From Macrostomum lignano (taxonomy: Eukaryota), in contig NIVC01001388.1 of the NCBI GenBank assembly GCA_002269645.1, positions 234,441 to 298,440 on the forward strand: a DNA stretch of 64,000 bases, written 5' to 3'. Within the stretch, counting starts at the first letter, position 1, and every line of letters begins with the position of its first letter. Positions 1 to 64,000 of this stretch are shown piece after piece. The position numbers and the translations under genes were made by a program. The notes beneath the pieces were generated by a model. The model had not been told where the DNA came from. It was given only the letters and a program-made list of their open reading frames with translations, and did no database searches.

Positions 1-1385
1 CCTAGGCTACTAGAATCGCCCTTAGACTACAATAATCTCCCCTATAGACTACTAGAATCTCCCCTAGACTACTAGAATCTTCCCTAGACTACTAGAATCT
101 CCCCTAGGCTACTAGAACCGCCCCTAGACTACTAGAATTTTCTCTAGACTACTAGAATCTCCCCTAGGTTACTAGAATCTCCCCTAGGCTACTAGAATCT
201 TCCCTAGACTACTAGAATCTTCCCTAGACTACTAGAATCTCCCCTAGACTACTATAATCTCCCCTAGGTTACTATAATCTCCCCTAGACTACTAGAATCT
301 CCCCTGGGTTACTAGGATCTCCCCTAGGCTATTAGAACCGCCCCTAGACTACTAGAATCTTCCCTAGGCTATTAGAACCGCCCCTAGACTACTAGAATCT
401 TCCCTAGACTACTAGAATCTTCCCTAGACTACTAGAATCTCCCCTAGGCTACTAGAACCGCCCCTAGACTACTAGAATTTTCTCTAGACTACTAGAATCT
501 CCCCTAGGTTACTAGAATCTCCCCTAGGCTACTAGAATCTTCCCTAGACTACTAGAATCTTCCCTAGACTACTAGAATCTTCCCTAGACTACTAGAATCT
601 CCCCTAGACTACTATAATCTCCCCTAGGTTACTATAATCTCCCCTAGGCTACTAGAATCGCCCTTAGACTACAATAATCTCCCCTATAGACTACTAGAAT
701 CTCCCCTAGACTACTAGAATCTTCCCTAGACTACTAGAATCTCCCCTAGGCTACTAGAACCGCCCCTAGACTACTAGAATTTTCTCTAGACTACTAGAAT
801 CTCCCCTAGGTTACTAGAATCTCCCCTAGGCTACTAGAATCTTCCCTAGACTACTAGAATCTTCCCTAGACTACTAGAATCTCCCCTAGACTACTATAAT
901 CTCCCCTAGGTTACTATAATCTCCCCTAGGCTACTAGAATCGCCCTTAGACTACAATAATCTCCCCTATAGACTACTAGAATCTCCCCTAGACTACTAGA
1001 ATCTTCCCTAGACTACTAGAATCTCCCCTAGGCTACTAGAACCGCCCCTAGACTACTAGAATTTTCTCTAGACTACTAGAATCTCCCCTAGGTTACTAGA
1101 ATCTCCCCTAGGCTACTAGAATCTTCCCTAGACTACTAGAATCTTCCCTAGACTACTAGAATCTCCCCTAGACTACTATAATCTCCCCTAGGTTACTATA
1201 ATCTCCCCTAGGCTACTAGAATCGCCCTTAGACTACAATAATCTCCCCTATAGACTACTAGAATCTCCCCTAGACTACTAGAATCTCTCCTAGACTACTA
1301 GAATCTCTCCTAGACTACTAGAATCTCCCCTATAGACTAATAAAATCTCCCTTAGACTACTAGAATCTCCCCTAGACTACTAGAA
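1..1385. repeat. 20-bp minisatellite (CCCTAGACTACTAGAATCTC), intronic in the Scribble-like gene; partial 282-bp higher-order period
   Basis: Unit read directly. The variant GAATCGCCCTTAGACTACAATAAT recurs at 13, 655, 937 and 1219. Confidence 0.95.
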
Positions 1386-1449
1386 TAGCCCCGAACGCAG
1401 ATTAAAGAGCTGTCACTGATCTCATACTTATCAACTCACTTTGATGCAG

Positions 1450-1866
1450 CTCTGCAGCCTCCGAAAACTGCACATTCTGAGCCTTCGCGACAACCACATC
1501 AGCTCTCTACCCTCGGACATGGGCAGCCTGAAAGCGCTCAAAGTCTTAGATCTGGTTGGCAACCATTTGAAAGCTTTGCCAGCCTCTCTAGCCAGCTGTC
1601 GCCTCACCGCCCTGTGGCTGTCTGATCAGCAGACTCAGCCGCTGGTGTCCCTACAGACTGCAGGCAGCAAAACTAGCGGCTCAGAGCTCACCTGCTACCT
1701 GCTGCCCCAGGCTCGAGCCCCTGATCACGACTGCGAAAGTGTTAATAATGATAATAGCGCCGCTTCAGTTTCACTGGCCGCTGCCGCCCTGTCTGATGGA
1801 TCCACGTCGGCCTCAGCTTCCCCGCCGCCTCATCAAGGTGTTAGTCAGCATCAGCTGGACTCTCAG
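1450..1866 (+). CDS. scrib: Scribble-like LAP protein, first exon in window: last LRRs plus LAP-specific domain (5' exons lie upstream of the window)
   Basis: LRKLHILSLRDNHISSLP...LKVLDLVGNHLKALP...LTALWLSDQQTQPLVSLQT matches the LAP-family LRR/LAPSD end. Acceptor tgcag|CTC, donor CAG|gtgcga. The nine in-window exons join in frame to 2649 nt (882 aa plus stop). Confidence 0.9.
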
Positions 1867-1879
1867 GTGCGATAACGTT

Positions 1880-2243
1880 TAGGGGAACTGGGGAAATCAT
1901 AACGATAATTAGGGGAATCCCAAACTGGGGAATCATAGTGATAATTGGGGGAATCCCAAACTGGGGAATCATAGTGATAATTAGGGGAATCCCAAACTGG
2001 GGAATCATAGTGATAATTAGGGGAATCCCAAACTGGGGAATCATAGTGATAATTAGGGGAATCCCAAACTGGGGAATCATAGTGATAATTGGGGGAATCC
2101 CAAATTGGGGACTCATAGTGATAACTAGGAGAATCCCAAACTGGGGAATCATAATGATAATTGGGGGAATCCCAAACTGGGGAATCATAAATGATAATTG
2201 GGGGAATCCCAAACTGGGGAATCATAAATGATAATTGGGGGAA
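1880..2243. repeat. 33-bp minisatellite (GGGAATCCCAAACTGGGGAATCATAGTGATAAT core), intronic
   Basis: About 11 units read directly. It explains ORFs 1841-2212, 1863-2249 and 1938-2231. Confidence 0.93.
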
Positions 2244-2360
2244 TTCCACACTGGAGAACTATATTGTAAATCCAAACCTTGTGTAAACGTCTATTCAACT
2301 ATTGATCTTCCATGTATGGATCAGCGTAATAAAAATATTTTTCTTCCCATTTCCACCCAG

Positions 2361-2592
2361 ATTTCCGCAGCCTCAGCGGCGAGCGCCAGCGGCGCCGGCG
2401 CCGTTGCTAAACAACGCGGCGCCGTGAAATACGCCAAGCGCCTGGTGGACGGGCCGGTTATTCCCCACGCGCCCGGCGGCCACCCCAAGGAGCTGAGCTT
2501 CTCGCCTAGGCGGATCTCCCCGGCTCCCAGCGACCCAGAGATCGGCGGTGGCGCTCCGGCGGCACCAGGACGACTGGCCAGGGAGTCCTCGG
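2361..2592 (+). CDS. scrib: Scribble-like exon (linker, [19 protein letters not shown])
   Basis: Acceptor cacccag|ATT phase 0; donor G|gtaagt phase 1. Confidence 0.8.
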
Positions 2593-2626
2593 GTAAGTGG
2601 CTGGACTGGCGCGTCTGGCGCTGACT

Positions 2627-2663
2627 TTGTGTGTGTGTCTGAATGTCTGTCTGTCTGTCTTAG

Positions 2664-2749
<86 letters not shown>

Positions 2750-2810
2750 GTGTCTGTGTGTCTGTCTGTCTGTTTGTCTGTCTGTGTGTCTGTGTGTCTG
2801 TCTGTCTGTG

Positions 2811-2853
<43 letters not shown>

Positions 2854-2854
2854 G

Positions 2855-2913
<59 letters not shown>

Positions 2914-2925
2914 GTGTCTGTCTGT
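2627..2925. repeat. (TCTG)n/(TG)n compound microsatellite
   Basis: Read directly. Confidence 0.97.
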
Positions 2926-3271
2926 TGAAAAAATACTAAACTAAAGACTATTTAATTGGAGTTAAATTGAAGGAGCAGGATGAGCAGGAAGAGCAGTAAG
3001 TGGGCGCAGGGCCCAAACCGATATATTTATAGAACATTTAACTTTGGGGGGTTGAGCCCAGAATAATAAGGAGAGGGGGTGGAGTGCGCGACTGAGGAAA
3101 GAGGCGAGAACGGAGAGCCAATCAGAACGCAGCAAGGGAGAGAGAGATAAGAATAACAAGATTGAGCTAGACAGAGAGAGAGAAAACGGAGTAAACAGAG
3201 ACAATTGAAGGTGAACTAAGAAATGACTAGGAAAGTCGCGACATCAGACAGCAGACGGCAGACGACAGACA

Positions 3272-3293
3272 GCAGTCTGTCTGTCTGTCTGTG

Positions 3294-3352
<59 letters not shown>

Positions 3353-3353
3353 G

Positions 3354-3416
<63 letters not shown>

Positions 3417-3450
3417 GTGTCTGTCTGTCTGTCTGTCTGTGTGTCTGTCT
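3272..3450. repeat. (TCTG)n microsatellite
   Basis: Read directly. Confidence 0.96.
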
Positions 3451-4000
3451 ATAATTCCGGTTTAAGCATCTCAGCAGTCGCAGTGGTGCATTGATGTTGC
3501 CAGCTCATCCACCCCAGCAGCTGTGCTGGCAGGGTGCAGCTGACTCTGAAACCACATCAGGCCATGGCGCCAGCTATATTCATGCGACTCCGTGTATTCA
3601 CTTTTAGACTCGGATTCCAGCGGTTTCGAGGCTGACAGAAGCCGATAGATTCGACAGCTTTACTTTTATTAAATACCAAAAAATTAAATATTAAATACTT
3701 GAAAATTTAAACGCCAAGTGTTTCATTTGTTTGTTTATGACTTACTGGAATAATTATAAAAAAAATTAGAGTTTAAGCAGTTTTTAATTTTTATACTTTA
3801 TTGATAAAAAAACAGTCTTTTATCGCTGGCTCAATGCGTTCTGTTTCGCTATTTGAAATGCTCATTGTTCCCTGTTTAGTTGGCTCCACTGCGTCATTGT
3901 CTACTGTTTCAAGTTTCTTTGTTGACTTATTTAATGATTTAAATGATGTTGTTTTTTATCCCGTTGGCTCTCAATTAATCCCAATTCCTACCTGCTGCAG

Positions 4001-4152
4001 TTCCGATTGGCATATCGCATTCCGCTCGAGTACCGCACGCTGCTTCCGCGTCTCCATGGCAACAACAGCAGCAGCAGCAGCGCACGGTGCCGGTCATTCG
4101 GTTCAACTCTTTGGAGAAGGAAAGGGGCGGCACAGTTGGCCAGGAAGATGCT
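4001..4152 (+). CDS. scrib: Scribble-like exon (poly-Gln linker), absent from the ORF track in this frame
   Basis: Acceptor ctgcag|TT, donor GCT|gtgagt. It converts phase 1 to phase 0 exactly as the flanking exons require. Translates VPIGISHSARVPHAASASPWQQQQQQQRTVPVIRFNSLEKERGGTVGQEDA. Confidence 0.75.
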
Positions 4153-4244
4153 GTGAGTTGTCTGTCCGAGCTTAAATTGAGTCTTGGACATCTTTAGATC
4201 TTGTAGACATACTCGTACATCTTGTGATCAGACGCTCGGAGATC

Positions 4245-4572
4245 TAGAGATTAGATACTCAAGAACATCTAGAGAATAGATACTCGGACATCTAGAAATT
4301 AGATACTCGGACATATCTAGACCAGATACTCAGGCATCTATAGACCAGATACTCGGACATCTCTAGACCAGATACTAGACATGTATAGACCAGATACTCG
4401 GACATCTATAGACCAGATACTAGACACCTAGAGACCAGATACTCAGACATCTATAGACCAGATACTCAGACATCTATAGACCAGGTACTCAGACATCTAT
4501 AGACCAGATACTCAGACATCTATAGACCAGATACTCAGACATCTATAGACCAGATACTCGGACATCTAGAGA
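4245..4572. repeat. 23-bp minisatellite (ACTCAGACATCTATAGACCAGAT)
   Basis: Read directly; degenerate at the 5' end. Confidence 0.9.
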
Positions 4573-5098
4573 TTGGCACAGACAGAGTACATGCCTGATG
4601 ATTAGAAGTCAGGACCGCTGTACACCTTGGGTGAGCTTTATGTATGAGTGCGTGCGTACGCTTGCATCTGCTCAGGAGTCGGCGTAATGGGCAGAATTGC
4701 CCCAGCGCTGGTTGCAAATTAGTAAATCTACTATGCAAAGGAAATTCAATACTTTAAATTCACTGAGGCCAAATGAATCTGCCTGCCCATACGCTGGCAA
4801 TATTGTCAGGAAAGTTCATTGTGTCTTGTTCTAAACTGCCCGTCACAGAGATATATATAGAGAGAGAGATAAGTGCTGAGCCAGTGTAAATGCTGACCAG
4901 TCTGGTTGTCAATCATTTGTTTGCTGTTTGACTGGCAAAGCTTATGTCAGTCCTAAAATATAATGTACAGTATTAACAATTAAATTTTTGCCAGTGTGTG
5001 TTGTAGGCGTCTTCATGACCACTTCAGGGGTGTTGTACAAGATTCTAATGATCGTAATGACCCTTGGTGGCGTAGCAATTCGTGTCACTGGCCTCAAC

Positions 5099-5950
5099 AT
5101 GTGTGTCAGCACACTCAATATAGGTGTGTCAGCACACTCAATATAGGTGTGTCAGCACACTCAGTATAGGTGTGTCAGCACACTCAGTATAGGTGTGTCA
5201 GCACACTCAGTATAGGTGTGTCAGCACACTCAGTATAGGTGTGTCAGCACACTCAGTATAGGTGTGTCAGCACACTCAGTATAGGTGTGTCAGCACACTC
5301 AATATAGGTGTGTCAGCACACTCAGTATAGGTGTGTCAGCACACTCAGTACAAGTGTGTCAGCACACTCAATATAGATGTGTCAGCACACTCAATATAGG
5401 TGTGTCAGCATGCACAATCAATATAGGTGTGTCAGCACACTCAGTATAGGTGTGTCAGCACACTCAGTATAAGTGTGTCAGCACACTCAATATAGGTGTG
5501 TCAGCACACTCAGTACAAGTGTGTCAGCACACTCAATATAGATGTGTCAGCACACTCAATATAGGTGTGTCAGCATGCACAATCAATATAGGTGTGTCAG
5601 CACACTCAGTATAGGTGTGTCAGCACACTCAGTATAAGTGTGTCAGCACACTCAATATAGGTGTGTCAGCACACTCAGAAGTGTGTCAGCACACCAGTAT
5701 ACATGTGTCAGCACACTCAGAAGTGTGTCAGCACACCAGTATACATGTGTCAGCACACTCAGAAGTGTGTCAGCACACCAGTATACATGTGTCAGCACAC
5801 TCAGAAGTGTGTCAGCACACCAGTATACATGTGTCAGCACACCAGTATACATGTGTCAGCACACTCAAAAGTGTGTCAGCACACCAGTATACGTGTCAGC
5901 ACACTCAAAAGTGTGTCAGCACACCAGTATACATGTGTCAGCACACTCAG
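5099..5950. repeat. 23-bp minisatellite (GTGTGTCAGCACACTCAGTATAG) changing to a dimeric variant at the 3' end
   Basis: Read directly. It explains the MCQHTQ-type ORFs. Confidence 0.95.
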
Positions 5951-5975
5951 CAGCCTTACTGTCCTGACCCCGCAG

Positions 5976-6410
5976 GCGGCAGGTGAACTGGCCTCCACAG
6001 GCAGCGGCGGCAGTGGGGCAGCCTTCCGGCACGTCGGTTTCGCTGGCGAACTGGCCGACAACGAGTCAAAGAGCAGCGGCTGGAAGCGCCGGGACACGCC
6101 GCACTACAATAAGAATGCGAAAATCACCAAGTGCCAGGACTCCGAGTTCGCTGCCCAGCTGCTGCAGAAGTACGGAGCCGGCGGCAGGCGCGCGGTGTCG
6201 GAGTCAAGCGGCGGCGGCGCCAGCGCTCGAAGCCCCAGCGAGGCCGGCGATGGTTACGAATTCGACGCGGCGTCCCTGTCGGCGGTTGCCAAGCAGCAGC
6301 TCACGGTTGTGTTGGAGAGGCAGGCGGGCGCGCAGCTGGGTCTCAGCATCGCTGGCGGTGTGGGATCGCAGCCGTGGCTGCCTGAAGATAATGGCATTTT
6401 CCTGAGCAAG
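5976..6410 (+). CDS. scrib: Scribble-like exon: RHVGF and KRRDTPHY motifs plus N-terminal half of PDZ1
   Basis: Acceptor ccgcag|GCG, donor AAG|gtcggg. QLGLSIAGGVGSQPWLPEDNGIFLSK is typical of Scribble PDZ1. Confidence 0.9.
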
Positions 6411-6477
6411 GTCGGGTCCGATATCTGTGTCAGGCTTCTTCTCTTCCGAACCACCGCTGCCCTCCCAGATCCGCCGT

Positions 6478-7128
6478 TGCTGGGCCAGCCTCCCAGAGTG
6501 TCAGTTGTTGGCCCAGCCTCCCAGAGTGTCAGTTGTTGGCCCAGCCTCCCAGAGTGTCAGTTGTTGGCCCAGCCTCCCAGAGTGTCAGTTGCTGGGCCAG
6601 CCTCCCAGAGTTTCAGTTGCTGGCCCAGCCTCCCAGAGTGTCAGTTGCTGGGCCAGCCTCCCAGAGTGTCAGTTGTTGGCCCAGCCTCCCAGAGTGTCAG
6701 TTGCTGGCCCAGCCTCCCAGAGTGTCAGTTGCTGGGCCAGCCTCCCAGAGTTTCAGTTGCTGGCCCAGCCTCCCAGAGTGTCAGTTGCTGGCCCAGCCTC
6801 CCAGAGTGTCAGTTGCTGGGCCAGCCTCCCAGAGTGTCAGTTGCTGGGCCAGCCTCACAGATCCTCAGTTTCTGGCCCAGCCTCCCAGAGTGTCAGTTGC
6901 TGGGCCAGCCTCCCAGATCCTCAGTTTCTGGCCCAGCCTCCCAGAGTGTCAGTTGCTGGGCCAGCCTCCCAGATTCTTGGTTGCTGGGCCAGCCTCCCAG
7001 ATTCTTGGTTGCTGGGCCAGCCTCCCAGATTCTTGGTTGCTGGGCCAGCCTCCCAGATTCTTGGTTGCTGGGCCAGCCTCCCAGATTCTTGGTTGCTGGG
7101 CCAGCCTCCCAGATCCTCAGTTGCTGGG
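6478..7128. repeat. 28-bp minisatellite (GGCCCAGCCTCCCAGAGTGTCAGTTGCT), in the intron splitting PDZ1
   Basis: Read directly; 28-aa periodicity in overlapping ORFs. Confidence 0.95.
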
Positions 7129-7175
7129 CATCAATAGATGATGAAATATAGCCTGCCAAAATCCCCTCACCCCAG

Positions 7176-7463
7176 GTGATCGATGGTTTCCCAGCCTACT
7201 CGGCCGGCCTTCGCCCCGGTGACCGGTTGCTAAGCGTCTGCGGCGTCTCCCTGGTAACGGCCAGCCACGCCGAGGCTGTCAAAGCGATTCAGTCGGCCGG
7301 TCAGCGACTCGAGCTGCAAGTCGAGCGTCACCTGACAGTGCCAAAGGCGAGAGACGGGGATGTCAGAGAGGAAAACAACGGAGAGCCTGCCGAAGCAGCC
7401 GAAAAAGATAAAGAAGATGAAGATAAAGACCGGCGCAGCGAGGCGGAGGCTGAGGAAGATGAG
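7176..7463 (+). CDS. scrib: Scribble-like exon: C-terminal half of PDZ1 plus acidic linker
   Basis: Acceptor accccag|GTG. AGLRPGDRLLSVCGVSLVTASHAEAVKAIQSAGQRLELQVER. Donor GAG|gttgga is weaker than the others. Confidence 0.87.
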
Positions 7464-7531
7464 GTTGGAGTGTAGTAGAAAATCTTTCCACTATTTTTTA
7501 CTTTCCGCGCAATCAAACCAAGCCAGTACAT

Positions 7532-8087
7532 AGGGTAAGAGTAGGGTCAGTAGGGTGAGAGTAGAGTCATTAGGGTGAGAGTAGAGTCAGTAGGGTGAGA
7601 TTAAGGGCAGTAGGGTGGGTTTAAGGTCAGTAGGGTGAGATTAGTGTCAGTAGGGTAAGATTAGGGCTAGTAGGGTGAGATTAGGGTCAGTAGGATGAGA
7701 TTTAGGTCAGTAGGATGAGATTAAGGTCAGTAGGGTGAGATTAAGGTCAGTAGGGTAAGATTAGGGCCAGTAGGGTGAGATTAGGGTCAGTAGGGTGAGA
7801 TTAGGGTCAGTAGGGTAAGATTAGGGTCAGTAGGGTGAGATTAGGGTCAGTAGGGTGAGATTAGGGTCAGTAGGGTGAGATTAGGGTCAGTAGGGTAAGA
7901 TTAGGGTCAGTAGGGTAAGATTAGGGTCAGTAGGGTGAGATTAGAGTCAGTAGGGTGAGATTCGTGTTAGATTAGGGTCAGTAGGGTGAGATTAGGGTCA
8001 GTAGGGTAAGATTAGGGTCAGTAGGGTAAGATTAGGGTCAGTAGGGTGAGAGCAGGGTCAGTATGATGAGGGTAGGGTCAGTAGGGC
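7532..8087 (+). repeat. 20-bp G-rich minisatellite (TAGGGTGAGATTAGGGTCAG) containing TTAGGG
   Basis: Read directly. Confidence 0.95.
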
Positions 8088-8258
8088 AAGCATTTTTAAC
8101 ATACTGAGCTAGACCAGAGTATTAACTTAATGCTTTACTGTTAGTAGTCATGCAGGCATTAGAAATTCTATACTTCTATACGCAATGTGTGCACAATGGC
8201 TGCATCAATGTAAATTGGATGTGCAACCGAAGTCAACGCTACAATTTGCCAATTGCAG

Positions 8259-8414
8259 AGCCCCAGACCTTTGCCAAGTCGGGGCAGTCTGGAGCGACTA
8301 CACGATATTGGAAAATTTGGCGGCAAGAAGATAAAACGATTTCAACCAGACAACGACAATGGCCCGGACACTGAAGCAGATGGAGATGCCGCTGAGTCGC
8401 TGTGGCTTTGTCAG
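8259..8414 (+). CDS. scrib: Scribble-like exon (non-PDZ linker at the position PDZ2 normally occupies)
   Basis: Acceptor ttgcag|AGC, donor CAG|gtaata, phase 0/0. SPRPLPSRGSLERLHDIGKFGGKKIKRF... Confidence 0.72.
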
Positions 8415-8478
8415 GTAATAATTGGCCCCTGCATGGTATACGGCGTTGTGTGGTTTCTCACCCTACATTTTATTGCTC

Positions 8479-9033
8479 AGTAGGGTGAGGGGTAGAGGGA
8501 GTAGGGTGAGGGGTAGAGGGAGTAGGGTGAGGGGTAGAGGGAGTAGGGTGAGGGGTAGAGGGAGTAGGGTGAGGGGTAGAGGGAGTAGGGTGAGGGGTAG
8601 AGGGAGTAGGGTGAGGGGTAGAGGGAGTAGGGTGAGGGGTAGAGGGAGTAGGGTGAGGGGTAGAGGGAGTAGGGTGAGGGGTAGAGGGAGTAGGGTGAGG
8701 GGTAGAGGGAGTAGGGTGAGGGGTAGAGGGAGTAGGGTGAGGGGTAGAGGGAGTAGGGTGAGGGGTAGAGGGAGTAGGGTGAGGGGTAGAGGGAGTAGGG
8801 TGAGGGGTAGAGGGAGTAGGGTGAGGGGTAGAGGGAGTAGGGTGAGGGGTAGAGGGAGTAGGGTGAGGGGTAGAGGGAGTAGGGTGAGGGGTAGAGGGAG
8901 TAGGGTGAGGGGTAGAGGGAGTAGGGTTAGGGGTAGAGGGAGTAGGGTGAGGGGTAGAGGGAGTAGGGTGAGGGTAGAGGAGTAGGGTGAGGGGTAGAGG
9001 GAGTAGGGTGAGGGGTAGAGGGAGTAGGGTGAG
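8479..9033 (+). repeat. 21-bp G-rich minisatellite (TAGGGTGAGGGGTAGAGGGAG), near-perfect
   Basis: Read directly. It explains the RVRGRGS/LPLPLTL ORFs. Confidence 0.97.
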
Positions 9034-9116
9034 CAGGTTGAGAGGTAAAGTAGGCGAGGTGATAGCCACTCGCTCTCCCACAAACCACAGTCCTGTATAT
9101 AAAATATCCCACCCAG

Positions 9117-9753
9117 CAACCGCAGCCGGCCCGAGAGCAGACCGCCCCAGTCGCCATTGAAAGCCCCGACAAGCAAGCGGCGGCTGACCAACCGGAAGAG
9201 TCGCTAGCAGACCAAGACTCGATTCCGCTCGGACCAGACGAGGTTTGCATCGAGCTGCAGCCGGACTCGAGCGGCCGGCTCGGACTGTCCATCTGCGGCA
9301 GCTGCGACCGGCCGGCGCACCCCTTCGGAGTCGGCCTGTACGTCAGCCGCCTGACCCCCGGCCTGCCCGCCGCCAGCTCCGGCCTGAAAGTCGGCGACCG
9401 GCTGCTCAGCGCCAACGGGCGCAGCCTCGCCAGAGCCGCCCATCGCGAGGCCATCGCCGCCATGCGGGCGACGCCCGATGGCTCTGGCGGCGTCCTTCGA
9501 CTCCGGGTGCGGCACGAGCCGCCGCCTGCCGGCTATCGCTGCCTGCGCATCCCCCTTCCGGCGCCGGCGGCCGCAGCGAAACCCGCCAGTGCCGCCGCTG
9601 TGGCCGCCGTCGCCAGGCCCAGGCTCGGCATCGCCGTCTGCGGTGGCGCCGGCTCGCCGCCAGCCAATCCCGACGACCCAACAGACGAAGGCGTCTTCGT
9701 TGCCAAGGTGTCGCCAGGCGGATTGTTCCACTCTGATGGACAGCTGAAGACTG
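9117..9753 (+). CDS. scrib: Scribble-like exon: PDZ3 and N-terminal half of PDZ4
   Basis: Acceptor acccag|CAA, donor G|gtgagt. LGLSICGSCDRPAHPFGVGLYVSRL...GLKVGDRLL...RHEPPP (PDZ3). LGIAVCGGAGSPPANPDDPTDEGVFVAKVSPGG matches the Scribble PDZ4 NPxDPTDEG signature. Confidence 0.92.
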
Positions 9754-9764
9754 GTGAGTTGCTA

Positions 9765-10053
9765 CCTGCCCTGTCACCCCCTCTGTCTGCCCTCCGTCAC
9801 CTTTCTGTCTGCCCTCCGTCACCCACATTACCTGCCCTCCGTCAATCTCGGCCTGCCCTCCGTCAATCTCGGCCTGCCCTCCGTCAATCTCGGCCTGCCC
9901 TCCGTCAATCTCGGCCTGCCCTCCGTCAATCTCGGCCTGCCCTCCGTCAATCTCGGCCTGCCCTCCGTCAATCTCGGCCTGCCCTCCGTCAATCTCGGCC
10001 TGACCTCCGTCAATCTCGGCCTGCCCTCCGTCAATCTCGGCCTGCCCTCCGTC
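9765..10053. repeat. 21-bp minisatellite (CTGCCCTCCGTCAATCTCGGC)
   Basis: Read directly. Confidence 0.95.
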
Positions 10054-10065
10054 ATAGTTATAAAA

Positions 10066-10247
10066 ATTAAACTCCGCTACATATCGGCAGCTCATTCATT
10101 GCAATCGCAAAATTAAACTACGCTACATATCGGCAGCTCATTCATTGCAATCGCAAAATTAAACTACGCTACATATCGGCAGCTCATTCATTGCAATCGC
10201 AAAATTAAACTACGCTACATATCGGCAGCTCTTTCATTGCAATCGCA
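10066..10247. repeat. 46-bp tandem repeat, about 4 copies
   Basis: ATATCGGCAGCTC recurs at 10081 and 10127, then at further 46-bp steps. Confidence 0.9.
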
Positions 10248-10271
10248 ACCCCCCCCCCCAAATCCGAGCAG

Positions 10272-10564
10272 GCATGCGCCTTCTGGACGCCAACGGTCGC
10301 AACCTGATTGGAGTGTCTCGCGAGGAGGCCGTCTCGATTCTTCGCAGCCTCATCGCCCATCCAGCCGTCAACGCAGCGCCGGACATCCAGCTGACTGTCT
10401 GCGACGGCTGCCCGTCTGACCGCCTGTTGCTGGGCGACGCCGACGACGCCAGGCCTCTCAGCGGCATCAGCGGTGGCGGAGCGCTTCGCCGCGAAAGCAG
10501 CACCAGTATTGACCCCGGGGAGGAGATCGAGCACCTCAAGGAGCTGCGGCTTCTCGGTCAACAG
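10272..10564 (+). CDS. scrib: Scribble-like exon: C-terminal half of PDZ4 plus SSTSID motif
   Basis: Acceptor gagcag|GC phase 1. MRLLDANGRNLIGVSREEAVSILRS...QLTVCDG. Donor CAG|gtgcgt. Confidence 0.9.
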
Positions 10565-10576
10565 GTGCGTGTGGCT

Positions 10577-11097
10577 TTGCTGGTGTCTCAGTCCTCCCAG
10601 CTGGTGTCTCAGTCCTCCCAGCTGGTGTCTCAGCCCTCCCAGCTGGTGTCTCAGCCCTCCCAGCTGGTGTCTCAGTCCTCCCAGCTGGTGTCTCAGCTCT
10701 CCCAGCTTGGTGTCTCAGCCCTCCCAGCTGGTGTCTCAACCCTCCCAGCTGGTGTCTCAGCTCTCCCAGCTTGGTGTCTCAGCCCTCCCAGCTGGTGTCT
10801 CAGTCCTCCCAGCTGGTGTCTCAGCTCTCCCAGCTTGGTGTCTCAGCCCTCCCAGCTGGTGTCTCAACCCTCCCAGCTGGTGTCTCAGTCCTCCCAGCTT
10901 GGTGTCTCAGCCCTCCTAGCTGGTGTCTCAGTCCTCCCAGCTGGTGTCTCAGCCCTCCCAGCTGGTGTCTCAGCCCTCCCAGCTGGTGTCTCAGTCCTCC
11001 CAGCTGGTGTCTCAGTCCTCCCATCTGGTGTCTCAGCTCTCCCAGCTTGGTGTCTCAGCCCTCCCAGCTGGTGTCTCAGCCCTCCCAGCTGGTGTCT
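10577..11097. repeat. 21/22-bp minisatellite (CTGGTGTCTCAGCCCTCCCAG)
   Basis: Read directly. Confidence 0.95.
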
Positions 11098-11544
11098 AAA
11101 GGTGCAAAAAGGTGCTCTTCGTATTTTTCAAACGCTATTTTCTCTTGGTAAAGAAGTCATTTTATAAGTAGTATAATAACAGTATTTTTACATTTTCAAT
11201 TTTCAGAGCAAACAAGGTATTTGAATTATCAGTGCATTGCATCGCTGCTTTGCGAGTAAGTTAAAAATATTAAATGTTTAATATTATTATTTATTACTTA
11301 ATAATTTTATAATTACAATATTGATTAATATATGCAATATACTAAAATTCATATTTCTACTTTGGTACTTGTAAGGATTGTAAGCGAAAAAATAATACAT
11401 GCAAATAATTTAGTTCAAATTTGCTGGCATATTCGCGTTGCTCTACTTATTTGATTCGGTTCAGTAGAAAAATACGATTTTTATTACCGAAATTTAATAA
11501 AATCTGTAAAAATGCTGTATAATATGCAATCCGAACCGTTTCAG

Positions 11545-11583
11545 CGCCAGTCGATCATCAGCAGCGAGGAGCCGAGCTCCTGA
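11545..11583 (+). CDS. scrib: Scribble-like putative terminal coding exon (RQSIISSEEPSS*)
   Basis: Acceptor gtttcag|CGC, phase 0, in-frame TGA at 11581-11583. Short, so less certain. Confidence 0.6.
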   Translation, partial: RQSIISSEEPSS

Positions 11584-12019
11584 GGCCGGAGATGCCCCCA
11601 GCTATTCTAGAGGCGCCTGGAAACTAGTATGGCGCAAAATGCAAATTTACGAAGCACACTTATTCACAATTTTCATATAAGTCTCGTCCTTTGTATTGTC
11701 GCGTTTGCTTTGTAGAATTGGTCTTTTAGAATTTTAAACTCGCGCCAAAAATCTTGTTATTGTTTCTTGGAATTCTTGGCCGATATTTTCTTAAGAATTT
11801 TTTAAAGATTTGTTCATTTTTCATTTTTTTTTCATTTGATCAGATGTTTCTACAAGTTTGCTGTTTTTCTTCAACTTTGTTTTGCTGTGTAGAATTTAAC
11901 AATTGAATGAAAAAAATGAATGTTTTTATGCTTTGCTTTGGGTTAATATTTTTACAATATGACAAAACTGTTGATTTTACATAATGCATGTGTACTTTTC
12001 CAAGGCTGTGGCCGGGTCG

Positions 12020-12410
12020 CCTAATAGAACCCTATGGGCACCTAATGTAACCCTATGGGCACCTAATGTAACCCTATGGGCACCTAATATAACCCTATGG
12101 GCACCTAATGTAACCCTATGGGCACATAATGTAACCCTATGGGCACATAATGTAACCCTATGGGCACATAATGTAACCCTATGGGAACATAATGTAACCC
12201 TATGGGCACCTAATGGAACCCCAATAGCGCCTAATGGAATCCTATGAGCGCCTAATGGAACCCTATTGGCGCCTAATGTAACCCATATGGGCGCCTGATG
12301 GAACCCTATTACGGTAGTGCCTAATGAAACCCTACGAGGGCCTAATGAAACCCTTTGGGCGCCTAATGGAACCCTATGCACGCGTAATAAAATTTTGGAT
12401 GCGCCTAATG
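12020..12410. repeat. 21-bp minisatellite (GCACCTAATGTAACCCTATGG), decaying toward the 3' end
   Basis: Read directly. Confidence 0.9.
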
Positions 12411-13524
12411 CAGCTTGAAGGGCGCCTCTCCCGCCTTGGACACAGCTGGCAATTGTCCAGCTCATGAATCGCTTACAGCAGCTGCTTAAGACTTAACTGC
12501 TACATCGGGTTGTGTAGCAGTGCCGCTTGTTACTACCTAAGTCGTCACATTGGTCAGTATTAACTGTTGTATTCTGTCACACGTGTAATCAGGTCAATAA
12601 AATCAATGCATTAACTATAATGACATTAAAACCTTGTTTTCGTGATGATTTTTACATTAGCTTGCTTTCTAAAGGCCCCTGGCAACCAGTAGTATAACTG
12701 ATTCGCTGTTCGATTGTAGTTATTTTCTTTTGGTTTTTTGTAAATTCAGAACAATATGCCCGTTATATGCTACTGTTGTTTCGAGTGTAATTTAAAGTAT
12801 AAAGAAATCGCACGCTTATAAATAAAGCAGGCCATGGCTCAGAGTGCAATCTGAATTTTTCATGTACAAAATGGATAAGCAAGAAAGATATTAGAAACAA
12901 GAAATTTAAGGCAACTGTTTTTATTTATTCATTTTCTTTGTTTTTGTTAATATCAAATTATGAAATCAACTGGCTTACATTTCCTGCTTCGTAAAGTTAT
13001 TTACGCTACATATCGTTATCTGTCCCGGTTAGATATTCTGCTTAACTCAGTAGCAAGTGCGGCAAATGATTACAGTTTATTGAAATAACGCCAGCTTTTT
13101 ATCGCCTTGTCAACAGGGCAGTAATGAAACCAGCTGCTGTATCTTGGCAATTGTATTTGGATGAGCCGGAAACTTTTCTACCTTGTACGCTGGTTCCATC
13201 TTGGCATCAACAAAAGCACGAGTCGAATCCGAGATACAGTGCTCTGTCCTAGCGGACCTCAGCTCATTAGCTTCGCGAGTGATGGCTGGAAACTGGCCCT
13301 GTCAGTCAGTCCAGTGCAGTCCATTGTTGCTGCGCTTATTGGGACAAATTATTTGCATGTAAAAGTACATTTTCATCCTAGTGGCTGAACTGCTGGGTAA
13401 ACTTGCAAGTTTCAATGAGATTTGATGTAAATATAGATGCGATCTCAGTATGAGGCCGCGGTGCATGTACATTGTAGGATTAGATCAGTTAGGTTAGCTT
13501 GTGGGTGCAAAGTAGATTTGTATC

Positions 13525-15090
13525 TAATCTCATTGGGATAGGTACATGTAAGATCTAATCTCACTGGGATTGGTAGATCTATTCTCACTGAGATTGGTTA
13601 GCCCCAATCTCACTAATATTGGTTAGATCTATTCTCACTGGGATTGGTTATAGATCTAATTTCACTATGATTGGTAAGATCTAACTTCACTGGGAATGGT
13701 TAGATCTAATTTCACTGGGATTGTTTAAATTTAAATCTAATCTTACTGGGACTGGTTAGATCTTATTTCACTGGGATTAGTTAGATCTAATCTCACATGC
13801 AGGGATTGGTTAGATCTATTCTCAAAAGGATAGGCAGATCTAATCTCAATAAGATTGGTAAATCTAATTTTAATGAAATTGATAGATAATCTCAATGGGG
13901 TAGGCAAGTTCAATCTCACAAGAAATAAATCTAATCTCAATAAAATTGGTAGGTCTAATCTCCTTGGACACAGAGTTAGATACGCTGCATTGCCTCTTCC
14001 CCCGCATTGGCAAGCGAAGGCTCAAAGTCGAGCAGATCAGCTGTGCATTCCGCCTTTCCATTCGAATATTGTTGCACAAGCAATAAAATAGAATAGGTGA
14101 AAAGTGATCAATGAATGATCTCACCAAGGCCCTCCTCGCCACTCCAGTGCCACTTGGCCGCTGCTCAGCTAATTCCGTATGAGCTGGATTTTAACTAGCG
14201 GAGTTGCAGTGACAGCGCGTGTCCCCCGCGGAGCCAGCAAGCTGCAGATCACGCCAGTTCAGGGTCACGATAACTGGATACACGATTTCGCGAACTACCA
14301 CACACCTAACAGTGTGATTGACAGCTGGGCAGACGTGTGTGAAAATATGCGAGTCGTTTATCTCTGTGTAAAGCATTGTATATAGATTGCAACTGGATTA
14401 CTGTAAACCTAAATACTATAACCATCTAAGTGAGATTAGATCTGCCTATTTCTTCTCATTGAGTTTAGATCTACCTAAATCATTGAGATTAGATCTACCT
14501 AAATCATTGAGATTAGATCTACCTAAATCATTGAGATTAGATCTACCTAAATCATTGAGATTAAATCTACCTAAATCATTGAGATTAGATCTACCTAAAT
14601 CATTGAGATTAGATCTACCTAAATCATTGAGATTAGATCTACCTAAATCATTGAGATTAAATCTACCTAAATCATTGAGATTAGATCTACCTAAATCATT
14701 GAGATTAGATCTACCTAAATCATTGAGATTAGATCTACCTAAATCATTGAGATTAAATCTACCTAAATCATTGAGATTAGATCTACCTAAATCATTGAGA
14801 TTAGATCTACCTAAATCATTGAGATTAAATCTTCCTAAATCATTGAGATTAGATCTACCTAGCTCATTGAGATTAGATCTACCTTTATTCAGTGCGATTA
14901 GATCTACCCAACTCATTAAAATTAGGCCTAACAATCCCAGTGGAATTAGATTAGATCTACCTAATTCAGTGAGATTGGATCTACTTATCTCATTGAGATT
15001 AGATCTACCTATCTCTGTTAGATTACATGTAGATCTACCAATCCCAGTGAGACTAGATCTAGCTGTATTCCAGTTGAGATTAGATCCGGA
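13525..15090. mobile_element. Foldback-like element: two oppositely oriented arrays of a 24-bp unit (13525-13963 and 14428-15090) around a ~460-bp unique spacer
   Basis: Left units such as AGATCTAATCTCACTGGGATTGGT are the reverse complement of right units such as ACCAATCCCAGTGAGACTAGATCT. Right core is (AGATCTACCTAAATCATTGAGATT)n. No transposase seen. Confidence 0.7.
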
Positions 15091-15763
15091 GATCCCCAGA
15101 GAATCCCCCATGATCCATTAAGCACTCCGTGAGCAGTCCCCCCTTCCCAAGATAAGCCATGAGATCGGGTAACTCATCCGCTCGGAGAGCCGCGCACACT
15201 CCCAACTCCAATCTCAGCTCATCAGGTGTCAATTTTCAATCCTGACCTGTCCACTTCGTCAGCATGATGCCCGACTCCTGTATTCCCAGAAATCCTTGAT
15301 CTATATATTCTCACTCTGGTGAATATAAGTGCCCATGATCCGCTACAAGCAGTCAGCTTCTCAATCCTCATCCCCACCCCCTGGGCAGATTTTTGGTCCA
15401 CTTAACCCATCGACCAGCGGGCAGGCAGGGCGGGAAGTCGGCTGTAAAAAAAATGGTTTCCGTTGCCAATAAAATGAGGCCGAGAGGAGGAGCGAAACGA
15501 AGAAATTGATTTGTCCGCTTTCCCTGACACTGCCCTCGCTTGCTTATTCTCCCTTTCTCTTAGAATCTTCCCCATCTTTAGTCACGGGCATTTGATCAAA
15601 GTGGCTATTCTCGATCCCTGTCAAACCCTGGTTCGCGTATCGAATTGTTAATTTTATCCAACATGCAACAGAATGCTTAGTTTGAGCTGCTGAGCGAAGA
15701 CAGAAATTTGTTACATCCTGGCCAATTTTTGTTGGCGTGCAGTAAAACCTGGATGTTTCAATA

Positions 15764-16366
15764 ATCCTGTTAGACAGCAGCTAATCCTGTTAGATAGTAG
15801 CTAATCCTGTTAGATGGTAGCTAATCCTGTTAGATAGTAGCTAATCCTGTCAGATGGTAGCTAATCCTGTTAGATAGTAGCTAATCCTGTTAGATGGTAG
15901 CTAATCCTGTTAGATGGTAGCTAATCCTGTTAGATGGTAGCTAATCCTGTTAGACAGTAGCTAATCCTGTTAGATAGTAGCTAATCCTGTTAGATAGTAG
16001 CTAATCCTGTTAGATAGTAGCTAATCGTGTTAGACAGTAGCTAACCCTGTTAGACAGTAGATAATCCTGTGAGACAGTAGCTAATCCTGTTAGACAGTAG
16101 CTAATCCTGTTAGACAGTAGCTAATCCTGTTAGACAGTAGCTAATCCTGTGAGACAGTAGCTAATCCTGTTAGACAGTAGCTAATCCTGTTAGACAGTAG
16201 CTAATCCTGTTAGACAGTAGCTAATCCTGTTAGATAGTAGCTAATCCTGTTAGATAGTAGCTAATCCTGTTAGACAGTAGCTAATCGTGTTAGACAGTAG
16301 CTAATCTTGTTAGACAGTAGCTAATCCTGATAGACAGTAGCTAATCCTGTTAGACAGTAGCTAATC
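15764..16366. repeat. 20-bp minisatellite (CTAATCCTGTTAGACAGTAG)
   Basis: Read directly, about 30 units. Confidence 0.96.
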
Positions 16367-16859
16367 CGACATAAGTGAGTGAAGAACAAAACAAATAAAT
16401 AACAAGTAAGAAAACTCTCACTACTAATTTAATTGCCAACAAAGCTCTTGAGCGAATGTTCAGCTTATTTTATTTGTAAATAAAAATTATTAGGAAATAT
16501 TTCATCATTGTCCAATAAAAGAAGCGAAAGCAGAACCCACGAACTCTTGTACACTTTTCATTTCTTCATAGCTTTGCATTCAAAAGGTTTTGTTACTATA
16601 ATTTGTACATGGGTTCGTTTGATTGTTAGCTAGCTGTGCAATCAGCAAACTGAAGCATTTTGAATTGGAAAGAGCAGCAAAGCGTAAGCAAAGAGGAAAA
16701 CAATATTAACTGGTGGAGACAAACAGAGACTAGGGAGAGATTGTGGGAGAATCTAGACACTGAGAGGGAGGGGGATGGGGGAGAGTGAGAGAGCAGAGAA
16801 AATGGGGGACATGGAGATACCGATTGTAGAGAGAGAGAAGGAGATTGGGGAGAGGGGGA

Positions 16860-17070
16860 TCAGGAGAGGGGGAGAGGGGAGCAGGAGAGGGGAGCAGGAG
16901 AGGGGAGGAGAGGGGAGCAGGAGAGGGGAGCAGGAGAGGAGAGCAGGAGAGGGGAGCAGGAGAGGGGAGGAGAGGGGAGCAGGAGAGGGGAGCAGGAGAG
17001 GGGAGCAGGAGAGGGGAGCAGGAGAGGGGAGCAGGAGAGAGCAGGAGAGGGGAGCAGGAGAGGGGGGAGA
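16860..17070. repeat. 13-bp purine-rich repeat (GGAGAGGGGAGCA), 3' of the TLR stop
   Basis: Read directly. Confidence 0.92.
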
Positions 17071-17200
17071 TACCAGGACCTGCAGAGAAGACACGAAGGC
17101 AGAGAATCAGCCGCATGAGGAAGAGATGGAAAGGGTGGAAGAAGAGACGGGAGAGTTACTGCAGGCGGATCCCAGAGCACGCAGGCCAGGATTGCCGGCA

Positions 17201-18535
17201 TCAGAGTGACGCCTCGCTGCACTCGAGAACCTCCAGGCCTGTTCCTGGCCCCTCAGGCTCCGCCGGAGAAGCCAGTCGCCGCTGCCGCTGCTGCTGTCGG
17301 TGCTCGTAGCCGATGGTCGCCCAAATCGGTCTCTCCGTGGCGGTCAGCTGACTGGCCAACAACAGCTGCTGCTGAGACTGGGCTGAGCGCAGACTCTGCA
17401 GAGTCCGGAGAGAGTTTCTCCTGGGATCTGAGAGCAGCAGCCGCTGCTGATGCTGATGATGGTGAGGCCGCTGGCAGCCACAGCTGCCGCCGTCCAACCA
17501 GCTTGGCGGCACCTGCTCCGGCGTAGAGAAACCGGCGGAGTCGGACTGGCCGCTGGGAGGCCGCCGCCGGAACCGAAATCTGGCCGCCGCCGACGCCGGC
17601 CGCTGAACCGGCATCCGGTAGAACAGCTGGTCCCAGAAGTCGCGCTGTCCGAATCGCAGCACCACCGCGGCGGCGGCGCCCGAACCGCCTGGCAGGGTCG
17701 GCCAGCGGGACAGCATCGACGTGGACAACGATGTCGGTTTGGCGGGCGTCGGCGGCTGCGGCGGCACCGCCACCACGCAGACGAGGCGTCGGCGGGAGAG
17801 CGGCTCTCCTAGGCAGTCGGCGGCCGCGGCGAACAGCCCGCGCATCTCCGCGTCGGCCGCGAAGCTCGGCGTCACCACGGCGACAACTCGTCGACTGGTG
17901 GCGACGACCTCGGCGACAGTCGGGAAAGCCGGCAGGCCCGGCAAGCGGGCACGCTGGTGGCAGCACAGCGAGTGCCCGCGGCGCAGCAGCTCGGAGGCCA
18001 GCTCGCTGGACACCCAGTCGCCGTCTGTCGGGTGGAACAGCAGGCAGGCATCGCAGCGCTTGCCCTCGCCCGGACAGTCGTCCCTGTCCAGCGGGTGGAA
18101 GCCCCAGCGTGCGTAGAGGCGCACCCGGAATGAGGCGGCCAGCAGCAGCAGGAGGCCGGCCGCGGCCGCCGCGGCTGCCACCAACAGGAGCGACGCCCCG
18201 ACGCCGCAGGCCAGCAGGCGGGCGATGAACAGGCGACGCCGCGAGGCCTCCGAGGCGGACGACATTGACGACGAAGTCGAAGAAGAAGCGGACTTCGGCG
18301 GAGTGTCCGGACAGAGGTCCCGTGGCGACAGGCGCCGCAGCTGCCGGCCAGTCAGGCGACGTGGCGAAGCGCAGCGAGCGTCGGCATCGGAGCCGCGGCT
18401 GGCGAGCCAGTCCGGCAGCCAGGCCGTGCCGGCGCAGTCACAACGCCACGGGTTGCCATGGAGACGGATGTCGCGAAGCCGCCAGAGATGCGTCAGGCTG
18501 GCGACCCGGGGATCGAGCCGGGCAAGGCGGTTGTT
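17201..18535 (-). CDS. Toll-like receptor exon 2: last LRR, LRRCT, transmembrane helix, TIR domain and Ser/Gln-rich tail
   Basis: Acceptor ctttcag|AAC. GNPWRCDC...RCASP (LRRCT), then a hydrophobic TM, then RLYARWGFHPLDRDDC, a TIR with CDACLLF, DWV, LCCHQRARLPG and SRRVVAVVTPSF, and FWDQL. Stop at 17201-17203. Confidence 0.92.
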   Translation of the reverse strand, partial: NNRLARLDPRVASLTHLWRLRDIRLHGNPWRCDCAGTAWLPDWLASRGSDADARCASPRRLTGRQLRRLSPRDLCPDTPPKSASSSTSSSMSSASEASRRRLFIARLLACGVGASLLLVAAAAAAAGLLLLLAASFRVRLYARWGFHPLDRDDCPGEGKRCDACLLFHPTDGDWVSSELASELLRRGHSLCCHQRARLPGLPAFPTVAEVVATSRRVVAVVTPSFAADAEMRGLFAAAADCLGEPLSRRRLVCVVAVPPQPPTPAKPTSLSTSMLSRWPTLPGGSGAAAAVVLRFGQRDFWDQLFYRMPVQRPASAAARFRFRRRPPSGQSDSAGFSTPEQVPPSWLDGGSCGCQRPHHHQHQQRLLLSDPRRNSLRTLQSLRSAQSQQQLLLASQLTATERPIWATIGYEHRQQQRQRRLASPAEPEGPGTGLEVLECSEASL

Positions 18536-18865
18536 CTGAAAGCAGACGGGGTTGCTTGCTTTCGATTCAGTGAGGTTCTGATTGCGATTGTGTCCGGGTG
18601 AAAGTACGAGGGGCATCCCAGAAGTCCGTTCGGTATGTGCCGTTTTTACCATAAACGACGAGTAAAGAGCTCAACCGCTCACGGTTAAGTTTTTAAACTT
18701 TCCTGTTGCACTGTTGCGTTTTTTCGGTGACTGGACGGACTTTTGGGATGCCCCTCGTATGTGTGCCATGGCCGGGAGACTCTCGTTCCATGCGGGCTCA
18801 AATTTCGGCCATTGTTTAACTTAGCAACATGCTAAACAATATGGCTACAATCTAAGGCTAAAAAC

Positions 18866-18912
18866 CAAGGACCACTAGAAGTTACCGTAACGGTAACTTC
18901 TAGTGGTCCTTG
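18866..18912. mobile_element. 47-bp perfect palindrome flanked by an 8-bp direct repeat (CTAAAAAC): minimal MITE or transposon remnant
   Basis: CAAGGACCACTAGAAGTTACCGT-A-ACGGTAACTTCTAGTGGTCCTTG. CTAAAAAC at 18858-18865 and 18913-18920. Confidence 0.75.
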
Positions 18913-19372
18913 CTAAAAACTCCAGGAGTGACATTGCATATGGCTACAAACCCGGAAGTGACATTGCATATGGCTACAAACCCGGGAGTGACATTGCATA
19001 TGGCTACAAACCCGGGAGTGACATTGCATATGGCTACAAACCCCAGGAGTGACATTGCATATGGCTACAAACGCGGGAGTGACATTGTATATGGCTACAA
19101 ACCCGGGAGTGACATTGCATATGGCTACAAACCCCAGGAGTGACATTGCATATGGCTACAAACGCGGGAGTGACATTGCATATGGCTACAAACCCAGGAG
19201 TGACATTGCATATGGCTACAAACCCGGGAGTGACATTGCATATGGCTACAAACCCGGGAGTGACATTGCATATGGCTACGAACCCAGGAGTGACATTGCA
19301 TATGGCTACAAACCCGGGAGTGACATTGCATATGGCTACAAACCCAGGAGTGACATTGCATATGGCTGCAAA
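18913..19372. repeat. 30/31-bp minisatellite (GGAGTGACATTGCATATGGCTACAAACCCG) in the TLR intron
   Basis: Read directly. Confidence 0.96.
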
Positions 19373-19482
19373 GCTCATTTGTTGAAAATGATGGGCAAAT
19401 AAAGAAGCTGATTTGATATTTAAAATTCTTGGACTTTGTCAGCGGGTACGTGGATTTCGGGCCAAAAATCTCAGCCACTCGC

Positions 19483-20841
19483 CTGCAAGTCCAGCAGTTC
19501 CAGACGCTCCAGGCGGCTCAAAAATTTCACCGGCAGCTCCTCAAGTCCGGTGTCACTCAAGTCGAGCGACTCAGCGTTGCGAAACACGTCGGGCATGCCC
19601 GGCAGGCTGGCGGGCAGCTGGCCACCGCTGAAGTTGAACCGGTAGGCGAAGCCATCGCCGAGGCGCGGCAGCTCACGCCGGTGCGGCAGCCGGTCCAGCC
19701 GAGCCCCCGAGCAGTCAACGCTCACCGCGCGTCGCCAGGGCTCAACTGAGCAGACGCACCTGTTGCCGACGCACCGGTCGGTGCAGACCAGATCCGAGCG
19801 CGGGTCCAGCTCGAGCCGGTAGCCGGCCGAGTAGATTATACGTCCAAGTAGATTCGGGGGGCTGTGACACGGTGGCAGCACCGTGTACTTCAACAGCAAG
19901 CTGCTGACATTGCCCGCTGACGAGTTGTACAGTCGGTAGTCTCTGCAGTCGCAGCTGAGCGGGTTGCCAGCCAGATTTGAGAACACCAGAGCACTCCGCT
20001 CGCCCAGCTGTCTGATCACCTCGCCATCGATTTCCCAACCGTCCAGGAGGTCCGTCAGGCTGACGATTCGGTTCTGCGACAAGCTGATCTCCAGTTTGAT
20101 CTCCGACAGGTGGCAGTGCGACCACCAGGCTCGAGGTGACACCCGCTGTAGCCTCGAGCCGCAGCCGTCAGTGAAGAAGTCGAAATCGCCGCCTTCCAAG
20201 CTGAAATTGGCGATGCGGTTGTTGTCCAGCACCAGCACGAGTCGCTTGTCGAAATTCTGTCGCCGAATCAGCAGCGGCCAGGCGGTCAGCGAGTCCAAGG
20301 AGTTGTTGGTCAAGTTGATCTTGTTGAGCCTGACGCCGTGGAAGGCGGCTGAGGAGATCCGCGTGATGCGGTTTCTCGCCAGGCTGAGCAGCTCGAGTCC
20401 CTGCAGTGCGAGGCTGCCCGGTCCCAAAGATTCGAGCCTGTTCGAATCGAGCACCAGGTGTTTAAGCTGGGGGAAGCCATGTGAGGAAAACGCACCGGCT
20501 GGCAGGCTGGAGATCCGATTGTCGCTGAGATCCAGGTACTTCAGCCGGGGAATCCTGCGCAGCTGATCAACCAGGTGCAGCACCTGCGGTCCGATCCGAG
20601 TCAGCGAGATCACCAGGTTTTCGGCCACGCCGCCTGCGCAGCCAAGCAGCGGGCGCAGGCTCTCAGCAGCTCCGGGCGCGAAGCCGCAGTCGGCAGCCAG
20701 ATGTCCCTGACCAAATTCGTACTTCCAGCTGCACCGGCACTGGCTGCTCGGGAAGAACCGCTGGCAGTCTTCCAGCTGCCCGATGGCGAGTGACCCAGCC
20801 CCTAGAAGCAGCAACACAAGCAGCAGACCAGAAGCTAGCAT
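19483..20841 (-). CDS. Toll-like receptor exon 1: signal peptide, LRRNT, LRRs, internal LRRCT (GNPLSCDC), second LRRNT and LRRs (mccTLR/protostome-type ectodomain)
   Basis: ATG at 20841 (MLASGLLLVLLLLGAGSLAIG). LKYLDLSDNRISSL, LKHLVLDSNRLESL and LELLSLARNRITRI are LRRs. CVCSV...VDCSGARLDRLP is the second LRRNT. Exon ends CAG|gcgagt and joins exon 2 as LELLDLQ-NNRLARL. Total 897 aa. Confidence 0.9.
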
Positions 20842-21889
20842 TGTCAACAATTTTTGAGCGTACAACTCTTTGCTTGCCAGAGCTTAAGTCGGTTGGTTTT
20901 AACTCTGGCCGCGGGCACAATGTCCCAGCCATAAATCTTGCAGCCCAGTCTCTGCCCGAACTGCCAAACGCTTCAAACCCTCGTCGTCCAATCCGCGATC
21001 GAGTGAGCATGAGTTTGTTCTCTCGCTATGGCGCAGGCGTACCTTGCCAAAAAAAACTTATTAGCAGATGAGGCACGATGCGTCTGAGAGGAGGGCAGAT
21101 GTGGCTTAGTCGGGCCAACCGTTGTTGGGAAGTTTTTGTTTCCCTCCCAGGTCCAGAAGAAAAACCCGCTCAGCTCTAGCCTCTCTCTGGCTGGGCCGGT
21201 GGAGCCCCGCAAATTCTGTTCTTCTGCCGGCGCAGTACCGCCGTATTTTATTTAGCAAAGAAGCTACGAGAGACTGTTTGAGTGAACCGAGGTGGCCTAT
21301 AAAGGCACAGTCTGGATTGAGCAGCGCTTCTCCAAAAGTGTCCGTTTTTTTAGCTACATCATTTTTTCTCTAATCAGTTCTGAGACACTTCGCCTCATTT
21401 CTTAGAAAGTCTTCAAAAGTATTCGAACTAGCAGTAAAAAAATTGCCACCACAATCTCTCTCCGAATTTTTGTTGAAAATCTCCTTGACTAAGTTGGCAC
21501 AGGGGCGAGAGTTTTCTTTGTTTTTAGCCAGCCACGATAAATTATGCATTTTGTTGGCATGTGGTGCGGACGCCCCGTTAAAGTCTCCGGTGCAGCCAAT
21601 TGATGTAGAAAGTCATTTGTGAAAACTGTTCTATAGTGCTTGTTATTTAGCTTATTGTTGCAGTTCCTGATTGAAAGCTCTAATTAGCTACCTGGCAATA
21701 TTTTGTACGGCTTCCCACCTTGTCAATACATCAATGTAACCGGAGAAAATTGTTCTCAAAAGTTGTTAAAAGCAACACTTTATAGACTGCTTGGAATTTT
21801 CCTGCTTTACTCAATTTTACATATGAAATCGTTGGCAGAATAAAGGTAAAGTGAAGTTTTTTAAAGTTGGCTGCTAGCAGACCCGATCT

Positions 21890-22447
21890 TAACCCAGGAG
21901 TGACATTGCATATGGTACAAACCCAGGAGTGACATTGCATATGGTACAAACCCGGGAGTGACATTGCATATGGTACAAACCCGGGAGTGACATTGCATAT
22001 GGCTACAAACCCGGGAGTGACATTGCATATGGCTACAAACCCGGGAGTGACATTGCATATGGCTACAAACCCCAGGAGTGACATTGCATATGGCTACAAA
22101 CCCGGGAGTGACATTGCATATGGCTACAAACCCGGGAGTGACATTGCATATGGCTACAAACCCCAGGAGTGACATTGCATATGGCTACAAACCCGGGAGT
22201 GACATTGCATATGGCTACAAACCCCAGGAGTGACATTGCATATGGCTACAAACCCGGGAGTGACATTGCATATGGCTACAAACCCGGGAGTGACATTGCA
22301 TATGGCTACAAACCCCAGGAGTGACATTGCATATGGCTACAAACCCGGGAGTGACATTGCACATGGCTACAAACCCCAGGAGTGACATTGCATATGGCTA
22401 CAAACCCCAGGAGTGACATTGCATATGGCTACGATCCCGGGAGTGAC
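21890..22447. repeat. Second array of the same 30/31-bp minisatellite, about 1 kb upstream of the TLR ATG
   Basis: Same unit and orientation as 18913-19372. Confidence 0.96.
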
Positions 22448-23117
22448 ACAATTGAAACAACCAAGTGGTTATGCCAGTAATAGGATTTCTCCATAAAACA
22501 CACCAGCATCTGAGAAGTCGCACTCTAAAAAGTCACGAGAGCTCATTAGCCAAAAGCAAAGTGCAATTCGCGCAACTTTAAAGTGCAAAAAAGATTGCAG
22601 AAATTTCAAGTAAAACCGGTTGGCTGAATAAATTTTCACTGATCGATTTCGCCGGAACACGCGCAAACGTTTCACACATTGACAGCCCGAAGCAGAATTT
22701 CCTTTTGGCATTTAATTTGCTTTTTCGTCGGCTAATCCGGAGGCCAAGTGACTCAGAAATGAAGCAGAATTGTCTTGAGCTTCCCAGCAAAGAGCCGGTC
22801 AATTTTTAAGAACAAACTGCCTGAATTTTCCAACCAATTTTTGTACGTCTTTTACTTCTTATCGATTGTCAACTTTTTTGCTGAATTGCAAAGTGTCAAT
22901 TCTTAGCGGCCATTGCAACTCTCTTTAGTGCCTTCTCTTTCTCATATGAGTTGCTCAAAAAATGGCAGATCTTGTTGATTCCATTCTCTGTTCATTTCTG
23001 ACTCAGCAAGCTGCGACAGACACGGCTGGGGTTGACTGAGCAGACAGTGAGTCTTTAAACTGTAAAAATTCAACTATGGCTAAACATATTTTTAGAACCT
23101 CTCTCACTTTAATAAGG

Positions 23118-26100
23118 AGGCAGTTTTACACAGTTGGAGTTGCATTACCAACAGGCAGTTTTACACAGTTGGAGTTGCATTACCAACAGGCAGTTTTACA
23201 CAGTTGGAGTTGCATTACCAACAGGCAGTTTTACACAGCTGGAGTTGCATTACCAACAGGCAGTTTTACACAGTTGGAGTTGCATTACCAACAGGCAGTT
23301 TTACACAGTTGGAGTTGCATTACCAACAGGCAGTTTTACACAGCTGGAGTTGCATTACCAACACACAGTTTTACAGTTGGAGTTGCATTACCAACACACA
23401 GTTTTACACAGCTGGAGTTGCATTACCAACAGGCAGTTTTACACAGCTGGAGTTGCATTACCAACACACAGTTTTACACAGCTGGAGTTGCATTACCAAC
23501 ACACAGTTTTACACAGCTGGAGTTGCATTACCAACACACAGTTTTACACAGTTGGAGTTGCATTACCAACAGGCAGTTTTACACAGCTGGAGTTGCATTA
23601 CCAACACACAGTTTTACACAGCTGGAGTTGCATTACCAACAGGCAGTTTTACACAGCTGGAGTTGCATTACCAACACACAGTTTTACACAGCTGGAGTTG
23701 CATTACCAACAGGCAGTTTTACAGTTGGAGTTGCATTACCAACACACAGTTTTACACAGCTGGAGTTGCATTACCAACAGGCAGTTTTACACAGCTGGAG
23801 TTGCATTACCAACAGGCAGTTTTACAGTTGGAGTTGCATTACCAACACACAGTTTTACACAGCTGGAGTTGCATTACCAACAGGCAGTTTTACAGTTGGA
23901 GTTGCATTACCAACACACAGTTTTACACAGCTGGAGTTGCATTACCAACACACAGTTTTACACAGCTTGAGTTGCATTACCAACAGGCAGTTTTACACAG
24001 CTGGAGTTGCATTACCAACACACAGTTTTACACAGCTGGAGTTGCATTACCAACAGGCAGTTTTACACAGCTGGAGTTGCATTACCAACACACAGTTTTA
24101 CACAGCTGGAGTTGCATTACCAACAGGCAGTTTTACACAGCTGGAGTTGCATTACCAACACACAGTTTTACACAGTTGGAGTTGCATTACCAACACACAG
24201 TTTTACACAGCTGGAGTTGCATTACCAACAGGCAGTTTTACACAGCTGGAGTTGCATTACCAACACACAGTTTTACACAGCTGGAGTTGCATTACCAACA
24301 GGCAGTTTTACACAGCTGGAGTTGCATTACCAACACACAGTTTTACACAGCTGGAGTTGCATTACCAACAGGCAGTTTTACACAGTTGGAGTTGCATTAC
24401 CAACACACAGTTTTACACAGCTGGAGTTGCATTACCAACAGGCAGTTTTACACAGCTGGAGTTGCATTACCAACACACAGTTTTACACAGCTGGAGTTGC
24501 ATTACCAACACACAGTTTTACACAGCTGGAGTTGCATTACCAACAGGCAGTTTTACACAGCTGGAGTTGCATTACCAACACACAGTTTTACACAGTTGGA
24601 GTTGCATTACCAACACACAGTTTTACACAGCTGGAGTTGCATTACCAACAGGCAGTTTTACAGTTGGAGTTGCATTACCAACACACAGTTTTACACAGCT
24701 GGAGTTGCATTACCAACACACAGTTTTACACAGCTGGAGTTGCATTACCAACAGGCAGTTTTACACAGCTGGAGTTGCATTACCAACACACAGTTTTACA
24801 CAGCTGGAGTTGCATTACCAACAGGCAGTTTTACACAGCTGGAGTTGCATTACCAACACACAGTTTTACACAGCTGGAGTTGCATTACCAACAGGCAGTT
24901 TTACACAGCTGGAGTTGCATTACCAACACACAGTTTTACACAGCTGGAGTTGCATTACCAACAGGCAGTTTTACACAGCTGGAGTTGCATTACCAACACA
25001 CAGTTTTACACAGCTGGAGTTGCATTACCAACAGGCAGTTTTACACAGCTGGAGTTGCATTACCAACACACAGTTTTACACAGCTGGAGTTGCATTACCA
25101 ACAGGCAGTTTTACACAGCTGGAGTTGCATTACCAACACACAGTTTTACACAGCTGGAGTTGCATTACCAACAGGCAGTTTTACACAGCTGGAGTTGCAT
25201 TACCAACACACAGTTTTACACAGTTGGAGTTGCATTACCAACACACAGTTTTACACAGCTGGAGTTGCATTACCAACAGGCAGTTTTACACAGCTGGAGT
25301 TGCATTACCAACACACAGTTTTACACAGCTGGAGTTGCATTACCAACAGGCAGTTTTACACAGCTGGAGTTGCATTACCAACAGGCAGTTTTACACAGCT
25401 GGAGTTGCATTACCAACAGGCAGTTTTACACAGCTGGAGTTGCATTACCAACACACAGTTTTACACAGCTGGAGTTGCATTACCAACACACAGTTTTACA
25501 CAGTTGGAGTTGCATTACCAACAGGCAGTTTTACACAGCTGGAGTTGCATTACCAACACACAGTTTTACACAGCTGGAGTTGCATTACCAACAGGCAGTT
25601 TTACACAGCTGGAGTTGCATTACCAACACACAGTTTTACACAGCTGGAGTTGCATTACCAACAGGCAGTTTTACACAGCTGGAGTTGCATTACCAACACA
25701 CAGTTTTACACAGCTGGAGTTGCATTACCAACAGGCAGTTTTACACAGCTGGAGTTGCATTACCAACACACAGTTTTACACAGCTGGAGTTGCATTACCA
25801 ACAGGCAGTTTTACACAGCTGGAGTTGCATTACCAACACACAGTTTTACACAGCTGGAGTTGCATTACCAACAGGCAGTTTTACACAGCTGGAGTTGCAT
25901 TACCAACACACAGTTTTACACAGCTGGAGTTGCATTACCAACAGGCAGTTTTACACAGCTGGAGTTGCATTACCAACAGGCAGTTTTACACAGCTGGAGT
26001 TGCATTACCAACACACAGTTTTACAGTTGGAGTTGCATTACCAACACACAGTTTTACACAGCTGGAGTTGCATTACCAACAGGCAGTTTTACACAGCTGG

Positions 26101-29100
26101 AGTTGCATTACCAACACACAGTTTTACACAGCTGGAGTTGCATTACCAACAGGCAGTTTTACACAGCTGGAGTTGCATTACCAACACACAGTTTTACACA
26201 GCTGGAGTTGCATTACCAACAGGCAGTTTTACACAGCTGGAGTTGCATTACCAACACACAGTTTTACACAGCTGGAGTTGCATTACCAACAGGCAGTTTT
26301 ACACAGCTGGAGTTGCATTACCAACACACAGTTTTACACAGCTGGAGTTGCATTACCAACAGGCAGTTTTACACAGCTGGAGTTGCATTACCAACACACA
26401 GTTTTACACAGCTGGAGTTGCATTACCAACAGGCAGTTTTACACAGCTGGAGTTGCATTACCAACACACAGTTTTACACAGCTGGAGTTGCATTACCAAC
26501 AGGCAGTTTTACACAGCTGGAGTTGCATTACCAACACACAGTTTTACACAGCTGGAGTTGCATTACCAACACACAGTTTTACACAGCTGGAGTTGCATTA
26601 CCAACAGGCAGTTTTACACAGCTGGAGTTGCATTACCAACACACAGTTTTACACAGTTGGAGTTGCATTACCAACACACAGTTTTACACAGCTGGAGTTG
26701 CATTACCAACAGGCAGTTTTACAGTTGGAGTTGCATTACCAACACACAGTTTTACACAGCTGGAGTTGCATTACCAACACACAGTTTTACACAGCTGGAG
26801 TTGCATTACCAACAGGCAGTTTTACACAGCTGGAGTTGCATTACCAACACACAGTTTTACACAGCTGGAGTTGCATTACCAACAGGCAGTTTTACACAGC
26901 TGGAGTTGCATTACCAACACACAGTTTTACACAGCTGGAGTTGCATTACCAACAGGCAGTTTTACACAGCTGGAGTTGCATTACCAACACACAGTTTTAC
27001 ACAGCTGGAGTTGCATTACCAACAGGCAGTTTTACACAGCTGGAGTTGCATTACCAACACACAGTTTTACACAGCTGGAGTTGCATTACCAACAGGCAGT
27101 TTTACACAGCTGGAGTTGCATTACCAACACACAGTTTTACACAGCTGGAGTTGCATTACCAACAGGCAGTTTTACACAGCTGGAGTTGCATTACCAACAC
27201 ACAGTTTTACACAGCTGGAGTTGCATTACCAACAGGCAGTTTTACACAGCTGGAGTTGCATTACCAACACACAGTTTTACACAGTTGGAGTTGCATTACC
27301 AACACACAGTTTTACACAGCTGGAGTTGCATTACCAACAGGCAGTTTTACACAGCTGGAGTTGCATTACCAACACACAGTTTTACACAGCTGGAGTTGCA
27401 TTACCAACAGGCAGTTTTACACAGCTGGAGTTGCATTACCAACAGGCAGTTTTACACAGCTGGAGTTGCATTACCAACAGGCAGTTTTACACAGCTGGAG
27501 TTGCATTACCAACACACAGTTTTACACAGCTGGAGTTGCATTACCAACACACAGTTTTACACAGTTGGAGTTGCATTACCAACAGGCAGTTTTACACAGC
27601 TGGAGTTGCATTACCAACACACAGTTTTACACAGCTGGAGTTGCATTACCAACAGGCAGTTTTACACAGCTGGAGTTGCATTACCAACACACAGTTTTAC
27701 ACAGCTGGAGTTGCATTACCAACAGGCAGTTTTACACAGCTGGAGTTGCATTACCAACACACAGTTTTACACAGCTGGAGTTGCATTACCAACAGGCAGT
27801 TTTACACAGCTGGAGTTGCATTACCAACACACAGTTTTACACAGCTGGAGTTGCATTACCAACAGGCAGTTTTACACAGCTGGAGTTGCATTACCAACAG
27901 GCAGTTTTACACAGCTGGAGTTGCATTACCAACACACAGTTTTACACAGCTGGAGTTGCATTACCAACACACAGTTTTACACAGCTGGAGTTGCATTACC
28001 AACAGGCAGTTTTACACAGCTGGAGTTGCATTACCAACACACAGTTTTACACAGTTGGAGTTGCATTACCAACACACAGTTTTACACAGCTGGAGTTGCA
28101 TTACCAACAGGCAGTTTTACACAGCTGGAGTTGCATTACCAACACACAGTTTTACACAGCTGGAGTTGCATTACCAACAGGCAGTTTTACACAGCTGGAG
28201 TTGCATTACCAACAGGCAGTTTTACACAGCTGGAGTTGCATTACCAACAGGCAGTTTTACACAGCTGGAGTTGCATTACCAACACACAGTTTTACACAGC
28301 TGGAGTTGCATTACCAACACACAGTTTTACACAGTTGGAGTTGCATTACCAACAGGCAGTTTTACACAGCTGGAGTTGCATTACCAACACACAGTTTTAC
28401 ACAGCTGGAGTTGCATTACCAACAGGCAGTTTTACACAGTTGGAGTTGCATTACCAACACAGTTTTACACAGCTGGAGTTGCATTACCAACAGGCAGTTT
28501 TACACAGCTGGAGTTGCATTACCAACACACAGTTTTACACAGCTGGAGTTGCATTACCAACAGGCAGTTTTACACAGCTGGAGTTGCATTACCAACAGGC
28601 AGTTTTACACAGCTGGAGTTGCATTACCAACACACAGTTTTACACAGTTGGAGTTGCATTACCAACACACAGTTTTACACAGCTGGAGTTGCATTACCAA
28701 CAGGCAGTTTTACACAGCTGGAGTTGCATTACCAACACACAGTTTTACACAGCTGGAGTTGCATTACCAACACAGTTTTACACAGCTGGAGTTGCATTAC
28801 CAACACACAGTTTTACACAGCTGGAGTTGCATTACCAACAGGCAGTTTTACACAGTGGAGTTGCATTACCAACACACAGTTTTACACAGCTGGAGTTGCA
28901 TTACCAACAGGCAGTTTTACACAGCTGGAGTTGCATTACCAACACAGTTTTACACAGCTGGAGTTGCATTACCAACAGGCAGTTTTACACAGCTGGAGTT
29001 GCATTACCAACACACAGTTTTACACAGCTGGAGTTGCATTACCAACACACAGTTTTACACAGCTGGAGTTGCATTACCAACAGGCAGTTTTACACAGTGG

Positions 29101-30727
29101 AGTTGCATTACCAACAGGCAGTTTTACACAGCTGGAGTTGCATTACCAACACACAGTTTTACACAGCTGGAGTTGCATTACCAACACACAGTTTTACACA
29201 GCTGGAGTTGCATTACCAACAGGCAGTTTTACACAGCTGGAGTTGCATTACCAACACACAGTTTTACACAGCTGGAGTTGCATTACCAACACACAGTTTT
29301 ACACAGCTGGAGTTGCATTACCAACACACAGTTTTACACAGCTGGAGTTGCATTACCAACACACAGTTTTACACAGCTGGAGTTGCATTACCAACACACA
29401 GTTTTACACAGCTGGAGTTGCATTACCAACACACAGTTTTACACAGCTGGAGTTGCATTACCAACACACAGTTTTACACAGCTGGAGTTGCATTACCAAC
29501 AGGCAGTTTTACACAGCTGGAGTTGCATTACCAACACACAGTTTTACACAGCTGGAGTTGCATTACCAACAGGCAGTTTTACACAGTTGGAGTTGCATTA
29601 CCAACACACAGTTTTACACAGCTGGAGTTGCATTACCAACAGGCAGTTTTACACAGCTGGAGTTGCATTACCAACACACAGTTTTACACAGCTGGAGTTG
29701 CATTACCAACAGGCAGTTTTACACAGTTGGAGTTGCATTACCAACACACAGTTTTACACAGCTGGAGTTGCATTACCAACAGGCAGTTTTACACAGCTGG
29801 AGTTGCATTACCAACAAGCAGTTTTACACAGCTGGAGTTGCATTACCAACAGGCAGTTTTACACAGTTGGAGTTGCATTACCAACACACAGTTTTACACA
29901 GCTGGAGTTGCATTACCAACAGGCAGTTTTACACAGTTGGAGTTGCATTACCAACAGGCAGTTTTACACAGCTGGAGTTGCATTACCAACAGGCAGTTTT
30001 ACACAGTTGGAGTTGCATTACCAACAGGCAGTTTTACACAGCTGGAGTTGCATTACCAACAGGGAGTTTTACAGTTGGAGTTGCATTACCAACAGGCAGT
30101 TTTACAGTTGGAGTTGCATTACCAACACACAGTTTTACACAGCTGGAGTTGCATTACCAACACACAGTTTTACACAGCTGGAGTTGCATTACCAACAGGC
30201 AGTTTTACACAGTTGGAGTTGCATTACCAACACACAGTTTTACACAGCTGGAGTTGCATTACCAACAGGCAGTTTTACACAGCTAGAGTTGCATTACCAA
30301 CACACAGTTTTACACAGTTGGAGTTGCATTACCAACAGGCAGTTTTACACAGCTGGAGTTGCATTACCAACAGGCAGTTTTACACAGTTGGAGTTGCATT
30401 ACCAACACACAGTTTTACACAGCTGGAGTTGCATTACCAACAGGCAGTTTTACACAGCTGGAGTTGCATTACCAACACACAGTTTTACACAGTTGGAGTT
30501 GCATTACCAACAGGCAGTTTTACACAGCTGGAGTTGCATTACCAACAGGCAGTTTTACACAGCTGGAGTTGCATTACCAACACACAGTTTTACACAGTTG
30601 GAGTTGCATTACCAACAGGCAGTTTTACACAGTTGGAGTTGCATTACCAACAGGCAGTTTTACACAGCTGGAGTTGCATTACCAACACACAGTTTTACAC
30701 AGCTGGAGTTGCATTACCAACAGGCAG
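23118..30727. repeat. 7.6-kb satellite, 35-bp unit CAGTTTTACACAGCTGGAGTTGCATTACCAAC(AGG/ACA); two variants mostly alternating
   Basis: Read directly, about 217 units, with occasional 33-bp deletion variants. Source of the 2200-2600 aa artefact ORFs. Confidence 0.98.
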
Positions 30728-31111
30728 ATACGAAAACAGGATTAAAAAATTCATTACCAGATTAATTTCGAGGTTGCTAGAGACTTATTTTGCTCCAAAT
30801 CACAAAATTTAATAAACACTCCTGAAATTTTAAAATTTTCAAGACATTGAATTCGATCTGAAACTCGCGGAAATCATGCATAAGACAGCAGTTGCTTTTA
30901 GATTCCATGAAGTCTTGCCCGCAGCATGAGGAATTCTTGTGCACTGCATTATTTAACAAAGGCTTGCACAATGATGCTGAAAATTCAGTTTTCTTATTTT
31001 TGAATTCAATTTTATTCCCTATTGATTTTTCACGCTGGGTGCATGCGGGCGCTTCTGAAACTCCATAGAGTATTCACTGGATCGAATGTAATGCGTGAGG
31101 TAATTAACTAA

Positions 31112-31439
<328 letters not shown>

Positions 31440-31857
31440 TCATCTATTTATCTATCCGAATGCGGGAGCCGGGGGCCAGCAGCTTTGTGTGGCATTCCAT
31501 ACATGCCCCGTTTGTCAAAGCAGTTTTCCATTGCGAAAGAGCCATAGCGCTCAGGGTGCAAATATTGATCACAGGAAAATAAGTCCAACTTGTTTATTCA
31601 AGTTTTCCATCAATGGGATTGATTTCTTTTCGGCAGTACAGCGCTCTCAGCTCTATTATTCCTGGTGAGTTTTCAAAAAAATTCAATTTCACAGCCGCTG
31701 CATGCAGTTAATGGACCTGCGGTTGCCCCTCCGTGACACTTTGCAGGGTCATTTTGAAGGTCAAATGATGAACCCCTGGTTTAATGGAGCGAAAACTTGA
31801 GTGAAATCCCACGGAAGATCTGCTTATGGATTTTTTGAAAGCCTCTGGCCTAAGCCA

Positions 31858-32220
31858 GACTGTGTAAACCTGACTGTGTGAACCTGACTGTGTGAACCTG
31901 ACTGTGTGAACCTGACTGTGTGAACCTGACTGTGTGAACCTGACTGTGTGAACCTGACTGTGTGAACCTGACTGTGTGAACCTGACTGTGTGAACCTGGC
32001 TGTGTGAACCTGACTGTGTGAACCTGACTGTGTGAACCTGACTGTGTGAACCTGACTGTGTGAACCTGACTGTGTGAACCTGGCTGTGTGAACCTGACTG
32101 TGTGAACCTGACTGTGTGAACCTGACTGTGTGAACCTGACTGTGTGAACCTGACTGTGTGAACCTGGCTGTGTGAACCTGACTGTGTGAACCTGACTGTG
32201 TGAACTTGACTGTGTGGACT
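31858..32220. repeat. 14-bp minisatellite (ACTGTGTGAACCTG)
   Basis: Read directly. Confidence 0.96.
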
Positions 32221-32722
32221 TGTGGAAGTCTCAAAAGCAACATTTTTTCATTTTAGTACAAAAATTCCCCTGCCATCCCCAATGCATTTTGCGACGTCCT
32301 GCTTTTGTTTTCAGTCTGTTTGAATTTCATTTCACTTCGAATAGATCGCGGACCCCATCATCATCAGCCCAGAGTGCTTATATATTGGCAGTGCAAACAC
32401 ACTTTCCCGCAATCTCAGGTAATGAGAAATGCGAGAGACTGAAGTCTGCTATATGGCTTTAGTTGCACCCACACAGCTGAACAATATCACCTATATAGGT
32501 ACGGTGTAGTGAATAGTATTTTACATGTAACTATAGATTCAGAATGGCTTTTGCTCTGGTCAATTGATCATTGCAGAATTATTAAATCGTCTGGCTGGCT
32601 AAATGCACTTTTAATATATTTCCAATAAGTTCCGTATACTATATGTATTCACTATATGTACAAAGAATGACTACATGTACATGTAAAAGTTAGTTTCTAT
32701 TCTATCAGTTTTTATTGATAAC

Positions 32723-35700
32723 GTCAGTGGCGCCAATCAGTTTCCTTGATGCCAATCAGTTTCATTGATGCCAATCAGTTTCATTGATGCCAATCAGTTT
32801 CATTGATGCCAATCAGTTTCATTGATGCCAATCAGTTTCATTGATGCAAATCAGTTTCATTGATGCCAATCAGTTTCATTGATGCCAATCAGTTTCATTG
32901 ATGCCAATCAGTTTCATTGATGTCAATCAGTTTCATTGATGCCAATCAGTTTCATTGATGCCAATCAGTTTCATTGATGTCAATCAGTTTCATTGATGCC
33001 AATCAGTTTCATTGATGCCAATCAGTTTCATTGATGTCAGTGGCGCCAATCAGTTTCATTGATGCCAATCAGTTTCATTGATGCCAATCAGTTTCATTGA
33101 TGCCAATCAGTTTCATTGATGCCAATCAGTTTCATTGATGCCAATCAGTTTCATTGATGCCAATCAGTTTCATTGATGCCAATCAGTTTCATTGATGCCA
33201 ATCAGTTTCATTGATGCCAATCAGTTTCATTGATGCCAATCAGTTTCATTGATGCCAATCAGTTTCATTGATGCCAATCAGTTTCATTGATGCCAATCAT
33301 TTTCATTGATGCCAATCAGTTTCATTGATGTCAATCAATTTCATTGATGCCAATCAGTTTCATTGATGCCAATCAGTTTCATTGATGCCAATCAGTTTCA
33401 TTGATGCCAATCAGTTTCATTGATGCCAATCAGTTTAATTGATGCCAATCAGTTTCATTGAATGTCAGTGGCGCCAATCAGTTTCATTGATATGTCGTCA
33501 GTGGCGCCAATCAGTTTCATTGATGTCAATCAGTTTCATTGATGCCAATCAGTTTCATTGATGCCAATCAGTTTCATTGATGCCAATCAGTTTCATTGAT
33601 GTCAATCAGTTTCATTGATGCCAATCAGTTTCATTGATGTCAATCAGTTTCATTGATGCCAATCAGTTTCATTGATGCCAATCAGTTTCATTGATGTCAA
33701 TCAGTTTCATTGATGCCAATCAGTTTCATTGATGTCAATCAGTTTCATTGATGCCAATCAGTTTCATTGATGCCAATCAGTTTCATTGATGCCAATCAGT
33801 TTCATTGATGCCAATCAGTTTAATTGATGCCAATCAGTTTCATTGAATGTCAGTGGCGCCAATCAGTTTCATTGATATGTCGTCAGTGGCGCCAATCAGT
33901 TTCATTGATGTCAATCAGTTTCATTGATGCCAATCAGTTTCATTGATGCCAATCAGTTTCATTGATGCCAATCAGTTTCACTGATGCCAATCAGTTTCAT
34001 TGATGCCAATCAGTTTCATTGATGCCAATCAGTTTAATTGATGCCAATCAGTTTCATTGATGCCAATCAGTTTCATTGATGCCAATCAGTTTCACTGAAT
34101 GTCAGTGGCGCCAATCAGATGTCAGTGGCGCCAATCAGTTTCATTGATATGTCGTCAGTGGCGCCAATCAGTTTCATTGATGCCAATCAGTTTCACTGAA
34201 TGTCAGTGGCGCCAATCAGATGTCAGTGGCGCCAATCAGTTTCATTGATATGTCGTCAGTGGCGCCAATCAGTTTCATTGATGCCAATCAGTTTCATTGA
34301 TGCCAATCAGGTTCATTGATGCCAATCAGTTTCATTGATGCCAATCAGTTTCATTGATGCCAATCAGTTTCATTGATGCAAATCAGTTTCATTGATGCCA
34401 ATCAGTTTCATTGATGCCAATCAGTTTCATTGATGCCAATCAGTTTCATTGATGTCAATCAGTTTCATTGATGCCAATCAGTTTCATTGATGCCAATCAG
34501 TTTCATTGATGCCAATCAGTTTCATTGATGCCAATCAGTTTCATTGATGCCAATCAGTTTCATTGATGCCAATCAGTTTCATTGATGCCAATCAGTTTCA
34601 TTGATGCCAATCAGTTTCATTGATGCCAATCAGTTTCATTGATGCCAATCAGTTTCATTGATGCCAATCAGTTTCATTGATGCCAATCAGTTTCATTGAT
34701 GCCAATCAGTTTCATTGATGCCAATCAGTTTCATTGATGCCAATCAGTTTCATTGATGCCAATCAGTTTCATTGATGCCAATCAGTTTCATTGATGTCAA
34801 TCAGTTTCATTGATGCCAATCAGTTTCATTGATGTCAATCAGTTTCATTGATGCCAATCAGTTTCATTGATGTCAATCAGTTTCATTGATGCCAATCAGT
34901 TTCATTGATGCCAATCAGTTTCATTGATGCCAATCAGTTTAATTGATGCCAATCAGTTTCATTGAATGTCAGTGGCGCCAATCAGTTTCATTGATATGTC
35001 GTCAGTGGCGCCAATCAGTTTCATTGATGTCAATCAGTTTCATTGATGCCAATCAGTTTCATTGATGCCAATCAGTTTCATTGATGCCAATCAGTTTCAT
35101 TGATGCCAATCAGTTTCATTGATGTCAGTGGCGCCAATCAGTTTCATTGATGCCAATCAGTTTCATTGATGCCAATCAGTTTCATTGATGCCAATCAGTT
35201 TCATTGATGCCAATCAGTTTCATTGATGCCAATCAGTTTCATTGATGCCAATCAGTTTCATTGATGCCAATCAGTTTCATTGATGCCAATCAGTTTCATT
35301 GATGCCAATCAGTTTCATTGATGCCAATCAGTTTCATTGATGCCAATCAGTTTCATTGATGCCAATCAGTTTCATTGATGCCAATCAGTTTCATTGATGC
35401 CAATCAGTTTCATTGATGCCAATCAGTTTCATTGATGCCAATCAGTTTCATTGATGCCAATCAGTTTCATTGATGTCAATCAATTTCATTGATGCCAATC
35501 AGTTTCATTGATGCCAATCAGTTTCATTGATGCCAATCAGTTTCATTGATGCCAATCAGTTTAATTGATGCCAATCAGTTTCATTGAATGTCAGTGGCGC
35601 CAATCAGTTTCATTGATATGTCGTCAGTGGCGCCAATCAGTTTCATTGATGTCAATCAGTTTCATTGATGCCAATCAGTTTCATTGATGCCAATCAGTTT

Positions 35701-38700
35701 CATTGATGCCAATCAGTTTCGTTGATGTCAATCAGTTTCATTGATGCCAATCAGTTTCATTGAATGTCAGTGGCGCCAATCAGTTTCATTGATGCCAATC
35801 AGTTTCATTGATGCCAATCAGTTTCATTGATGCCAATCAGTTTCATTGATGCCAATCAGTTTCATTGATGCCAATCAGTTTCATTGATGTCAGTGGCGCC
35901 AATCAGTTTCATTGATGCCAATCAGTTTCATTGATGCCAATCAGTTTCATTGATGCCAATCAGTTTCATTGATGCCAATCAGTTTCATTTGATGTCAATC
36001 AGTTTCATTGATGCCAATCAGTTTCATTGATGCCAATCAGTTTCATTGATGCCAATCAGTTTCATTGATGCCAATCAGTTTCATTGATGTCAATCAGTTT
36101 CATTGATGTCAATCAGTTTCATTGAATGTCAGTGGCGCCAATCAGTTTCATTGATGCCAATCAGTTTCATTGATGCCAATCAGTTTCATTGATGCCAATC
36201 AGTTTCATTGATGCCAATCAGTTTCATTGATGCCAATCAGTTTCATTGATGCCAATCAGTTTCATTGATGCCAATCAGATTCATTGATGCCAATCAGTTT
36301 CATTGATGCCAATCAGTTTCATTGATGCCAATCAGTTTCATTGATGTCAATCAGTTTCATTGATGCCAATCAGTTTCATTGATGTCAATCAGTTTCATTG
36401 ATGCCAATCAGTTTCATTGATGCCAATCAGTTTCATTGATGTCAATCAGTTTCATTGATGCCAATCAGTTTCATTGATGTCAATCAGTTTCATTGATGCC
36501 AATCAGTTTCATTGATGCCAATCAGTTTCATTGATGCCAATCAGTTTCATTGATGCCAATCAGTTTCATTGATGCCAATCAGTTTCATTGATGCCAATCA
36601 GTTTAATTGATGCCAATCAGTTTCATTGAATGTCAGTGGCGCCAATCAGTTTCATTGATATGTCGTCAGTGGCGCCAATCAGTTTCATTGATGTCAATCA
36701 GTTTCATTGATGCCAATCAGTTTCATTGATGCCAATCAGTTTCATTGATGCCAATCAGTTTCACTGATGCCAATCAGTTTCATTGATGCCAATCAGTTTC
36801 ATTGATGCCAATCAGTTTCATTGATGCCAATCAGTTTCATTGATGCCAATCAGTTTCATTGATGCCAATCAGTTTCACTGAATGTCAGTGGCGCCAATCA
36901 GATGTCAGTGGCGCCAATCAGTTTCATTGATATGTCGTCAGTGGCGCCAATCAGTTTCATTGATGCCAATCAGTTTCATTGATGCCAATCAGGTTCATTG
37001 ATGCCAATCAGTTTCATTGATGCCAATCAGTTTTATTGATGCCAATCAGTTTCATTGATGCCAATCAGTTTGATTGATGCCAATCAGTTTTATTGAATGT
37101 CAGTGGCGCCAATCAGTTTCATTGATATGTCGTCAGTGGCGCCAATCAGTTTCATTGATGCCAATCAGTTTCATTGATGCCAATCAGGTTCATTGATGCC
37201 AATCAGTTTCATTGATGCCAATCAGTTTCGTTGATGTCAATCAGTTTAATTGATGCCAATCAGTTTCATTGAATGTCAGTGGCGCCAATCAGTTTCATTG
37301 ATATGTCGTCAGTGGCGCCAATCAGTTTCATTGATGTCAATCAGTTTCATTGATGCCAATCAGTTTCATTGATGCCAATCAGTTTCATTGATGCCAATCA
37401 GTTTCATTGATGTCAATCAGTTTCATTGATGCCAATCAGTTTCATTGATGTCAATCAGTTTCATTGATGCCAATCAGTTTCATTGATGCCAATCAGTTTC
37501 ATTGATGTCAATCAGTTTCATTGATGCCAATCAGTTTCATTGATGTCAATCAGTTTCATTGATGCCAATCAGTTTCATTGATGCCAATCAGTTTCATTGA
37601 TGCCAATCAGTTTCATTGATGCCAATCAGTTTAATTGATGCCAATCAGTTTCATTGAATGTCAGTGGCGCCAATCAGTTTCATTGATATGTCGTCAGTGG
37701 CGCCAATCAGTTTCATTGATGTCAATCAGTTTCATTGATGCCAATCAGTTTCATTGATGCCAATCAGTTTCATTGATGCCAATCAGTTTCACTGATGCCA
37801 ATCAGTTTCATTGATGCCAATCAGTTTCATTGATGCCAATCAGTTTAATTGATGCCAATCAGTTTCATTGATGCCAATCAGTTTCATTGATGCCAATCAG
37901 TTTCACTGAATGTCAGTGGCGCCAATCAGATGTCAGTGGCGCCAATCAGTTTCATTGATATGTCGTCAGTGGCGCCAATCAGTTTCATTGATGCCAATCA
38001 GTTTCACTGAATGTCAGTGGCGCCAATCAGATGTCAGTGGCGCCAATCAGTTTCATTGATATGTCGTCAGTGGCGCCAATCAGTTTCATTGATGCCAATC
38101 AGGTTCATTGATGCCAATCAGGTTCATTGATGCCAATCAGTTTCATTGATGCCAATCAGTTTCATTGATGCCAATCAGTTTCATTGATGCAAATCAGTTT
38201 CATTGATGCCAATCAGTTTCATTGATGCCAATCAGTTTCATTGATGCCAATCAGTTTCATTGATGTCAATCAGTTTCATTGATGCCAATCAGTTTCATTG
38301 ATGCCAATCAGTTTCATTGATGTCAATCAGTTTCATTGATGCCAATCAGTTTCATTGATGCCAATCAGTTTCATTGATGCCAATCAGTTTCATTGATGCC
38401 AATCAGTTTCATTGATGCCAATCAGTTTCATTGATGCCAATCAGTTTCATTGATGCCAATCAGTTTCATTGATGCCAATCAGTTTCATTGATGCCAATCA
38501 GTTTCATTGATGCCAATCAGTTTCATTGATGCCAATCAGTTTCATTGATGCCAATCAGTTTCATTGATGCCAATCAGTTTCATTGATGCCAATCAGTTTC
38601 ATTGATGTCAATCAGTTTCATTGATGCCAATCAGTTTCATTGATGTCAATCAGTTTCATTGATGCCAATCAGTTTCATTGATGTCAATCAGTTTCATTGA

Positions 38701-41700
38701 TGCCAATCAGTTTCATTGATGCCAATCAGTTTCATTGATGCCAATCAGTTTAATTGATGCCAATCAGTTTCATTGAATGTCAGTGGCGCCAATCAGTTTC
38801 ATTGATATGTCGTCAGTGGCGCCAATCAGTTTCATTGATGTCAATCAGTTTCATTGATGCCAATCAGTTTCATTGATGCCAATCAGTTTCATTGATGCCA
38901 ATCAGTTTCATTGATGCCAATCAGTTTCATTGATGCCAATCAGTTTCATTGATGCCAATCAGTTTCATTGATGCCAATCAGTTTCATTGATGCCAATCAG
39001 TTTCATTGATGCCAATCAGTTTCATTGATGCCAATCAGTTTCATTGATGCCAATCAGTTTCATTGATGCCAATCAGTTTCATTGATGCCAATCAGTTTCA
39101 TTGATGCCAATCAGTTTCATTGATGCCAATCAGTTTCATTGATGCCAATCAGTTTCATTGATGCCAATCAGTTTCATTGATGCCAATCAGTTTCATTGAT
39201 GTCAATCAATTTCATTGATGCCAATCAGTTTCATTGATGCCAATCAGTTTCATTGATGCCAATCAGTTTCATTGATGCCAATCAGTTTAATTGATGCCAA
39301 TCAGTTTCATTGAATGTCAGTGGCGCCAATCAGTTTCATTGATATGTCGTCAGTGGCGCCAATCAGTTTCATTGATGTCAATCAGTTTCATTGATGCCAA
39401 TCAGTTTCATTGATGCCAATCAGTTTCATTGATGCCAATCAGTTTCGTTGATGTCAATCAGTTTCATTGATGCCAATCAGTTTCATTGAATGTCAGTGGC
39501 GCCAATCAGTTTCATTGATGCCAATCAGTTTCATTGATGCCAATCAGTTTCATTGATGCCAATCAGTTTCATTGATGCCAATCAGTTTCATTGATGTCAG
39601 TGGCGCCAATCAGTTTCATTGATGCCAATCAGTTTCATTGATGCCAATCAGTTTCATTGATGCCAATCAGTTTCATTGATGCCAATCAGTTTCATTTGAT
39701 GTCAATCAGTTTCATTGATGCCAATCAGTTTCATTGATGCCAATCAGTTTCATTGATGCCAATCAGTTTCATTGATGCCAATCAGTTTCATTGATGTCAA
39801 TCAGTTTCATTGATGTCAATCAGTTTCATTGAATGTCAGTGGCGCCAATCAGTTTCATTGATGCCAATCAGTTTCATTGATGCCAATCAGTTTCATTGAT
39901 GCCAATCAGTTTCATTGATGCCAATCAGTTTCATTGATGCCAATCAGTTTCATTGATGCCAATCAGTTTCATTGATGCCAATCAGATTCATTGATGCCAA
40001 TCAGTTTCATTGATGCCAATCAGTTTCATTGATGCCAATCAGTTTCATTGATGTCAATCAGTTTCATTGATGCCAATCAGTTTCATTGATGTCAATCAGT
40101 TTCATTGATGCCAATCAGTTTCATTGATGCCAATCAGTTTCATTGATGTCAATCAGTTTCATTGATGCCAATCAGTTTCATTGATGTCAATCAGTTTCAT
40201 TGATGCCAATCAGTTTCATTGATGCCAATCAGTTTCATTGATGCCAATCAGTTTCATTGATGCCAATCAGTTTAATTGATGCCAATCAGTTTCATTGAAT
40301 GTCAGTGGCGCCAATCAGTTTCATTGATATGTCGTCAGTGGCGCCAATCAGTTTCATTGATGTCAATCAGTTTCATTGATGCCAATCAGTTTCATTGATG
40401 CCAATCAGTTTCATTGATGCCAATCAGTTTCATTGATGCCAATCAGTTTCATTGATGCCAATCAGTTTCATTGATGCCAATCAGTTTCATTGATGCCAAT
40501 CAGTTTCATTGATGTCAGTGCAATCAGTTTCATTGATAATGTCGTCAGTGGCGCCAATCAGTTTCATTGATGCCAATCAGTTTCATTGAATGTCAGTGGC
40601 GCCAATCAGTCATTGGCCAATCAGTTTCATTGATATGTCAGTGGCGCCAATCAGTTTCATTGATGCCAATCAGTTTCATTGATAATCAGTCATTGATGCC
40701 AATCAGTTTCATTGATGCCAATCAGTTTCATTGATGCCAATCAGTTTCATTGATGCCAATCAGTTTCATTGATGCCAATTGATGCCAATCAGTTTCATTG
40801 ATGCCAATCAGTTTGATTGATGCCAATCAGTTTTATTGAATGTCAGTGGCGCCAATCAGTTTCATTGATATGTCGTCAGTGGCGCCAATCAGTTTCATTG
40901 ATGCCAATCAGTTTCATTGATGCCAATCAGGTTCATTGATGCCAATCAGTTTCATTGATGCCAATCAGTTTCGTTGATGTCAATCAGTTTCATTGATGCC
41001 AATCAGTTTCATTGAATGTCAGTGGCGCCAATCAGTTTCATTGATGCCAATCAGTTTCATTGATGCCAATCAGTTTCATTGATGCCAATCAGTTTCATTG
41101 ATGCCAATCAGTTTCATTGATGTCAGTGGCGCCAATCAGTTTCATTGATGCCAATCAGTTTCATTGATGCCAATCAGTTTCATTGATGCCAATCAGTTTC
41201 ATTGATGCCAATCAGTTTCATTTGATGTCAATCAGTTTCATTGATGCCAATCAGTTTCATTGATGCCAATCAGTTTCATTGATGCCAATCAGTTTCATTG
41301 ATGCCAATCAGTTTCATTGATGTCAATCAGTTTCATTGATGTCAATCAGTTTCATTGAATGTCAGTGGCGCCAATCAGTTTCATTGATGCCAATCAGTTT
41401 CATTGATGCCAATCAGTTTTATTGATGCCAATCAGTTTCATTGATGCCAATCAGTTTCATTGATGCCAATCAGTTTCATTGATGCCAATCAGTTTCATTG
41501 ATGCCAATCAGTTTCATTGAAGCCAATCAGTTTCATTGATGCCAATCAGTTTAATTGATGCCAATCAGTTTCATTGATGCCAATCAGTTTCATTGATGCC
41601 AATCAGTTTCATTGATGCCAATCAGTTTCATTGATGCCAATCAGTTTCATTGATGTCAATCAGTTTCATTGATGCCAATCAGATTCATTGATGTCAATCA

Positions 41701-42379
41701 GTTTCATTGATGCCAATCAGTTTCATTTGATGTCAATCAGTTTCATTGATGCCAATCAGTTTTATTGAATGTCAGTGGCGCCAATCAGTTTCATTGATGC
41801 CAATCAGTTTCATTGATGCCAATCAGTTTCATTGATGCCAATCAGTTTCATTGATGCCAATCAGTTTCATTGATGCCAATCAGTTTCATTGATGCCAATC
41901 AGTTTCATTGATGCCAATCAGTTTCATTGATGCCAATCAGTTTCATTGATGCCAATCAGTTTCATTGATGTCAATCAGTTTCATTGATGCCAATCAGTTT
42001 CATTGATGCCAATCAGTTTCATTGATGCCAATCAGTTTCACTGAATGTCAGTGGCGCCAATCAGATGTCAGTGGCGCCAATCAGTTTCATTGATATGTCG
42101 TCAGTGGCGCCAATCAGTTTCATTGATATGTCGTCAGTGGCGCCAATCAGTTTCATTGATGCCAATCAGTTTCATTGATGCCAATCAGGTTCATTGATGC
42201 CAATCAGTTTCATTGATGTCAGTGGCGCCAATCAGTTTCATTGATATGTCGTCAGTGGCGCCAATCAGTTTCATTGATATGTCGTCAGTGGCGCCAATCA
42301 GTTTCATTGATGCCAATCAGTTTCATTGATGCCAATCAGGTTCATTGATGCCAATCAGTTTCATTGATGTCAGTGGCGC
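32723..42379. repeat. 9.6-kb satellite, 19-bp unit TGATGCCAATCAGTTTCAT, with interspersed GTCAGTGGC-containing long variants
   Basis: Read directly. Bounded by GTCAGTGGCGC at 32723-32733 and 42369-42379. Confidence 0.98.
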
Positions 42380-42925
42380 TTAAATTCATTTGAAATTGAG
42401 ATAGAGCCAAATGAGTTTTGTAATATCTGGTAACATGTACTACTGTACATGTAGTTAGTTACCTGTACTGTACATGCAATATGCTGCAAGAATTCTTTGA
42501 GAAGTATTAACTAAGTAATCAAGCATTGTTTAGGGATGTAATGCTGCAAATGGCAATAGCTTACACCATTGCTGTTCATCCCCGTTTAGAGTGTGGTTGC
42601 CCACAACTACGAGCTATAAATTATTCTCATTAACCCAAATTGTGGTCGGCACAATAGAAGGTAAAGCTACCGCCATGCAGGTGCATTCCAATGGACGGAA
42701 TCTCTGGCCGGAATGCCAATAATGGCACTCGCATTGGAGTAAAATCTGGGCTTATAGTAATAATAGCTAATCACTTGCACACTTCGTGCCATTAGCATGA
42801 TGAGATGAGACATATGACTAGCGCACCAGACTTTTATATAGCCGCCACTCTTTAGCATTGTGCACAGGTTAACTGTTATAAACATTAGGAGCTCTATGCA
42901 TAAACTTCACGGCTAGGGTTAGCAA

Positions 42926-42996
42926 GCATCGGTGGTTCAGTGGTAGAATGCTCGCCTGCCACGCGGGCGGCCCGGGTTCGATTCCCGGCCGATGCA
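42926..42996 (+). tRNA. tRNA-Gly-GCC: tRNA-Gly (anticodon GCC)
   Basis: GCATCGG/CCGATGC acceptor stem plus discriminator A. D arm TGGTTCAGTGGTAGAAT, anticodon loop CT-GCC-AC, T arm GGTTCGATTCC. T5 Pol III terminator at 42999-43003. Confidence 0.97.
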
Positions 42997-43543
42997 AATT
43001 TTTGTGAAGAATTTTTTATAATATTACATTTTTTAAAAACAATTCAGATAAACAATTTAATTTTTCTGCCACTATTGTTACTAACTGAAGACTTTTTCCA
43101 TTTAATTTTAGCGAAAAAAAATTACTTTAGCTTATTCAGATAGCTTTTTACCGAATAACATGCCTTGTATTCTACTTGAAGTAAAAAGTTGCAAATATTC
43201 TTGCTTATTGCTTAAGAATCTCAGCAGGTTAAATTTGAACTTTTGTGATCATTTTTAGCATAAAAAATGAGTTGAGGGTTAAAATTTACCCGAATTCCGA
43301 TCTGTATAATAATAATATTGTCAGTTGAAGACTCAGTCATGTCTATTTATATATGACAAAATATAGGAAGATGATGACAAATAGCGTGCATTTACAGGCA
43401 ACAAAGCTTAGCAAAACACTATCTAATACAGTATATTAAGTTACAAGCAGTCGCAGTTGAATTCTAATAACAGCAGATGCTTTAGATGCAATTAGTTTCA
43501 AAAATACTATAACAATATCGATTAGAAAGCATGGCTATCATTA

Positions 43544-43590
43544 TTAGCTGAGAGTCGCCCCAGGACTCGCCATTCGCAGAGGCACGAGAG
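43544..43590 (-). CDS. NFAT5: NFAT5-like putative terminal exon 7 (ALVPLRMASPGATLS*)
   Basis: Acceptor gtttttcag|CT phase 1, in-frame TAA. The seven exons total 1803 nt (600 aa plus stop). Confidence 0.6.
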
Positions 43591-43774
43591 CTGAAAAACA
43601 ATTCGATCAAATAAGTGGCTCGCTTTCGGCTGAAGCAAAACAAATCAGTAGATAATGATCATGTATCCTACTTATAGTAGACGATTATTGAAAACATACA
43701 CGTGAATAGCAGGGTGGGTTGGATAGAGGGTGAGATAGACAGGGATAGAGTGGCGGAGACTTAAGTTTTTCAAG

Positions 43775-44672
43775 ATAGAATATCACACAGAGACTGGTAA
43801 GCCACACAGGATAGAAAATCACACAGAGACTGGTAAGCCACACAGGATAGAATATCACACAGAGACTGGTAAGCCACACAGGATAGAATATCACACAGAG
43901 ACTGGTAAGCCGCACAGGATAGAATATCACACAGAGACTGGTAACCCTCACAGGATAGAATATCACACAGAGACTGGTAAGCCACACAGGATAGAATATC
44001 ACACAGAGACTGGTAAGCCGCACAGGATAGAATATCACACAGAGACTGGTAACCCTCACAGGATAGAATATCACACAGAGACTGGTAAGCCACACAGGAT
44101 AGAATATCACACAGAGACTGGTAAGCCGCACAGGATAGAATATCACACAGAGACTGGTAACCCTCACAGGATAGAATATCACACAGAGACTGGTAAGCCA
44201 CACAGGATAGAATATCACACAGAGACTGGTAAGCCGCACAGGATAGAATATCACACAGAGACTGGTAAGCCGCACAGGATAGAATATCACACAGAGACTG
44301 GTAACCCTCACAGGATAGAATATCACACAGAGACTGGTAAGCCGCACAGGATAGAATATCACACAGAGACTGGTAACCCTCACAGGATAGAATATCACAC
44401 AGAGACTGGTAACCCTCACAGGATAGAATATCACACAGAGACTGGTAAGCCACACAGGATAGAATATCACACAGAGACTGGTAAGCCACACAGGATAGAA
44501 TATCACACAGAGACTGGTAAGCCACACAGGATAGAATATCACACAGAGACTGGTAACCCTCACAGGATAGAATATCACACAGAGACTGGTAAGCCGCACA
44601 GGATAGAATATCACACAGAGACTGGTAACCCTCAGGATAGAAGGATAGGCTCAGGATAGGCTCAGGATAGAA
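43775..44672. repeat. 36-bp minisatellite (CAGGATAGAATATCACACAGAGACTGGTAAGCCACA) in the last NFAT intron
   Basis: Read directly. It explains ORFs 43685-44614 and 43770-44753. Confidence 0.96.
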
Positions 44673-44705
44673 TATCACTATGCCTCCCAAATTAATTTGC
44701 CTTAC

Positions 44706-45020
44706 CTGGCTTATAGGTGTAGTAAAACGGTTCGGAGTCGCGCCTGTCCTCACAGCGCACGGTCACCTGGACTGTGATTGGCGCGGCCAGGTCCGTACGG
44801 CGATAGGCGGGCACCCGGCAGATGAGGTGAGCCTGGGTGAAATAGTCCGGCTCAATGGCCGCCTCCGCCTCCCAGTCGGAGTCGCTGCCGTGCACCTCGC
44901 GGAAAATCACCCGGCTGCCGCGGGCGAAGTTCTTGCCGATGAGGAACAGGTCGGAGCCGCCGTGGCACGGGCCCTCGGTGGAGGAGGCTCGGAGCACCTC
45001 CGGGGAGCCGACGGGTTGGG
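44706..45020 (-). CDS. NFAT5: NFAT5-like exon 6: IPT/TIG dimerisation domain
   Basis: QPVGSPEVLRASS...LFLIGKNFARGSRVIFRE...WEAEAAIEPDYFTQAHLICRVPAY...FYYTYKP. Acceptor ccgccag|CC, donor G|gtaagg. Confidence 0.92.
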
Positions 45021-45057
45021 CTGGCGGGGATGGGCGAAAGTGAGGGGATTACACCCT

Positions 45058-45572
45058 CTGCTGCCCTGCCTCCGCTGTCTACCTGTCCTCTTCCGCTGTC
45101 TACCTGTCCTCCTCCGCTATCTACCTATCCTCCTCCGCTGTCTACCTGTCCTCCTCTGCTATCTACCTGTCCTCATCCGCTATCTACCTGTATTCCTCCG
45201 CTATCTACTTGCCCTCCTCCGCTATCTACCTGTCCTCCTCCGCTATCTACCTGTCCTCCTCCGCTATCTACTTGTCCTCCTCCGCTATCTACCTGCCCTC
45301 CTCCGCTATCTACTTGTCCTCCTCCACTATCTACCTGTCCTCCTCCGCTATCTACCTGTCCTCCGCTATCTACCTGCCCTCCTCCGCTATCTACCTGTCC
45401 TCCTCTGCTATCTACTTGTCCTCCTCCGCTATCTACCTGTCCTCCTCCGCTATCTACCTGTCCTCCTCCGCTATCTACCTGTCCTCCTCCGCTATCTACC
45501 TGTCCTCCTCCGCTGTCTACCTGTCCTCCTCCGCTATCTCCCTGTCCTCCGCTGTCTACCTGTCCTCCTCCG
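45058..45572. repeat. 21-bp minisatellite (CCTCCTCCGCTATCTACCTGT)
   Basis: Read directly. Confidence 0.94.
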
Positions 45573-45611
45573 CTCCCCTCTTTCACTTTGCCATTAAGTA
45601 AAGCAACTCAC

Positions 45612-45880
45612 TGCACACAATAGTATCGGAGACAACCTGTAGTACAACGGGAGTGCTGACGCCACCGCTCTCAGCAGATTCTATCGAAGCCGCAGACTCC
45701 GCGGTCGGGCCCAGGCACACTCGAAACACCAGCCTGGCTTGGGTGTTGGCCCCGCCGCCTTGCTGCTGCAGCTGCTGCTGGTAGCTGCGCTTCTGACCGC
45801 GGCCTGCGCGACATCCGGGGACGCCGCCATGGATTCCAACGTCAACATTGCGCAGCTTCAGTATGCCAATGCAGTCAATG
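45612..45880 (-). CDS. NFAT5: NFAT5-like exon 5: C-terminal part of the Rel homology DNA-binding domain (missing from the ORF track)
   Basis: SIDCIGILKLRNVDV...ARLVFRV...VLQVVSDTIVCT. Acceptor cactgcag|C phase 2, donor A|gtgagt phase 1. Confidence 0.92.
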
Positions 45881-45917
45881 CTGCAGTGCGGCGTGCGGGC
45901 CAGCTATCATTTACCTT

Positions 45918-46556
<639 letters not shown>

Positions 46557-47019
46557 TTGCTGCTGAAGAGATAAAAGTTTTGACATGGCTTCAGTCTAAT
46601 CTTCTACACGAAACAGAAGAAGCAACACAACTATTGCAGTCTGATAAAAACTAGAACCAGGCACTCAAAACGCAACAAAATAGAAGCATACAGCTCATCA
46701 ACATGTCACAGTCAGTCATTCAGCCGACCAGTATTACTGATAATAAACAAAAGAATTTCGCATTTGAAGTTGGACAAAAACCGCCTCAAAGTTTACCAAT
46801 GAGTCGTTGGCACACCTGTGCCTCCTGTCACCACTGACACAATGGGATAGCTGACCACCTTGATTGTTGTGGCAAAGAAATGCGAGATGCCGATTTTATT
46901 TCGGTTTAGCAAAGCCGAGCGCTTTGCTTTTTTACTAGCCCGAAAATTCAACGATTACAAGTTCACAACTTGATAGTTCGAAAACAAGAAACATAACAGA
47001 TCAAGTTACTCACAAGCTC

Positions 47020-48300
47020 AGAACACACACAGCTCATTAGTACACAAGCTCACAACACACAGCTCATTAGTACACAATCTCAGAACACACACAGCTCATT
47101 AGTACACAAGCTCACAACACACACAGCTCATTAGTACACAAGCTCACAACACACAAGCCTCACAAGTACACAAGCTCAGAACACACACAGCTCATTAGTA
47201 CACAAGCTCACAACACACAGCTCATTAAGTACACAATCTCAGAACACACACAGCTCATTAGTACACAAGCTCACAACACACAAGCCTCAAAAGTACACAA
47301 TCTCAGAACACACACAGCTCATTAGTCATTTGTACACAAGCTCACAACACACAAGCCTCACAAGTACACAAGCTCACAACACACACAGCTCATTAGTACA
47401 CAAGCTCACAACACACAAGCCTCACAAGTACACAAGCTCACAACACACACAGCTCATTAGTACACAAGCTCACAACACACACAGCTCATTAGTACACAAG
47501 CTCACAACACACACAGCTCATTAGTACACAAGCTCACAACACACACAGCTCATTAGTACACAATCTCAGAACACACACAGCTCATTAGTACACAAGCTCA
47601 CAACACACACAGCTCATTAGTACACAAGCTCACAACACACAGCTCATTAGTACACAAGCTCACAACACACAGCTCATTAAGTACACAATCTCAGAACACA
47701 CACAGCTCATTAGTACACAAGCTCACAACACACACAGCTCATTAGTACACAAGCTCACAACACACAAGCCTCACAAGTACACAAGCTCAGAACACACACA
47801 GCTCATTAGTACACAAGCTCACAACACACAGCTCATTATGTACACAATATCAGAACACACACAGCTCATTAGTACACAAGCTCACAACACACAAGCCTCA
47901 AAAGTACACAATCTCAGAACACACACAGCTCATTAGTCATTTGTACACAAGCTCACAACACACAAGCCTCACAAGTACACAAGCTCACAACACACACAGC
48001 TCATTAGTACACAAGCTCACAACACACAAGCCTCACAAGTACACAAGCTCACAACACACACAGCTCATTAGTACACAAGCTCACAACACACACAGCTCAT
48101 TAGTACACAAGCTCAGAACACACACAGCTCATTAGTACACAAGCTCACAACACACACAGCTCATTAGTACACAAGCTCACAACACACACAGCTCATTAGT
48201 ACACAAGCTCACAACACACACAGCTCATTAGTACACAAGCTCACAACACACACAGCTCATTAGTACACAAGCTCACAACACACAAGCCTCACAAGTAAAC
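47020..48300. repeat. ~31-33-bp minisatellite (ACACACAGCTCATTAGTACACAAGCTCACA)
   Basis: Read directly, with mixed variants. Confidence 0.94.
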
Positions 48301-48412
48301 AAACTCAGACTTTTAGGATCAAAGTTTTCAAGCTCAAAGGCAGCCTTAAACCAACAAAACAAAGAGAACTGTCTTAGATCTTTCCCAGACAAACATCGGT
48401 AGGTCAGCTCAC

Positions 48413-48606
48413 CTGAACACATTTCCATCACGGGGATCGCAGTTCACCACTAGAACCCTGGTGCCTTCGCAGTCAACCTCAGTCGACCTCGACGCGGTGG
48501 TTTTGCCAGCCACTTTGCACGCCTGATAGTGGCTGTGAGGCCTGAGCCTGTCTGAGTCTGCAGCCACAAATATGCACAGTTGCACCGGCTCGGAGCAGCC
48601 AGTCAG
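48413..48606 (-). CDS. NFAT5: NFAT5-like exon 4: Rel homology domain
   Basis: LTGCSEPVQLCIFVAADSDRLRPHSHYQACKVAGKTT...EVDCEGTRVLVV. Acceptor accgcag|CTG, donor AG|gtgagc. Confidence 0.92.
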
Positions 48607-48688
48607 CTGCGGTTTTTGGGGAAAACGGCTTGAGTAACTATCCACTCAGTTGAAACATAAAATGCATCATCATATTATTAGTGCTCAC

Positions 48689-48839
48689 CTGCACTGCTGG
48701 ATAACCGCGATGGAAGCGGTCTTTAACTGAGCCGCGAGATCCCTCAGTCAGGTAGCGGGCTCGGTGATTCGCCTCGGGCTGTGCAACAATAGATAGGCTG
48801 AAGGGACCCAGTCTGCTGGGCAGACCGCTTGCCTGCAGG
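48689..48839 (-). CDS. NFAT5: NFAT5-like exon 3: start of the RHD with the DNA-recognition loop
   Basis: [47 protein letters not shown] is the NFAT5/invertebrate-NFAT form (NFATc has RAHYETEGSRG). The acceptor at 48839 was chosen for phase fit; others are nearby. Confidence 0.9.
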
Positions 48840-50560
48840 CTGACGCCAACTGCTGGGGGTAGCGAGCCACGCGACCTTAAGATGGCAAATCGAGTTTACA
48901 ATGTCACAAGAAGGCAAATAATTCGTTTTAAAAATTTTTACACATGCAGATTTGGGTTGAAAGGCTGGGAGTTTTATTAAAACGCTACCACCTAATTGTT
49001 GCTTTGTTTTAAAGTGCATGCCACCAAAGGGGGGTTCGTGTGCTAGTCCACAATACTAAAAATGAGTTGTGTGTCTATCTATCTAGATATGCGGCTAAAA
49101 ACGGCTCAACCGAATGTTCTAGACCTACCTAAAATAAAACAGAGTTTAAATTAAACGGATTTAAAGTTTCGATAAAACTTCGATACATATCGGCTGTAGA
49201 AATTCCAAGTTAAAGCTGCAAAGAGTAATAATAGTTCTGGATTTCCTTAACTAGCCAAACTTAAAATAAGCTGTGTAAAAACCCAACTATTGAAATTTCC
49301 GAATCAACAGAGCCAGGCTCGAGCCAGAATCAGACACGCACGGGCGGGCTGGTGTCTCGGTGACCAAAATTAAACACAAACTTACAATTCCAATAGACTT
49401 TTTTCCATAACACGGGTGGCGACGTAGCTTTGCGCATGCAAGCAATAAAGTAGCTTTGTACAGCAATATCTAATAAATATCTCATAACACAGGCGCAATA
49501 GTATAGCAAACTATACTACTTTCAGTATCGCGTCCTAATTTGCTTGGTTGTTAAAACGTTAAATGCAAAACTCCATTAAGATTGCAACTCAAATGTGTTA
49601 CAGCGCTTCTAGCCTAAGCACCAGTTAGCTAGGACTTTAATGCTTTCAAAGAATAGAAGAATATACAGGAAAGAAATAATTTAAAAGGCAAGAACCTGTA
49701 AAAATAGTAAAAATATGAGCGGAGGAGAGGCTGGATAAAAGAATTTTCCACGCGCACCCGCCTCCATTGTTCATTCCATGCAACCCGCCACGCTAAAATT
49801 GTAAAGCCCAGGAGGACTAGCCGCTTTTATTTTGTGACCCGTCCAGGCCAATGGAAAATTTTATTCAGACGGGGAAACCCCCTCCCGCTAGGCTAGAAGG
49901 CCAGGCCGGTCCGCCTTCTCTGAGCTAAAAATAGAAACTGAATCTGTGTACGCGAAATTGTACGCACTCCCAAGGAGAGAAAGGAGAGAAAGAGAACGAG
50001 AGGAGGCCAGCTGGGGTTTTTCCACAGCGAATTGAACACGAAATTCCACGACACTGTTGAAGGCTTGCTTTCCTTTGCGAATTTTGACGTACACTTATTA
50101 GACTGTCATGTCACTACTTCATGCAAATCTCAAGAAAAAACTGAATGACTGACCGACCGCAATTTAATTCTCCACACTTGTCCTTGCTTAGACTTAGACC
50201 CCTCCGGCTCCAACAAGCTCAATGGAAAAAAGTTAAGCCGTCTCTTGCAAGAGTTTTAGTGGTATCGACGAATGCTCAGGCTTAAGATCAACTAAACTGG
50301 CCTTTGAATCCTGAAGGCAAAAGCAAAAAAATTAATACATAAAAAAATATTACGTCAGTTTTAAGGTTCAGAGACAGTTCTAGAGTAAGGCTAGCTAAGA
50401 GCGCGATAAAAAACTTGGTGCGAAGTTTAAAGTACAAAACAGATAAAACTTCAAGAGTCAGAGATAAAAACTATCAGGTTGAAATCATTACTACAGTAGT
50501 CAGTACTTAGCTGCTTTTATCAATAAATGGCAGAAGTATTATTCTACTACTAAGTCTCAC

Positions 50561-50917
50561 CCAATAGCGTCGGCGGGCGGCGAGGAGCTGCCAGATGGCG
50601 AGGGCGACGTTGGCACAGACGGCGAAGTTGACGATGCGTGACTTGTGCGCACAGAGGCAGCCGCCGCCGCGGTGGTCCGCATAGCGGAAGCAGACGAATT
50701 AGTAATTAGAGAATTGGACACCCTTGCCGGCACTATAGTCTCCGGCTTTGAATTGTTAGATGACTCGGATGAGCGAGAAACTACAGAGGATCCCACACTG
50801 CTAGGTAATGACGATATTGAAGCAGATGACATGGCCGGCAGAAGAACATGCTCGGCATCTTTGCGTCTCTGTTGTTGCTGCTGCTGATAAACTAGCGATT
50901 CTGTCGAGCCTGCCAAA
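50561..50917 (-). CDS. NFAT5: NFAT5-like exon 2: Ser/Pro-rich region
   Basis: Acceptor attgtcag|T, donor GG|gtgaga, phases fit both neighbours. Low-complexity SSTSPSVPTSPSPSGSSSPP. Confidence 0.72.
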
Positions 50918-51000
50918 CTGACAATAAATTACGCCAAATAATTGTGCAAGCGGCTCTGAAAGCCTACACACTGCGAAATGGCAAAATGGCAAAATGACAG

Positions 51001-51222
51001 CAGGGGCGTCGCCACCGGGGGGACAGGGGGCCCAGGGAGGACATGTCAGTGTCTTGTCTCCTCACCTACCTTGTGACCCATTGTGAAAATCAATATTTTG
51101 GTTCAGGGAGCCAAAATATAGCGCCTACGGTACCAAAATCAAAAAACTCAAAATACATGTAATGTACATGTAGGAATTTTTAGCTTGTTTTCCCCACCAT
51201 AAAATCCATGGCGAGGCCCCTG
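51001..51222. mobile_element. MITE-like element with 14-bp terminal inverted repeats (CAGGGGCGTCGCCA / TGGCGAGGCCCCTG), NFAT intron 1
   Basis: TIR has 1 mismatch and a hAT-like CAGGGG end. No target-site duplication found. Confidence 0.65.
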
Positions 51223-51265
51223 AAAAATGGTCAAGCGAGTCGAACAAAGAAGGTTCCAATCTCAC

Positions 51266-51735
51266 CTATCAGGAATCGAAGGCTGCTGCTGCTGCTGGGC
51301 CATAAGTACGTTGATGAGGCCCTGCATTTGAGCAGTCTGACTAGCTAGTGACTGCAACAGACTGGTCACGCCGTTGGATGTAACGCTACCATTTGTACCA
51401 ATAGTTTCATTGGCTGCATTAGTGACAGTGTTCGCGCTGGAGCCAGTACTGCCAGTTGATAAAACTGTGGCCGATGCGGCTGCATTTGAATACAGAGGCT
51501 GCGGCGCCGCAGTGAGCCTGCTTGCTGAGTCGAAACTGGCACTGCTCAAAGGATTGACAGCCTGTCGGATGGCTAGCTGGATTCTGGCCTCATTGAGCTC
51601 TTGGAGCTGCTGCTGCTGTGGAGACTGTTGAGTTATGTTCAGTGGGCTGCTGGAAGCAGGGACTAGGGTACTAGTTGGGTGATTTGTAACACTGGCTAGG
51701 AGCTGTAATAGCTGCTGCTGCTGCTGCTGGTGCAT
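51266..51735 (-). CDS. NFAT5: NFAT5-like exon 1: Gln-rich N-terminus
   Basis: ATG at 51735 with an in-frame upstream TGA. MHQQQQQQLLQLL...MAQQQQQPSIPD. Donor AG|gtgaga. Confidence 0.7.
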
Positions 51736-52652
51736 ACCGCTTCATTCACTAAGCCTAGTTGTGGGCATGAATGATAATAAGAAATGTTTATTAATTAGCT
51801 AAAATTACACAAATCAGTTTTTACTAAGCATTACTAAGGAAATTATCAAGAGACACTAGGTTGAAAACATGAAAATGAAAAAAAGCAAAAATTAAAAAGC
51901 ATAAAAGTTCTTTTCTTTTATAAGAGTAAAAGCAATTCAAACTTTAAAAAAAGTGCCTTTACTAAACAATTATAAAACACCCCATAAACTCATTTTAAAA
52001 CACTAAAAAGCAATGGTATTTTAAATATTAATAAAGTAATTTTGCTTAATCATGCTTAATCATTGCTTAAATGGTTGCTTGATATATCTTGAATGTATGT
52101 TTAATGATTCTTTGCTTTGATACAAAATTGAATTACATAAAATTATAAAAAATGGAAGAATAGAATACACTAACTAGAAGATAACTTGTAATAAACAAAA
52201 GAACTAAATTTCTTATTAATAAATCTAATTCTAAGTTTTAATTTCAAGAAACAATAACTCTTTCAGTTTCAATCGATTAGAGGGAAAATTGTGTAAATAA
52301 TTTCTTTAATTTGGATTAATAGCCCTACTATTATCCCTCCCATATATTTTGCCAAAAAGTTCTAGGTGCCATGCTAAAACATGCAAAAACATTAAGCCAC
52401 AGGTAACACTAGACACAAAAAACCATAGTCAATTTTTTTAATTTTAAGTCACTATTGAACTTAGAAGAATTAAAGTTTGAAAGATTCTGACAAGAAATAA
52501 TAATTGATCATTAAAATAATCACAACTTGATAATTAATTCTGACTATAGAAAACATAAAATATTACGTTAAACTTCAGCATAAAATTCTAAAAATGTAGG
52601 GGGATAATTTATAATACTAAGTCGCTTGGTCGCTTGACGCTGTTCGGACGTT

Positions 52653-53014
52653 TAGGCTTTTCACGAAGATCGGAATCAGAATAATTCCGATTCCAGAACC
52701 AGAATCGGTAGGAAAATGAAAAGCTTCGAACCTATTTTATGTTTGCCAGTCTTTACAATTTAATTTTGTCTTTCCTTGACTTTGTTTCTTCTTTGATATG
52801 AAAAAGAACGGAATAATAATTATATACCAATAATAAAAAATTGACGATTTCAAATCTATTTTACTGTTTGTAAACATGACAATGGATCTAGAAAATTCTC
52901 GATCCAAATTCCAGAACCAGAACACGGTTCTGGAACCGATTCTGAAAACGGAACAGACAATATGAAAAGCTTCGAACCGATTCTGGTTCTGGAATCGGTA
53001 ATATGAAAAGCCTA
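52653..53014. mobile_element. MITE-like element with nested inverted repeats, in the NFAT/GRDP divergent intergenic region
   Basis: Outer TAGGCTTTTCA / TGAAAAGCCTA. Inner CCGATTCCAGAACCAGAATCGG (~52687) and its exact reverse complement (~52977). Confidence 0.55.
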
Positions 53015-54245
53015 GCAAGCATGCGCGATGCGCAACACTCGAAGTGCATCGAACTTTAAAACTCGTGGTTATTTAAACTTCGCTAAGTAATGATTAAAAC
53101 ATAATAGGTTTAAATATGGGTACAAAAGCAATCTACCATAAAAAATCATTCTTTATAAACTGCAAGATCTTTTTTTTGAAAATTAAAATTTTTCTTAACA
53201 AAATCTTAACTCTATGATATTGGAAGAGTTTAAGATTTAAAACTTTGTAGCAATAAATTTCATATCAACTTGTTCAACCAAGCCGGCCGAATCTGAATTC
53301 AACTATTTTGGACCAAGAAGCTATACAATCAAAACAAAAGTCAATAGACACAGGTAAATGAGTTAAAAAGGCAATGAAACAAAGTCAGTTTTTCAACTGA
53401 ATGAAAAAAGCAGAAAATCCAACACACGTAAACCGACTGTTTTAAATGCAGGTTTTTTAAAGATTCGCTGTGCAGTGCCTATGCGTCAGTTCAGTCAGTT
53501 AGGAGCCATTGTGACAAAACAACAAGCCTCAGAATAGAAAATAGTACATATCTGTATGGTCAATGGCTAGATGGTCTAGTCATTGACTGACTCTACGATT
53601 GGATATTGCGAAGGTTTCTGTGACATGACAGCTTATTATTATGACATCATGAAAACTTATTATAATGTTTATATATAATTTTGGTTTAAGTAGTTCAAAT
53701 ACATTGCTTTTTGGTTCAGTAAAATGTTTAGTTTGTCTATCTCGACTCGATGTACTATAACTGACTTGTTATCTAATTATCTTGCCAATTGCCATTTTGT
53801 GTTTTAACTCAAATGAAAATTAATACTCTATCTAGGTTTTTTATAGTGTGCTACTTTATTTGTTTCTTGATGTTCATATTTCATTAATTTTATACGCATA
53901 TGTACATATAAATTATAATTGTAAAGGATATTATATCAGTTGATGATTATAGAGATAGGGTCTCTATTAAAAATGAAATAGTTAACTTTACATTTTTGCT
54001 AGAAGTGTTACTAATAGTAATAGTTAGAGGTATCTATAAATATTTTTACCCACTTTTTATTTTTATTTAATGTTTCATTCCTTTAAGTACCTTGTCATAA
54101 TCATGTAGGTTAAATATTGTTTAAATATGGTGTTCATTAAAGCCTTAGATATATATAATTTGGGTAATAGAAATCATTAATTAAAGCAAAAACTAGTTTC
54201 TTTGACAATATAGCTTTATAATGCTTTCAACTTCATTACAGAAGG

Positions 54246-54545
54246 ATGGCATCAGAAAGAATAGAGAAAAATTTTGATCCAAACACAATTGAGGTAAGTG
54301 AGGACTTGGTGTCTATAGCTAGATATCAGCTAGACTTTCTGGAAGCAGTTGACCACAAGCCCATATTGAACAGTGATGCAGTGCTAGACAGGGCGCTACA
54401 CCGCTATGAAACCATGTGGCTTCCACTGTTGTGGAGTAATAAGGACAGCTGCGATTGATGAAGCCGCCATTTGATATGGCCTGGATTGCCCACTGCCACC
54501 AGCTGGCTCCCAGGTGCTACAGGAGTGACGTCATCAACCTGATTG
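54246..54545 (+). CDS. DUF1399/GRDP-like glycine-rich-domain protein exon 1 (contains an apparent -1 frameshift near 54450)
   Basis: EVSEDLVSIARYQLDFLEAVD...ALHRYETMWLPLL, then in another frame MKPPFDMAWIAHCHQLAPRCYRSD. Both match the GRDP first repeat (xxDL...FL..VD...YxxxWLPLL...PPxD.xW.WHCH.L.P..Y..D). Donor G|gttagt. Confidence 0.8.
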
Positions 54546-54624
54546 GTTAGTCGTGGGTGACAATTTAAGAATCCAACCTGACTAAATCCCTACATTATTT
54601 TGAAAATCGGTGCTGTTAACACAT

Positions 54625-55039
54625 TTTGGTGCCGCAGACAGTCAACTTAGCACCGCAGACACTCATTTTAGCGCCGCAGACTCATTTTAGCGCCGCAGAC
54701 ACTCATTTTAGCGCAGCAGACACTCATTTTGGCGCCGCAGACACTCAATTTAGCGCCGCAGACACTCATTTTGGCACCGCAGACACTCATTTTGGCGCCG
54801 CAGACACTCATTTTGGCGCCGCAGACACTCATTTTGGTACCACAGACACTCATTTTGGCACCGCAGACACTCATTTTGGCGCCGCAGACTCATTTTGGCG
54901 TCCTCAAGCAAATGACTGATTTCGATAACGGGTCACAAGAAGGGGCGGGGGGACAAAGCATTGGCATGCCCCGCCCCAGCATAACTTTTACTGCTTTTAC
55001 TGGGGACATGTTCCCCCCCCCAGGGTGGCGGCGCCCCTG
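54625..55039. mobile_element. 21-bp minisatellite (GCGCCGCAGACACTCATTTTG, 54625-54900) followed by one hAT-like end (TGGCGGCGCCCCTG ending 55039) of the same family as 51001-51222
   Basis: The reverse complement CAGGGGCGCCGCCACC...GGGGGG..ACATGTC resembles the left end at 51001. The other end was not found. Confidence 0.55.
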
Positions 55040-55250
55040 TTTGCTACTATCGAGGGGATAATAGATAGTTACCAAAGTGGCGAATGCACAAACACTGCAG
55101 GTGTAGGGATGAGAGCTGGGTAAGAAAGAAATTCAGGTTAAGTAGCAGCCAATCGAAAGGAAGCTAGAGGTGAGGACAGACTCAAAAAGTAAATTGACAG
55201 ATATCGGAGCACTGATAAAACCAATTCCTGCCACTGCATGCAAACTTCAG

Positions 55251-55564
55251 GCTTCGTCCCGGACACGCAGTCGCCCACTCCGGACACCGTTTCCGACGAG
55301 CTGAGCCGCAAGCTCTGGTCCAGCGCTCATCCCAGCGAGCCCTTTGACCTGGACTTGACTGCCGTGGCTGCCGCAGCTCCTGTGGATGGCGCTGGCAGCG
55401 GCTTCGCCAAGTCGCGGCTGACCTACGACATCCGCGGCGCAGCGCAGCGACAGCGGGGCTTCTTCTACAATGTGTCCCTGCCGCACTACAGGGACAGCCA
55501 GTTTCTTCAAGCCAGTCTCAGACGGTACAAACAGTTCCTCAGGCTGCAGCAGCTCTGCCCGCAG
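55251..55564 (+). CDS. GRDP-like exon 2
   Basis: Acceptor acttcag|GC. LWSSAHPSEPFDLDL...YDIRGAAQRQRGFFYNVSLPHYRDSQFLQASLRRYKQFL. Donor CAG|gtgagc. Confidence 0.87.
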
Positions 55565-55627
55565 GTGAGCCGAGTTGGTACAATTCATTAATCCTTGATT
55601 AGTTGATTACCATTAATATTAATACCA

Positions 55628-55868
55628 TGTCCTCTCCCATCTGGCCTCTCCCATCTGGCCTCTCCCCCCTGGCCTCTCCCCTCTGGCCTCTCCCCACTGG
55701 CCTCTCCTTTCTGGCCTCTCCCCTCTGGCCTCTCCCCTCTGGCCTCTGGCCTCTCCCCTCTGGCCTCTCCCCTCTGGCCTCTCCCCTCTGGCCTCTCCCC
55801 TCTGGCCTCTCCCCTCTGGCCTCTCCCCTCTGGCCTCTCCCCTCTGGCCTCTCCCCTCTGGCCTCTCC

Positions 55869-55929
<61 letters not shown>

Positions 55930-55932
55930 CCC
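55628..55932. repeat. 14-bp (CTGGCCTCTCCCCT) and 7-bp (CTGGCCT) tandem repeats, intronic
   Basis: Read directly. Confidence 0.93.
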
Positions 55933-56015
55933 ATCCGCCTACGCCACTGGGCAGAGTATTCAATGTAGTAAAAATACCAAGCCAGGATATACTTCAGTAT
56001 CAAAACGCTGCCCAG

Positions 56016-56233
56016 GAGTTCCTGGTGCCCTGCTACGACATTGACCTGATGTGGCACTCGCACCAGCTCACTCCCCTGGCGTACGAGCGAGACTGTCTGC
56101 GTCTACTCAACCGGGTGCTCAGCCACGATGACAATGTTGGCGACCGAAGCGACGGCAGCAGACTGTCCAAGGCGTACGCCAGGACTGCTGAGCTGTGGCT
56201 GCAGCACTTTGGCCAGAGCTACGCCAGGAGCGG
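56016..56233 (+). CDS. GRDP-like exon 3: DUF1399 core
   Basis: EFLVPCYDIDLMWHSHQLTPLAYERDC...VLSHDDNVGDRSDGSRL...TAELW. Acceptor gcccag|GAG, donor GG|gtattc. Confidence 0.9.
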
Positions 56234-56426
56234 GTATTCAAGAAAATTCATTTTTTCTACTCAGTATTTCTTTTTATGTCAATGAGTAGAATCTTTTTGA
56301 AAACTCAAAAGTCCCATAATAGTACTTTAAGGTTTTACGTCTCCTTACACGGAGCACTTCTAAGAGTCGTAGTAACCAGCACTTATTAGCCAACACTTTT
56401 TGTCAGCAGCCTATAAGGCTTATTCA

Positions 56427-56600
56427 CACCCACCCCATTTCTCTGTCCCCGTTAGTCACCCACCCCATTTCTCTGTCCCCGTTCGTCTCCCACCCCATTT
56501 CTCTGCCCCGTTCGTCACCCACCCCATTTCTCTGCCCCGTTCGTCACCCACCCCATTTCTCTGCCTCGTTCGTCACCCACCCCATTTCTCTGCCCCTGTT
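56427..56600. repeat. 29-bp tandem repeat (CACCCACCCCATTTCTCTGCCCCGTTCGT), about 6 copies
   Basis: Read directly. Confidence 0.88.
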
Positions 56601-56885
56601 ATCGACCACCCACTTTGCCGCCAAATGAGGCATCAAATCACCCGACCGATATAAAAATGAATGAAATCTGATGATCACGAATTTTGGCCCTAGTTAATGT
56701 TGATATGAAGTAGTAACCTTTAGTAGTATTGTTCCAAAGTCAGTACCAACTAGTTTTTTATATATTCTAAAGAGTTACGTTTTCTTAATCCAAATCTCTA
56801 ATTACCTCCAAAGCTATCGGCAAATCTTCAGTTACGAGTAGATTTCTGACGATGAAACCCCATAACAATCCGTGACGCCCTGCAG

Positions 56886-57252
56886 CTGCATGTACCGCGG
56901 CGAGTCCCCAGCTGGCAGGCTGTCCAAGTTCAACCTCAGCTGCCTCCATTCGGGCTGCCAGCGACGCTACCAACTCAGCCTGACCCGCATGGAGCTGACT
57001 GCGCCTCCAACTATCGACCGTTACAAAGTGGTCCTGCTGGCGCCCAAACTGCCGCCTTGCAAGCCTGGTAAGAGGAGACGTCTGGTCGCCATGACGCAGG
57101 CTCAGGGAACTGTCGTTGAGTCTCCCGTAACCGTCTTTGATTACCTTGTTAACGGCGATGGCGACCAGCCTCTGCTGCTAGAGCTGATTGACAAGCGAAA
57201 GAGCTCGACTGGATTGTGCGGCTGCGGCGGTACTATGCTTGGCAATTGCAAG
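56886..57252 (+). CDS. GRDP-like exon 4
   Basis: Acceptor ctgcag|C gives RSG-CMYRGESP (plant GRDP has KAGAMxRG). Donor AAG|gtgaat. Confidence 0.82.
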
Positions 57253-57469
57253 GTGAATGCATTGGTTGCAATTTTGTATACAGCTTGAATAAGATGCGAA
57301 TGTCTAATTCTAGCATTGCACTGATAGTTCCGTAGAACTCTGAAGTTGTGTTAAGGCTAGCTGGAAAATAGTATCGGTCTTGGTCTATGTCAAGTTTGAT
57401 CATACTCGTACTTTTGGACACTCACAGCAGGTGTTGAAACTCAAACAGTAAACCAATTCCTCACCGCAG

Positions 57470-57759
57470 GTCGCTGTATCGGACAGCATAAAGCAGTTGC
57501 CTCCCACCGAGCCAGTTTATAAGCTGGTCTGCGACGCTTCGTTTTCTTACGAAGCTCCAAACTACGGTATCAGCAACTTTGCGGCTGAGCTGACCTTCTC
57601 GTCAAATGTGCCTTGTATTTTCGATTGTAATTTGCGTCTTGTTCCGGGCGACTGGGTTGTTGCGATTATGCCGACGGATGTGCCCAGCCTTTGGGGGCCT
57701 GTGCCGCTGGGTCAAGTGCCCCAAGGTCAGGAGCATCGTTGCATTGTGGCGTCGCACAG
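57470..57759 (+). CDS. GRDP-like exon 5
   Basis: Acceptor caccgcag|GTC, donor AG|gtaata, open frame, phases consistent. Confidence 0.75.
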
Positions 57760-57844
57760 GTAATAATAGATCTGTAGTTTTAGCATATGTCCAATCGAAG
57801 AAGTCATTGGTATGTGCTGTAACAATCTACTCATTCTCTTCCAG

Positions 57845-57995
57845 CCTAGTCACGGAGAGCTCGCAGTTGGTTTTCACAGTTCGAGTGATTCATTCGCAAC
57901 AACTGGGCCAGTCGGTAGTGCAAGTGTTCAACGGTGACAGCATGGTAACCGTAGCTTACATGATTGGCGTTGACCAGTTGCCCACGCCGTCTCAG
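57845..57995 (+). CDS. GRDP-like exon 6
   Basis: Acceptor cttccag|C, donor CAG|gtgagt. FTVRVIHS...VAYMIGVDQLPTPSQ. Confidence 0.78.
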
Positions 57996-58677
57996 GTGAG
58001 TCTTCAACAAACTATTATTTCTCTTGTTTAGTCGATGCAGATTCTTAGTAGGCTACGCAAAAATTCCAGGTTTCCATTAAAACCACGCTCGAATTTTAGT
58101 GTACTTGACTAGCGTTCGCCCCTCCAGGGGTGCTGCTTTGAAAAGGATCAATGATCACTTTATTGATTTGCCATCTGAATTTTTCTAGTGCACAAATGTA
58201 ATAGTGTCCTAGCTTTGATTTTTGGCATCCTTACTATGGACCTGCGTTGCCAAATGTCATCAACGTTCTCCAGACGAATGTTACTTACGATAAACTTGAA
58301 ACGAAAACACTGGTCAGGATTTACGAGGGGATTGCTGAGATGTCAATATTCTTGACGGGGAGGAATGGCCGAGACGTCAAGGTTGATATGTCAGACGCTA
58401 CACATGTATAGTTTATTCAAAAAAATTCATTAAATTCTTCGCTGGCTCTCTAACGGGGGGGGCGCTGATTGCTATTGTGTTTCTAGAAGTAGTGTGGAGT
58501 TCCTAAAATCGTTCGCGCTGATAATTTGCATCTTGAATTTTATTTTGGCATCAAGTATTTAGGCCCACTACGCGAACACAACACAGTGTCAATGTCAACC
58601 AAATTTGAAGTTGAGAAACGTCTCTTCTGGTGAAATTGCATATATGGCCTTTTTCATTTTGTTTAAACTCTTTTCAG

Positions 58678-59924
58678 ATCACTACAGCTAAGCGCGGCCC
58701 GCCCAGCCTCAATCCGGGCGTCAGGCAGCGCGCCTTCATCATCAAAGATGCCGCCGGAGACTGGGGTCTGTTGCTAGGCAACTGGACTGGCCGACGTCGC
58801 GGTGTTCCGGCGACGCCCATGACGCCACCCATTCGAGGAAGTCCGGGCTACCTAGACCTGATTCTGCACAACCTGTCGCCTGATACATCAGGTAACACCA
58901 GTCACAGGATGCGTCTGCCAAACTCGGACAGCTCAGACCAGCACGTGTTTGACTTAGGCGGTATCTACGTTGACCTCAGCAGAGGCAGCGCCTGCATCGA
59001 TGCTCAGTGCCGCTCCGCACCTCAGCTAGTTGCGGCGGCGTTCTGTGCAGCAACTCTAGAGGCCATGTGTCAGCCGCTGCCACCAGCCGCAGCCACAGCC
59101 ACTGGTCAGTTGGCCGACAGTGTCGATTGCCAGAACTCTCAGGTAGCCAACGCCGCTCAGAATCTTGGCGAGAAGATTCGTGTAATCGGCTCACCGAAGC
59201 TTCAATCGTTGGTGACGCACCCGACAACAACTGTGACCCGAGGCCGAGCCACCGTGCGTCGGGTTGACCCGTACTCGGTAGCTTTCTGCCAGGCTACAGG
59301 TGTGCTCTACCTGGACTGGATGCCGCTCCGGTGGCACTGGCACTGCGGCCACTGGTGGCAGAGGGCTCGGCAAGGCAGCGGCAGCAGCGCGGCAGCGGCC
59401 ACAGTTTCGGCTGCGAAGCTGACGCCGTCGGTCTAGCAACAATTGTTGCTACTGGCGGCTTCGACGATCTTCAACAATCTGTTGAAGAGTGCGGCGGTGG
59501 ACTGGACGCCGTCACTGGCGAGGTGACTTTCGATGACGAAGTCGGGATTGGAAACGACTGCTTTGACGCCAGCGGCGGTTGCGGCAGCGGTGATGATACT
59601 GGCTTTGACGCCGGCGGCTGCGGTGGTTGCGGCGGCGGCTTCGGCGGCTTCAGTGGCTTTAGCGGCGGTGATGATACTGGCTTTGACGCCGGCGGCGGCT
59701 TCGGCGGCGGCGGCGATGATACTGGCTTTGACGCCGGCGGCTGCTTCGGCGGCGGCGGCGATGATACTGGCTTTGACGCCGGCGGCTGCGTCGGTGGAGG
59801 CGGGACATGCGCCGGCGGCGGAGATGGCGGCGGTGGCGGCTGCGGAGGAGGCGGTTGCGGAGGAGGCGGTTGCGGAGGAGGTGGTTGCGGAGGAGGCGGT
59901 TGCGGAGGCGGTTGCGGAGGCTGA
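58678..59924 (+). CDS. GRDP-like terminal exon(s) with Gly/Cys-rich tail; frame changes between about 59300 and 59390
   Basis: Acceptor ttttcag|ATC. Frame A runs to TAG at 59436. Frame B (59331-59924) carries GGDDTGFDAGG x4 and (GGGGC)n, ending GGCGG*, the typical GRDP C-terminus. Confidence 0.75.
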
Positions 59925-61464
59925 CAGGTACACCGCTTGCACAAGTTTATTATGATTTATTATGTCTAATAATTCTGTTCCTTGCGATGGAAAACACCTA
60001 TTGAAAACATAAGGCTGCTACATTTACATGTAAGCTTTCAAAATACGTTTGTATCAACCCCAAATCTCTGTATTTATTTTCACAAGATGTTTTACAGTTA
60101 TTTTTGTTTTAACAGCTGCTGGATGCCTAGGCACCTCTTGCACTTCAGTTCAAATCCGTTTTTTGCTCAAGAATTTTACCTTTTATTTTGCAATCAATCA
60201 TTGTTAATATATACAGTTAATTATAATGGAAACTCAGCCACTCATTTTGCGTGTATATGCCTACGTCGACTGTACGTCAAGAGACATTATAAAATGATAT
60301 CATAATTTAAAATCAATTTTGTTTAAACGCTAGATGTTAAATCGCAGTCACGGGAACTAAAATTCTCTGAAAAATATTTTCTTTACATTGACGCGTTCTA
60401 GGATTTTAATAGCTAGCTTTAGACGATAGAACCAATATTTTTTTGGTTTACTTATTTATTAAGAAAAGACAATCGTTCTAGCAAAAGAGCCACGCAAGGA
60501 CAACTAAAGAACGTATATACAGGACGCGACACTCAAAATCTATGGAAAATGTTTTGAAGGCCACTTTTCGCCGAAAAATACACTATGGAGATAGGAAGTT
60601 TTCATTTTTTCAGCACAAAATTGTTATTGCTTTCGATAGGAGGCAGACCCAATGTTGATCTTTTGATATGCTGTGCCGTTCTTATAGCTCTATTGATATT
60701 CATAAAGCTTTTCGGTCAGAAAATTAGGAATCGAAGTAATTTTTTTATTCTACGCACAGTTGCATGTGTCATGTGCCTAAAAACCATTAAAATGGCACAT
60801 TGGTTTTATGAATCTATTTTATCATTCTTGGCTGGCTGTGTAGCAATATGTGTAACAGAGATGATAAATAGATTCATAAAACCAAATATTCGGAGCTGTG
60901 CCATGCATATCTATGATATTTAGATACAGGAAATGTACGTAGAATAAAAAATTAACACATAGAATCCTAATTTTCTGAATGTTATAGGGGGTGTTTAATT
61001 ATTATAAACGATCTCACCGACGTCACCAAGTTGTCGGAGGGGTATTTGAACTAAGTTGGGAATCCTACAATTTCCACCAAATTGTGGTAGTGCTCTAAAG
61101 TTACAAGTTCTATCCTAATAGCTAACACCAAGTTGTTGTAGGTGATTTTTATGCCTATTCACAATTTCACTGCTATTGCCAAGTGGTACTGGGGTGAAAT
61201 TTGTTATGATTCTAGAATTTCATAAAATTAGCTATTAAATTAGTTATGAACTACTAAAAGACTGGGTCACGGAGTTAGGCCTATGGGCTTTCACGTAAGC
61301 ACGGATTGCCCTGGTAGCGCGCAGTGCCCGAGCGGCAAGACACTGTTTAGCTAGAAAAGGGGGGGGGTGACTAAGTCCTAAAGCAGCGCCCTCCAATGGA
61401 TCGAGGTTGCCCGGTGAATTTCAGTTTCCTCTTACGGATTTGCTTTTGTCATATACGACTTCCC

Positions 61465-61603
61465 ATTGGTTGTTCAATTCGAATATTTCTATTGGGATTT
61501 TTCTCCCTCTTCAATTGGCTCTCTACGCCTCTACTGTTCGCGGTTCCGCTATTGGCTTTTAGACTGATCGTCTTGAGCTTTCGGTAAATTCTACCTGGCC
61601 AAT
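61465..61603. promoter_or_regulatory. Cluster of five CCAAT boxes (possible NF-Y-type promoter)
   Basis: ATTGG at 61465, 61491, 61514 and 61551; CCAAT at 61599. No downstream gene identified. Confidence 0.35.
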
Positions 61604-63522
61604 GAGCATTCGCTCTTTATTCTTGGCAAATGAGGAAGGCTTTAGCAAAATTCGCTTATTCAGTTTGTTAGGCAGATAGCCTTGAACCAAAAACTCGGTT
61701 GCCTCTCTGGGCGCTGAATTCGCGTCTATTTATACTACCTAGGTCTACCTAGAATTTTAGCTATGTTTGAAGTCTAAATTTAGTCTATACTACCAAAAAG
61801 AGGGGAGGGGGAGGAAGAGCGTATTCAAACAAATATCTTCCAAAAAAAACGGTCACTAAGAAAAACGGCGGGGATTCAAAATAAACCCTTTCTCATGAAC
61901 GAAAAGCTTTTTGAAGTGACAACCGCGCAGGCTAGGATCATCGATAAGCCAGCCATATAGGATATAGCATTGCAGTGTTCCTGTTTATGCTCTAAAATTT
62001 AAACATACGGAACGTTACAGGCTAGAGCCGCGGTGTCTACATGCAGCCACAATTGGCAGAAATACGGCAGTCGATGTTTAGGCGGCAGAGCTGCTTAAAA
62101 TATTGATCAGAAAAAATCTGCACTGCACACTATAACACAGATCCACAGTCAACCATGAACGCAATTATGCTGATATGTTTAATGTACAATACACATTCTT
62201 TCGAGTCTGCATGTCGACTGCTTGACCATAACTTTTGATATGTACTTCTTCAATATGATCGAGTATGAGTATGAGAGCGGTCACCGACAACTGCAACATA
62301 ACATATATCATGTGGATGTTCTTGGGCCAAGGGCCTTGAGTCCTTAAATGATTTCGATGCTGTCCTCTCCCACCTCGATCAATTATACCTGTACACATGT
62401 AGTGCACCGGTGTCTATTTTTATGCTGCCTTTATTTTTATGGCGAATTTTCCGGACTGTGTGAGGTCCGGACTTGGGTGAAATGCACCTTAATTTATTTC
62501 ATATCTTATTTATAAAAAAAATTTTTTTATAAATATTTGTATAATCTATTTTTGGAATTAAAGTAGTTAGATATATTATTGAAACTGGATGGACTCAAAT
62601 TCTGGGACAACTACACAATTTTAACAGCTACCACAGCACCTAGAAACCTAATACCAAACATAGCACATTTGTGTTTCAAATACAAAAGGAGTTACCATAT
62701 AGTAAAACAATAGTAATAGAGCATGTACAGTAAGTATTGCAGAATAGGAACACACTACTGAATAAATACTGACTAAAATAATTAATAGATAATTTCTAGG
62801 AATGCAGGATACATTATAAAAAAGTACAATCATTCGAATGATATATAAAAATACTTTACAATTACTATTTTTAGTTAATAGGTCTAGGCCTAGTCTTTGA
62901 GTCACTATTGGTCAGATTAGCTATCACTATTTAGCCAGGGGTGTTAACTAATTTGCCTTGGCAATAAACATGTTTAGCAATAGAGATTCACTAGTATAAA
63001 TATAGCAAAAGCAAATTCAGCAGCAATATAGTTGTAACGTTTGGTCTCTGATTCGTCTCGAGGTGGCCTGGCAGGTCTTTGTATCCCACCGCTGCCACCA
63101 GTGAAGTACTTCTCCTTCTCGGGTTCTCGAAGATGTTCCTAGCAAATAGAACCCGCTGCTCCTGAAGAAGCTAGATAGCACCGCAGTACTACCTATCGAT
63201 TTGCCTGAAAATGAACCTAAAAACGTTGGCCTTGACTTGGTAGGGTTGCTGCCACCTTGGTGTGCGGACTCGACGTGTCGGCAGAGTTGTCTATCCGTCA
63301 CCTGAAATAAAATTAACGAAGACACTCGTAGCAAAGGCCAAATCTGAAAATGTCTCAACAGTCGATTGTCTTAGTTGAATGCTACTCAGACCTGAAAACC
63401 TGTAAAACCTGAAATGAGAGAGGAGAGCTCGGAGGCAGAGGCTTCACGAGTTAGCCATAATGCTCCGCGAGACGACGCAGTCTACGACACGGTCTGGAGA
63501 AAATTGGCTCGCAGATGCTCCG

Positions 63523-63878
63523 ATTTATAGACGAGCGACCCCCAAAAGTCACGTGAGTTTCATGCGCGTGAGCGCGTGAAAACTTCCTTATTTGGGCATT
63601 GGAATCATGCGAACGACGCGTGATCCAAGGCCAACTTCCAAATAAGGCAACCCTGTCACGCAGCAGTGGCGTGACTCAAGGTCAGCGGCCACGCACAGAG
63701 TGCGTGCACAGTCACGTGCTTAGTCTGTGCTAAAAATAGAATCGTGGGCGGATGAGTCATCCTGTTTACTCCTCTAGCCCTTACACTCCGCGCAGGTGAT
63801 GAGTCATCCTGCTACGCCTCCTCAGCGCGAGTGGGAAGACATTGAGTGTGGCTGCCGCGCCCGCTCAGCGATGAGTCA
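63523..63878 (-). promoter_or_regulatory. Immediate-early-type promoter/enhancer: TATA, two CArG boxes with ETS cores, two GTCACGTG, four AP-1 sites
   Basis: Minus-strand TATAAAT 63529-63523. CCTTATTTGG 63586-95 and CCAAATAAGG 63638-47, each preceded by ACTT (ACTTCC). GTCACGTG at 63548 and 63711. TGA(C/G)TCA at 63672, 63753, 63800 and 63872. Confidence 0.62.
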
Positions 63879-64000
63879 TCGGGCAGTAAACACTTAGGCC
63901 CAGCACAGGGTAACTCTCTCACTCGCTCAGGTGGACTGAGATACTGTGCAGCGGATCACAGCACTCTTAAGGAAAGCTAGTGAATGCTGCTGAATAGCCA

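What the first reader, a model, noticed from the sequence alone, without database searches (positions are those of the whole stretch)
17201..20841. Complete multiple-cysteine-cluster Toll-like receptor in what looks like a flatworm-style genome
Seen: signal peptide, LRRNT, LRR block, internal LRRCT plus LRRNT, further LRRs, LRRCT, TM, TIR and tail in one intact 897-aa two-exon frame. The ORF track splits it into two unrelated-looking ORFs. Established: this is the Drosophila-Toll/protostome mccTLR layout, and canonical TLRs are generally reported as absent from studied flatworms (planarians, parasitic groups). Inference: the genome style suggests a Macrostomum-like flatworm. If so, this is a retained, highly diverged TLR that homology surveys could miss.
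Basis: partly seen in the sequence, partly recalled or inferred. Interest (0 to 1): 0.8.

Follow-up and report, generated by a model that had tools for sequence, protein, structure and literature searches.

The report
Unannotated Toll-like receptor in Macrostomum lignano
The flatworm Macrostomum lignano, from a phylum reported to have lost all Toll-like receptors, carries an intact but very diverged and unannotated two-exon gene for a complete Toll-type receptor, so the loss may have come later in flatworm evolution than published surveys say.

Summary
On the minus strand, ATG 20841 to TGA 17201 encodes an 897-aa protein in two exons (20841-19483 and 18535-17201).

The protein contains, in order:
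- signal peptide
- LRRNT
- about 9 LRRs
- LRRCT
- LRRNT
- about 4 LRRs
- LRRCT
- transmembrane helix
- TIR
- Q/H-rich tail

The only junction that keeps the LRR register uses a non-canonical GC-AG intron.

The window is the last 64 kb of M. lignano contig NIVC01001388.1 (Mlig_3_7), matched at 100% over 28 kb. No protein with this sequence, and no close paralogue, is in the libraries searched, so the gene appears unannotated.

The TIR barely passes Pfam (21.7 vs 21.3 bits). It nevertheless keeps boxes 1-3, aligns end to end with protostome Toll TIRs, and its nearest relatives by sequence search and predicted fold are mostly TLR TIRs.

Published surveys list 0 TLRs for M. lignano and none for Platyhelminthes. 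Those surveys ran TIR profiles on predicted proteins, which explains the miss.

Expression, the splice junction, paralogues, MyD88 and signalling were not testable here.

Verdict: a new member of a known family in an unexpected phylum. The gene is probably real; its function is inferred.

The parts
19483..20841 (-). Coding exon 1 (residues 1-453): signal peptide, LRRNT, first LRR block, internal LRRCT + LRRNT, start of second LRR block
   Evidence: ATG 20841 follows an in-frame TAA at 20886-20884. GC at codon positions 1/2/3 is 0.63/0.45/0.79.
20779..20841 (-). Signal peptide (residues 1-21, MLASGLLLVLLLLGAGSLAIG)
   Evidence: Kyte-Doolittle 19-residue window scores 1.9-2.4. Helix 2-19 in the model. 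Cleavage site not predicted with a dedicated tool.
20638..20766 (-). N-terminal cysteine cluster, LRRNT-1 (C26, C35, C37, C52, C68)
   Evidence: Cysteine map. Poorly modelled, pLDDT below 50, so this is the weakest of the four clusters.
19957..20625 (-). First LRR block (residues 73-295, about 9 repeats; the last four are irregular)
   Evidence: Pfam LRR_8 E=5e-22 and LRR_4 E=7e-17. Motif scan. pLDDT 84-95 for residues 80-180.
19783..19956 (-). Internal LRRCT (NPLSCDC...C325...C353)
   Evidence: Aligns with the NPxxCDC...C...C module of arthropod, nemertean and nematode Tolls. The second half is modelled at low confidence.
19711..19773 (-). Internal LRRNT (C357-x4-C362-x-C364-x12-C377)
   Evidence: Aligns with CPxxCxC...C followed by S..L..LP in mcc Tolls. 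pLDDT 85-92.
18536..19482 (-). Intron, 947 nt, GC-AG type (CAG|GCGAGT ... CTGCTTTCAG|AAC), GC 47%; holds a 30-bp minisatellite (18912-19372) and a 41-bp perfect palindrome (18869-18909)
   Evidence: The neighbouring NFAT5-like gene appears to use GT-AG introns, inferred from tblastn exon boundaries. No RNA evidence was available.
17201..18535 (-). Coding exon 2 (residues 454-897 plus TGA): end of second LRR block, LRRCT, Ser-rich linker, TM, TIR, tail
   Evidence: GC at codon positions 1/2/3 is 0.70/0.60/0.82.
18311..18448 (-). Membrane-proximal LRRCT (WRCDC...C508...C528)
   Evidence: C485, C487, C508 and C528 fall in invariant or near-invariant columns of the TLR alignments. Matches LRRC15, LRIG1 and VLR LRRCTs in solved structures. 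pLDDT 86-95.
18119..18232 (-). Transmembrane helix (residues 555-592) followed by the juxtamembrane motif RVRLYARWG
   Evidence: Hydropathy up to 2.65. Helix 567-597. The motif aligns with RVWLHSRYG of the arthropod Tollo/long-Toll-type hits.
17600..18058 (-). TIR domain (residues 613-765): box 1 CDACLLFH, box 2 HQRARLPG, box 3 FWDQLFYRMP, with a 17-residue insert before box 3
   Evidence: Pfam TIR 21.7 bits vs cut-off 21.3; TIR_2 21.6 bits, below its cut-off of 28. Alignment. Protostome-Toll HMM 39.3 bits over residues 17-175 of the 195-residue query. Library-wide best E=1.8e-10. Model pLDDT 72, pTM 0.69, with a beta-alpha pattern of five strands. Foldseek matches at E <= 0.001 are all TIR domains.
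17204..17599 (-). C-terminal tail (residues 766-897), low complexity, Q/H/R-rich
   Evidence: No Pfam match. pLDDT below 50. GC3 still 0.75.

Best explanation
This is a real, intact, currently unannotated gene of Macrostomum lignano. It encodes a type I membrane receptor of the Toll/TLR family with the multiple-cysteine-cluster (protostome-type) ectodomain. Shown: the reading frame, the domain order, the species, and the TLR affinity of the TIR. Inferred from what is established for Drosophila Toll, Aedes Toll5A and vertebrate TLRs: the short horseshoe ectodomain (about 13 LRRs in two capped blocks) binds an extracellular protein ligand. For mcc Tolls that ligand is typically an endogenous Spaetzle-like cystine-knot protein rather than a microbial molecule. 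Ligand-driven dimerisation brings the two TIR domains together. The BB loop, whose proline is kept in RARLPG, then recruits a TIR adaptor. MyD88 and SARM are reported from the planarian Schmidtea mediterranea (PMC7958881); I did not check M. lignano. The output could be immune, or developmental/neuronal as for Toll-6/7/8 and C. elegans TOL-1; the sequence does not decide this.
For: Species and locus. Frame and junction. Architecture. Collinear 711-column alignment to a tick TLR across the exon junction, E=5e-17. Every hit of the whole-protein search that covers at least 65% of the query is an LRR receptor, and most carry Pfam TIR (e.g. Tollo of Amphibalanus, 79% coverage). TIR: it keeps the conserved columns D615, D624, L636, C644, R648, F753 and W754 and boxes 1-3. 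An exhaustive scan of 1.84 billion representatives gives 81 hits. Six of the ten top hits scanned are LRR+TIR proteins, and the named hits are TLRs or Tolls of annelids, insects and amphioxus plus uncharacterised crinoid, annelid and wasp proteins. PDB sequence ranking puts TLR15/2 (2e-7), TLR1 and TLR6 ahead of IL-1RAcP (0.02) and MyD88 (0.23). Predicted folds: the whole protein best matches TLR5, Drosophila Toll-Spaetzle and Aedes Toll5A; the TIR matches Hydra TRR-2, TLR15, TLR1 and TLR6. Native and under recent constraint: GC3 is 0.80 against GC2 0.53 and intron GC 0.47, matching neighbouring exons of NFAT5-like (0.81) and Scribble-like (0.76) genes. There is no stop or frameshift in 897 codons.
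Against: No transcript evidence of any kind was available. The donor is GC, not GT. The TIR is only just above the Pfam cut-off, fails TIR_2, has Asp to Ala in box 2, Cys/Cys in place of the aromatic residues of box 1, and a 17-residue insert. No orthologue or paralogue closer than about 37% local identity exists in the libraries searched, so purifying selection could not be measured. The ectodomain is unusually short, and residues 190-355 are modelled poorly. The structure models were built from alignments made of TLRs, which biases them towards TLR folds. Presence of MyD88, Pelle/IRAK, Spaetzle or NF-kB in M. lignano was not tested.
Confidence: 0.7

Rival explanations
1. It is a relic: a TLR gene that is silent or no longer signals (young pseudogene or pseudo-receptor). 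It is kept open by chance or by a function of the ectodomain only, so flatworms are in effect still without Toll signalling.
For: The TIR is borderline in Pfam, and its box 1 and box 2 are altered. No matching gene model turned up in the protein libraries, which hold at least some deposited proteins of this assembly. If that annotation is transcript-based (my recollection, not checked), absence could mean low expression. No close relative was found anywhere.
Against: The 897 codons carry no stop or frameshift. Codon-position GC asymmetry is strong throughout and highest in the TIR (GC3 0.89). All four cysteine clusters, the BB-loop proline and the box 3 FW are intact. Annotation is sparse in this region in any case: the Scribble-like exons at 1420-10067 also have no identical protein in the library, so absence of a model says little.
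Confidence: 0.17
2. It is two separate genes and not one: an LRR-only secreted protein from the upstream ORF, and a TIR-only membrane protein from the downstream ORF. This would be like the split 'TLR-like' proteins of Hydra and those reported for flatworms.
For: Each ORF is open on its own, and the second has an ATG at 18652. The intron donor is non-canonical. The 2021 survey reports TLR-like (LRR-only, TIR-only) proteins in platyhelminths.
Against: Unspliced, ORF 1 would end three residues into a broken LRR with no C-terminal cap. ORF 2 would start without a signal peptide, yet carry half an LRR and a four-cysteine LRRCT that must be extracellular. The spliced junction restores the repeat exactly, and homologous TLRs align straight across it.
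Confidence: 0.05
3. It is not a flatworm gene: contamination, assembly chimera or recent horizontal acquisition.
For: There is no close relative in any flatworm data searched. The best matches are arthropod, annelid and deuterostome proteins.
Against: It lies inside a 298-kb contig between Scribble-like and NFAT5-like genes of M. lignano. It shares their GC3-rich exon and AT-richer intron style. The same 30-bp minisatellite lies in its intron and 1 kb upstream. Identity to any foreign protein is only 16-37%, so there is no donor candidate.
Confidence: 0.03

Closest known systems
Protostome multiple-cysteine-cluster Tolls (Drosophila Toll, Toll-6/7/8 (Tollo), Aedes Toll5A; tick and barnacle TLRs found here: P0051, P0006)
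   Same: Same domain order: SP, LRRNT, LRRs, LRRCT, LRRNT, LRRs, LRRCT, TM, TIR, tail. The internal cysteine module aligns. The juxtamembrane motif RVRLYARWG and box 3 FWDQLFYRMP resemble RVWLHSRYG and FWEKLRYAMPD. An HMM of these proteins covers the whole TIR at 39.3 bits, against 26 bits over the first half for an HMM of vertebrate TLRs. The best fold matches include 4lxr and 7b1c.
   Different: Only 16-27% identity. The ectodomain is about 530 aa with about 13 LRRs, against 750-1000 aa and more than 20 LRRs. It lacks the extended HCFxLCxCCxFDACDCEMTCP cluster of arthropod Tolls and resembles the short form of the tick and nemertean proteins. Box 2 is RARLPG instead of RDxxPG. There is a 17-residue insert before box 3.
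C. elegans TOL-1 and other single-copy TLRs of TLR-poor lineages (nematodes, tardigrades, the rotifer Epiphanes senta)
   Same: A lone, diverged mcc TLR in a lineage otherwise poor in Toll-pathway parts. The TOL-1 ectodomain (8suf) is among the sequence and fold matches. Nematode TIR proteins appear in the hit list.
   Different: No specific affinity to the nematode proteins was shown. TOL-1 is much longer. Copy number in M. lignano is unknown.
TLR-like proteins of flatworms and Hydra (LRR-only and TIR-only; Hydra TRR-2)
   Same: These are what earlier surveys report for Platyhelminthes. The Hydra TRR-2 TIR is the top fold match of this TIR.
   Different: Here the LRRs, the TM and the TIR are in one reading frame after one splice. 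That meets the survey authors' own definition of a TLR (TIR + TM + at least one LRR).

Membership tests
Toll-like receptor (as defined by Orus-Alcalde 2021 / Brennan and Gilmore: LRR + TM + TIR in one protein) | Extracellular leucine-rich repeats | tested here: met
   Pfam LRR_8 E=5e-22, LRR_4 E=7e-17, LRR_1 above cut-off. Motif scan. High-confidence LRR solenoid for residues 80-180 and 360-530.
Toll-like receptor | N-terminal signal peptide and a single transmembrane helix between ectodomain and TIR (type I topology) | tested here: met
   Hydropathy shows only two hydrophobic segments, 1-24 and 554-593. Helices in the model. No dedicated SP/TM predictor was available.
Toll-like receptor | Cytoplasmic TIR domain | tested here: met
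   PF01582 at 21.7 bits against a gathering score of 21.3, so barely. Supported by E=1.8e-10 in the exhaustive scan, PDB TLR15/2 at 2e-7, the protostome-Toll HMM at 39.3 bits over the whole domain, and TIR-only fold matches with TM-score normalised by target of 0.6-0.8. TIR_2 is below its cut-off.
Toll-like receptor | TIR boxes 1, 2 (BB loop with proline) and 3 (FW) | tested here: met
   Box 1 is CDACLLFH (Asp kept, aromatic residues replaced). Box 2 is HQRARLPG (Arg, Pro and Gly kept, Asp to Ala). Box 3 is FW, kept. The match is partial at the residue level.
Toll-like receptor | TIR belongs to the TLR clade rather than MyD88, SARM, IL-1R or TIR-only clades | tested here: inconclusive
   Similarity rankings favour TLRs, but margins over IL-1RAcP and MyD88 are modest in fold space. 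No phylogeny with outgroups was made.
Multiple-cysteine-cluster (P-type) TLR | At least two LRRCT modules, one of them internal and followed by an LRRNT | tested here: met
   C297/299/325/353 followed by C357/362/364/377, then C485/487/508/528. These align to the same modules of arthropod, nematode and nemertean Tolls. Pfam itself reports only a weak LRRCT at 506-524.
Toll-like receptor | The two exons are joined in a mature mRNA and the protein is made | not testable with these tools
   No M. lignano RNA data were reachable. Exact look-ups of both ORF products found nothing. The spliced protein could not be looked up.
Toll-like receptor | Signals through a TIR adaptor (MyD88) to a kinase and transcription factor | not testable with these tools
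IL-1 receptor family | Immunoglobulin ectodomain with TIR | tested here: not met
   No Ig domain in Pfam; the ectodomain is LRR.

The most novel reading that the evidence does not exclude
Macrostomum lignano retains a functional canonical Toll receptor inherited from the spiralian ancestor. Platyhelminthes would then not have lost TLRs at their origin. The loss would have happened after Macrostomorpha split from the lineage leading to planarians and parasitic flatworms. A genetically tractable, regenerating flatworm would become available for studying Toll signalling.
Probability: 0.55. Interest if true: 0.72.

Novelty: new member of a known kind. Interest (0 to 1): 0.64.

Why it matters
Two metazoan-wide surveys (PMC8609888, PMC10279657) and reviews of planarian immunity (PMC7958881) treat Platyhelminthes as a phylum without TLRs. 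The first lists M. lignano explicitly with zero and uses it to argue for loss early in flatworm evolution. An intact LRR-TM-TIR gene in that same species would move the inferred loss to a later node. It also shows that 'absence' there partly reflects missing gene models and a TIR at the edge of profile detection. M. lignano supports RNAi (e.g. PMC12732829) and, from my own knowledge, transgenesis, so a role in immunity, regeneration or development could be tested directly. The finding does not add a new kind of molecule.

Tried and rejected
- **Exact look-ups of the two ORF products:** nothing on record. This is uninformative, because gene callers may pick other starts and the libraries seem to hold no transcriptome-derived M. 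lignano proteins. The NFAT5-like hit came from NCBI/UniRef only.
- **Whole-protein homologue search:** dominated by LRR proteins such as chaoptin and artichoke. I therefore searched the TIR alone, exhaustively.
- **Alternative splice with a canonical GT donor (19479/18558):** rejected. It inserts 8 residues into an LRR and uses an acceptor without a pyrimidine tract. The pair 19531/18535 deletes 16 residues and breaks the repeat.
- **Full-length structure model:** mean pLDDT only 65.9, and TM-scores to Toll ectodomains are low (0.25-0.33). It supports the kind of fold but not its details.
- **Literature searches for a reported M. lignano TLR or MyD88:** none found. The acoel and apoptosis papers were irrelevant.
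- **MyD88 search in M. lignano:** not attempted. Any query I could supply would fill the 120-row output with vertebrate or other proteins.
- **TIR phylogeny:** not made. No outgroup sequences could be obtained from the tools, and the long branch would make a neighbour-joining tree unreliable.
Full report
**1. What is in the sequence**

On the minus strand there are two long ORFs, 19471..20865 and 17201..18652. The first ATG after an in-frame TAA (20886-20884) is at 20841 and opens a hydrophobic leader. Joining 19483 to 18535 gives 1359 + 1335 nt in frame, encoding 897 aa and ending at TGA 17203-17201.

I listed every frame-compatible pair of GT/GC donors and AG acceptors.
- Only 19483/18535 rebuilds a leucine-rich repeat exactly: LELLDLQ|NNRLARL fits LxxLxLxxNxL.
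- Its acceptor has the best pyrimidine tract (CCCCGTCTGCTTTCAG).
- The donor is CAG|GCGAGT, so this is a GC-AG intron. The neighbouring NFAT5-like gene appears to use GT-AG, inferred from tblastn exon boundaries.
- The nearest canonical option, GT at 19479 with AG at 18558, would insert eight residues into the repeat.

The intron is 947 nt with 47% GC. It holds a 30-bp minisatellite and a 41-bp palindrome.

**2. Anatomy of the protein**

| Residues | Feature |
|---|---|
| 1-21 | Signal peptide |
| 26-68 | Cysteine cluster C26/35/37/52 (LRRNT, weakly supported) |
| 73-295 | About nine LRRs; the first five are regular and modelled at pLDDT 84-95 |
| 296-353 | Internal LRRCT: NPLSCDC...C325...C353 |
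| 357-377 | Internal LRRNT: C357-x4-C362-x-C364-x12-C377 |
| 398-482 | About four LRRs, crossing the exon junction |
| 483-528 | Membrane-proximal LRRCT: NPWRCDC...C508...C528 |
| 529-554 | Serine-rich linker |
| 555-592 | Transmembrane helix |
| 613-765 | TIR |
| 766-897 | Disordered Q/H/R-rich tail |

The internal LRRCT-LRRNT pair aligns with the same module in arthropod, nematode and nemertean Tolls. It takes the short form seen in a tick TLR and in a Lineus Toll-like protein. This is the multiple-cysteine-cluster (P-type) layout.

A single BLASTP alignment of 711 columns to the 892-aa tick TLR P0051 runs from residue 83 to 757. It passes through both LRR blocks, both caps, the TM and the TIR, and crosses the exon junction (25% identity, E=5e-17).

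**3. Is the TIR real, and of what kind?**

Pfam alone is marginal: PF01582 scores 21.7 bits against a gathering score of 21.3 and covers profile positions 14-73 only; TIR_2 scores 21.6 against 28. Other evidence is stronger.
- **Conserved columns.** In alignments with 27-34 TLRs the protein has the near-invariant residues D615, D624, L636, C644, R648, F753 and W754.
- **Boxes.** The three boxes are recognisable:
  - Box 1 is CDACLLFH, against (F/Y)DAF(I/V)SY.
  - Box 2 is HQRARLPG, against HxRDxxPG, with the BB-loop proline kept.
  - Box 3 is FWDQLFYRMP, against FWEKLRYAMPD.
- **Juxtamembrane motif.** RVRLYARWG resembles RVWLHSRYG of the arthropod Tollo/long-Toll-type hits.
- **Group HMMs.** An HMM built from 17 protostome mcc Tolls scores 39.3 bits and aligns the whole domain. 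One built from 8 vertebrate TLRs scores 26 bits over the first half only.
- **Exhaustive scan.** An HMMER scan of 1.84 billion cluster representatives found 81 proteins at E<=1e-3. The best was 1.8e-10, and none reached beyond 1e-10.
  - Of the ten top hits scanned, six are LRR+TIR proteins and the rest are TIR-only or multi-TIR.
  - The named hits are amphioxus TLR1, Arenicola TLR13 and TLR14, insect Toll-6 and Toll-like proteins, and uncharacterised proteins of the crinoid Antedon, the annelid Owenia and the wasp Bracon.
- **Solved structures by sequence.** The ranking is TLR15/2 (2e-7), TLR1, TLR6, Hydra TRR-2, TLR7, then IL-1RAcP (0.02) and MyD88 (0.23).
- **Predicted fold.** A TIR-only AlphaFold model (pLDDT 72, pTM 0.69) has the five-strand beta-alpha pattern with a disordered 17-residue insert before box 3. 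All its Foldseek matches at E<=0.001 are TIR domains, led by Hydra TRR-2, TLR15, TLR1, IL-1RAcPb, TLR6 and MyD88, with TM-score normalised by target of 0.6-0.8.
- **Whole protein.** The full model best matches TLR5, the Drosophila Toll-Spaetzle complex and Aedes Toll5A.

Caveat: both models were built from alignments of TLRs, and no phylogeny with outgroups was made.

**4. Whose genome is it?**

An exon at 44695-45048 is 100% identical to M. lignano BOX15_Mlig013822g1. That gene's locus on contig NIVC01001388.1 of GCA_002269645.1 (Mlig_3_7) matches window 33544-61735 at 100% over 28,192 bp. The window is therefore the last 64 kb of that 298,440-bp contig (window x = record x + 234440), and the TLR lies at about record 251641-255281.

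The gene sits between a Scribble-like gene (1420-10067, plus strand) and an NFAT5-like gene (44.7-51.7 kb, minus strand; E=7e-64 to human NFAT5). Its codon-position GC (0.66/0.53/0.80) matches its neighbours, for example the NFAT5-like IPT exon with GC3 0.81 and the Scribble-like PDZ exon with 0.76. The asymmetry is strongest in the TIR, at GC3 0.89. This argues for a native gene that has been under coding constraint at least until recently.

**5. Is it already known?**

No protein identical or close to it was found in the word-indexed search of the 5.8-billion-cluster library or in the exhaustive scan of 1.84 billion representatives. Exact look-ups of the two ORF products also found nothing. 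The gene therefore appears to be unannotated in the deposited assembly.

Annotation is sparse here in general. The Scribble-like exons also have no identical protein, so a missing model is not evidence of silence.

The literature held in the library says the following.
- Orus-Alcalde et al. 2021 list M. lignano with 0 TLRs and conclude that TLRs may have been lost early in platyhelminth evolution (PMC8609888).
- Their method was hmmsearch with a TIR profile against predicted proteins, then an LRR profile. That method cannot see an unannotated gene and would struggle with this TIR.
- Saco et al. 2023 found no TLR in Platyhelminthes (PMC10279657).
- Reviews say planarians have TIR-only and LRR-only proteins plus MyD88 and SARM, but no canonical TLR.
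- Four further searches found no report of a Macrostomum TLR.

**6. How it most likely works**

Shown: a single open frame after one splice, with type I topology and the LRR-TM-TIR domain order.

Inferred by analogy with Toll, Toll5A and vertebrate TLRs:
- ligand-induced dimerisation of the ectodomain, probably by an endogenous protein ligand as in other mcc Tolls;
- apposition of the TIRs;
- recruitment of a TIR adaptor through the BB loop.

Whether the output is immune or developmental cannot be read from the sequence. The altered box 1 and box 2 and the insert leave room for a weakened or changed interaction surface.

**7. Rivals**

- **Silent or non-signalling relic.** This is the main alternative (about 0.17). 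The open frame, intact cysteine clusters and GC3 asymmetry argue against it, but only expression data and dN/dS between copies can settle it.
- **Two separate genes.** Unlikely (about 0.05). Without splicing, ORF 1 would end inside an uncapped LRR, and ORF 2 would carry an extracellular LRRCT with no signal peptide.
- **Contamination or chimera.** Unlikely (about 0.03), given the flanking M. lignano genes, the shared composition, and the same minisatellite in the intron and 1 kb upstream.

**8. Verdict**

It is a new member of a known family, found in a phylum, and in the very species, for which the family has been published as absent. The gene is probably real; its function is inferred.

Interest is moderate to high for comparative immunology and flatworm biology. 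It is limited by the lack of expression and orthologue data.

Noticed in passing
window 23121-30722 and 32732-42379: Two very large minisatellite arrays: a 35-bp unit x 218 copies (7.6 kb) and a 19-bp unit x 516 copies (9.6 kb). The first produces spurious ORFs of up to 2578 aa. More than 30 further arrays make up a large share of the window.
   Followed up: no
window 1420-10067 (+): Exons of a Scribble/LAP-like gene: an LRR exon at 1420-1650 and PDZ exons at 7152-7340 and 9066-9780. The LRR exon and the 9066-9780 PDZ exon were searched, and no identical protein was found in the library, so this gene also looks unannotated in the deposited assembly.
   Followed up: partly
window 44695-51741 (-): NFAT5-like Rel-homology gene, BOX15_Mlig013822g1 (612 aa; RHD_DNA_bind + RHD_dimer). 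Best PDB match is human NFAT5 at 7e-64, far better than NF-kB p65/p50 at about 1e-7. It is therefore not the NF-kB that a Toll pathway would need.
   Followed up: partly
window 54222-54455 (+), next to the annotated GRDP-like gene at about 54458-59436: An ORF with a GRDP-like N-terminus (MASERIEKNFDPNTIEV...RYETMWLPLL) lies just outside the annotated 728-aa GRDP-like model (PF07173). It had no identical protein hit and may be a missed 5' exon.
   Followed up: no
window 18869-18909, 18912-19372 and 21891-22448: A perfect 41-bp palindrome (GGACCACTAGAAGTTACCGTTACGGTAACTTCTAGTGGTCC) sits next to the 30-bp minisatellite inside the TLR intron. The same minisatellite unit, in the same orientation, lies about 1 kb upstream of the TLR start, so exon 1 is bracketed by two arrays of one repeat family.
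   Followed up: partly
window 59331-59955 (both strands): A GC-rich 45-bp tandem repeat gives overlapping Gly/Cys-rich, Pro-rich and Ala-rich ORFs at the 3' end of the GRDP-like gene. The coding status of any of them is unclear.
   Followed up: no
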